Origin: Eledone cirrhosa
Lineage: Eukaryota
Assembly: GCA_964016885.1 (NCBI GenBank)
Contig: OZ024740.1
Coordinates: forward strand, 129,332,001-129,396,000
Direction of reading: 5' to 3'
DNA length: 64,000 bases
Part shown: piece after piece, positions 1 to 64,000 of the stretch
How positions within the stretch are numbered: the stretch's first letter is position 1
Layout: every line of letters begins with the position of its first letter
Program-made: the position numbers and the translations under genes
The notes under the pieces: model-generated
What the model saw: only the letters and a program-made list of their open reading frames with translations
Database searches by the model: none
What the model was told of the DNA's origin: nothing

Positions 1-956
1 GTAAATTAAAATATATTCCCGTCATATATCTTAGAATATATATACAGAAACATAACGAATAATGCATCTGACTTGCACAAATCTACAAATTAACAAAATG
101 TATTTTGTATGGAACAAATGTATTGTGTATGGAACATTGTAATTATAAATGTTAGAAGCGATTTTTATAAGAATATATAAATAGTAGAATATTACATGTG
201 ACGGCACCAGATGTCAGGGTCGATAAAGTACTGGCCGAGACTGTATTATCTTTCACACTGAATAACCTCCCTGGTTAATGGGTCCGCATTTATAGACGTG
301 GAGAACGCTGCTTATGTGATGTTTTTTTAATGCTTCAGTTACGGCATTTGACGTTGTTACATGGAATGATTGGCTGAGACATTCTTATCCTTTATATTCT
401 GGTCAAGAACCATTGTAAATGTATTTCAGTGAAGATTCCAATATATCAAATGGGCTTAACTCGAGTGGATAGATAGTTCCTCAAATCGAATCTTTAGGGT
501 TGGAATTAATAGAATTATAATAGTAACCAGGAGATAGAAAAGTGTTCAATAGAGGGAGTTAAAGTGAGAAAAAATGGCTATATTTGTGAATAATTCATCG
601 TGAAACTATATTCTGGAAATATTTCAAGGCAGCATTTATGTGTTGTTTTTCGGTTCATTGCGCGAGTTGCATCGACGCACTTCATATTTAGTAACTGTTC
701 CCTAAAGGATATATCGTTTGTGGCGTGTCACTGGTTTTCATAATGACTCATATTTCCGAGTATAGACAATGGGGTTAATTGTGGTGCTATTATGGAAGTA
801 TATTGAACATAAATAATCCTCACACTGTGCGTCTACGCCTTAGTTTGCGAGCTTTAGCAGGCATATTAGTCATGCTGAGTTGGAATGTAACGTTGTGAGA
901 TAAACCTTGAATATAACTCGAAAGAAATATCACACAAAACCATTTTATATTTTTAA

Positions 957-1150
957 GGAGGGTCGGTCGATTGGCAGTATCGGTAGAGGGTCGGACACCA
1001 TGCTTTGACGCATAGAGTTACGGCCCTTGCCATTCTAAGTTCAAACCCCGCCGAGGTTAATTTGCCTTTCATCCTTACGGGCTCGATAAAATAGAGTACC
1101 AGTAATGCACTTAGTAATTGCTGACCTTGTGCCAAAAATGGAAACAATTA
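957..1150 (+). mobile_element. tRNA-derived SINE (family A), first of a head-to-tail pair
   Basis: A-box-like TGGCAGTATCGG, B-box-like GTTCAAACCC, central GCCTTTCATCCTTACGGG-TCGATAAAAT-AGTACCAG block (resembles conserved metazoan SINE core domains; exact domain not verified), tail GAAACAATTAT. Same sequence recurs at 1155, 32988 and 63107. Confidence 0.85.
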
Positions 1151-1154
1151 TCAC

Positions 1155-1350
1155 GGAGGGTCGCATTGGCAGTATCGCTAGAGGGTCTGACGCCATGCTC
1201 TGCAGCATAGAGTTAGGATCCTTTACGATCTGAGTTCAAATCCCGCCGAGGTTACCTTTGCCTTTCATCATTACGGGGTCGATAAAATGAAGTACCAGTA
1301 ATGCACTGGGATAATTGCTGGCCTTGTGCCAAAAGTAGAAACAATTATTA
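1155..1350 (+). mobile_element. tRNA-derived SINE (family A), second tandem copy
   Basis: Colinear with 957-1150; B-box GTTCAAATCCC; ends GAAACAATTATTA. Confidence 0.85.
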
Positions 1351-1846
1351 AATATGTGATTAAACAATAATGGGATGCATTCTTCATTTAGCATTCCCAA
1401 TGGAATTAATTACTTCCAATGAAAATTATCTATAACATTTGGCGTAATACCAAACGAGTTTCGTCTAATACATTCCACTAACAAATCATTGGTCGTCTTA
1501 AGGATATATTGTTAGAAGCTGGTCTAATATAGCATGCAGATGAAATGAAACTGCAAGTAATATTCTCGAAGAAAAAACAAATCTAGTGTGTTATGACTTT
1601 TTTGCACGCTATAACAGATTACCTTTGTTGAAAAACAAATACCAGTCATACATGTGTACTGAATATATATCGATGATGGGTAATCTCTAGTCACTATAAT
1701 TTATAAACCTGTTCATAGAAAATCTGAATTATATCATAAAAAACATATGCGACGTATTTTTACCATCATTACCCACGACACAATTACGTTTCCTCGTTTA
1801 CCAAATGTTATCTGAAAGTGCTGATTCAACATATAATATTAGATTA

Positions 1847-1913
<67 letters not shown>

Positions 1914-3503
1914 TATACACACACATATTTGTGTATGTGCGTATTTGTGTATATGTATATATATATATATATTATAATAGAAATGTATGTATATGTGTAT
2001 ATATTCGCGTTATCCCCTTGAATAGAGCGTATATATTTAATTTTATTTTGGGTGATTATATTATATTGAACTGAATGTTGGTTACGTGTGTGCATAGTAT
2101 TTGATTAGATACATTTATATTAGTGTATAAGTATCTATGCAACCATGTGTAAGGAAATGACGCTCAGTATTGCTCTCTTTATTTTAAAGATGCAAATTAT
2201 ACTATATATTTGACAGACGATGCGCGTGTATGATCATTGTCATCATACAAGTTCCTTAATAGAAACTGTACACAATGTGTATATTTGCATATATATTTCA
2301 AACACGCAAAAAATTACTTAAGTATATCATTTTTTTGTCAGGTGTTATTTGATATGTCTCGTCGTAATGCTTGCCATCATCTGAAGTAATGCCAATTACA
2401 AAACACGTCACGCAAAATCTTCCTTTACATTGACATCTCTGATTGCTTTTGCTTGGAAATCTCTCAGAATTACTGGGAATCGATCCAAACAATAATTGCT
2501 AAATCTCCAAGATCATGACAACCGAAAGCCAAAAGAAAAAGAAACAAAACATTAATGACTAGTACATAGAATGAAATTGAAAAAGCAGCTTAAACTCTAA
2601 ACTTATAACTAATAAAATCGTACGATAAAAATATATATTATTACACAATTACTTTAAAAATTATAGTCATTAAAAATATCTTTAAAATAAAGCACCTTTA
2701 ATAGTTCTATGAATATAAGAATTTTACCAGCACCAGGAAGTGAAGGCCCTGTTAAATAAGAACACATCGTACGCTTAATGGGTGTTTATTTTGTTCTGGT
2801 AAATACCATCATGACGTACAACTCGATTATGTATTGATTTTCTTGATATGTTTAACGAAAATCTGATTGATTACGTAATGTGTAAGATTCCATTCAATGT
2901 TAGATTGAGTGATTGACTAATTAGGTATTTGAATTTGTCATTCATTAAATATAATGATAGTTGATTAAAGACGATGTTTGATTTCAATATTGTTGAATAC
3001 TCTTTTGGCTTACTACGGAATTATAATGAAAGTGATTGGTAGTTTGATTAAGGACTCGTTAATTGATTTAAGAGAACGTATTATCTAGAATGTGATTGTA
3101 TGCCAAATCGTAGACATTCCATGTAAAAGTAGGAATCATGTCAAAGCAAATTTATGGTAAGGATTGTCATAAAAAATTGTATGCTAAGATATTTTGAGTT
3201 TTAGTTGTATCCCATAAGACAAATCCATTTGTGTGACTTTGGAATTTTTATGAAATAATCTAACACTCTGTTGTTAATTTCAAACCGCATAACGCATTAC
3301 TAAGAGACAAATGGATCTTGTTAAAATAGGGAATTACTCAATTCATGAATTTTAAAATAAACCTAATCAACAACACACTCTCGGTATAATTATGAATAAT
3401 ACTCATGAAAAAAGGCATGCATATCAATAGAGAATTGAAGGAATAATCATTGATTCTAATCTAGAGTTCATAAAATAGGGATACATTTGTGTCTTTAATA
3501 AAC

Positions 3504-3504
<1 letters not shown>

Positions 3505-3534
<30 letters not shown>

Positions 3535-3637
3535 CTTCTTCTTCTTCTTCTTCTTCTTCTTCTTCTTCTTCTTCTTCTTCTTCTTCTTCTTCTTCTTCTT
3601 CTTCTTCTTCTTCTTCTTCTTCTTCTTCTTCTTCTTC
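3505..3637 (-). repeat. (GAA)n microsatellite, probable 3' tail of the adjacent RTE LINE
   Basis: Pure CTT run on + that begins right after the 3' end of the minus-strand RTE fragment. Confidence 0.9.
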
Positions 3638-4300
3638 ACCCAATCATTCCTGAGAGCGTCTTGGTGGCAGAGACATCAAACACTCATTCCAACGGCTTCT
3701 GTCAGAAGCAGCCATCTCTACCTGATCCGGCTCGATTCCCACGCGTGACCAACCAAACTGATGGCTGTTATCCAACCATCTTGCTCGGCGTCCAGCCTAG
3801 GTCTCGTACTGGTTGGTTCTGACTAACTTCCGTCCATGTTTTCTTTCCTGAGATATTTTAACCCCATGTCTATAGTATCAGTGCTTGGATCACTCAATTC
3901 AGATAGGTAGCGGCCCTACCTAGAATGTTAGTACGAGGACCCTTTGGAAGAACTCCATTTCGGCCGAATGTAATCGCTATCATATTCTTTCGGCCATTAC
4001 ACAAGATTCATGACCATAGGTAAGGGTTGGCACGACAACCTAATTGAAGATAGGGAGTTTGGCTTTTAAACCTTTTTTCCTTCTTCTGAATAATGAAAGC
4101 TGAAGCTGGTGCATTACTGCACTAGATCCGACAATTCCTGCACTTAGTTTGGTCTCCTGCATTCCATAAATAATTAACACCAATCCGAGATACTTGAACT
4201 TTTCTACCTGCTTCAGTGGAACTCCATTCACAACTACAGTGCATAGTAGGTTTCCTTGAGAGGCGGAATATCTGTACAGCACTGATTTTCATTCCAATTT
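3638..4300 (-). mobile_element. 5'-truncated, decayed RTE-clade LINE (C-terminal RT region and 3' end)
   Basis: Translations GMKIS...LSRKP, LKQVEKFKYLG, AVMHQL...KAKLPIF and PTLTYGHES are typical RTE ORF C-terminal motifs; interrupted by stops and frameshifts; ends in a (GAA)n tail. Confidence 0.8.
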
Positions 4301-5544
4301 TAAGACATATATTTTCAGAAATATATAATGCAATCATTTCTGTCTTTGAAATGTATTTCTGAAGTATTAATGAATAATAATAGAATTAATGAATAATAAT
4401 GCATCGGTTGCGGACACTTAGTACTGTTTACTGGAATATAATTTTCATTAACAAATCAATTGAAATATTGAAAAACAAATATTTATAGACACAAGGCATA
4501 AGTTAATAAAGAGCTAAGGCATTCATTCCCTTCTTAACAAACATTGCTGGTTTAGGGGAATGTTATGTATAAAGAAAGTTTATAATAGTTTATAGAAGAC
4601 AAGTTTTACCCTAGGAAATATTGCAAATATATATTTTATATTTCACAAAGAACATCCTCGGATGCGAAAGTATAAATATCATAGCCTAAAAACAAGAAAG
4701 CACTGGAAGAAAATGAGCTGCCAAAACCATGGAATGCTATAGACAGACATCTCAGTGTAAAAGACAAGAACATTAATACAATTTTCAAGACAGAATTTCA
4801 ACGAATTGTATCGGAAAATGTGCCTAATGGAGGTAAAACGTATTCAGACTGCAACATTAGCGACGTGATATGCCAGCGTGTTTGCCGGAACGAAAGTTCA
4901 TCTCATACAATTTTGAATAATTCATGTGTGGTCATTTATATTTATTTTATTTATATATTCATTTAGTGTGATTTATTAGGTTATTTTTTGTAATGATTAC
5001 TGTAGAATTTTCTTTTATAGGATATATATTTTTGGTATTGACTGCTGACCTTTTCCTTACAAAAGCCTCAATACATGAACCAAAAGAGTTCGTGTAAAAC
5101 TAAAATGAATGTTAATGAATTAGCAATATGTGTATGATATGTGACTTACAACATTTCGAAAATTCTAATGAAACTCTCAGTACCACTCTTACCACAAACA
5201 GAGACACCTAAACAACCAACATCTAAAACATATCCATACTATTCATCAGAATATTTTTATTATGAATAACTCCCGTAACGCACTGGGTGTTTAGTTAATT
5301 TTGTTCCCCTCCTCTGATAATTATTAACATTATGCTTAAATCAGAAACCATGATTATATTTTATTAATAAAAATACTGATATATCTAATTTTGGATCTTT
5401 AAATCCTAGTAACAAGATGAAAAGTAGTTTTTACTAAACAGGATTTTCATAACCAAATGACCGGAACGGATATATATGTTTCTTTATTTGGTTTACCTAT
5501 AATTATATACATATATACATCTTAAATCTGTCTTGAGACAGAAG

Positions 5545-5796
5545 GCTTATTTGGCCGGTGCTTATCCAGGTTTCATGGCGTGAAGCGACTGAGAGTACAA
5601 GAAAAACCCCTGGACAGGACGCCAGTCCATCCAAGGGGCAAATCCCCAGGTATTGTTGGTACTAATTTTCAGCTGAATATACGGCAACAACGAGAAATGA
5701 AGTGTTTTCCTCAAAACACAACACGCATCCAAGGCATCGAACCCTGTACATTATGATCGTAAGTCAAACACCCTTACCACTAGACCGCGCGCCTCC
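5545..5796 (-). mobile_element. tRNA-derived SINE (family B) with CORE-like and V-domain-like segments
   Basis: Minus strand reads GGAGGCGCGCGGTCTAGTGGTAAG (A box)...GGTTCGATGCC (B box)...TGTGTTTTGAGGAAAACACTTCA (CORE-like)...GATGGACTGGCGTCCTGTCCAGGGG (V-SINE-like). Confidence 0.75.
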
Positions 5797-7493
<1,697 letters not shown>

Positions 7494-7500
7494 CAGTAAA

Positions 7501-7594
7501 ACCCCGACGGCTGAGCTCAAGCCGTTTCGACGGCTAATTCTGGAGTAAATGAAAATTTATCCTGGTATATAAATAGCCGAGCTTCTCAAGGGGT
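7501..7594 (-). ncRNA. Type I hammerhead ribozyme, U3-A8 core variant
   Basis: ACCCC-UUGAGAA-G(CU)CGGCUA[long loop]UAGCCG(U)C-GAA-ACGGCU UGAGCUC AGCCGU-C-GGGGU. Stems I, II and III all pair; predicted cleavage at GUC between 7506 and 7505. Confidence 0.75.
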
Positions 7595-8770
7595 AATTCC
7601 ATATATGATCAAAGTGATTGTCACATGATTGGTCACAAGTCAGTAGTAATTCTGTGATGGCCAATTAGTGGGGGAGAGGGTGGTTAAACCTGCCAGTAGG
7701 AGAAAAAAGGGCAGGGGGTGGAGTAGACCCAATCATGCGTTGGTAGTGCCGGCTGAAGCTGGGCATGAGGTCAAAGAAGATACTCTGGGGGAGGAAGTCG
7801 AAACGGTAAGTAGAACAATGAGGGGTAAAAATATATATATGAAAAAAAAAATACTGAGAGTGATAAAAAGCGAATAAATGTAAAGAAAAAAATATAAGCA
7901 ATTTCTACGACCTAAGTCTCTAGCTAATGCTAGGCTAGATAAATAAATAAATAAAGAAAGAAAGAAAGAAAGAAATAAAGAAATAAAGAAATAAAGAAAT
8001 AAAGAAATAAAAAAATAAAAAAATAAGTAAATAAACTAGGTGGGACGGAATAGGAAAGACCCTTTTAAGAGGTATAAGTACGTATATCATACGGTGACGG
8101 GTCAACAAATGGGGCCAAAATACTAAAGAAACTACCACGAAATAATTAATAAAGGATTCTACCCCGGGCACAAGGCCAGCAACCACCCAGTGCAGAAAAG
8201 TAAACTAGTACGAGATAATAATTCTGAGTCCCGAAAAAAATATACTAATGCTAACTCTACAAAAGTTCTTATACAAGCCACGCTACAAAAGTTCTTATAC
8301 AAGCTTCATGAAAGTTCGTAGGAGGTAAAAGTAGAATACGGAAAAATAAAATCAGAATCCACCCCGCCCAAAAGAAAAGAGAAGAAAGAAATACTGAAAC
8401 GAGAAAATAAGGCAGAGGTGCCACTAAGAAATATAGAAGGCACGGAAAAAAGGGGGAGCGGTCGGATAAGGGGGCAAGTATCCGAGGTCTAACACAACTG
8501 CTATAAAAAGCGGAGTCCGCCCAATCTATCATAGACTAGGGGAGGGGTGGGGGTACTGAGGCTACAGGGGGCCAAAGGGCTGCCTCGGGTGGGCAAGAAA
8601 AAAATACGCCGACAAAGAAAAAGAACTGGGGTAGAAGGACTAGGGAGGGATGGGGGGAAGAAGGAAATATAGAGGAAGCGATAAAAGAATAAAAAGAAGA
8701 TCTTACGTCTCCCTTGGCAAGCAGGGGTTACCCATTACAAAATCGGCAAGTGGGGTGTTATAGCCCTAGT

Positions 8771-9907
8771 CTACCTCCCCGGGTCATTATGGGGTTTGAG
8801 GGCGAGGTAAGACCTACGCAATCTATGTTTACATGCAGTAACCAGTTCATCTTTCTTGTTTAGGAGTTGGTCCGTCGAAAACAGCATTTGTAAAGTTTCC
8901 TCTGAGCATAAATTGCACGGACGGCGTCCTCCCGTGTAAGAGTTGGATCTGGACAGTAATCTCCAAGTGAGATCATAGGTGATGCTGTTGTCCTTGAGGT
9001 CCCATATGTGGCCCGAAAGTGTAGTGGCGTGACGCCGGGCCGGGTTTCGGAAGGTATGTCTATGTTGGTATAGCCGGGTCTTGAAGTCACATGCGGTTAG
9101 TCCTATATAAACTTTGTTGGAGGTGTCCGTCCTCACGTTGCACTGGTAGATCACATTACGGTCTCTGCATCTGTTGTCGAGGGGGAAATGGATCTATCAG
9201 GACAGTTGCACCTCCTGGTCGGCTCTCCACTGCTATTTAGGTTATTTCCTCCATCGGGGTTGAGTTTTTTGTTGTAAAGAGGAGACGATGATTTGTGCGA
9301 AGTTTGGTGTAGTGCTGTAAGAGAGTTTTATGGTATTTTTGTTTATGTTGTGGTAGCGGTGTTGTAGTGGGAAGTGTTTTTCAATGAGCCTACAGAATAT
9401 TTTCCCGATAGGAGTTGTCACCTCGGCGTTGTGGGGAGGATTGAACCATGTTACATTGCGTGAGCGGCGGTGTCGCCTGCTGGTTCCGCTAATGGGAGCT
9501 GGACAGTAGGATATTTCCTCCCGGAAACCACTCCGCTTGAGGGCCTGGTTGTAATAAGGCGCATGTTCATCATCGAATATCCGCTCATTAGCTGACAAAC
9601 GGGATATGCGGAGGGAAATGTTTTTGACCAGGTTGTTGGTGATGTTCCTAGGATGGTTTGATCGGCGGTGGATGTAGTGCAGGTTGTCATTAGGTTTCCT
9701 GTATGGATAGTACAGGTCGTTTTCGAGGTTGAGGGTAACGTCCAGGAAGTTTACTCGGGTCAGGGACGTTTGTAGGCTTATTTTAAATCCCTAGTCGCGG
9801 AAGAAGCTGATTAATTGTTTCCGGACCCGATCTGTACTACTGGGGTTGTACCCTTTAAGGGTAAGGAGCCCATCATCACGGTACAATCCACCACCGAATG
9901 CAGGAAA
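8771..9907 (-). pseudogene. Decayed PLE RT-thumb-GIY-YIG coding fragment (Naiad-like)
   Basis: [52 protein letters not shown] and CKH motifs spread over several frames; premature TAG at 9791. Confidence 0.9.
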
Positions 9908-10027
9908 TATATCGGTGAACTCAGCCGTCGGTGTCTTACTGGTTCCTATTACCCACTCTACTACCCTAAGTATTGAGTACTTTGGTGCGTTATGGTCTAC
10001 CTGGTTCCTTACCACATTTCCTTCGTT

Positions 10028-10072
<45 letters not shown>

Positions 10073-10078
10073 CACACT

Positions 10079-10244
<166 letters not shown>

Positions 10245-11950
10245 CAAAATGAGGATGGATTCAGTTTGAAACTGGTTAGCACCTTGCTTACCAGAGTATG
10301 TGATACCAGGTTTAGTAGAGTATGGTTATATAATGAAACTCGCCGTAGAATGGGTTTAGCCGTCGGGTTCGCGAACATATCGGTTTGGACAAATGTCCTT
10401 AGTGTTTTTCAAAGGCAATATTTTGGTATAATTTCTGGCAATTTGTATGGTTGCGCATAAGCACATTTATAAGCAGCGGCGTGAGTATGCATTATGAGCA
10501 TTCCTCATTTTCTGTTACTTAGTCAAATGAGAAGCAATAGCGACCTCTATTTCCAACAACCTAACCGATTAGCAGCGAGAATCTCAGAAGTGTGCAAACA
10601 CAAGCGTCCTGTTCGATTCCTTCCTGATAACGGTTGGTTGCATAATGTAAGCATTACCAGTGAAAAGCTGCGAGAGCAAGGTTGAGAAGAGAAGCTCCAT
10701 CCACCATAGTCAACCAAATTAGCGCCTACCAGCTATCTCCTTTTTTTCTTTCAATGCGGAATGCAATGCATTCACATACGTTCGCTAATGAAGACCAAAT
10801 AAATCAAGGGCTGGCGGATTCATTACTTCAAAGCTAGAATAACAGGGATGGAAACATACGACTTCTTTAACGACGTAATCACAATTGATAGCGATTATTT
10901 TGAATTATACATTTTTCCTAGTTTCAGAAAACGCCAAAGGCAGTGCAATTTTGAATAAGGAAAAGAAATGTCTATGAAATCGAATATTTTCATACTTTTA
11001 GAACTTCTAAACTTTTGTGTTTCATTTATTGCGTTGTATATATTTCGTATGTAGCCGAACTGGAAACGTTATCAGAAGCAAATAGTTCACAATATCCAAC
11101 GTTGCACATCACTTAAAACAATATTGCATTAAAAATTGTTGAATTTTTTCTTCAAAGCTATATGTAAACACAGAGGCATACACGCATTCAAATAAACACA
11201 CTCACGCACACACACAGAAACATATGTACGTGTTTGTGACTGTGTTTATGTAGTGTGTGTCAGTGTGTATCTGTGTATCTGTGTGTGTATGTGTGTGTCT
11301 GTGTATCTTTATATATGTTTCTGTTTGTGTGAACAAATACACATATACCCAGATATATATATACACATACAAACGCGCGTGTGCGTAGATGAACACACAT
11401 ATATTCACACATTCACATGCCACAGACATACACACACATACAGGCACATATACATAGGTACCTTTCTCTCTTTTTTTCAATACCCATCTATAAATTTAGC
11501 CGTTAGCGCGTGTGGTACAGTATTACTGATTAATCGCATATTCATTTCAGCCGATAATGCCAAGAAGCAACTGGTGTTCAAAAATGAGGTGATAACTCTA
11601 GATGAGATATGGGTGTAAGTCCAAGACTTGGAAACGCATAAGTTATAATGGTATTTATGATCAACATCGCTCCAAATCGCACTTTAGGCGCAGGGTAAAA
11701 TCAAAAGGGTGCTGATTGCCTTCGTATGAGAGATGTCTATGCATACTGCAATGATGATACTGAGAGCCATCCAAGTAAAAGTGTTGTAAACGTGCTTCGG
11801 ACAGTGGAATTATCGCAGGACTAATTATTAGCAAATATGACACAACAAATAATTTTTCCATGGGTCGGAAACCTATTCAACGGAACATATTAACGAACAC
11901 ACACACATATACACACATACACACACATACACACATACATACACACACAA

Positions 11951-12016
<66 letters not shown>

Positions 12017-12398
12017 TTCCCCCTCGTTATCGAGTGTGGCCATTGCACAATATAACATTATTATTAATTATTAATTAATTTTATTGTGCATTGCCTCTGC
12101 GTGAAAATTGTTTTATAGTGATTAAAGGCTGTGCACTGTACCAACCCCACTCTCTGAGCGAAAGTTGCTAAAACCCGAAAAGAAGAAAAGATCAACATCA
12201 TCTGTAACTACTGAGCCGCAGGTTTTATGTCGGTGTTATCCCAGTGTGCTGAGTTGCTTTCTCCTAGGAGAATGCCCTGACCAATGCTAGGTGTTCTTCA
12301 CTCCATGTGGTTTAACCGCGCGACGGGTATCTATCCGGATTATTTCTATGTCTCCGCGCATATAGACACATACGCGCTCATGTATAAATATATATATA

Positions 12399-12570
12399 TA
12401 GAAGTGGTTACAAAACAATTAGAATGGGCATTCCGAGCTGAGGATCCACTAAGGTGAAACAATTGTTCTCGGTATGGTGAACTAACTGTTGTGTAACCAC
12501 TTCTACCTAACTCGTCCCATGGACTGAGTGCTCTACCACTACGGATATTACCTTCCAGTGTTCCACCACT
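12399..12570 (+). mobile_element. Miniature PLE terminal fragment (family 5) with a short inverted 5' arm, inserted in (TA)n
   Basis: 12399-12417 is a near-perfect reverse complement of 12487-12505; contains an HHR; (TA)n on both sides. Confidence 0.7.
12433..12472 (+). ncRNA. Minimal type I hammerhead ribozyme
   Basis: CCGAG-CUGAGGA-UCCACUAAGGU-GAA-ACAAUUGU-U-CUCGG. Stem I is 5 bp; stem III is the palindrome ACAAUUGU. Confidence 0.8.
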
Positions 12571-12581
12571 ATATATATATA

Positions 12582-12636
<55 letters not shown>

Positions 12637-12865
12637 CATGTACATACATATGCACATATGTACATATGGATATACATACATATGTATATATATATATACG
12701 TATTTATACATTTTGGGATGGCCGTTGACTCCTATCAATTCTTCCCTCCTTTGTCAGGTTTTGTTTTTGTCCTGCAGGGTGTCCAAAATCACCCTCCTCA
12801 ACAAGTAAACTTGGTAGGGTTGCCGGTTTAGAGAGATAGAGAGAGAACGAGAGAGAGAGAGATAG

Positions 12866-12910
<45 letters not shown>

Positions 12911-13465
12911 CAGAAAGAAAGGAGAGTGAGAGAGAGAAGGGAGCGATCAGTAGAGTACTTAATAGATGGGACAAGAGGGTGGGAAAAATAATTAAAACAT
13001 TAATAATCGAGGAACTGCAATCGTGATTGTGTTTTTGTACGCCTATAGTGAAATCTATTTCACAATACAAAAATATATCCATTTGTGAACATGATATCAT
13101 GCACATGTTTTGTATGCATTAGGCAAACCGTTTCTATAAAAAACTAATAATTAGGTATATGTTAATTGCTATGCAATAATGATATCCTCTTTACTAGACA
13201 ACTTTCTGAGTGCAAATTATCAGTTCATAATTTCAAATGTATTTAGTTTTACTTTGGTATTGCATGCCAAGAATTATATAGTTAGATTATACCAATTTTA
13301 AACTAAAGGCCAAAAGACGGAACAAATATGAACAGATAATATATCAAAAATAGTCAAATAATGTTTCTCTAAAAGTTTGAGAAACTAATTTATATAAAGA
13401 CGTAATTAAATCATAGACGTGTTATCTCCGACGACATTCCTTGCCTTTCCGTGACATATACATGT

Positions 13466-13522
<57 letters not shown>

Positions 13523-13882
13523 AACACTGAAGATTATAGGTATACGTAAATGGCGAAAGTTGCAGGAGTATACATAATGTTTCATTTTTCTTTAATCCGA
13601 CGAAATAAATATTTTCATAACTATTAGATTAAGTGAATTGAAGTCTTATCGAATAGACTATTACTACTCTAAAACAATAGCATAAGGTATTCGAATTGGT
13701 TTTAATTAATCATACAGTGTATTGCAAAATACACTATATATACATTCATATATATATATATATATAGATATTTCAGAGCACCAATTCTAATTTTCAATTG
13801 CTGCTTGACCTGTACCGCTCTGTATAATAAGTTCCTGATTATTTACTAGAATTCTATAAGAATCAAACATCCATGATTTTTG

Positions 13883-13963
13883 GCAGACAGCGGGAGTAGT
13901 TAGCCTTGATAAGCATCAACAAATGCGAAACATGACTCTGTCCGCTTTATCTCCCCTGTTTGC
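13883..13963 (+). ncRNA. Type I hammerhead ribozyme, U3-A8 variant, with extended stem I
   Basis: GCAGACAG C GGGAG UAGUU AGCC-UUGAUAA-GCAU CAACAA AUGC-GAA-ACA UGACUC UGU-C-CGCU UUAU CUCCC CUGUUUGC. One C-C mismatch at the first stem I pair. Confidence 0.7.
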
Positions 13964-14073
13964 TGAAAATTAAAGTAAGTGAAACTATCACTACTCTAAA
14001 GCAATAGCATAAGGTCTTCGAAATGCTTTTAATTAAGCATACAGTGTATTGCAAAATCACTATATATACATTC

Positions 14074-14178
<105 letters not shown>

Positions 14179-15190
14179 AGATAACACTTGGTCGTTTTTA
14201 CTGCTTCTATTTCTAGTAGCATGATAATGACCTGTCCACCCTGCCCTTTGTCTTTACACACGGCACAAGACATAATTATTTCTTTCATCATTTACTCTCA
14301 TCCGGGAACAGTTTTCTATTGCGCCAGTTTGTGATTTAAACTAGGGAATTTTATATTCGCCGAGCGAGAAGAGTCTTCTGACGAGATTCCCCTTCTCAAT
14401 GGAAATCTGGTTGGATTATTTGTATATTTTGGGATGCGAAACCGAGCGGCAGTAAAGGCACATATAGTAAGTACAACGAACCGTTTAAAATTGATTTTAA
14501 AACTTTCTCTCTGTTGCTTGACCTGATTATATATATATATATATATATGTGTGCGTGCGTGTGGTTGTGTGCCTGTATGTGTGTGTGGTCATATACATAC
14601 ACATTACTTCTTCACTGTCTCATTCTTTTCAGACTTTCTATATATTCTAATATTTCTCTTTCCATACATTGAAGAAGAACTAATGCCCAAGATATGATGA
14701 AATTATTTTTTTTCGGGCTATATCAAGTTTTACAATTATATATAACTTCATTATACCGAATTGAGGGCTTTGATGTAATGATATATACTGTAAATTTACT
14801 TTATATATATAACGTAAACAAGACTATCGATCTTCATTGTCAAGCATATTGAGAAAGGGGAACTTTAACTCCAAAGGAGTGCAGTTGTGTATCATTAGAT
14901 TTCTCATCTCCTCCATCTAATAAAGGATATACTAATGATACAACCACAACCAGAGAACCTCACTGCTCGCACAGCACCTTGCCACAGCCTGGCAGATGAC
15001 CTCGATTGCTCTCCACAAATTACCCTTCCCGACGTCTTATCAAGCGAAAACGGAAGGCAGATGTTATTATAAGCTGGATATTATAATGGAACATTTTCGA
15101 ATGATTTCATCGTTTGGTGATTCTGGAAAGTACATCCTTTCTTACTAAACTGAAACACCAACAGTATATTTCAAGTGTCATAGCTAATTT

Positions 15191-15312
15191 GTCCCCACAC
15201 AGCGTGTCCACACACATCGTGTCCACACACAGCGTGTCCACACACATCGTGTCCACACACATCGTGTCCACACACATCGTGTCCACACACATCGTGTCCA
15301 CACAGCGTGTCC
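15191..15312. repeat. 15-bp minisatellite (GTCCACACACA[T/G]CGT), about 8 units
   Basis: Directly visible tandem units; explains the DTMCV/STHIV pseudo-ORFs. Confidence 0.95.
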
Positions 15313-15464
15313 GTCTTAACGCATGGGAACGCTAGGCAGTTGCCCGGGGGCCCCACGAGGATAGGTGGCCCATTTGTATTTTTATTCCTGCGAGTGGTTG
15401 TGTAGGTAGGGGCCCCAGTGCTATGCTTTGCCCGGGGGCCTATAATGCTGTTAAGACAGCCCTG
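15306..15464. mobile_element. Short MITE with CAGGGC-type terminal inverted repeats (hAT/Tip100-like, tentative)
   Basis: Right end GTTAAGACAGCCCTG; left end (CGTGT)CCGTCTTAAC; internal GC-rich TGCCCGGGGGCC occurs twice. Confidence 0.6.
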
Positions 15465-16201
15465 AGTGTCCTCATTCACGTGGACTATGCGAAATTCGTT
15501 TCCCGGTGATAGCTATTGCTTTCGAAAATCAACTGCGGAAGGATATACACATTTTTCTTAACTTGTGCGTGATTGCTATGTTCTAGTCATTCCTGGAATT
15601 TCAGATCTAATATGTGTCATCACTGCTCTTAAAGAATTCTGTTGCAAGCTAAAGCAATGACACCAATTATATTCTCTAGTGATACGGCAAACGGGGGAGT
15701 TAAATATATATATTTCTATCATGCATCTATGAATAGCATCTCCATCGACTCACTGTATGAAACTACCGACATGTCACCTCGACCGCATCACTTCAATGTA
15801 ACTCTAAATTCATGCCAATAAAACATATGCACACTTCAAAGTATACTCTCATCATTTGAAGTAGAATCTCCTGAAAAAGGATACATTTCATACTGATTTA
15901 CGCAAAATGTTATGAAAAAAAACTCTATATGTATCGATGTTAAACATTGGGGACATATACGTCGATGCAACTCATGTTTGATAATACTGAATATCTATTT
16001 ATTGTGGAAGATACTTGGGAAATAGAGACGTCTGCTATATATTTTTGCAGAGCATTTACTTACTATTACTATCATTATTTTATAGTGGAATCTCTGTAAA
16101 TATTCTAAACTTAACACGTAGCCTCTAGTGGCCGGAGAGAGTTGCTTAGCATGTATTAAACCAGAAATTAATTTTCAATTCATCCGTCATATACAACATG
16201 A

Positions 16202-16718
16202 CTAGCAGATTTACCGGGCGTGCCCAGGGTTTGAAATTATACTAAGAATGTACAGCTCGGAAGTAAATTGAATGGAAAATCCCATAAGGATTTAGTTTTT
16301 ATGGGATAGCTGACACAGGCATGCGACTTAGAAGAAAATCGATGCTCGCTTACGAGCCTTGTAGTGCAGAGAATAAACACCTATAATTTTGTCGTGAGTG
16401 ACAAAAAATGTGCTAGCTACAGCTGAAAAGTTGTAGGTCCCAAAAGTTTGAATGGAAAGTGCCATAAAGATTTTGTTTTGATTGATTTCCACCTTACATC
16501 ATGCACTTTAGAACAAATACTTTTGCTATTAATTTTTTATTGCTCAACGTGGGTCGATTTGAAAGGTTTCTATGATGTGACCATCTTAGCGACATGTGCA
16601 ACGTGCAAAGAACATTTTGTTAAATTCGGTTGGCAATTGTAAAAGCCTTAGCTGTCCAAATTTGTCCACAGACACACACCCACACACCCACACACATCCT
16701 CACTTTTATATATATAGA
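16202..16718 (-). mobile_element. Non-autonomous Helitron
   Basis: Minus strand: A|TCTATATATATAAAAGTGAGGATG at the 5' end; subterminal hairpin CTGGGCACGCCCGG then CTAG|T at the 3' end. Canonical Helitron termini in an AT target. Confidence 0.75.
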
Positions 16719-18884
16719 TTTCGCAGCTCTAGCATCACTCCTTCATAGTCAGCCAAATTACTTTTCAACCCAGATGTGTACACAATACACAATTACTTGT
16801 CTTAACTGGCTTCCATTATTTTTTAATCTGCTCACTCCTCTAGTTTTTCTCTTCCCCTTCAACGTGTCTTCCTACCTCTTTCCGCCACTCTTACTTACTA
16901 CGTCTCTTTCTTTCTGTTATTTTCTCTCTCACTTTCTCTCTTTTTATATCTTATTTTCCCCATCTCTTTCTCCCTCTCTCTCTCTGTCTGTTTTTCCCTC
17001 TCTTTATATTTAATCTGCACCCCCCTCTATTAATTATGGCTTTCCGCTCTCACTCTTTTGTATCACTCTTCTCTTTCTTTCTCTCTTTGTATCATATCTC
17101 CCTCTTTCTATTTGTAACTCATCTCCCTGTCTGTCTCTTTTTATACCATATCTCTTCTCTCGCTCTCGCGCTCTCTCACTCTCTCTCGCGTTCTCTCACT
17201 CTCTTTCTCTCTCTTTTTTTATCATATGTGCCCCTTTCTCTCTCTCTGTACCATATCTAATCTCTCTCCCTCTCTCTCTCTCTTTGTACCATATCTCCTC
17301 TTTCTCCCTCTGTCTCTCTGTACCATATCTTCTCTCTCCCTGTACCATATCTCCTCTCTCTCTCTCTCTGTAACATACCTCCCCTCTCTCCCTCTATACT
17401 ATATCTCCTCCCTCTCCCTCTCCCTCTCTCTCTCTCACGCTCGCTCTCTCACTCTCTCAGTGTTTCCTCTACCACTGATTCTGACCCCCTCGCTCCACAA
17501 ACACACACACACATCCTCGCTTTTATATATATATATTTCACCCTTACAAATATTATTTATTTCTCAGACTATATTCCAAGCCCACACACATGTGAACAGA
17601 TTTTATAACTTCTCTTTCCTCGGCATAACTTTTCTGTCCCCAAATCAACCTATGATTTGTTTTCGAGGCAATATCCAGTATCCATTTGTAGAGAGGAAGT
17701 TATAGGTGTGATCAGCTTTACAAAAGCATTTCACTTTTACGCAAGCGTCGGTGTTATATTATAGTTCGTATCGCATTTAACCTACATTTTTCAGCGGCAA
17801 CTGATAATCATATTACAAATATAAATTGTTTACCGCTGACGGTCATATGAGGAACATACTTGGATATTGTATTAGTGTTTAGTCAGCCCAAATATAACTA
17901 GTCAATATGTCAAAATTGAACATGTGGGGACTGTCCTGTTCAATTTGTAAATATATTCATATATATGGATATATACAGACATATTCATGTATATTGGTAT
18001 ATACATACGTACATGCATACATACACACATAGGCACATTTAGGACTCTAGATGTCCTCAATAATGCTGATTTTTACTTTCGGGATTTATATATTCCCACA
18101 TACATCAAATTATGATGATCCTAATTTCCAGGAACAGATTAGTTATTTCCTGTCCATAAAGAGATTTAATATTTGTATATGCCAGAAACTCACGGAGGCT
18201 GCAATTAAATTGTACAGTTTGATTTCTATAAATTTCTGGTATATAGTTTATCCAGATTTATGCTATTGAATTATCAAGTAAATGCACCAATTATTATTAT
18301 AAACATCACTATCGTCATCATTACCCCCACCGACATCACCATCGCCACCACTTTTCTCATCAACACCATCATCACCACCACTGGTATCATAATCATCATG
18401 AGTAGAAGCAGCATTGACAGTCGTTTCTATGTTTCTTTCTTATCAGGTTATCGAAAATTGTAACCTTGTAAATACAAACATAACACGGAAGAACGCGTAC
18501 ACATAGATACATACACACGTACCAATATTTGATAGGAATATCAATAATAATAAAAACACTCACAGAATGAATAAATTTTCAATTTGCAAATTTGTTGATA
18601 AATATTTTGGTGATATGAAAAATAATAATCAAATATAATTGTATTTTGCCGTAAAATAGTATTTCTTAACTCAATCTGGAAGACATTTTAATTTGGTTGC
18701 AAAGTTAAAGATGCTTCAAATGATATCTCGGCTATTACATTTGTTGACCGACAGGTGAATTGTACAGACACAACGGCAAAACAAAAGTTAGTAAATGTTT
18801 ATGATTTGAGTATTTTGTTCCTGCACATACTCTTACAATTTCTTTCGAAATAATTTTTAACATACGAATAGAATTTGAATTCCG

Positions 18885-18969
<85 letters not shown>

Positions 18970-18973
<4 letters not shown>

Positions 18974-19595
18974 CAAAAGCCTGTATTCAGTTAGAAACTC
19001 AAAATAGGCTCATTACAGTAAATAAGCTCTAGGAAAAAGGCTTTTCCGAGCCGTATATAACCGAACAAAAAGGAAACAACGAACACAGACATATATATAT
19101 ATATGTGTTCAAATCGTAATGGACCAAAATCGCTAAGGTGAAAACAATACTCACAACAGAGTTACAGGGTTTGCTGGACTGAATTTAAGAACAAATTAAG
19201 AAAAATAAATACAAACCAGTATTGTGGATTTTGGTCCATTACGATTTAAACACATATATATATATATATATATATGTATGTGTTCGTTTTTTCCTTTTTG
19301 TACAGTTATATACTGCTCGGAAAAGCCTTTTTCCTAGAGCTAATTTACTTTAATGAGACTATTTTGACTTTTTAACTCAATACAATGTTTGATATATTAG
19401 GCTCCGTTAATTCGTAGAGCTATTTCAAATGTCGTGTAGTCCCGGCTGCTATTTTTAGTGGCGTAAGTCTACGCGACACGCTAATTTAGGGATCCAAGTG
19501 CGTTATATATACACACACTTTCCAGTTTTCTACTTGATTTAGAAGTAGAAGTGAGGAGTATACTAATTTCAGCATCAAATTTATTATTATTACTA
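18970..19595 (+). mobile_element. Fold-back element (family Y): inverted arm 18970-19130, direct arm 19227-19395, tail to TTTATTATTATTACTA; PLE-like architecture
   Basis: Arms are reverse complements by eye; related to 38850-39046, 50977-51280 and 51430-51757; (TA)n on both sides. Confidence 0.6.
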
Positions 19596-19623
19596 TATGT
19601 ATATATATATATATATATATATG

Positions 19624-19656
<33 letters not shown>

Positions 19657-19740
19657 GATATATAATATATATATATAATATATATATATGATATAAAATA
19701 TATATATATAATATATATATATAATATATATATATATAAT

Positions 19741-19983
<243 letters not shown>

Positions 19984-20073
19984 ATGTATAGTATATATAT
20001 ATATATATATATATGATATATATATATATGTATATATAATATAAGATCAAAAGATGGTTAAAGGAGTTCCATA

Positions 20074-20144
20074 TATTTTATTATGCGCATTTCAAAAACA
20101 AACATCATCAAACAATAATATTTGCGTTTTCATCAGATAAAACA
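20074..20144 (-). ncRNA. Type I hammerhead ribozyme in the inverted pLTR of PLE family 2
   Basis: Reverse complement of 20745-20815. Confidence 0.8.
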
Positions 20145-20744
20145 GGAGAACATGATATGAAGGCTAAAAAACACTTGTTGATAGTGCAGTTTTAAATCAA
20201 CATATGAAAAGTGGTTTTAGATTGATGTGTGATATTGGGAAAAATATTTTATTTAGAGAGGGGGGGGGGGGAGAAAAGGATGAAAAGGGAAGGAGATGAG
20301 AGGGAGAGATGGGTGATAGAGAGAAAGAGATAGTTTTTATAACTGAGAGGAGATATATTTTATATAGAGGGGTTGAAAACCGTTGGAAGATACTGTATAA
20401 ATTAAAAACTTTGAAAATTAACGAAGGGAGGATATGTGCGAGGAAAAAATATTTGATTTAGGGAGGGGGGGGGGGTTGGACATTTTTAATTTATACAGTA
20501 TCTTCCAACGGTTTTCAACCCCTCTATATAAAATATATCTCCTCTCAGTTATAAAAAGTATCTCTTTTTCTCTATCACCCATCTCTCCCTCTCATCTCCT
20601 TCCCTTTTCATCCTTTTCTCCCCCCCCCCTCTCTAAATAAAATATTTTTCCCAATATCACACATCAATCTAAAACCACTTTTCATATGTTGATTTAAAAC
20701 TTCACTATCAACAAGTGTTTTTTAGCCTTCATATCATGTTCTCC

Positions 20745-20815
20745 TGTTTTATCTGATGAAAACGCAAATATTATTGTTTGATGATGTTTGTTTTTGAAAT
20801 GCGCATAATAAAATA
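20745..20815 (+). ncRNA. Type I hammerhead ribozyme in the 5' pLTR of PLE family 2
   Basis: UGUUUUAU-CUGAUGA-AAACGCAAAUAUUAUU...GAUGAUGUUUGUUUUU-GAA-AUGCGCAU-A-AUAAAAUA; palindromic stem III. Confidence 0.82.
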
Positions 20816-21019
20816 TATGGAACTCCTTTAACCATCTTTTGATCTTATATTATGCATACTCCAGTCCCACAAACTGTAGAGTGCTTCTTATCCGATATCT
20901 GCATTGCTTTATTGTACTACAATAAAACTCACCTCCTACATTAACTTGCTCCTTAACGGTTGAGCGCTTACTCTCATATTGGATACCTTTTGATGGTCCT
21001 TCACCTCTTCTTCTACAAC

Positions 21020-23424
21020 ATGGATTATTACAACATAACCAATTCAACTAAAGACATTCCTATACCTGGTAAATCTGAATTCACCAAACTTCTTATTGAA
21101 AAAACTGACTCCTTCGTAAGAAGACTTAGATGGACAGCCTATTTCTATGACCAGCGCCTAAAAGGGAACTTTCATACCAAAGAACACAACTTCCTCGATC
21201 ATCTTTTTAATTCTAGACGAAATCCTCCTTCCAACAAAAATCTAGCACAATTCGAGGAAGAATTAACTAAAATTATAAAAAATCTTAAATTCAAGAGATA
21301 CCCTTACAAAGGACAAGAGCACCTTGTAAATCTCAAGAACACAATCTCTAACCTAAATTCCTCAAAAAATGTTTTAGTCCACTCTGACAAAACCAATAAC
21401 CTATATGGTATTTCCAAGGATAATTATAACAACCTTATCCTAAAGGAACTTAGGAAAAAGTATCGTAAAACCAACCATGAAAATTTAGAATGCATAAACC
21501 TTGAAGCCTATGAGATTATGTCAAAACTTGGCATTGAAAAAAAAGACCGAACCATTCCTCCCAAGAACTCCGAGGATAAATCTCAAGGATCACAAAAACA
21601 ATTTTCGCACTGAACTACCTGTTAGATTAATCGCCCCCTCTAAATCTGATCTGGGGGTTGTTAGTAAAGCCATCTTGGATAGGATTATCCCACAGGTTAG
21701 TTCTAATTGCTCTTCTTTAAACCTAAATTTATGGTTTGGTACTTCTGAAGTGATTGGCTGGTTCAACAAATTGGATAATAAAAACAAACTAAAATTTATT
21801 CAATTCGATATTGCCAGCTACTATTCCTCCATTTCGCCTTCACTTCTCAATAATGCTCTATCTTTCGCACTTAAATATTCTGACATCACCACAGATGAAC
21901 TTCACATCATCCTCACCGCACGTAAAACCATCCTAGAGTTCAACAACGAATATTGGACCAGAGCCGATACCTCTAACAACTTCGACATCACAATGGGAGC
22001 ATCCGATTCATCCCAATTGACTGATTTAATTGGTATCTTCATTTTGAACTCTTTGAGTCGGAAAATTCCTCAACTTCGCGGTGGAATTTATCGTGACGAT
22101 GGACTCTTTACTATCCTAAATTGCAATATAGTTAAACTTAATATTATTAAGAACAATATACGTAATCTCTTTAACCAACATAACCTAAAAATTGAATTTG
22201 ATAATAGTATCAAACTAGCTAATTTCTTGGATGTATCTCTTAATCTTGACACTGGCCTATATTACCCTTACCATAAAAACAATGAGAATCTTAATTATGT
22301 TAACTTTAAATCTAACCATCCTACCAATATCAAGAATGCTATAGTTAATAATATTGGAAATAGAATATCTAACATATCTTCTAATAAAAACATCTTTGAT
22401 GCTAACGCCAATTACTATAATAACGCACTTTCTAAAGCCGGCTATCCAGATAAAATCAAATATAATAAAGAAACAAATTCTAGGAAAACTTACAGTAGAA
22501 TATTTAATCATAACCATTCCAATAATTTTAATAAAAGACCTAGATACAAAAACATAATCTGGTATAATGCTCCTTTCTCCATCTCTATTAATAACAATAT
22601 TCCTAAATTATTTTTTTAGTGCCATAAATAAATGCTTCCCTCCCTCACATATCTATAGTAAAATATTTAACAAACACACCATCAAATTTTCGTATTCTAC
22701 ATCCTCCAATATTTCCAACATCATCTCTAAACACAACAACAAAATATTAAATACTAAATCTCTTCCTTCCAATATTGAATTTCATAATAACAGTAATAGT
22801 ACTCCTGACGTCATTGTAAACCCTAGGCTAACTTCTGTAAACCCAAATGCAACATCAAACACAACTTCGCTAAATGTTCATAATCCAACTCTAAATCAAG
22901 AAACTATTATTCCTATTATTCCTATCGCAAACAACTTCTCCAATCCAATTCCTTCTATAGATAACACTAGATCACTCATTAATAATCTCTCTAATTGCAA
23001 CTGCCGCATTAAAAATAAATGTCCTCTCAACAACCATTGCCTCGATAAAAACTTAATTTATGAATGTAAAATTATAACTAGCACCAATTCCTTCACCTAT
23101 TTTGGCTCCACTTCCACCTCTTTTAAAGCTCGTCTCTATAATCATCATTCATTTTTCAAATACAAACTTAAAAGAACTAACACTGCTCTCTCAGAACTCA
23201 TATGGTCCTTAAAAGACAAAAACATTAAATATAACATCTTTTGGAAAAAGATTTCTTCTGCATCCTCATACTTGAACAGCTCTCTATCTAAAATCTGTAA
23301 TCTCTGCCTAAATGAAAAATTTACCATTATCTCTAACCTAGAATCCATAATAAATAGACGCTCAGATTTGTTTTCTATCTGCCTGCATAAATTCCATAGA
23401 ACTTTTCACAAAGTATACAGTTAA
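21020..23424 (+). CDS. PLE polyprotein: reverse transcriptase plus C-terminal GIY-YIG endonuclease (Naiad-like); two +1 frameshifts in homopolymers
   Basis: KDIP, LKDHK, FIQFDIASYY, ITMGASDS, IYRDDG, NFLDVSL, SNHP, WYNAP, CNC-x5-CPLNNHC, YFGSTSTSFKAR, CNLCLNEK, CLH. Frame breaks at A8 (21537-21544) and T7 (22611-22617). Confidence 0.92.
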
Positions 23425-23480
23425 TATTCAATTCTTTATCAATTTAGAATCTTTTCTCAAAGGCACATATACATACACCT

Positions 23481-23910
23481 CTTTAAAATATACCCATCTA
23501 CCTTACTTTAAAGGGCATTATACACTCTATAATACTCGTTTACTCATTACCCTCATTCTATCTTCTCGTAAAACAATAACATTTGTTTTTGACATTTTGA
23601 ATATTCATCCGCAATCATTATTATTTTTTCTCTCTATCATAAATCTTTTTAATCTCAATTTCATCCTTAATTTATTATTATATTTTTTTTTTAATATATA
23701 CTCATATATTCTTTAAAATATACCCATCTACCTTACTTTAAAGGGCATTATACACTCTATAATACTCGTTTACTCATTACCCCCATTCTATCTTCTCGTA
23801 AAACAATAACATTTGTTTTTGACATTTTGAGTATTCATCCGCAATCATTATTATTTTTTCTCTCTATCATAAATCTTTTTAATCTCAATTTCATCCTTAA
23901 TTTATTATTA
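23481..23910 (+). repeat. Tandem duplication (period 230 bp) in the PLE family 2 3' UTR
   Basis: CTTTAAAATATACCCATCTACC... starts at 23481 and at 23711; both copies run to TTTATTATTA. Confidence 0.9.
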
Positions 23911-24629
23911 TTGTTTTCTCCCCATCAACGAACTCATTATTAATACATATGAATTCAATATACAAACTTTAACTTCACATTATTTTTCTCAAATCCTTCT
24001 ACACATAAACTTTTTTTCTCTTTGCTAATTTTGAAATTCCCACAATACATACATTTCTTCTTTTGACGTTAGAATATTCACCCACAATTATTATTTTTTT
24101 CTCTCTATCTTCATACATAATTTCCCTTCGTTAATTTTCAAATTTCTTTAATTTATACATTATCTTCCAACGGTTCCCAACCTCTCTATATTAAAACATT
24201 ATATCTTTTTCTCAGTTATAAAAACTATCTCTTTCTCTCTATCAGCCATCTCTCCCTTTCCACCTTCACTCTCATCTCCTCCCCTTTTTTTAATCCTTTC
24301 CACCCCCCCCCCTCCCTAAATAAAATATTTTTTCCTCGCACATATCCTCCCTTCGTTAATTTTCAAAATTTTTAATTTATACAGTATCTTCCAACGGTTT
24401 TCAACCCCTCTATATAAAATATATCTCCTCTCAGTTATAAAAACTATCTCTTTCTCTCTATCACCCATCTCTCCCTCTCATCTCCTTCCCTTTTCATCCT
24501 TTTCTCCCCCCCCCTCTCTAAATAAAATATTTTTCCCAATATCACACATCAATCTAAAACCACTTTTCATATGTTGATTTAAAACTGCACTATCAACAAG
24601 TGTTTTTTAGCCTTCATATCATGTTCTCC

Positions 24630-24700
24630 TGTTTTATCTGATGAAAACGCAAATATTATTGTTTGATGATGTTTGTTTTTGAAATGCGCATAATAAAATA
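24630..24700 (+). ncRNA. Type I hammerhead ribozyme in the 3' pLTR of PLE family 2
   Basis: Same sequence as 20745-20815. Confidence 0.82.
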
Positions 24701-24863
24701 TATGGAACTCCTTTAACCATCTTTTGATCTTATATTATGCATACTCCAGTCCCACAAACTGTAGAGTGCTTCTTATCCGATATCTGCATTGCTTTATTGT
24801 ACTACAATAAAACTCACCTCCTACATTATATATATATATATATATATGATATATATATATATT

Positions 24864-24992
<129 letters not shown>

Positions 24993-25069
24993 GTGGTGTA
25001 TGTGTGTGTGTTTGTGTATGTGAGTGTATATATATATTTATTATATACATGCATACATAAATATATATA

Positions 25070-26420
25070 TCCTAAATAGGAGCACGATCTAACTATCCTG
25101 TTCCACCACAGCTAACCTGGCCAATTTATACAGTGAAATTAAATAACAAATTCCTCCGCGCGTATGGCAGTACCAATAGCCAACAGAAAGCCGGACATAA
25201 TTCAACCTCAGCAACAGCCGCATCCTCCACCATTGAGCAGACAACTACCCTCAAATACAAATCTCTCCTCCGCTTCACACGCATATCCGGATCAATAACA
25301 ACATATCCGGAATAACACTCCCAATACAAGAACCGGAGACGAAACCACACATTCTACACGGACACAATGCAACTACTGAAATCCCAACAAGTGTCCTTTG
25401 TGTAGTAAATGTTTGTACAAAAACATCATTGACCAAGGTGTCGTCAATTCTAAATTGGGCATATATAAACATGTGGGTTTTACTTCGAATATCTTTCAAG
25501 AAAAGATGGTATGTTCACACCAACACGTTTAAGAACCCTGGTTTAGCTAGATCTACGGCCCTGGTGAAAAACATTTGGGATCTGAAGCGCGCTAATATTG
25601 AGTACACACTACAATGGTCCTTGCTGAAAATCGTCCAACCAAACCGGAATGAAAGACGCCCCTGTGAATTATATCTGGCGGACGTAATTGAATAGTGACC
25701 GGAAAGGTCCTTCTCATTTCCGACAGGATAGGGTATCTAATTGCAAACACAAGGTTTTAAAACCCTCTCTCAATTCAAACTCGCCTAGAACACGATGATT
25801 CGATCCTTGATACCTAGATTTCACTACATTTTATTTAGTACATTTTCTGTGGCATTTGTACCTATCACACCCACGCAAATAAGTCAGTAATATTAAAAAT
25901 CTCATTTTCGTAATTTCTTTCCTCCCTACCAACTCTAACCTAGTCTTAATGTCTACACTCTCCTTTTTTCAGTCCCCTTTATACCTTCTTTACCCTCTCG
26001 ACCATATATGGCACATATCAAAACCTTCACCCATACTACAGGTCAAAGAATAATCGTTCCACATCACCTCACATAGATTGATAATGTAAAACTCTTAACC
26101 CCCACCCACTCTCCTCTTAACTCTCTCAACTACCACACTGTATTTCAATCTATTTTTATTGTCGGTTTGAGTTATTCATATTTTCTTAAACGAAAATCGC
26201 ATTCCTTCATTTTACCGCGTAGTTAATAGTCACTTCCACAATTACAGGTTTTCTGATGAAGTGTGATTAATAATTAAGTATTCAACATGATTGAACAATA
26301 TAGATTGGAGTCAGCATATGTAGACAATTATAATAGACAAGAAACATATGTTAAAGCATATGTTAAATTCAGCAGGTCGGGGACAGGGTTTTGAGTACTT
26401 GATGCATTTATAAGTTTAGC
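25070..26420 (+). mobile_element. Decayed 5'-truncated PLE (family 4): linker/GIY-YIG remnant and 3' UTR
   Basis: FKKRWYVHTNTF, IWDLK...LQWSLL and RRPCEL align to the endonuclease of the intact PLE; begins at a (TA)n tract; right boundary uncertain. Confidence 0.75.
26248..26357 (+). ncRNA. Probable degenerate type I hammerhead of PLE family 4
   Basis: GUUUU-CUGAUGA-[long, weak stem II]-GAA-ACAUAUGU-U-AAAGC; palindromic stem III; located where the pLTR is expected. Confidence 0.5.
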
Positions 26421-29400
26421 GTAGCCTATTATTTGCTTATTGAATGCAGGCGTTTTGGACCTTTATGGAATCAATATAAAAGGACTCCAGGTGATAAAGA
26501 TGCAACATTAATATGATATTACTCACAGATGCATTTCGATATTAGCACCGAGAAAACATTCAAGTTTCTTCGTTTTAAGTACAAAATAAATATCTCAAAT
26601 GTTAATGTCCTACACACTACTATGTAGTCTAATGCATTAATAATTAATTCAGTTGTGTTGCAGAGCATTGGCCTTCGTATGTATTATATTCTCCATTTTC
26701 TTCATAAACTCTATTGCTTACATGTGTTCTTACACATTATTTTCAATAATTTAAAGATTAGATACAGTGGAGAAAAGTGAATATGTATACTCTCATAAAT
26801 ATGTGTATGAAGCTATTTTTAAAAGGTGTCCTCATGCTGTCACAAACATAACAATAACTCAAATTATATGAGTGACATTTATTCACCAAATTTTCAATGA
26901 TGTTCTCTCATAATGCTGCACTTCGTGGACATTTTAATATTTCAATTATTCAACATATCAAGATAATTCCTTAATAGTATTTTGTATTTCAAAATCCTTT
27001 AAAGATTTCCAACGATCTCATAAATGTCTAGCTTAATCGTTGTCTAACCTACTGTACAGCTGGGAATAACTTGGTATCTTATTGCTACTCGTTCTTTCTA
27101 TACTAGTTGTTAACAAGAAACCTGAGGAACTAAAGGAAAATATAAATTTTATCAGATAACCGATTGAACATTCCCGATTAATAGAAGCAAACGACTTGCC
27201 ATTTTGCTTTGCTCCTCTAAACGTACAAAAATAATATTAGTATAGAGACATGGCCAAATACGAAAAGAAATAAAGTTAATTGGCAGTGTCTTTCTATATA
27301 TTTATATTTCTAATGGAAAAAAAGTTCTTGTACTTATTTTGTATTATCGCAGATTTAAATTGGCGTAGAGTAACGCGCATAAGATGAGGGTGTACAACCG
27401 AAATCGAATATATTCTGCTTGTTTGAAAGTGCTAAGAGGTGACTAGAGACATGATAAATCATTTTTATACTACAAGCTAAACGATCATTTATCTTCATCT
27501 ACTAAAAGTAGAGTCAAAGTAACTGTATTCTAAAATTCGACCCCAAGTTCTACTAGTATTCATTGACATTATTTTGCATTTAACAATATTCTCTCGGTAA
27601 TTCCTATATATTGTGTTGCTCAATTGCTTTATTGCTTGTTCTTTCCTTGTTTTCTCTTGCGCCCCTTAATCATTCCGTTCTTCGTCACTTCTTTTCGTTT
27701 ACTTTTGTGTTTACTTAATAATAAATACCACATCATATATGTGTGTTTGAGCAAGAAATAAAATAGTTTCGATTTACAGTTACAACTTTTGAGGTATTAA
27801 CAAAATTGCAAATCCTTGTACATATCCTTCTCTAAATACATTTCATGGAGGCTATCATTCTCCGCAATATTGCTAACCCTACCAAGGGTTGACAAAGAAA
27901 TAAAAGATATGTGGTTAATCCATTCACAAACGTTTTTTTTTTCTGCACATGTGGTTTGAAATAATTCGATATAATACTATAATAGCAAACATTTGGCAGA
28001 CTAAATATTTGCTTTGCACAGGGTATATTTTTAATTTGAAATAATAAGTGTGCCGAATTAATATTAAACAAAAAATCCGTATAACGATGTTCTCTCTTGT
28101 GGTAAAGATGCCGAGAATTTTGTGGTTTGCTAGCTTAGTATTTGCTCTGCCTCTGTCTTGGGAAAACCAGCATCATTTGAGTTACCAACAGCAATTTTAA
28201 ATATGAATTAAAACATTCAACATTCTAAACGAATTATTCGCACAAAATATAGAAATATATAATTACGGAACAGATTATAATGCCTTGTTATTTGCTCTTT
28301 TACTCGAAATAACCAGACAACTACATTCAAAATGCAGTAGAAAATTACTCACCTCAATATATGAAATATATGTGTACAGTTCGTGGGTGCGAAATACCAG
28401 AGCTGATACATGGTAATGAATATGAGCATTATTCTAGTTTCTAGTCAATTCTAGTCAATTATAATCTACAAACAATATCTAGAAATACCTGCCAAACTTC
28501 CATCAAGCCCGCTGTGTCTATCACGTACGCAAGGCTAACGAATATTAGAATATTTAAAGTTTACCTCTTATATATATGTGTGTGTGTGTCTGTTTCTGTG
28601 GGCGCGTGTATGTGTTTGTGTGTGTGTAACAATGATATTCTTCTTAATATTTGCATTGTACGTGTATCACGATATATCACTAATTATTGAATATATTAGA
28701 GCCTATGGGTATATTGTTATTATTGCGGTTCTCTTAAATATGCGCGTACATATGTAAATTCTGTAAAAAACATGGCTAAGTTACATTTGCTTTGAAATGT
28801 GTCGATTGTTATCATTTGGTAGCATTTCAGGAAATGCGATAAGACAGGTTGGACTAAACAGAATATGTCCAGATATATGAGGAGATACAGAGACGAAGAT
28901 CAAACAGTTTTTAACAATTTATTTCATTGAAATAAATAGATTTTGATAAATGTTCAGTTCATTGATGTATTTTTCTCATATGAATTAATCTATAATGCAT
29001 TTGGTAGTTGAAATTTGTAATTTACATTTTATAGTTAATACTTTAAGTATGCGGTGAACACTTCATCATTTCAATTTACAGATCAATATATGTAGTTGAT
29101 GAAATAGGAATTCTGCTTATAGTTTTGCGAAGTGGTTACCTAAACAACATATAAGTCTGCAGAAACATTTGAAATTGTTTCAATAACAATCTTCTTTAAT
29201 AAATATCGACTTCCTATGAACATAATCTACGAATGCATAGCTTTGTCAGATATATAATCAAAGTCCGGTGAAATTACGAAAAGTCCTTCGTGTACAACAT
29301 TTCAAAACCAATATACGACTATTAAAAAAAGAAAATCATTAATATTACAAACTACAATCTTAAAGAATAGTCGGTTTTTGGTTTAATTAATTAATAGTAT

Positions 29401-29435
29401 AGAAAATAATTCCTATCATTACTTATCTAAGTGTT

Positions 29436-29500
29436 ATAAAATAAAGTACCAGTAATACGCTGGTTGATTGCTGGCCTTGTGCCAAAAGTAGAAACAATTA
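29436..29500 (+). mobile_element. 3' fragment of SINE family A
   Basis: ATAAAATAAAGTACCAGTAAT...GCCTTGTGCCAAAAGTAGAAACAATTA. Confidence 0.75.
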
Positions 29501-31408
29501 TTTATCGAAGTGTTGCTCCTATCTGCAGCAGTGAAATGTGGTTTAAAATGTGTCTTCTCGTGCTATATTTACTGAGACATTGCAACTACACTATATATAA
29601 ATTCACTAACTGTGAATCAAAACGCGTCGCAAGAAAATATTCCACAGTGCACTCATACATATGTTATCGATTTATCAGCATTTTATTTACTCATAGAATG
29701 ACGGAAGAAAACCAGATTTTGTAATCGTGAGAGAGCAAAACAATGTGATTTTTTATTGAGACTTGCTAAACATTACCCCAAACTTATAAACACTCTCTTG
29801 TTAATCCAACATACATTGGCTGGATATATTGCTTTAATGGCGAGCGTTGCAGTAGCTTTCAATCTGAAACCATAGAAAACTTTATGAATTTATATTAAAA
29901 GAATTATCAGAATGTTGCCTATTTAATGCCAACATATCATTGCAATTAATGGCGATATTATATTACATTAAGATTCATTTCTTTACATATAATTTAAAAG
30001 ATATCATACTAAGAACAATAGCTGAAGCTATTTATAATTCGATGCCAATACGTGAATGCTAATATTGGTTTTGTTTTGCTTTCTCTCACCCTACGATTCT
30101 TTTTCAAATAACCTCGCACACACAAACACACACCAACACAAACCCAAATGGATGAAAAGGAAATTAATGAAAGGAAGTTTAGATGACAATCAAACTAAAT
30201 ATAGTGTCTTTATGGAAACTATTTGGTATTGCATCGGTGATTAATTTACTAGAATTCCGGACGTGTTTCCTTTCGGTTAATGTTCGTGTTATTGATGTTG
30301 TCTTGGTGGCAGTGATAGGGTACGTGGATAAATATTATAATTAATGATGACGATTCAATTGTAAATTGTATCTGTAGTGGTAATATTCTTCACAGATATG
30401 GCAGTGATATTAGAAATGGGGACGCATCACTGTTCGTAGGGTGAGATTTCGCAAAATGGTAGTATGTATAGTGTTGACAGTAATGTTAGTTGTAATAGTA
30501 GAGCATTGTGTTGATTATTGATTGGCATTCGAATGTATTTCATGTGAGCGTATTTCTACACTCGCTCTAAGATTATATTTTTCCATCGCATAAACGTGAT
30601 TGACTTAAATGAAATTCTTAGGTATAGAGATATATCAGAAAATATATGTTGCAAATGATATTGAATAATTAATATGATTAGAGAGGAAGAGTAAAAATAC
30701 GGGTACATGAAGGTTTGGGGACATTTCTGTGTGAATGAGAAACGTAAAATTAGGAAGATAATGTGGGCTACGTTTTTTTCTAGGGGGAAAGTGAAACTTG
30801 AATACACGATACCACGATATTTTGGAATTGGCTTATATTATTACCAGCGTATTGGCTGGAAGGGGACATTACATTTACAATAAATTTGTGTTGATATACA
30901 GTTATTTGTAGAATATCAGCTGCACCTATACAGTGCTTGCATCCGATGGAACAAGAATTGTGTTGATTCCTCTTTTTAGTAAATTTAGCATATTTTCATA
31001 AGAATCAGACACGTGAATTTGCGGCCTTGAATCGAGCAAAATAAGACTTAAACAAAATGTTTTAATATAGCAAGAGGTATTATGCCGACTAATTGATATT
31101 CCAGTATATTCCGAATTCAGTGCATTAAAAACAGTTTAAATGGGTAAAAATGCCCAACCTGGCTAAAAGTTGTAGGGTTGTTTGCAGTTAGCTGCGATCT
31201 ATTATTCAAAGTAATTTATTAAACTAACACATTAAAATGAGGTTTGAAATAGTCTGATACATAAAAACCTGCACTGATGCGCAAAAATATACGAACACAC
31301 ACCAGCTCTTATAATTTTATGCAGACACACGTGCAGTCACACACACACTCGCAAACGCATACACACACATACGCACGCACGCACATACACACACACACAC
31401 GCACACAC

Positions 31409-31523
<115 letters not shown>

Positions 31524-32041
31524 TGTGTTTTTATGTGTGTATGTAAGGCTCTGCTTCTCGCGCTCTCTCTCTATATATATACAATATATATAATACAATA
31601 TATGCAAAATATTTCCATGATATCATGCCCTGAAGCTGTGTATCTCTCTATCTATCTCTATCGCTCACTCTTTCTATAACATATATATATATATACAGGG
31701 AATGTAACGTCCAATAAGGTTCACCAGCGTGATCACTCTACGCTTAGCTTCCAGTCGGTATAGAGGTGTACAACTTAGCGGAGTGTATTATAATAATAAT
31801 AAAAAAGGACGATATGTCGTCTTCATTACGTTTATTGAGTAGTAGCGCGCCTTTCGCTATTGATATGCTCAAGGTTCAATCTAGCCTGACTCGGGAATTA
31901 AATGCTCGTCAGATCTCCTGCTATGGTTATGCCGACCTTTTGATTCCAGAGTCGGGCAAGTTTGGCGATAGCGAAACGCGCGTCTCTACTCAATAAACGA
32001 AATGAAGAGATAACAAATCGTTCTTTATTATTATTATTTCA

Positions 32042-32303
<262 letters not shown>

Positions 32304-32351
32304 GACAGATAGACTCACTATTATAAAGCAGTTTTTTCTAAAGCACGGAAG

Positions 32352-32590
32352 CTTATCAGGTGGTGCTTATCCTGGTTTGAATAGCATATATATTGACCGT
32401 GTGTACAACAGAAACTACGGCCAGGAAACCAGTCTATCGTAATTTTAAACCCGCAGCTGTTGTTGTGTATAGTGGAGCAACGTGGAATGACGTGTTTTGT
32501 TTAAGAACAGAACACACAACCCGATGTAGTCATCGAACACACCATATCATGATCCTAACTCCAACACACTTACGGCTAAGCCCTTGCCGT
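32352..32590 (-). mobile_element. Degraded SINE family B copy
   Basis: GGTGCTTATCC-GGTTT, CCAGTC-ATC, ATG-GTGTTTT and CATCGAAC landmarks are colinear with 5545-5796. Confidence 0.55.
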
Positions 32591-32987
32591 TAATGAAATA
32601 TAAATATGTAGTTGAAATAGAGTCGTAAATAATATTACTCTTTAGGGAAATCTATTATACGAATAATCACAAAAGTATTATATTCAAGTAAAGTGTTCAC
32701 TCCAATCAATTGATATGATAGTGTATCTCTCATACTGGAATATATGTATACACTTAATTTGTTTTGTTTATTCCTTCGTCCAATGTTATTGCCTTCTTGA
32801 CCTTAAAGCTAATCGAACGATCTTACTATGTTGTCTAACAACATAAATATGTCTACCAATAAACAACATATTTCAACTCATTCAACGCAAAACATCATTT
32901 ACATTTCCGCTTACATCATGTTTGATTTGTATTATTTTCTGTAGTAATATAAGAGGGTGGTTTGTATTATTTTTGATAGTAATATAA

Positions 32988-33172
32988 GAGGGCGGTGGAT
33001 TGGCAGGGTCGGATGCCATGCTTTGAGCGCATATAGTTACGTCCCTTGCCATTCTGAGTTCAAATCCCGCCGAGGTTAACTTTGCCTTTCATCCTCACGG
33101 AGTCGATGAAATAAAGTACCAGTAATGCACTGGGTAATTGCTGGCCTTGTGCCAACAGTAGAAACAATTATT
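32988..33172 (+). mobile_element. SINE family A copy with a probable 11-bp target-site duplication
   Basis: Colinear with 957-1150; ATAGTAATATA at 32976-32986 and at 33177-33187. Confidence 0.85.
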
Positions 33173-33353
33173 GTCTATAGTAATATATTAGGAGATTGGG
33201 ATTTCATTTCGGGAGAATTATTTTAAGCTATATAACAACTTTATTATTTAAATTGATAGCTATATACATACGTACGTTCATATGTACATATACACCTGTC
33301 TCTCACCCTCTCACCCTATATATATGCATGTGTGTGTGTGTGTGTGTGTGCGG

Positions 33354-33384
<31 letters not shown>

Positions 33385-33397
33385 TGTGTGTGTGTGT

Positions 33398-33443
<46 letters not shown>

Positions 33444-34999
33444 ATATATATGTGTGTGTATGGGTGTATAGCAGTTTTTCTGCTTTTCTTTCCTATTGAA
33501 TCTTTCGTTGTGTGTTTTGTATCAAAATATGCATATTTGATAAATGGATCTCATCATTCACCACAGTAATTTTTCATTGAAAATTAAATAATGTACCACA
33601 AGGTGTTACTCATATTCATCAAATACGGAGAATGCTGGAGATTAATTATTATGAGTAGCACTATATTCATGGTTGTCTTCGGTACATACCGAAACGTTTA
33701 ACATTATATTAGACATTGAAACATAGATGTAGGTTTTTTCTCATCACTTCATTAGCAACAGTATACTTATGTTCAGAAGTAAGTATGATTAACTTTACTT
33801 GACTTGTGTCTCTGTGTTATTAATCTGAATGATAGATTTCTAATTACTTTCCGTATGCATTTTATGTATTTTATGCATTTTATGTATATATCTTAAACTA
33901 CGTAACATTCCAAAATATATTTAAAGTAATTTCACATATTGATAAAACGCCTCATTTACTGATGAAAAAAAAAACAAATAAAAAAAAACCAGAATTCATT
34001 ATGATTAGCGGCGGCGGGATATAATGATTGTAGACAAGATCGTTGACGGACATATGTACAGCGACGATAATATTGGTATTTGTCTCTTTCATTTACTCTA
34101 ATTGTAAGAATGACTGTCAAATAAGTACTAGTCATTCTAGTGGTGCAAATATAATAAACTATGAGATTGAATGCATTGCCAAAGAATAATACGTGTTAAA
34201 TTAGTATAATCATTAAGATAATAAATCGCAGAAAACTGTTTCAGGGAAATAATATTCACGGTTGTATAGTAAAGAGTTTATAGTTATCGGAAGAATTAAA
34301 GTCAAATTGCGGAAAGGAAAATGGCAAAAATGTACAGAACTAAACACTGTTTGACACTGTGTGCGATCCTCTACTAAATCAGCCGTTCTATTACCACGAG
34401 AAGTCTATAATAATTATTTCTATCAGTGCAGAAGACCAGCGATTGGAGGAAAATGAAATGTCGATTACATTGAACTATCGATAGTGAAAGGATGAAAAGG
34501 AAAGTTGACCCGATCGGAATTAGTAATTTGAACGAAAACGTTCGTCAAAAAACAGCGCAAAGTATGGTGTTCAACTGAAATTTGTATGGAAATTTTAAAA
34601 TATGAAGAAATTATTTGCTATAATTTACATACATATAGAAAATAAACCTATGGCCTAATAACAAGATCAAGTTTAATTCCTCAAAATAAGAAGATTCAAG
34701 ATCTACCTCTATTTTCATTATCACTTCGACACGATAACCATATAATATCTAAGTTCTATCAAATAGTGCTATAGCAGCTGTCTATCATATTAATTTTATA
34801 TAATTAGTAAACATGAATTTTATAAACAATTAAATATATAAGAAAAATTATTTTCACAGATAAGAGTACTTTAACTCTTGAAGATATCACATTTCTTACA
34901 AAATGCACTCTGCAATACAGAGAAGATATACTTTGAAACTAATCATCGTAGCACTGAATTAACGTGTAGCATGCGAATAATGTGCGGAATGACAATTGT

Positions 35000-35125
35000 T
35001 ATAGGTTTAAGTTCAGTTCATCTGTCTCTCATGTTTATGAGTTCGATTCCCAGACTGGGTGATGTGTTATGTCCTTGAGCAACACATGTTAATTCACGTT
35101 GCTCCAACTACCTGGAGTTGCTACC
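35000..35125 (+). mobile_element. Degraded tRNA/CORE-like SINE head
   Basis: GAGTTCGATTCCC B box followed by TGTCCTTGAGCAACAC...TTCACGTTGCTCCA. Confidence 0.5.
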
Positions 35126-35257
35126 GATAGATAGTATTAGCAATACTAAAAGACGAATGGAAACATTGTTTCCTTGGTCCGATTTGACGAAAGTCGATCG
35201 TTCCTTCTTTATGTTTGTTAAAATACGTACACACATACATATATATGTGTATGTATG

Positions 35258-35348
<91 letters not shown>

Positions 35349-35451
35349 GTAAAAGTTATACAGGAATAACAACACTATCGGTACAGTATATGGAAGGGAT
35401 ATATTAGATTAACGCTTGATATAGCAGGAAGAATATATATAAATATATATA

Positions 35452-35553
<102 letters not shown>

Positions 35554-35562
35554 ATATATATA

Positions 35563-36426
35563 CTAGCAGTGGTACCTGGCGTTGCACCGGATAAGGTATT
35601 TTGGAACGCGAACCACCACCAGACCTAATCGTGGAAAAACTGCATGCCTGGACAATATGTAAAGAAAATAAACCGAATACTCTGATGGTTGGGTAATCTT
35701 TAAGGTTTTACTCGATGAAGGAGGAAAAATACAGGTTTTAACCTAACAAAATTTGTTTATGTGCATAATACGCCTTGAAATTTTGGCAAAATCGGCTAGA
35801 CGTGACGCCTCAAAAAAACCCTAAAAAGCTGAAAGAATGAAGTTTTTCACCTAATCTGGGCCCTAGGCCATAAAAAAGTTGGATTTTCTTTCCTCACGGT
35901 ATGAAGAAGATACTGACTAATACATAGTTACAATTTTAAGGAAATCGGTCTGACGTAATGCCTCAAACAATCCCTAAATAACCGAAACAACGCAGTTTTT
36001 TCACTTAATGCAGACATAGGGGATCAAAAAGTTGAATTTGTTTATGTGGATAACACTCCCTGAAACATAAGTAATACACATGTGAAAAAAGGCGGTTGGG
36101 TATTTCTCGAGTTTTAGGGATTCAAACGCACACACACACACACGCACACACACACACATCATCAGGGAAGTGACGTAATGCAGACAGCCAGGCATTGCAG
36201 ACAGATATTATAAAGGCGCTACGTTATATGTATGTATCGATCTAAAAAGAGAAAGACTAAGAATTATAGTGAGAAATCGCTAAAGGCCTAATGCGATCCC
36301 TAGGGCATTGAAGATGTGAACACTCCCTGTGTAAAGTTTTAAAACACTCAATTGGGTGTTTCTCTAGTTTTACGGATTCAAACTCTCACACACACAGACA
36401 TACATCCTCAGTTTTACATATATAGA
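35563..36426 (-). mobile_element. Non-autonomous Helitron
   Basis: 5' end matches the 16202-16718 element (+ strand ACATCCTCAGTTTTACATATATAGA); 3' GC hairpin then CTAG|T at 35563. Confidence 0.65.
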
Positions 36427-36461
36427 TATATGTGTGTGTGTGTGTGTGATTATTCGTATGT

Positions 36462-36510
<49 letters not shown>

Positions 36511-37305
36511 TAATTTAGCGAGAATCGCATTTCGGCGGGTAGAAATTAGCGAAACGCAACTTCCATATTGTGTTGACAAGCGCTCGATGGAACTGAAGAA
36601 GATACCAGAGCTATAAACATAAGTTAAAGAGGTCATACACGCTGAGACGATGGTTAAGAAGCAATTAACCACCATAGCCAAAAAGCGAACAAGATAAAAC
36701 GGGTCAAACAAATGAGATATGATTGATATTCATATACATCTATCTATCTATCTATATAGATAGATGTATATTAATATATATATTTATATATATTATCTGT
36801 TTCTCTCTTTCTCTCTTACTGCTCCCCCGTTCTCTCTGTTTCGCTTACCTTCTTTCGCCCTCTCTGTCAGTTACACTTTCTCTCGACTGACCTCTTCCTC
36901 GCACTTCCACTCACTCACTCTCTGTTTCTCCGCTTCTCACTTCCCCCCGTTCGCTAGTAGTGAAGTTCCTTCTTTCTCACACCGCATCCATGGCGCACGG
37001 TCTGCTTCTCCGACCGCTCATGAAATTCACCCAGCTTATGCTGATCGGACAACTATCATGTTGCTTGCTGTTTTTCCAACCTTCGGTTTGCCTTTCCTCG
37101 TGTTGTTTACTTGTCCCACTCGCTTTACGCGTTTCACTTGTCCCAATAGCTAATTGTAGTTATTGCTCGCACCAACCTGAGATATCTGATTTTTAATGCG
37201 TTGAAATACCAATGATGGTTGGCAAATCACTGATGAGGGACTAATTTTATAATATGTAATCCATGTGCAACCATGCAGTAATCTTCTCCCCTTGTTTTTC
37301 ATATA

Positions 37306-37387
<82 letters not shown>

Positions 37388-38772
37388 GGGAGAGAGAAAA
37401 ACAGAAAGAGAGAGGGGGAGATATATATGTGTGCGTACGCGTGTGTGTGTGTGTGCAACTGTGTACCTGTCTTTGTCCATTTGTACATGTTTCTGTTATA
37501 CTAACAACGAATGTTAAGAAGGTCTTTACATTTAGGATCATAGTGTTGCGCACATTTAGAAAGCAAACATACACATATATAAGGTGTCAGGAAGAGTGAT
37601 GTTTGAAATTGTGTTTTCTATTATTTCAGCTTAATTGAAAACAGATTTGTTACTAATATAGATGCACTCTTATACACAAACATATACACCAGAACAGATT
37701 TTAATATCTATGTACATAAAAACAAACTGTGCAGAAAAAAAATATAACGATTTATATTCCCCGGTAGAGCTTAAAGTAACATTATAAAAATCTAATGAAA
37801 TCTATAACATCCATGCAGAAATAACTTGAAGTCTACTATTGCTATAGCATGGCAATAGCCTTACCTGTGTAACTGTAATTCCTAGCAGACTTTGTTATTT
37901 AACTAATAATCTAACTAGATTATATGACCCAGCGCTTATTTGCGCGCGTATGCCTGTGAGTGTATATGAGTACATCTATGTACAAAGTTGTATATCAGTT
38001 AAGTTTATTTGTGGAATTTACTTCTCTAATTTAGCCTAATAAAAATGATATCTTAACTGACGGTGGTATGAGAAAGAGTAATTCGATAAAACAGATGAAA
38101 AAAATATAAATGTAGCCATTGAAGAGAAAACAAAATACCTAATAATAATACTAGTAGTCAGCGTTTTAATCACACACGCACACATATATATATGTATGCG
38201 TGTGTGAGTGTGTGTGTGTATGAGTATGTGTGTGTAAATGTGTGTGTGTGTGTGTATGTGTGTGTGTGTTCGTGGCTTCATGAACAGAGACGACTTACTA
38301 CCAATAAGATAATATATATGAACCTTCGATGATTTCATAATTGATAAGGTAATTAATCCATCCATCATTTGTTTAAGCAACCCAATGGTTATTCGCCTAA
38401 TTGCGAGAGCTCTTTAATCACACATTCCGTAGACTATGTAATGATTTTTGGCGTAGATATCTTCACTCCATCTGGAAAACTTATCGAGCCAGAACTTTTC
38501 ATCTCACGCCTCAATTCTCTACATTTATCTCTCAACTAAATATTTAATTCTCTCTCTCTCAACGCCCTACATCCTCTTTCGCCCCCCTCTCTCTCTCTCC
38601 CTCTCTCTCTCTGTATATATATCTATCTATCTATCTATCTGTGACACATTCAACATCATAGATACAAAACACATTTACACACATACACACACGAACATGC
38701 ACACACACACATTCTCAACAGGCGCACACACACACACACACACTATATATATATATATATATATATACATAC

Positions 38773-38849
<77 letters not shown>

Positions 38850-38851
<2 letters not shown>

Positions 38852-39040
38852 ACCTAACTAACTTGGTCATTTGTTATTCGAACACATGTATACTTGTATT
38901 GGTGTTCATCCCTCTCATATATTCAATTGTATTACACGGCTCGGAAAGATTTCCTTCCTCGAGCTATTTAATTGTAAAATACTATTTTGAGGTTCTAACT
39001 CAATATATGATATATATATATGCACTTTCTTACATATCTT

Positions 39041-39046
<6 letters not shown>
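38850..39046 (+). repeat. Family Y copy; inverted partner of 50977-51185
   Basis: AACCTAACTAACTTGG...GCTCGGAAAG...CTTACATATCTTTAAA. Confidence 0.8.
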
Positions 39047-39085
<39 letters not shown>

Positions 39086-39167
39086 GTTATTCCGGGTTGA
39101 ATCGGAGGTAACCACAGTAAGTAAGGTACTCAATACATAGCAGAGTATAACAGTTTTAATATAGATG

Positions 39168-39218
39168 AGATTCTACAGGACTAGAACTGTTTCATTCATT
39201 AGAAATCATCAGGAATCT
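39168..39218 (-). ncRNA. Type I hammerhead ribozyme in the 3' pLTR of PLE family 3
   Basis: AGAUUC-CUGAUGA-UUUCUAAUGAAU-GAA-ACAG UUCUAGUC CUGU-A-GAAUCU. Confidence 0.85.
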
Positions 39219-39957
39219 GGGTATCAAAAAATAAATATGGTATTTATAGGTCTCTACAAGTGGTAGAAGAGGGTGGGGAGTGGGATGGGTGCAGGTCATT
39301 GGTTGATAGAAAAGGGAATTCATTAAAAGCTAATTCTACAAAGCTATAGTTAATTTTTATTTTTATTTATATTTATTTATGTTTTTAGAGTGACAAAGGC
39401 AGACAGAATTCTATAAACAGGTTCCGGATGGCATACCATTCCTTGTCAATAAGTTTCTCTTAAGCTAACAGATGTCTATAAAATCAGTGGGGGGTCAGTC
39501 ATGCTCCATAGAATTAAAGAAAAGGGAGATTCTTTAAAAGCTAAAGTCATTAAGGTTCTACTAAGTGACAAAGGTCTAGAGAATTCTGCAGACATATTCA
39601 AAATACTGTGTGCATATCTTACTATTATCTTCGAACTTCTCTTAAACTAATCAACAATATGCCAAAATCAACAGACACATTCACAAAAAAACAAAAAAAC
39701 AAAAAACCCAAAAAACAGAAAAACAAAAAAAAACACACATAAAAAACAAAAAAACACACATACTCACTCACACACTTACGCGCAACCATAAACACACACA
39801 CAAACACATATACTCACATAAAAACACACACACATATATAAAAAATATATAAATAAATATATATATATATATATATATTCATGTACACACACATACATAC
39901 ACACATACATACATACATACATACATATATAATACACATACACATATACATACGCAC

Positions 39958-40012
<55 letters not shown>

Positions 40013-40118
40013 TATACATATATATACATACATATATACATACATATACAAACATACATACATATATATACATACAAATATACATACACACACATACACA
40101 CACACACACATATATACG

Positions 40119-40214
<96 letters not shown>

Positions 40215-40389
40215 GATACACACACACATACACATACATACACACACACAAACATATATATACACAAATAAATACACTCACACGCATACAAACAAACACG
40301 AGTATACATATGTATAAATATACACACATACACACACACACACACATATATATACGTATATATATATATTTATATACATATATATATAC

Positions 40390-40436
<47 letters not shown>

Positions 40437-40649
40437 GATACACACACACATACACATACATACACACACACATATATATACACAAATGAATACACTCACA
40501 CGCATACACACAAACACGAGTATACATATGTATAAATATCTATACACACACACATACACACATATATATATATATATATACACACACATACACATATATA
40601 TATATATATATATACATATATACACATATATATACATACATATACATAC

Positions 40650-40695
<46 letters not shown>

Positions 40696-40713
40696 ATACA
40701 CACACATATACAA

Positions 40714-40753
<40 letters not shown>

Positions 40754-41073
40754 ATACATACACAAAACATACACATACATACACATACCTATACATAAAT
40801 ATACACATATATATACAGACATATAACGCACATATACACACACATATACATACACATATATACATATATATATACATATACATACATATATATATACACA
40901 CATATACATATATATATACACATACATACACATATATATATATGCATATATACACATACATACATATACATATACACATACATATATATACACATATACA
41001 CACACACGCGCGCATACACACATACACACACCGACACACAAAATATATATACACACACACTCTCTATCTCATG

Positions 41074-41115
<42 letters not shown>

Positions 41116-41358
41116 TACACATATATATACATATATGCGCATACATATACATATACAAATACATATACATACATACACATACACACATATATGTACATAT
41201 ACACTCACAAATACACACACATACACACATATATACATATACATACACACAAACACATACATATACACATATATATATATACACACACACACATATACAC
41301 ACATACGCACACACACACATATATATATATATATACACACACACATATACACATACAC

Positions 41359-41445
<87 letters not shown>

Positions 41446-41512
41446 CATACACACACATTCACATACACATACATATACATATATATATATATATATACAT
41501 ATACATACATAT

Positions 41513-41567
<55 letters not shown>

Positions 41568-41721
41568 CATATACACATATATATATATATATATACTCAC
41601 ATTCATATAATACATATACACACACACACATACACGCATATACATGTATACATACAAATACACACACATACACATATATATACATATATATACATATGTA
41701 CATATATATACATACATATAC

Positions 41722-41772
<51 letters not shown>

Positions 41773-41907
41773 TATATACATACACATACACACATATATA
41801 TATACATATATATATGTATACACACACACCTGCCCACACAATCATATACATACATATATACACATACATACACAAATACATATACATATGTGTGTATACA
41901 TATATAT

Positions 41908-41960
<53 letters not shown>

Positions 41961-42097
41961 TATACATATATATATACATATATATACACACACACACACA
42001 CGCACACACATACATACATACATACACACACACATACATATACATATATACAAATGCACACTTATATACATATATACATATATATATACACATATAT

Positions 42098-42139
<42 letters not shown>

Positions 42140-42176
42140 ATACATACACACATACATACATATACATGCATACACG

Positions 42177-42222
<46 letters not shown>

Positions 42223-42229
42223 CACATAC

Positions 42230-42262
<33 letters not shown>

Positions 42263-42438
42263 CACATACATATACACATATATATACACACACATACACA
42301 CACATACATGCATACACACATACACATACATATACATAAACAAACACACACACATACACACGTATACATACATACATACATACACATACGTACGCACATA
42401 CATATATATATATATACATACATATATATACACACATA

Positions 42439-42499
<61 letters not shown>

Positions 42500-42640
42500 A
42501 TACATATACACAAACACATTCATACATATACATACATAAATATACACACATAAAACACATATACACACAAACATATATATATACACACATATATATATAT
42601 ACATAAAAATACATATACACACACATACATATATACATAC

Positions 42641-42697
<57 letters not shown>

Positions 42698-42851
42698 CAT
42701 ATACACACACAAACACATATACATACATACATACATATACACAAACACATACATACATATACCTACATAAATATACACACATAAACCACATATACACACA
42801 AACATATATATATATACACATACACATACACACACATATACACACACACAT

Positions 42852-42934
<83 letters not shown>

Positions 42935-43174
42935 CATATATATACACACACACACATACACATATACATATATACAAACAAATATATACACAAACAAGTA
43001 AATAGGTACTCAATAAATATACGCATATACACAGGCACATAAAGACACCTCTACAGGCAGAAAATGTAGATACGAAAGAGGTACTCACATGACCATAGTG
43101 GCCGTATTTCAGGTTGAGGAGGGGTGGGGGTAGGGTGGGGAGGAGGTAAAGGGGCCAATAGGGGGAGGTCGTTT

Positions 43175-45316
43175 CTAGCCATCGGGCTTTAACACTGGCT
43201 TAAAGTGTTTGAATGTTGTAAAGTTCTTGTGCATGCAGTTCGGGCAGTGTTCAGAGAGTTTGTTCAGTAGCGGGCCCTTGGCGAATAAAATTTCGTAGCT
43301 CTCTGAAATACAAAGGTCGCAGCCCTTGTGTCCTCCGTTGTAAGAGCGCGCTTTCTGGAGTATTTTCCAATTAAGCGTGAAGGGGGTGGAGTTCCTTTTG
43401 AGGTCCCAAACGTAGGAGGCGAGTGTTGTTTGATTAGATTTATCCGGTCTACTGTAGGAGTGGGTATGGGCATACCAGCGGGTCTTAAAGGTGTTGGAGG
43501 TCATGCCGATGTAAGTTTTTTTGCAATCCTCGGTGCCCGAGATGACATCGCATTTGGATACGATGTCATTTGTGAGGCATTTGTTTTCTAGTGGGCATGC
43601 TTCCTTATTAAGGCAATTACATAGAGCCCCAGTCCGGGGATTGGTTTCGGAGGTGGTTGGCTTATTTAGTTTAGAGTTGTGGTTGGCTATATCCCTAGCT
43701 AGGTTAGGTGTGGTGGAGTAAGACAGTCTTATAGTGTTCTTATTAAAGATGGTGTAGTACCTATGTTGTATGGGGAAGTGTAATTTCAGTAAAGTGAAGA
43801 AAATCCTAGCTATCGGAGTAGATACCTCTCTATTGAAGGGAGGGTTGTACCAGCTAATCTGCCTATGTCTATTCCTCCTCTGCAATTTAGCGGTGGTTTC
43901 TAGGTAAGTTATCTTATCTTTAAATCCGCTACGGGCTAGGGCGTCATTGTAGTAGGAGGCAGACGCATTAAAAATATCTTTGTTGGCGGAGAGGCCAGAT
44001 ATTCTAATAGAGACGCTTTTTACTAGGTTATCAGTAATGTTTTGGGGGTGGTTTGAATTAACATTAATATATTTAAGGGACTCGTTAGGTTTGTGGTACG
44101 GGTAATAGAGGGAAGTATCTAGGTCGAGAGTGACATCTAAGAAGTTGGCCCTAGTCAAATTAGAATCTATAGTTATACTAAATCCTAGATTAGAGAAGAA
44201 AGAGCTTAAGTTTTTCCGAAACCCATCGGTGGTTCTGGGGCTAACCTTATGCAGGGCGAAGAGTCCGTCGTCTCGGTATAAACCTCCAGTTAGGCCGGTA
44301 AAGAGGTTCTTCAGGTTATGTAGGATGTACAGGCCCACAAGGTCGCTAATTTTAGCCGAGTCACTCGCCCCCATGCTAACGTCAAATGGGGTCTGAGATT
44401 TCTTGTTGATCCAGTAAGATCCATCGTGGTATAGAAAGGTCTTACGAGCGTGGAGGATAACAACTTGCTCGGCATCGGTAATGGTGGTAAAATTCCTGGC
44501 AAAGTTAATTGCGTCCTTCAGGAGGGGCTCCGAGATAGAGGCATAGTAGTTTTCTATGTCGAGTTGCAGGAAGCGAGTGTGGTGTTTATCAGGTAATTCT
44601 TGGAACCATGATATTGCCTCAGATGTTCTACTCCAGAGTGGAAGTGGTGAGGCTGCCCGCAATAATGGTAGAACTCTATCCAGGATCTTCTTACTGATAG
44701 AGCCGATGTCAGAACGAGTGGGGTTGATAAGTCTGACTGATGGTTTGTTGAGGAAATTTCCCTTATGGTCCTTCAGGGTAAAGTGCGGGGTCTTTACCCT
44801 TAAAGGTTCGGTTCGGTCATGTAATTTAAGGGACTTGGCGATTTCTTTTCCGGCCGCGTTTGTCTCAGTCAGCGCCCTCTCTATTACCTTTTTGTAGGTG
44901 GTCGTGATGGTATTTTTTGCCAGCTTATTGTAGGTCTGTGGGTCTACCTCATAAACGTTTTTGGTTTTATCGGAGGAGACATAAAGATTAGGGGATTTAT
45001 TTATATTCCGTAATTCGGCATTTAAGTAGGCCTGGAATGGTGTGGTGGCTCTACGGATTTTAATATCCTTGATCATCTTGAAGAGGTCTTCCTCAAATGG
45101 TTGGAGTAGTCTGTTGGTGGGTGGTGTCTTATTCGTTTTGAAGCCGAACTTCTCATCATTGGTAGATGCTACATCAGGGTTGTCGAGGAAGAAGGCCCTC
45201 CATCTAATTCGCTTGATGAACTCGTCGGTACGTCTGATGAGTGTTTTTAAGTATAGTTTCCTTGGAGGGATAGGGATGTTCTTCAAGGAAATATCAAGGT
45301 CGAGTTTGGTCAGCAT
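43175..45316 (-). CDS. Intact PLE polyprotein, 713 aa from the first ATG: reverse transcriptase plus GIY-YIG endonuclease (Naiad-like)
   Basis: [63 protein letters not shown]-x5-[30 protein letters not shown]; no stops or frameshifts. Confidence 0.95.
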
Positions 45317-45446
45317 GGTTTCTTGATGATGGTTATAAGGGGCACAGAGAGTGCTAAGATGTACGTTATTCCGGGTTGAATCGGAGGTAACCACAGTAAG
45401 TAAGGTACTCAATACATAACAGAGTATAACAGTTTTAATATAGATG

Positions 45447-45497
45447 AGATTCTACAGGACTAGAACTGTTTCATTCATTAGAAATCATCAGGAATCT
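45447..45497 (-). ncRNA. Type I hammerhead ribozyme in the 5' pLTR of PLE family 3
   Basis: Same sequence as 39168-39218. Confidence 0.85.
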
Positions 45498-46218
45498 GGG
45501 TATCAAAAAATAAATATGGTATTTATAGGTCTCTACAAGTGGTAGGAGAGGGTGGGGAGTGGGATGGGTGCAGGTCATTGGTTGATAGAAAAGGGAATTC
45601 ATTAAAAGCTAATTCTACAAAGCTATAGTTAATTTTTATTTTTATTTATATTTATTTATGTTTTTAGAGAGACAAAGGCAGACAGAATTCTATAAACAGG
45701 TTCCGGATGGCATACCATTCCTTGTCAATAAGTTTCTCTTAAGCTAACAGATGTCTATAAAATCAGTGGGGGGTCAGTCATGCTCCATAGAATTAAAGAA
45801 AAGGGAGATTCTTTAAAAGCTAAAGTCATTAAGGTTCTACTAAGTGACAAAGGTCTAGAGAATTCTGCAGACAGATTCAAAATATTGAGTGCATATCTTA
45901 CTATTATCTTCGAACTTCTCTTAAACTAAACAACAATATGCCAAAATCAACAGACACATTCACAAAAAAACAAAAAAAAAAAAAAACAAAAAACCAAAAA
46001 AACAGAAAAACAAAAAAAACACACATAAAAAACAAAAAAACACACATACTCACTCACACACTTACGCGCAACCATAAACACACACACAAACACATATACT
46101 CACATAAAAACACACACACATATATAAAAAATATATAAATATATATTCATGTACAACACACATACATACACACATACATACATACATATATAATACACAT
46201 ACACATATACATACGCAC

Positions 46219-46261
<43 letters not shown>

Positions 46262-46367
46262 TATACATATATATACATACATATATACATACATATACAA
46301 ACATACATACATATATATACATACAAATATACATACACACACATACACACACACACACATATATACG

Positions 46368-46445
<78 letters not shown>

Positions 46446-46615
46446 GATACACACACACATACACATACATACACACACACACACATATATATACACAAAT
46501 AAATACAGTCACACGCATACAAACAAGAGTATACATATGTATAAATATACACACATACACACACACACACACATATATACGTGTATATATATATATATAT
46601 AAAATATATATATAC

Positions 46616-46662
<47 letters not shown>

Positions 46663-46881
46663 GATACACACACACATACACGTACATACACACACACACA
46701 CATATATATACACAAATGAATACACTCACACGCATACAAACAAACACGAGTATACATATGTATAAATATCTATACACACACACATACACACATATATATA
46801 TATATATACACACACATACACATATATATATATATATATATACATATATATATACACATATATATACATACATATACATAC

Positions 46882-46917
<36 letters not shown>

Positions 46918-47141
46918 CTCTATACACACACATATATATGTATATATATATGTATATATATATGTATATATATATATGTGTATATATGTATGTATATATA
47001 TATATGTATGTGCGTACGTATGTGTATGTATGTATGTATGTATGTATACGTGTGTATGTGTGTGTGTTTGTTTATGTACATGTATGTGTATGTGTGTATG
47101 CATGTATGTGTGTGTATGTGTGTGTATATATATGTGTATAT

Positions 47142-47213
<72 letters not shown>

Positions 47214-47227
47214 GTGTATGTGTATGT

Positions 47228-47269
<42 letters not shown>

Positions 47270-47308
47270 GCATGTATATGTATGTATGTGTGTATGTATG
47301 TATGTGTG

Positions 47309-47340
<32 letters not shown>

Positions 47341-47412
47341 TATGTGTATATATGTGTATATATATATATGTATATATGTATATAAGTGTGCATTTGTATA
47401 TATGTATATGTA

Positions 47413-47443
<31 letters not shown>

Positions 47444-47490
47444 GTGCGTGTGTGTGTGTGTGTATATATATGTATATATATATGTATATA

Positions 47491-47571
<81 letters not shown>

Positions 47572-47709
47572 ATATATATGTATACACACATATATATATG
47601 TATTTGTGTATGTATGTGTATATATGTATGTATATGATTGTGTGGGCAGGTGTGTGTGTATATATATATATAATATATATATATATATATGTGTATGTGT
47701 ATGTATATA

Positions 47710-47776
<67 letters not shown>

Positions 47777-47928
47777 GTATATGTATGTATATATATGTAC
47801 ATATGTATATATATGTATATATATGTGTATGTGTGTGTATTTGTATGTATACATGTATATGCGTGTATGTGTGTGTGTGTATATGTCTTATATGAATGTG
47901 AGTATATATATATATATATGTGTATATG

Positions 47929-47979
<51 letters not shown>

Positions 47980-48047
47980 ATATGTATGTATATGTATATA
48001 TATATATATATATATGTATATGTATGTGTATGTGTATGTGTGTGTAT

Positions 48048-48091
<44 letters not shown>

Positions 48092-48130
48092 ATATATATA
48101 TATATATATGTGTATGTATATATGTGTGTG

Positions 48131-48184
<54 letters not shown>

Positions 48185-48621
48185 CGTATGTGTGTATATG
48201 TGTGTGTGTGTATATATATATATGTGTATATGTATGTGTTTGTGTGTATGTATATGTATATATGTGTGTATGTGTGTGTATTTGTGAGTGTATATGTACA
48301 TATATATATATATATATATATGTGTATGTGTATGTATGTATATGTATTTGTATATGTATATGTATGCGCATATATGTATATATATGTGTATATATGTAAA
48401 TATATATATATATATATATATATGTGCATGAGATAGAGAGTGTGTGTGTATATATATTTTGTGTGTCGGTGTGTGTATGTGTGTATGCGCGCGTGTGTGT
48501 GTATATGTGTATATATATGTATGTGTATATGTATATGTATGTATGTGTATATATGTATATATATATATGTGTATATTTATGTATAGGTCTGTGTATGTAT
48601 GTGTATGTTTTGTGTATGTAT

Positions 48622-48689
<68 letters not shown>

Positions 48690-48707
48690 TTGTATATGTG
48701 TGTGTAT

Positions 48708-48753
<46 letters not shown>

Positions 48754-48968
48754 GTATATGTATGTATATATATATGTGTATATATATATGTATATATATA
48801 TATATATATGTGTATGTGTGTGCATATATATATATATATGTGTGTATGTGTGTGTGTATAGATATTTATACATATGTATACTCGTGTTTGTTTGTATGCG
48901 TGTGAGTGTATTCATTTGTGTATATATATGTGTGTGTGTGTGTATGTATGTGTATGTGTGTGTGTATC

Positions 48969-49017
<49 letters not shown>

Positions 49018-49186
49018 GTATATATATATGTATATATATATATATATATACGTATATATGTGTGTGTGTGTGTGTATGTGTGTATATTTATACATATGTA
49101 TACTCGTGTTTGTTTGAATGCGTGTGAGTGTATTTATTTGTGTATATATATGTGTGTGTGTATGTATGTGTATGTGTGTGTGTATC

Positions 49187-49278
<92 letters not shown>

Positions 49279-49384
49279 CGTATGTATGTGTGTGTGTGTG
49301 TATGTGTGTGTATGTATATTTGTATGTATATATATGTATGTATGTTTGTATATGTATGTATATATGTATGTATATATATGTATA

Positions 49385-49443
<59 letters not shown>

Positions 49444-50140
49444 GTGCGTATGTATATGTGTATGTGTATTATATATGTATGTATGTATGTGTGTATGTAT
49501 GTGTGTGTACATGAATATATATTTATATATTTTTTATATATGTGTGTGTGTTTTTATGTGAGTATATGTGTTTGTGTGTGTGTTTATGGTTGCGCGTAAG
49601 TGTGTGAGTGAGTATGTGTGTTTTTTTGTTTTTTATGTGTGTTTTTTTTGTTTTTCTGTTTTTTTTTGTTTTTTGTTTTTTTGTTTTTTTGTGAATGTGT
49701 CTGTTGATTTTGGCATATTGTTGATTAGTTTAAGAGAAGTTCGAAGATAATAGTAAGATATGCACTCAGTATTTTGAATCTGTCTGCAGAATTCTCTAGA
49801 CCTTTGTCACTTAGTAGAACCTTAATGACTTTAGCTTTTAAAGAATCTCCCTTTTCTTTAATTCTATGGAGCATGACTGACCCCCCCACTGATTTTATAG
49901 ACATCTGTTAGCTTAAGAGAAACTTATTGACAAGGAATGGTATGCCATCCGGAACCTGTTTATAGAATTCTAAAAACATAAATAAATATAAATAAAAATA
50001 AAAATTAACTATAGCTTTGTAGAATTAGCTTTTAATGAATTCCCTTTTCTATCAACCAATGACCTGCACCCATTCCACTCCCCACCCTCTCCTACCACTT
50101 GTAGAGACCTATAAATACCATATTTATTTTTTGATACCCC

Positions 50141-50189
50141 GATTCCTGATGATTTCTAATGAATGAAACAGTTCTAGTCCTGTAGAATC
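50141..50189 (+). ncRNA. Type I hammerhead ribozyme in the inverted segment of PLE family 3
   Basis: GAUUC-CUGAUGA-UUUCUAAUGAAU-GAA-ACAGUUCUAGUCCUGU-A-GAAUC. Confidence 0.85.
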
Positions 50190-50202
50190 TCATCTATATT
50201 AA

Positions 50203-51757
<1,555 letters not shown>

Positions 51758-52357
51758 CTCCAATGCTTCATCAGCGCGTGCAAGACAATACATTCCAGAC
51801 AACAAAGATAACCTAAAGCGACCGTCCAGCTACACGTGGCAGAGAAATGTCACAGCGTGTGTAGGGCAGTGAATCAGTGGTGTCTGAGGGACGAGCTGCT
51901 AGAAAGGACAGCCCCAAACCACTCAAAGATGTGTGCTCAACCAAACAGAGAGAGGGGAAATACTGTTATAAGTAGCCAAATATCACGGTGAATTAACGGA
52001 GCTTTAAAGAGCTCAGGATTCCTTTTCCTTTCAGCACATCATTGTCAGGGAATAAAGAGAATCTATGGCTCCGTTAATATATCGTGGCTATTCAATTTCA
52101 GTCACAATTACTTCCTGGATTTGTACGCCTGTGTTATATAGTTATAGAGGTGCGTATATAGATTTTGATTTATCTTTTTAATCAGTGTGTGTCTACCCTG
52201 CCTTCCATAGATTATAGATTCCATATGCTGGTGCTTTGCCCCTTTTTATTGATGGCACACCACCTCTTTCTAGTGTGTTACCTTTTCAACATATTGTATT
52301 TTAAAGAGCTCAGGATTCCTTTTCCTTTGAGCATATTATTGACAGGGTTTAACGAGA

Positions 52358-52395
<38 letters not shown>

Positions 52396-53310
52396 GAGGT
52401 TGTGTATGTGTGTATGTCCGTACCCACATAAATTCTACAGTTTGCAATCTATTTTCTTCAAATTTGGAACAAACATGCGTTATGTTCCCAGAAGTGTTCA
52501 AATGTGTTTGTCTAATGCCGGCGCTAGTTACAAGAAGGCTGTCTCTAGATAAACGGGACAATCACGTTACATGTGCGAAACTTAAATTATTGTTGGTTAA
52601 CATTCTACTCATCTTAGTGTTGTACGTCCTCTTTCCTTATATAATGCCTCCAAGGGAGACATGCACCATTGGTCTAAACATGGTGAAAGCTGAGAGATGG
52701 AAAAGAAGAAAAGTAAATGAATCGTCAATGGAGGCTGCAATTAGAGGATCGAAAGATGCTGAACATAATGCTACTGCAAGAGCCTTAGAAAACTACCAGT
52801 GGCGCTGTATTTAAGATACAGGTTACATATGTACTCCAGATCGTCGTGGGTAATTTCATTTTTCCTGATATTGATATAGGGCCCACTGGGCACAGATAAC
52901 GCCCTTTAACCGCTCCTTGGAGTCGAATGAAGCACTGTAGTGCAATCTAACAAAACGTCATAACGTCTTGAGTTCGCAACATGTTTTCACAAAACTGGAC
53001 GCATGGACTATATTCGGTCTAAATATCAATTCTCACATTCACAATAGGCACATATTGAGTAGAGGGTCCCTAGGGACAGGAAGGCCGTTTTGGAAAGAGC
53101 CGACGATTTTGAACAAGTATGGTTTTCGAAGCCGTACTGAAGTATTGACTTGAATGTTATACATGACTGCTATTTAATACACGAGCAACGCCGGTACCTC
53201 TGCAAGTATATATATATATGTATATATATATATATACTTATGTGTGAATGGCACAGAGCTGCGTAAAAGCATATGTGTATGAATATATATATACATCTAT
53301 ATATATATAC

Positions 53311-53480
<170 letters not shown>

Positions 53481-53905
53481 TTCCCGTTGTGAAATACACA
53501 TATGCTTTTACGCCGCTCTGTGCCATTCACACATTTGATACAGAGCAAAATACCTGTTGATATCGTGATATTCCTTGTTCGATCATTATACCTAAAGCTT
53601 ATAATTTTAAGCAGACAGTATTTTGATTTAGGTGTCATAGAAACCCTGTATTTGTATTTTAACATCAATTCCAATGGGTCCAGGTCGGTGTTCTTTATCA
53701 TTTATTTTGCTTTGACCTGTTTAGCTTGATTAGCTTTTTTGGTTAGGTGGTTGATGCTTTCTTGACCACTTTTTCAGTTTTCTATGGCGTTTTAACATAT
53801 TGTTTAGCTCTGGTTTCTTTTTAGCTATGGAGCGCTTGCCAGCATAATCCTAATTTTTGCGTTTCTTTTCGCTTTTTCTACCCTCCGAAATGCCATTCTC
53901 GCTGA

Positions 53906-53967
<62 letters not shown>

Positions 53968-54020
53968 ACATATATACATATATGTGTGTGTGTGTGTATG
54001 TATGTGTGTATATGTATATA

Positions 54021-54148
<128 letters not shown>

Positions 54149-54199
54149 TGTGTGTGTATGTGTGTGTGTGTGTGTGGTTTTGTGTGTGTGTCTTTGTGA

Positions 54200-54330
54200 G
54201 AGTCTCGAATCCAATCGAGTGGTAAGCACAGTAAGAAAAGTACTCGAATCATTGGTAGAGTGTAAACATCAAGATGACATCTACAAGACTAGAACCGTTT
54301 CATTCAATATGGATCATCAGGTATTTTCCG
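54200..54330 (-). mobile_element. Old pLTR fragment related to PLE family 3, with a degenerate hammerhead (~54278-54325)
   Basis: GGTAAGCACAGTAAGAAAAGTACTC...TACAAGACTAGAACCGTTTCATTC...TCATCAGG is colinear with 39106-39213; stem I is poor. Confidence 0.65.
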
Positions 54331-54414
54331 AATGAATTTTTTTAATGAAATAGGTCTACTACTGTAGAGGCGATTTCTATATCAAACATGACATATATAT
54401 ACATATATATATAT

Positions 54415-54467
<53 letters not shown>

Positions 54468-55819
54468 GAGAGAGAGAGAAGAGGAGAAATAGAAAGAGAC
54501 AGAGAGAGTATAATAAAAATTCGAAGTTGTTTTAGATGCTAAAGATTCCTTTATTGATAAACTTGTGATGACGATAGTGGCCCCGTGATTTCACGTAAGC
54601 CATGTCATTATCTCATCAGACGGCATCATTATGTAATAAGGATAAGGTCTCGAGAAAATCTGAAGTAAAGCGACAAAGTAAAGGACAAAACTAATGTATT
54701 TGAAGCCTACGCCCGTTTCCTCGTGAGCCTCAGTTCCACTCCACAGTCTTTCACATGCAGACATATGAAGGAAGATGAATAATTAACTACTACCCACATC
54801 AGTGCAAGCATAGGTAAATCTCTCCCACAATCAATCTCCCCCATGGGTGCATGTGAGATTAAATATATATGTAGATTCTAAGTCAAATAGACGCTAGCAT
54901 ATCTGGCGATATTCCCAGCCTATTTATGGTATGGTGAAAAAGAATAATCATAGAACGATTAATAGAGAACTCCGTCACCCTCATCGGGTTCCCCCGTTAT
55001 GTAGACAACATTGATATAGTAATATACAGATCACCGCAAGCGAGCACCTATCAACCAGAATTAGAAGCCAACAACATGTTTAGCATCCACCAAATAGCTA
55101 ATTGCCTACACCAGGCTACCTAATAACAAAAACCTAACAATATTCAAACGGTATTAGACATTGAAATCGTGTTAAACAATACAAACGAACAACCCCAAAC
55201 CCTCCACTCATATTATACTAAGCCTATGGCCTCCAATTATCTAATACAAAAAAACAAAACTCAGTGATACCCAATAGTGTAAGTCTAATATTCTGATTGC
55301 GGAACTAGTTAGAGTGATGAAAAATGTGTCCCGCATGTGCAATCTATTTGAACCAGAAAAACATGTACAGCACTTCATTCATTACATGCAGTTCTCTGAC
55401 TACAGACAAAGAGTTAGGACCAGGGTGTACAAAGGGACAATGGTGAAATACAAAACAGTTATAGAGGTCGACATGAAATAAATTTGCTCGCTGTACAGTA
55501 GAAAAATATTGAATAGCATGGAGGGCCCTAGGAAAAGGATAGGGATAGCCAAATCATGGTACGAATCCCTGATCAATAAAAGTTAGCCCTTTTATGAATA
55601 ACCGCTGTAGACATAAGACAGGTGTAGTAGAAGTCCAGAAATTAATTGTAAAACGAGAAACGTACTAAATAGCATCAGAAACACGACAACGACGTACTTA
55701 CGAGAGACATCCCATAGCATAAAAGAGAGGATAGATGAACACTGGAGTCAACTAAAAGGCCAACAATATATCTCAGTCCTATATAAGCATGCCGTAATAA
55801 TGCATGATGGTAAAACGGA

Positions 55820-56408
<589 letters not shown>

Positions 56409-56462
56409 CGTGTGTGTGTGTGGGTGTGTGTGTATATATACATATATGTATATATATATATA

Positions 56463-56703
56463 TATTAAAATAACAGATGAAAGTTTAAGCAAAGAATCGC
56501 TGCTTTCACACTTAACGGGATCTTCTGAAACTGAAAAACTAGTTTCAAATGATCCCGTTAAGTGTGAAAGCAGCGATTCTTTGCTTAAACTTTCATCTTT
56601 TATCTTAATAAATATTTGCTCTAGGGTTCTTATATATTTGATATATATTTATCCTTATCGAGCCCTCTTTGGATTTTAGTTTTCGCATTTATTATTATTA
56701 CTA
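56463..56703 (+). mobile_element. Family X miniature PLE-type element: palindromic pair of hammerhead-like motifs plus a 3' tail ending TTTATTATTATTACTA
   Basis: Arms 56463-56532 and 56541-56610. AGUUU-[CAAAUGA or CAGAAGA]-UCCCGUUAAGUGU-GAA-AGCA...UGCU-U-AAACU. Lies in (TA)n. Confidence 0.7.
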
Positions 56704-57842
56704 TATATATATATATGTATATATTTATATATATATATATTATATTCTGATATATAATACCTTGCGCACACATACTTTTATACCTACAAGTGGCCTAAAT
56801 ATCGCTATACCCTACATTTTTCTGTATAAACTCTCCCGAAGGACATTATGTTGGGCGTTAATCTATTAGAAAAGAAAACAAGTCCCCAATATCTGCATGT
56901 ATTATCCTCACATATATATATGCCTGTATTATATGTGTAAATAAATATAACTGTATTAGGATATGTATGTTAAAAATGTGTATGTGCGTGTATATAAATA
57001 TATATATACATGCTAATATGGATATATAAAGTGAGGGAGAGAGAAGGCGAGAAAGAGAGAAATAAAAAAAGGGAGAGATAGGGAGAGAGAGAGACAGTGC
57101 GCGCGAGAGAGAGGGAAATATATTTATAAAAATGTAGAGAGAGAGATGGAGGGAGATAGAGAGAGAGATGCAGAAATATATAAAAGAAAAGTGGGTATAA
57201 GAGAACACAAGCCTTCAAATCGATAGATAAAGACACTTAGAGGAAAAAATATAGATAAAATCGAAGGAGATAAGTAGGAGAAATATGTTGGAAGAAACAA
57301 GGATAGTAGAAGATGACAAAATGAATGGAAATATGAATGCACATAACGAAAGCTTAAATGACATACAAAAGCGACATGATGAAGAATAGATGAAAACAAA
57401 ACACAATAGGGCTATAGACCTAATTAATATGTATTATTGGTGAATAATGTGGATGTAAATGGTATATTGAATGCTATATCGGTTATATGAAGGAAACGAA
57501 ATTAACGCACCAAAACATTTCAAAGACATTTACGTTGAAATACTCATAAAAAAAAACAGCAGGTATTGTCTTGCAAATTCGAACACGTACAGTTGTACAC
57601 GAATGTATGTCAACATACATATAAATCTCACAATTTCATAGAAACATACACATAGTTAAACTTTTCAGTGCACAAATAAACGCGTGCACATACATACGAT
57701 CAGCATTCTCTCATGTTTCTTAAATTCGCATTCATATAACAGTCGATATACATATGTGTATGAATACATACATATTTGAATATATACAATACCCAGCATA
57801 ACAAAGAACCCCATGTATATATATAGACATACATATATATAT

Positions 57843-57909
<67 letters not shown>

Positions 57910-57910
57910 T

Positions 57911-57944
<34 letters not shown>

Positions 57945-58429
57945 ATATATAGAGAAAGAGAGGTAGAGAGGCATAATTACAATTTAGCTTCGGCACAGCT
58001 GTTAATATATATGTATGTGAACTTTGTATCTCTTAATATAGGGTATGCATAATAAATATATATTTTGGAAGCCCAACTATGAAGACTGAAGGACCGACGG
58101 CCAGCGACGTGTAGCGGATTCCAGCATAAGCAGAGAATGACAGCTGTCTGTGCGTATTTGGAGGTACTGGCTCTCACCAGAACAGTCCATTCCTCTTCTC
58201 CGCTGGAACTTGAAATCTGACGATACTGTATAGTATTTTCGTCTCTGTATATGTGCTGATTAGCCTCATTTGCATATAAAGCTGTATGAGATGGCTCAAC
58301 TTAGATGTAGACTTAAAATTTATTTCCGGCACAGCTGTACGGTCACATACAGAAACACACATATATATATATGTGTGTGTATACGAAAATCACACCCCAA
58401 AACAAACACACGCACGTATATATATACAG

Positions 58430-58552
58430 AGAACTCGAAACTTGGAGTAGTAGAGTCGGTAATATGAAAAGATCCATCTAGATCCGAACAGCTAGGTTAG
58501 ATCTAGCCGTCCAAACGGACGGTGTTCAGCCGTTGGGGTCCTTACTCTGTTC
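58430..58552. mobile_element. Degraded PLE family 1 terminal fragment with inversion
   Basis: GTAGTAGAGTCGGTAATA (minus-sense terminus) followed by TAGCCGTCCAAACGG...CAGCCGTTGGGGTCCTTACT. Confidence 0.5.
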
Positions 58553-58769
58553 ATATATATATATATATATACTAGACCACCCTGGCCCCGTTAGCTCACA
58601 TTCACTTGAACTTTCTTTTTCAAATCATGTTCACTTAAACATAATTTTTAAATAATTAAAATATACACAAACATATATATAATGTGAAATGAAATTGGAA
58701 GCCTCATATATATATACACGTGTGTATGTTTATATATATAAATGTGTGTGTATACATATATTTATGTAT

Positions 58770-58812
<43 letters not shown>

Positions 58813-58839
58813 GATGTCTGTGACTATATACACTGGTCA

Positions 58840-58918
<79 letters not shown>

Positions 58919-58921
<3 letters not shown>

Positions 58922-59054
58922 AACCAGTAAGACCCCGACAGCTGAGCTCAAGCCGTTTCGACGGCTAATTCTGCCTATTACCCACTCTACTACCTCAAGT
59001 ATTGAGTACTTTGGTGCGTTACGGTCCACATGGTTCCTTACCACATTTTCTTCG

Positions 59055-59095
<41 letters not shown>

Positions 59096-59276
59096 AACCA
59101 GTAATTCTGGACTAAAAAAAAAAAAAAAAAAAAAAAAAAGTCCAGAATTAGCCGTCGAAACGGCTTGAGCTCAGCTGTCGGCGTCTTACTGGTTCCTATT
59201 ACCCACTCTACTACCTCAAGTATTGAGTACTTTGGTGCGTTATGGTCCACCTGGTTCCTTACCACATCTCATTCGT

Positions 59277-59353
<77 letters not shown>

Positions 59354-59545
59354 CAAAGGAATTGTGGTAAGCAACCATATGGACCATAACGCACCAGAGT
59401 ATCCAATACTGAGGGTAGTAGAGTGGGAAATAGGAAAAACTATGACCACGACGGCAGAGCTCAAGCCGTTTCGACGGCTATTTCAGTCCAGAAATAGCTG
59501 TCTTAACGCCTTGGGTTCTGTCGTCGGGGTCATACATTTTTCTAT
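58919..59545. mobile_element. Cluster of three miniature PLE family 1 termini (58919-59058 +, 59092-59280 +, 59351-59545 -), each with an inverted 5' piece and separated by (TA)n
   Basis: Each matches 9917-10030 and the GAAACGGCTTGAGCTC half of the 7501-7594 HHR; the 5' half of the HHR core is missing. Confidence 0.85.
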
Positions 59546-59564
59546 ATAAATATATATATATATT

Positions 59565-59630
59565 ATAATAATAAATTAGAAGACTAAAATCCAAAGAAGG
59601 CTCGATAAGGATAAATATATATCAAATAAT
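59565..59630 (-). mobile_element. Family X 3' terminus fragment fused to the 422-bp array
   Basis: ATAATAATAAATTAGAAGACTAAAATCCAAAGAAGGCTCGATAAGGATAAATATATATCAAATA matches 50245-50310. Confidence 0.8.
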
Positions 59631-60021
59631 AAGCATGAAACTAGTACAGCGTGCCTTTGTCAGTGTTGAACTAACGAGCAACGATGATTGCTATACACCA
59701 CGGCTTAATACGGGATGTTTGTTTACAAACACCCCGAGCATTATAATAAATGTTCGTTGAATCCATACGTACATATATATATGTGTGTGCATGTATGTAT
59801 ATATATATACATATTAATGTACGTATGTATACATATATGTATGTACGTGTACATACTTATATTTAAGTAACAGACGTACTAAGAGTGGGAAATGAAATTT
59901 CGTTTCATTTTTTCCGTTTATCGTTTTCGGTGCACCAGGCCGATTAACCCACTCCATATGCAAATTGGGCTACTCAGTCGTTAATATGCATAAGGTGAGT
60001 AGATACGTTCAACAATCTGGC

Positions 60022-60078
60022 AGGAAGGTATGCGTTGCTGACGATAGCTAATAAGCTTGAAACTAGTACATCGTTCCT
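60022..60078 (+). ncRNA. Type I hammerhead ribozyme of the 422-bp repeat
   Basis: AGGAA GGUAUG CGUUG-CUGACGA-UAGCU AAUA AGCUU-GAA-ACUAGU-A-CAUCG UUCCU; cleavage predicted after 60068. Confidence 0.82.
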
Positions 60079-60443
60079 TTGTCAGTGTTTTACAAACGAG
60101 CAACGACAGTTGCTAGACACTACGGCTTAATACGGGATGTTCGTTTACAAACATACTGAGCATTATAATAAATGTTCGGTGAATCCATACGTACATATAT
60201 ATATATATGTGCATGTATGTATATATATATACGTACTACTGTACGTCTGTATACATATATGTATGTACGTGTACATACTTAAATTTAAGGAACAGCCGTA
60301 CTAAGAGTGGCAAATGAAATTTCGTTTCATTTTTTCCGTTTATCGTTTTCGGTGCACCCGGCCGATTAAACCACTCGATATGCAAATTGGGCTACTCAAC
60401 CGTTAATATGCATAAGGTAAATATATACGTTCAACAATCTGGC

Positions 60444-60500
60444 AGGAAGGTATACGTTGCTGACGAGAGCTAATAAGCTTGAAACTAGTACATCGTTCCT
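60444..60500 (+). ncRNA. Type I hammerhead ribozyme of the 422-bp repeat
   Basis: AGGAA GGUAUA CGUUG-CUGACGA-GAGCU AAUA AGCUU-GAA-ACUAGU-A-CAUCG UUCCU; cleavage predicted after 60490. Confidence 0.85.
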
Positions 60501-60710
60501 TTGTCAGTGTTGAACAAACCTGCAACGATGGTTGCTAGACACTACGGCTTAATACGGGATGTTTGTTTACGAACACACCGAGCATTATAATAAATGTTCG
60601 GTGAATCCATACGTACATATATATATGTGTGCATGTATGTATATATATATATATACATACTACTGTCCGTCTGTATACATATATGTATGTACGTGTACAT
60701 ACTTATATAT

Positions 60711-60752
<42 letters not shown>

Positions 60753-61349
60753 ACAATACCACCAGTTATCTCTTCCAATTTCTTTTTCTCTAAGTCTCTC
60801 TTTTTCTCTCTCTCTCTTTCACAACCACTATATCTTTCTCACCCTCTCTCTGTTTATGAAGGTAGCCGGAAAAACCATATATCTCGATGAATCATGTTTT
60901 ATTCCATTTGTATTGCCATTACAGTGTCAACTACCTTTCAATGTATTTTCCCATTAAGCGCCCTTTTCGCTGAATTACGTTACAAACAAGTAAGCAATCA
61001 CAGATATTTAGTAATATATAGATAGATGTATATGGGTGTATGTGTGTTTGTGTGTCTGGCTGTGTGTGTGTAAGCATGAGTGTGTGTGTATATTTACATT
61101 TTAATGTTCGTGAAAATCAACGTAAATGTATATTGTTGAATAACTGTAAGTGTGAATATGCGTAGGAATAAGTATGTGCGTATGCTATCATAAATATATT
61201 TTGATACACATTTTGGAGTTTGTATGTTTATTCAGACATTCTCCAATTTATTTCCATGGGCGACAATATTTCCCGAATATATATATATTTTACAATATTT
61301 ACAATTTAATTATTTTTAATACTTAAAATTTAATTTAATTTTTTCAGTG

Positions 61350-61406
<57 letters not shown>

Positions 61407-61817
61407 AGTCTACAATATGAATTTCACAAATAAATAGCTGAGTAAATTACATGAAGGAAAAACAAAATCAAAATAAATTATATATATATATATAGCATGT
61501 AAATTTAAATTCATTTTCTAATCAGATTTGAAAGTTTTAGTAGATAAGTTCAACGTTTAAGAAGCGTGAAATCGATAAAATAATTACATATTTCAGGAAA
61601 TGAAAATAATTTATGAATAAAATATTTTCAGGAAATACACACGTACAAACACATTTATATAATCTTAGAAAATATTTCGTAAATGTGCGAGTGTTCATAT
61701 CTCTAGCACTTCGCTCTCTCTCCCTCAGTCTCTTGCACTCTCTTGCTTTCTCTCCCCCTCTCTCTCATTCTCTTTAACTCCCTTCTCACTCTAGTTCAGC
61801 ATATATGTAAAGGGAAA

Positions 61818-61938
<121 letters not shown>

Positions 61939-62049
61939 GCATCTAACAATTTAGTCGACCACTCTTTTATATATATGCATTTTTTATATATTCGTATATT
62001 AAACATGCTGACTATTATACTGTCTGCTGTCCATTAAATATATATTTAT

Positions 62050-62262
<213 letters not shown>

Positions 62263-62742
62263 ACTATTAATGCGATTGTGAAATCAGATCAAAATGACCA
62301 TATATTCTTGTGATGATTTATAGTGCGTACGTATAGTGCTTTATCAGTTTGATTAAGATACACTTCAATAATTCCTAATTACATTACAGGATAATCATGC
62401 TTGATTTATTACAGTAGATTTATAACAAGATATCTTGTTTTTACCTGTCTTGAATATGCTCGTTTAATCTGCGTTTTTATCATATGGTTTCAATACAAAG
62501 TATGTAATGAAATTTAGAACAAAGTCGATTTAAGAATTTACCAAGCACTTTTATGCTGTAATGTTTGCTGAATGATATATAACATTGTTCTTAATAGGAA
62601 TCAACTCAGTTTCAGAAGATGTTTCAAAGGAAAAACATTAAGTTCTAATTGAATACCATTTTAATTTCACTTTCCTCACAACATGCTAAATGTGAAATCC
62701 AAGTTGTTGGCCAAGACCCGTATAATTCTAGAAATGATACAA

Positions 62743-62774
<32 letters not shown>

Positions 62775-63106
62775 ATGTGTCTGTGTTTGTGTGTGTATAT
62801 GTGTATGTGTGTGTGTGTATATATGTATATTGTATAAGGAGAATATCAGGAAAAAACACTGAACGTTTGATTAGTTGATACATGTATTTATAGTCTTCAA
62901 TATGTGTTTCACCACAGCTATTTGACCGCATACACTATCTAAATTATTACGTATTCCAACATGACGCACTGTACTGTCAAATATAGCATTTCATAAGCGA
63001 TCAATTGTTCCTCATATTTTAACTATAATAAAGAAATGAGTGCGGGACTGCATCCAGAATATATTTTTTAACCCGTTTGTAAAATAAGTTGGATTACTTT
63101 GAATAA

Positions 63107-63296
63107 ATTACTGTTTCTAATTTTGGGGCACAAGGCCATCAAAAACCCAGTACATTACTGGTACTTTATTTTATAGACCCCGTAAGGATGAAAGGCAAAG
63201 TTAACCTCGGCGGAATTTGAACTCAGACCCTAAAGGGACGTAACTATGCTGGAAAGCATGGCGTCCAATCCTCTACCGGTACTGCCAATCCACCGC
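63107..63296 (-). mobile_element. SINE family A copy
   Basis: Reverse complement is colinear with 32988-33172. Confidence 0.85.
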
Positions 63297-63810
63297 ACTT
63301 TTTTCAATAAATAATGAATGAATATTACATAATTTATCTACTAAATGTTGTGGCTGTTGATTAAATATATTGTATAGATTATTTAAAGATTCACTTCTTT
63401 AAAATTGTCAAATGTCAACACTTCCGGTTACGGGCCGTTATATTATAAGACTTATAATCGCATATATTTCCGTCGCTAATTTTCAACTAATGCAGTTTAT
63501 ATATAATATCGTCTTTTTTTAAATGTATCATGGATTACGTTACTGATTACAGGAGACAGTGTAACACAGTCCTCGTCTAATTTATGTGTGTATGGTCAAT
63601 ATACACACTACACATGCTAGCAGAAAACCACACGGCAGGTATTTTTTCTGCTAGTATATGTAATTGAGAATGTAATTTACTTTGCTACAGTTAGTAGAGT
63701 TGCCCTCTCCATATGATGCATTTGGGATGGTCGTATATGCCAAAGAAAAAAATAACACATTGTGAAAGTTGTCAAGCCATACATTTCCTAAACGCGACCC
63801 TATTTAATGA

Positions 63811-63874
<64 letters not shown>

Positions 63875-63885
<11 letters not shown>

Positions 63886-63915
63886 TAAATTTGAAGACTA
63901 AAATCCAAAGAGGGT

Positions 63916-63920
<5 letters not shown>
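63875..63920 (-). mobile_element. ~45-bp family X 3' terminus inserted in (TA)n
   Basis: AGTGATAATAATAAATTTGAAGACTAAAATCCAAAGAGGGGTTCGAT matches 50243-50288. Confidence 0.75.

Positions 63921-64000
<80 letters not shown>

What the first reader, a model, noticed from the sequence alone, without database searches (positions are those of the whole stretch)
59627..60706. Retrozyme-like satellite: 422-nt non-coding monomer with one hammerhead ribozyme per unit
Seen: ~2.5 head-to-tail 422-bp units. Two have a complete type I HHR (CUGACGA/GAAA core, stem II with an AAUA loop, stem I with a GGUAUR bulge and a distal AGGAA/UUCCU helix, and a palindromic 6-nt stem III ACUAGU). The first copy lacks its 5' half. 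Predicted GUA cleavage sites at 59646, 60068 and 60490 are exactly 422 nt apart. The rest of the monomer contains several hairpins (GGATGTTTGT/ACAAACACC, GAGCATT/AATGTTC, AAATGAAA/TTTCATTT, self-complementary TA/CA tracts). Established: non-LTR retrozymes (newt satellite 2, schistosome SM-alpha, cave-cricket and mussel repeats) are tandem HHR-bearing monomers, some shown to give circular RNAs, and minimal stem III HHRs work as dimers. Inference: this is a probably undescribed retrozyme family whose tandem form is a reverse-transcribed copy of a circular RNA.
Basis: partly seen in the sequence, partly recalled or inferred. Interest (0 to 1): 0.92.

Follow-up and report, generated by a model that had tools for sequence, protein, structure and literature searches.

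The report
Hammerhead retrozyme spread by Penelope machinery
This is one ageing copy of a 422-base, non-coding repeat that carries a predicted self-cutting RNA motif and has been pasted thousands of times into TA repeats, with the insertion marks of Penelope-like retrotransposons; it is a new member of a known class, useful mainly for testing how such elements move.

Summary
There are 2.6 units of 422 bp and two complete type I hammerheads, with GUA sites at 59646, 60068 and 60490. The family is dispersed: 6,249 exact ribozyme cores genome-wide (control 0), plus a 59%-identical sister family with 9,337. Stems I and II covary between the families.

The insertion footprint adds most. Arrays end at two fixed monomer positions (about 213-219, and 275), both running into (TA)n. 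Of 59 arms, 40 have an inverted partner; 31 of 43 inverted loci pair a long end with a short end. 5' ends are scattered, and none of 59 lies at the cleavage site. This is the two-start 'tail' signature of Penelope-like elements (PLEs). The window copy has a 13-bp target-site duplication and lies near Hydra-type PLEs with the same two-end pattern.

Verdict: a new member of the known non-LTR retrozymes, moved by PLE machinery (about 0.9). A circular template is plausible (about 0.55) but unproven: there are no RNA data, and PLE RT can use uncleaved RNA. No partner PLE was found. The scan earlier noted a PLE-type repeat without a ribozyme in another genome.

The parts
59562..59628 (.). Fragment of another TA-inserted repeat; the target into which the array inserted
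   Evidence: Similar copies at about 50243-50340 and 56629-56723 continue as TATAAGAACC; contigs leave the window sequence at 59628 with that continuation (table 7)
59616..59628 (+). Left target-site duplication TATATATCAAATA; its last TA overlaps monomer positions 403-404
   Evidence: The same 13-mer occurs at 60704 and in the empty-site homologue at 50298
59627..59646 (+). 5'-truncated remnant (monomer 403-422): 3' half of a hammerhead without CUGA; the point where reverse transcription stopped
59647..60068 (+). Unit 1, cleavage site to cleavage site, 422 nt, 17 listed differences from the family consensus
   Evidence: circular fold -134.8 kcal/mol, z -9.6 against 25 shuffles
59765..59858 (+). 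Long TA/CA-rich hairpin, also present in the sister family
59858..59921 (+). 'Tail' between the two fixed 3'-end sites (short site about 212-219, long site 275); holds the AAATGAAATTTCGTTTCATTT hairpin and the start of TTTATCGT
   Evidence: homologous ends in the sister family
59958..59965 (+). ATGCAAAT octamer (again at 60380-60387); candidate promoter element, untested
   Evidence: 8 of 8 positions kept in the 59%-identical sister family
60008..60092 (+). Hammerhead 1: extended stem I, CUGACGA 60038-60044, stem II 60045-60058 (U.U at base), GAAA 60059-60062, palindrome ACUAGU 60062-60067, predicted cut after 60068
60069..60490 (+). Unit 2, 422 nt, 35 substitutions from unit 1
   Evidence: circular fold z -3.7
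60430..60514 (+). Hammerhead 2: CUGACGA 60460-60466, stem II with G.U at base, predicted cut after 60490
60491..60708 (+). Partial unit 3, ending at the short fixed end; last TATAT shared with the target
60704..60716 (+). Right target-site duplication TATATATCAAATA
60717..60748 (.). (TA)n tract at the 3' junction

Best explanation
A non-autonomous, non-coding passenger of (TA)n-targeting Penelope-like elements (PLEs), that is, a non-LTR retrozyme. Step 1 (inferred): arrays are transcribed, by read-through or from an internal octamer-containing promoter. Step 2 (inferred from structure and covariation): tandem hammerheads cut the transcript into 422-nt monomers, probably as dimers through the ACUAGU palindrome. 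The long stem I holds the ends together and a host ligase closes the circle. Step 3 (shown in DNA; enzyme inferred): a PLE protein nicks (TA)n DNA and starts reverse transcription inside the RNA at one of two fixed sites, about 213-219 or 275 nt after the cleavage site. It runs across the cleavage junction and stops at scattered places. Often a second arm is made from the other site on the opposite strand, giving an inverted pair with a tail of about 60 nt on one side. Step 4 (shown): some arrays later grow by local duplication. The window copy is one such insertion: priming at the short site with 5 nt of microhomology, about 2.6 units copied, a 13-bp target duplication, then drift of about 4% per unit. 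Odds: about 0.9 for a retrozyme-type element moved by PLE machinery; about 0.55 that the template is a circle; Hydra-type PLEs are the favoured but unproven helper.
For: Dispersal: 6,249 exact cores, control 0; about 11,000 by scaling, since 41 of 72 cores in loci chosen by their 3' end match exactly; best copies 93-95% identical on many contigs. Fixed ends: one 29-mer runs into TATA in 2,567 places and continues into the unit in 2,659; 895 exact short ends; contigs of three runs leave the window at 59921 and 60281 into (TA)n. Inversions: 40 of 59 arms chosen by 3' end alone have an inverted partner; 31 of 43 inverted loci pair one long with one short end, against 1 long-long, 1 short-short and 10 other. 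This matches the tail, inverted 5'-truncated copy and microsatellite bias described for PLEs (10.1101/2021.04.23.441226, passages) and the two internal RT start sites shown in vitro (PMC11167929). Two PLEs in this window show the same two ends. The junction is no barrier: 39 of 59 arms cross it, and none of the 59 starts closer than 8 nt to it. One template lineage per insertion: both arms share a rare variant in 11 of 36 inverted loci against 33 of 1,236 cross-locus pairs; 7 of 7 segments in both arms of sister locus L260 carry a variant absent from L206 and L207 of the same subfamily. Ribozyme under selection: 92.8% of cells paired, 27 cells changed on both sides, against 36-52% paired for slid controls. 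Circular fold z -9.6 (unit 1) and -13.7 (consensus); longest open frame 53 codons; GC 37.7%.
Against: No cleavage or RNA data. In the one PLE studied in vitro, hammerhead mutants inserted normally and uncleaved RNA was the main substrate, so read-through of the junction does not prove a circle. The 422 family lacks the G-C pair at the base of stem II (10 of 16 aligned rows unpaired there), and the best fold of the window copy mispairs the core. Only 1 of 9 Xenopus dimers cleaved in the 2026 preprint. Within the family the core is barely more conserved than the rest (14 of 595 against 539 of 15,223 differences). The 11 of 11 core identity with the sister family is built into the pattern that found it. 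The covariation set has 16 related rows, and most both-side changes come from one family split. No PLE sharing the ribozyme or the end motif was found. Target duplications are rare: 5 of 53 direct copies have one with non-TA letters, most of them weak, and the host repeat does not resume after the window's right duplication.
Confidence: 0.6

Rival explanations
1. The same PLE passenger, but the template is an uncleaved linear read-through transcript of an existing array. The hammerhead cuts rarely, or only with protein help, and circles are by-products or absent.
For: Uncleaved RNA was the dominant substrate for the anole PLE, whose hammerhead needed protein (PMC11167929). The ribozyme here has a 1-bp stem III and a U.U at the base of stem II. 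Most arms are short (median 409 nt; 8 of 59 cross two junctions), so a dimer or trimer transcript would suffice. Long source arrays exist (48 full units).
Against: The stems covary and the monomer folds as a closed unit in both families. Circles were shown for coral, mussel and axolotl retrozymes, including one with the same 1-bp palindromic stem III (PMC7229834). Near-identical multi-unit arrays span both arms of young insertions.
Confidence: 0.3
2. The arrays are orphaned pseudo-LTRs: truncated insertions of an autonomous PLE whose terminal repeat is this unit.
For: In Xenopus 24 of 57 retrozyme families resemble known TEs, nearly all PLEs, at their termini (10.64898/2026.07.22.740005). The insertion footprint is that of a PLE. 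Six copies have PLE sequence joined at the 5' end with little or no TA.
Against: Units follow each other head to tail with no ORF. Only 34 genomic matches keep the end motif with another continuation, and the 30 fetched were 29 rearranged retrozyme copies and 1 unrelated locus. The six PLE joins involve different PLE families and different monomer positions. PLE hammerheads in this genome have other sequences.
Confidence: 0.06
3. An ordinary satellite or DNA-level mobile repeat; the hammerhead-like motif is incidental.
For: Some arrays show 2- or 4-unit higher-order repeats that point to local duplication. Rfam's threshold is not reached.
Against: Fixed 3' ends, scattered 5' ends and inverted arms are marks of reverse transcription. 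The copies are dispersed over many contigs. Stems I and II covary.
Confidence: 0.04

Closest known systems
Non-LTR retrozymes of animals (Cervera & de la Pena 2020, PMC7229834, parts 1-4 of 6 read, supplement unreadable; Li, Clavereau & Pollet 2026, 10.64898/2026.07.22.740005, parts 1-3 of 5 read)
   Same: Tandem non-coding units of 150-450 bp, one type I hammerhead each, GC below 50%, thousands of dispersed copies, a self-paired predicted circle, and co-occurrence with PLEs.
   Different: Expression, cleavage and circles are untested here. In the parts read, neither paper maps fixed internal 3' ends, tails or inverted arms for retrozymes. The 2020 review (PMC7761336, passages) says animal retrozymes show no motif pointing to their helper and no promoter; here an end motif and an octamer are conserved between two families. 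No pLTR homologue was found, unlike the Xenopus families.
Axolotl HHR_Amex1/Amex2 repeats and newt satellite 2 (PMC7229834; newt promoter seen only as a passage in PMC2220036)
   Same: A 1-bp helix III with a palindromic tetraloop (as Amex1) and a U.U at the base of helix II (as Amex2); both predicted to need dimers.
   Different: Both weak features are combined in one ribozyme; the unit is 422 nt rather than 330-350; no sequence comparison was made. That the newt snRNA-type promoter includes an octamer is recalled, and the original paper was not held.
Penelope-like elements: Hydra clade (Craig et al. 2021, passages) and Poseidon of the anole (Frangieh et al. 2024, PMC11167929, parts 1-2 of 4 read)
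   Same: 5' truncation, partial tandems, inverted truncated arm, a tail between two internal RT start sites, (TA)n or AT-rich targets, and a hammerhead upstream of the start sites.
   Different: No ORF. The tail is about 60 nt (about 69 in the sister family) rather than 30-40. The short end here shares a few TA letters with the target, whereas the anole element started without homology. The helper is not identified.
Non-autonomous Chlamys elements such as MRC1 (Craig et al. 2021, passage)
   Same: [quoted passage not shown]
   Different: Those mostly lack hammerheads and resemble an autonomous family at the 3' end; this has a canonical hammerhead and no matched autonomous family.

Membership tests
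Non-LTR retrozyme | Head-to-tail units of about 150-450 bp | tested here: met
   422 bp, 2.6 copies
Non-LTR retrozyme | Complete type I hammerhead in at least two consecutive units | tested here: met
Non-LTR retrozyme | Non-coding, GC below 50% | tested here: met
   Longest open frame 53 codons, GC 37.7%
Non-LTR retrozyme | Many dispersed copies | tested here: met
   6,249 exact cores; many contigs
Non-LTR retrozyme | Stable self-paired fold predicted for the circular monomer | tested here: met
   z -9.6 and -3.7 for the window units, -13.7 for the consensus, 25 shuffles each; the TA/CA hairpin contributes
Non-LTR retrozyme | No LTR, PBS or PPT | tested here: inconclusive
   No LTR-flanked body in the loci mapped; PBS and PPT were not searched for
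Non-LTR retrozyme | Self-cleavage in vitro | not testable with these tools
   Needs a bench assay
Non-LTR retrozyme | Expressed as linear and circular monomers | not testable with these tools
   Only contig runs of unknown kind were available
Canonical type I hammerhead | Core CUGANGA / GAAA / NUH; helix I 6 bp, helix II 4 bp, helix III 1-2 bp with a palindromic loop (PMC4209133, passage) | tested here: met
   window helix I has one U.U mismatch
Canonical type I hammerhead | Compensatory changes in helices I and II | tested here: met
   6 of 14 pairs with both-side changes, 27 cells; rows are related
Canonical type I hammerhead | G10.1-C11.1 pair | tested here: not met
   U.U in the family, G.U in window HHR2, G-C only in the sister family
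Canonical type I hammerhead | Rfam hammerhead model at gathering score | tested here: not met
   HH9 20.1 of 52 bits
Non-autonomous Penelope-like element | Two fixed 3' ends with a tail between them | tested here: met
Non-autonomous Penelope-like element | 5' truncation and an inverted truncated arm | tested here: met
   40 of 59 arms inverted, scattered 5' ends
Non-autonomous Penelope-like element | Microsatellite target | tested here: met
   3' ends run into (TA)n
Non-autonomous Penelope-like element | Homology to the pLTR of an autonomous PLE | tested here: inconclusive
   None found in the PLE loci sampled; the sample is small against 10,595 GIY-YIG candidates
tRNA-derived SINE | tRNA-like head | tested here: inconclusive
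   ARAGORN 0 genes in 58000-62000, Rfam none; degenerate heads could be missed

The most novel reading that the evidence does not exclude
Two sister retrozyme families carry their own octamer-type promoter and make circular RNAs that a Hydra-clade PLE reverse-transcribes by rolling circle. It starts at two structure-defined sites on the far side of the circle from the ribozyme, marked by a conserved hairpin plus TTTATCG. This would be the first helper-recognition signal and promoter for an invertebrate retrozyme, and would place the PLE 'tail' mechanism on a circular template.
Probability: 0.25. Interest if true: 0.75.

Novelty: new member of a known kind. Interest (0 to 1): 0.5.

Why it matters
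That PLEs mobilise animal retrozymes has been proposed from co-occurrence and pLTR homology (PMC7229834; 10.64898/2026.07.22.740005). Here the insertions themselves carry the PLE two-start signature in thousands of copies, with the start sites mapped to the base and conserved in a sister family. With the in vitro PLE system of PMC11167929, this makes an open question directly testable: whether the retrotransposition template is the circle or the uncleaved multimer, and what the hammerhead is for. The two families also account for at least 15,000 ribozyme cores in one genome. The class itself is published, so the surprise is moderate.

Tried and rejected
Rfam: nothing at gathering score; the miRNA hits at low thresholds come from the TA/CA hairpin and were rejected. 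Expression: no RNA holder listed; three contig runs of unknown kind, at most one sample, cannot show RNA, circles or strand. Partner PLE: sought in 30 GIY-YIG loci, 8 longer PLE regions and other held loci, by the end motif with another continuation (34 matches, 30 fetched) and by ACUAGU hammerheads with other stem II lengths (151 matches, 30 fetched); none found. PLE-retrozyme chimeras: 5 of 92 direct copies have PLE sequence joined at the 5' end with little or no TA, plus one long array (4 Hydra-like, 1 Neptune-like, 1 unassigned). This is a hint only, since shared targets explain it too. The flank classification was dropped because my PLE library held other repeats. Dimeric circles as templates: ABAB arrays at L151, L152 and L157 do not share their A/B variants, and the inverted arm shared them convincingly in none, so local duplication was preferred. 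A transcription start near position 387-403: suggested by biased samples, not seen in the 59 arms chosen by 3' end (5 of 59 in 379-422; two pairs of the 59 are duplicates). Pair probabilities were mis-indexed and were redone. The monomer folded for L180 was two units (932 nt), so its z-score is not used. PMC308520 was not held. The supplement of PMC7229834 was unreadable and may list this lineage; supplements of the 2026 preprint were not seen. Host genes in the window were not searched beyond 9 long ORFs. The 5'-end sample could not be enlarged beyond 60 loci.

Full report
Observation. The window holds 2.6 head-to-tail units of 422 bp at 59627-60705, 91% alike. The predicted cleavage sites (A of GUA) are at 59646, 60068 and 60490. 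Two hammerheads are complete, and the first 'copy' is a 20-nt remnant. Below, monomer position 1 is the base after the cleavage site. Rfam gives nothing at gathering score and only a weak, full-length HH9 alignment (20.1 of 52 bits).

The ribozyme. Its shape is the canonical animal type I form described in PMC4209133 (passages): helix I of 6 bp, helix II of 4 bp, and a one-pair helix III with a palindromic loop. The base of helix II is U.U in the family. The axolotl has each of these two weak features in a separate family, and both cleave better as dimers (PMC7229834). Across 16 distinct sequences from this family, its older subfamilies and a sister family, 92.8% of cells pair and 27 cells change on both sides; slid controls pair at 36-52%. 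The rows are related, so this is support rather than a probability. In a dimer, the active fold costs about 8 kcal/mol over the best fold for the window copy, 3 (single) to 6 (double) for the consensus, and about 2 for the double form in the sister family. The window copy is therefore decayed, with 17 and 14 listed differences from consensus in its two units.

The family. The 3.0-Gb genome has 6,249 exact matches to the core pattern and none to the control. Scaling by the 41 of 72 exact cores in loci chosen by their 3' end gives about 11,000. A sister family with a period of about 466-469 bp has 9,337 exact cores and is 59-60% identical. It keeps the TA/CA hairpin, the AATTTCGTTTC hairpin arm, TTTATCGT and an ATGCAAAT octamer. 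The monomer has no frame over 53 codons, is 37.7% GC, and folds as a circle well below shuffles (z -9.6 and -3.7 for the window units). Within the family the core is barely better kept than the rest (14 of 595 against 539 of 15,223), as expected if copies drift after insertion.

How copies insert. Arrays stop at two places, position about 213-219 and position 275, and run into (TA)n. One 29-mer before position 275 runs into TATA 2,567 times and continues into the unit 2,659 times; 895 exact short ends were counted. The sister family ends at the homologous places. In 59 arms chosen only by their 3' end (60 examined, 1 cut by the locus edge), 5' ends are scattered, 39 cross at least one cleavage junction, none starts closer than 8 nt to it, and 40 have an inverted partner. 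Of 43 inverted loci, 31 pair a long end with a short end, 1 is long-long, 1 short-short and 10 are other. Both arms share a rare variant in 11 of 36 loci, against 33 of 1,236 cross-locus pairs (13 loci were left out as duplicates or double insertions). These are the marks of Penelope-like elements: 5' truncation, an inverted truncated copy, a tail on one end and microsatellite bias (10.1101/2021.04.23.441226, passages). In vitro, a PLE RT starts at two internal sites and the tail is the sequence between them (PMC11167929).

The window copy. It sits in a fragment of another TA-inserted repeat. The 13-mer TATATATCAAATA flanks it at 59616 and 60704 and occurs once in an empty homologue at 50298; contigs leave the window at 59628 with the empty-site continuation. 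I read this as priming at the short site with 5 nt of shared TATAT, copying of about 2.6 units, and a stop in stem II. The host repeat does not resume after the right duplication, and such duplications are rare in the family (5 of 53 with non-TA letters), so this reading is probable rather than certain.

The helper. The window holds three PLE ORFs or remnants. The 758-codon frame at 43175-45451 (-) has the DKT, CxCX5C and GIY-YIG motifs that define the (TA)n-inserting Hydra clade. Pfam did not call it; the ESM Atlas places it with animal RT/GIY-YIG proteins. It and the element at about 20480-24830 carry their own hammerheads and end at two places in (TA)n, about 85-90 nt apart. No PLE shares the retrozyme's ribozyme or end motif in what I sampled. 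Six PLE-retrozyme 5' joins lean to Hydra (4 of 6) but prove nothing.

Circle or not. For the circle: the closed fold, stem I joining the monomer's ends, read-through of the junction, uniform young arrays across both arms, and circles shown in coral, mussel and axolotl. Against: the anole PLE used uncleaved RNA and did not need its hammerhead; only 1 of 9 Xenopus dimers cleaved; most arms are under two units; and ABAB and four-unit periodicities show DNA-level growth of long arrays. I put the circle at about 0.55. The octamer may belong to an internal promoter, as an snRNA-type promoter is reported for newt satellite 2 (passage in PMC2220036). The link to an octamer is recalled, and the 2020 review says retrozymes seem to lack promoters.

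Novelty and score. It meets the sequence-level definition of a non-LTR retrozyme, and the functional criteria are untested. Eight searches found no description of this family; the giant squid genome paper only counts 235 hammerhead loci (passage). An unread supplement and repeat databases could still list it. Verdict: new member of a known kind, with an unusually clear PLE footprint. Interest 0.5.

Noticed in passing
window 39080-50210: Hydra-type PLE with an open 758-codon frame at 43175-45451 (-), hammerheads at about 39212 (-), 45491 (-) and 50146 (+), an inverted arm, and two 3' ends in (TA)n about 22 and 107 nt after the cut site; a further pLTR piece with a hammerhead at about 50718 (-).
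   Followed up: partly
window 19716-25078: Second Hydra-type PLE, ORF in three frames at 20957-23424 (+), hammerheads at about 20136 (-), 20753 and 24638, short and long ends about 88 nt apart; a 230-bp tandem duplication at 23480-23911. Its short end contains CTTATATT, as does the retrozyme's.
   Followed up: partly
window 8771-10068: 5'-truncated PLE remnant (RT end and GIY-YIG, - strand) beside a repeat arm at 9916-10068 that ends in (TA)n.
   Followed up: partly
window 58920-59540: Three copies of a 130-190-bp repeat matching 9916-10068, in direct and inverted order between TA tracts, with a 26-A run at 59114-59139 inside a small inverted repeat; perhaps isolated PLE tails.
   Followed up: no
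L180, L201-L230, L260 (G000, for example C1:5738327-5752443 and C1:30831845-30838691): Sister retrozyme family of about 466-469 bp with 9,337 exact cores, long arrays in two inverted arms, and near-identical young copies.
   Followed up: yes
L153-L155 (G000:C1:51772400-51793800): Array with 48 full units mapped and four-unit periodicity, whose 5' end joins the 3' UTR of a Hydra-type PLE at a short TATATATA.
   Followed up: partly
L093, L147, L126: Some arms consist almost only of the tail (about positions 204-275, or 268-300), joined inverted to a full turn of the monomer.
   Followed up: no
L058, L110, L161: Mosaic arrays that switch between subfamily haplotypes within one arm: template switching or gene conversion.
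   Followed up: no
L266-L289 (several): Single, divergent hammerhead-like motifs with the same ACUAGU palindrome and longer stem II regions, with no similarity to either monomer and no PLE ORF hit nearby; 151 pattern matches in all against 1 for the control, many of them indel variants of the two families.
   Followed up: partly
window 50243-50340, 56629-56723, 59562-59628, 63845-63936: An unidentified repeat end that abuts (TA)n and often flanks retrozyme copies elsewhere (L028, L048, L093, L097, L200); probably the 3' end of another PLE family.
   Followed up: partly

Follow-up and report, generated by a model that had tools for sequence, protein, structure and literature searches.

A retrozyme array of Eledone cirrhosa, most likely nested in the tail of a Hydra-type Penelope element, and the paired internal ends of its copies

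For metazoan non-LTR retrozymes, mobilisation by Penelope-type elements (PLEs) has been proposed from co-occurrence and from homology of the pseudo-LTR (pLTR), in reports whose accessible portions hold no map of insertion ends (PMC7229834; preprint 10.64898/2026.07.22.740005). Among PLEs, elements of the Hydra clade are described as units of '<3 kb' with a single ORF carrying RWK-like and DKT motifs, a CxCX5C linker and, at its C-terminal end, a GIY-YIG domain, with (TA)n targets, a tail, inverted 5' copies and a hammerhead (PMC8557442). Poseidon of Anolis cuts and extends both target strands in vitro, with a dimer predicted and two internal RT start sites bounding the tail, described as showing neither target homology nor a difference between strands (PMC11167929). 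Chimeric insertions are described for LINE-1, in an account that associates template switching with pieces in the same orientation and twin priming with opposite ones; its antisense chimeras with tRNA halves, 5S rRNA and U5 are ascribed to twin priming on two RNAs, and carry a duplication around the whole chimera (PMC13174262). Titles and the opening lines of abstracts, a scope that excluded subscription journals, yielded no paper on PLE/retrozyme junction chimeras; supplements may hold end maps.

Here we describe such a junction in a window of 64,000 nucleotides of Eledone cirrhosa (contig OZ024740.1, positions 129,332,001 to 129,396,000, forward strand), to which all bare coordinates refer; X, Y, P, Q2, R and sites A and B are labels used here. 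The locus is laid out as follows.

59545-59564, no strand: TA-rich run bordering the X terminus on its outer (3') side
59565-59628, minus: family X arm of 64 nt, 3' terminus (distal site B) of the pseudo-LTR tail of a Hydra-type PLE
59616-59628, plus: 13-bp duplication, left copy (X sequence), its last 2 nt common to the retrozyme
59627-60708, plus: retrozyme array that starts at monomer position 403 and stops at site A (216), about 2.6 monomers of 422 nt in all
59627-59660, plus: 5'-truncated hammerhead by motif reading, with a cut predicted after 59646; it keeps the 3' half of stem II, GAAA and a palindromic stem III
59856-59862, plus: first of the internal copies of priming site A (monomer about 216-219)
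59912-59921, plus: first of the internal copies of priming site B (monomer about 275), lying 59 nt downstream of A
60020-60085, plus: putative type I hammerhead with a CUGAnGA core (motif 1), predicted to cut after 60068
60442-60513, plus: putative type I hammerhead motif 2 (Rfam HH9 and fold), predicted cut after 60490
60704-60716, plus: 13-bp duplication, right copy, its first 5 nt common to retrozyme site A
60717-60748, no strand: (TA)n run past the duplication

The layout proposed in the earlier note is confirmed in part: a minus-sense family X terminus lies beside a TA run at 59565-59628, recurring in the window at 50244, 56617 and 63876, and passes without a spacer into the plus-sense array, so that the two stand head-to-head with the joint at monomer position 403, in the loop or 3' half of hammerhead stem II. 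The X arm is 5'-truncated inside an internal AT run of X. The ATAAG microhomology claimed for the joint does not stand, as the exact overlap is 2 nt (TA) and ATAAG would require a 1-nt deletion in X, a variant found in only 1 other of 113 X contexts. The far end of the array does meet (TA)n, as had been stated, but only after the last 13 X bases, TATATATCAAATA, have been repeated (59616-59628 = 60704-60716); the array end at 60708 is itself a site A, and the 5-nt overlap there is predicted to represent primer-template pairing. Across 1.12 Mb of loci a script found this 13-mer 92 times in X context and twice outside it, one of the two being the present locus and the other, by eye, a diverged X copy. 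In a comparison aimed at an empty allele, runs X1 and X12-X14 had virtually no coverage at 60660-60842, and the RAD reads represent other copies of the repeat.

By its sequence the array is a member of the non-LTR retrozymes, with activity of its RNA predicted. Like those described from metazoans (PMC7229834; 10.64898/2026.07.22.740005), it is built of non-coding units a few hundred bases long, arranged in tandem and each bearing a type I hammerhead motif, and has thousands of copies: the period of 422 (2.6 copies) fits tandem non-coding units of about 150-1000 nt, the list of window ORFs holds none of at least 150 aa within the array, each monomer carries a type I motif with a palindromic stem III by sequence and fold, and the hammerhead core has 9,685 exact matches. 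Rfam HH9 matches motif 2 below the gathering threshold (20.1 bits, E 0.061), which no Rfam hammerhead match reaches; Rfam miRNA matches were rejected as low-complexity. Unlike the pLTR homology proposed in the same reports, comparison of the monomer with X and with the pLTRs of the window gave nothing convincing, a single 65% match being low-complexity. A second retrozyme family, of about 469 nt and 61% identical, occurs at L044 (G000:C2:187335813-187338882), where stem II differs yet remains complementary. Long arrays at L153, L154 and L158 (G000:C28), whose monomers mostly differ by 4-9% where those of L156 differ by about 1%, are possible source loci for multimeric templates.

The X terminus is, judged by motifs and features, the 3' end of a 3.25-kb Hydra-type PLE. 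At L143-L145 it is joined to an RT/endonuclease ORF that shares about 50% identity with the one at 43175-45451 in the window, and in L144 X has a single ORF of 708 aa with RWR (RWK-like), DKT, a CxCX5C linker and, at its C-terminus, GIY-YIG; X insertions have (TA)n targets, a pLTR with tail and an inverted 5' copy. X thus resembles the Hydra clade in these respects (PMC8557442), although its unit is slightly above the size given there and a regex search of one copy (L144) found no canonical hammerhead in the pLTR, whereas Hydra elements are described with one. A Naiad identity was rejected, the N-terminal endonuclease and DKA motif that mark Naiad not being those of X. Pfam searches of 6 window ORFs returned no PLE domain and one unrelated match below cutoff. 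The minus-strand ORF at 43175-45451 is intact, 758 aa long and Hydra-type; its family is young, with 131 scored copies that are 91-100% identical over 300 aa, and the pLTR of its element has a hammerhead-like core near 50144-50182. Family Y termini (58920-59543 and 7494-10026) likewise form opposed pairs with two sites about 80 nt apart, and adjoin a truncated PLE RT.

Exact matches to a 29-nt X pattern number 15,521, and 60 X termini were sampled in order along C1 among the first 100 matches listed, omitting loci already sampled. An opposed X arm accompanies 40 of these (38 by script, 2 by eye), with 31 of the opposed arms ending at a second site 83 nt upstream, while 11 of the 60 end in TA and 9 in other sequence; none is paired with the retrozyme.

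The ends of the retrozyme copies were mapped in two sets, set A comprising the first 80 clusters on C1, chosen for an intact hammerhead core, and set B the 31 best-scoring loci. Of the 79 main 3' ends in set A, 72 fall at site A (205-224) or site B (258-276), which together make up 9% of the monomer, rather than at the predicted cleavage point, and 63 of the 79 adjoin (TA)n. The two sets contain 47 two-armed copies, 15 with one end elsewhere and 32 with both ends at the sites, and all 32 of the latter join A with B (A/B 17, B/A 15, A/A 0, B/B 0; Fisher p 1.8e-9); a short arm found later, at L107, may be a B/B exception. Both arms of an insertion come from a single subfamily in 33 of the 33 pairs that are clear, a further 14 among 47-48 loci being unclear or mixed, with 11 and 9 same-subfamily pairs in set A (P about 1e-6), which indicates that one RNA per insertion is the rule. 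Insertion ends at two internal sites, with A paired with B, are what the earlier retrozyme reports, as far as available, leave unmapped. They match the PLE tail and the initiation at two sites and on two strands demonstrated in vitro for Poseidon, although the retrozyme sites differ from these in showing short TA overlaps and in pairing A with B. The two fixed internal ends, mostly before (TA)n, together with A-with-B pairing as in X, indicate that PLE enzymes likely mobilise the retrozyme. That part of the earlier proposal of a Naiad-like machinery is therefore retained, at the level of PLEs and not of Naiad; it is supported by the copy population, and not by the present junction. A two-armed repeat targeting (TA)n, Q2 (L079, L062, L144), has a proximal end resembling retrozyme site B in both subfamily variants and no linked ORF so far; it is a candidate relative or partner.

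For the present locus, we consider it fairly probable that the retrozyme array was target-primed into the AT-rich tail of a short X copy that was already integrated, since the two pieces are opposed, the array ends at site A, and the 13-base X duplication, on this view a target-site duplication, flanks the retrozyme alone and is accompanied by the 5-nt overlap at the 3' end and the 2-nt overlap at the 5' end. On this nested insertion, a PLE GIY-YIG nuclease would have nicked the bottom strand at the first internal TA run of X, and the freed target end would have paired with UAUAU at retrozyme site A. RT would then have travelled along a multimeric or circular RNA for about 2.6 monomers, across two predicted cleavage points, before the end exposed by a top-strand nick 13 nt away annealed via TA to the cDNA end, in hammerhead stem II. 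The family-wide footprint of two internal start sites, (TA)n targets and A/B two-armed insertions points to a Penelope-type enzyme, here probably of a Hydra family, with X as a candidate. Comparable nesting is seen at L286, where a two-armed array interrupts the same X run and X continues on its far side, similarly at L276, and at L128, where the retrozyme sits within another repeat flanked by a 12-bp duplication. Short X arms ending in TA are common (the 11 of 60 above), and where X is followed by a minus-sense retrozyme end a TA spacer intervenes in 20 of 24 matches.

Several observations weigh against nesting. Among 113 X contexts there is none in which a truncation leads into (TA)n at precisely this run, which makes the presumed empty target rare, and informative duplications are uncommon, with 11 candidates in the scanned loci, most of them low-complexity. 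The X arm is not measurably older than the array, showing 0 rare alleles in 63 nt against 113 X copies where 1.6 would be expected at the array's rate (P 0.2), a comparison without power; sequence alone is unable to date the one against the other. Finally, X site B with retrozyme site A conforms to the A/B rule that single insertions follow, and spacer-free X/retrozyme joints without duplication exist at L255, L256, L263 and L264.

These last points favour a single insertion primed on two RNAs, which for the present locus we regard as unlikely, though it is the nearest competitor. Following a double nick in (TA)n, one PLE RT would have primed on X RNA at site B while its partner primed on retrozyme RNA at site A, in a form of twin priming in trans, the second primer having begun by copying 13 nt from the freshly made X cDNA end. 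The opposed orientation and the position of both outer ends at priming sites are those of a twin-primed chimera, with the B/A pairing expected of one insertion, and the orientation is that of the antisense LINE-1 chimeras (PMC13174262). In those chimeras, however, the duplication surrounds the whole, whereas here it surrounds the retrozyme alone, and the extra step needed to produce it is absent from 70 two-armed insertions: no convincing inner-arm duplication was found at the far end of 47 retrozyme and 23 X copies, 6 matches having been dismissed as low-complexity.

Pattern searches for X near retrozyme words (2, 7, 4, 7 and 24 matches, overlapping) identified spacer-free joints without duplication at L255, L256, L263, L264 and L284, the first four being new X/retrozyme mosaics. 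L264 and L256 each have an X site-B arm and a retrozyme site-A arm with (TA)n outside and no TA run or duplication inside. In L263, X site B and X site A are outermost with opposed retrozyme arms inside and two different joints, an arrangement that could also result from insertion of a two-armed array into the middle of a small inverted pair of X arms. In L255, 15 retrozyme bases lie at the joint of two X arms, and a retrozyme copy also lies about 750 nt away. Other PLE-like termini are paired with the complementary site at L140 and L291. Against this, L142 and L257, which break within X's TA runs and end at B, are B/B exceptions to the pairing, and L079 is A/A. An X anchor within 120 nt of the hammerhead gave 7 matches, 5 of them spacer-free and real, and a family Y anchor within 150 nt gave 0; but the excess of X over Y has p 0.001 when calibrated on the abundance of anchors (10 vs 23 in 411 kb) and p 0.09 when calibrated on nested neighbours, and Y in the other orientation gave 14 matches (11 via TA, 2 spacer-free and 1 false), or 2 spacer-free joints among 13 real ones. 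In the unbiased set, 2 of 80 head-to-head joints represent no clear excess. Moreover, 34 of 47 one-armed retrozyme copies are without TA on the 5' side, so that spacer-free 5' joints, usual with any neighbour, can arise by nesting and deletion. Matches at L254, L267 and L294 were discarded as false. L259/L278, L269 and L288 were set aside as evidence on X, since they belong to a different, abundant repeat that includes part of the X tail, an antisense stretch of about 55 nt at L269, L278 and L288.

Insertion on two RNAs is thus possible from the mosaic sequences, with no excess over nesting and deletion demonstrated, and the tabulation of array flanks that the earlier note had called for bears out the (TA)n association but not an enrichment of PLE-terminus chimeras. 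We consider rather unlikely the broader idea that the two RTs of a Hydra-type Penelope complex may carry different RNAs, or may jump from their own RNA to that of the retrozyme, in which case the rare mosaics L263, L264, L256, L255 and possibly the present locus would be single insertions naming X as a mobiliser.

It is improbable that two neighbouring independent insertions were later joined by a deletion, with the far-end CAAA a chance interruption of (TA)n: spacer-free joints of deletion type do occur, at L112, L301 and L306, but the 13-mer is found in none of the further TA tracts that lie outside X, about 2,800 in a count that includes overlap between loci. A single RT that began on X RNA and jumped to retrozyme RNA at ATAAG, as originally proposed, is very improbable, for whilst the joint is spacer-free, the required X deletion exists once in the 113 contexts and same-orientation X-to-retrozyme joints occur at L263 and L284, a template-switch chimera would have both parts in common orientation inside one duplication, and the opposed pieces here would demand an antisense retrozyme template, leaving unexplained both a far end at a normal plus-RNA priming site and a 13-bp duplication around the retrozyme.

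The present locus is accordingly most likely an ordinary nested insertion, and its value lies in a duplication that reveals target priming and in the pointer it gives to mosaics that could identify the partner enzyme. For the retrozyme family, the fixed two-site ends and their A/B pairing provide junction-level evidence for mobilisation by PLEs, which has so far been proposed from co-occurrence and homology.
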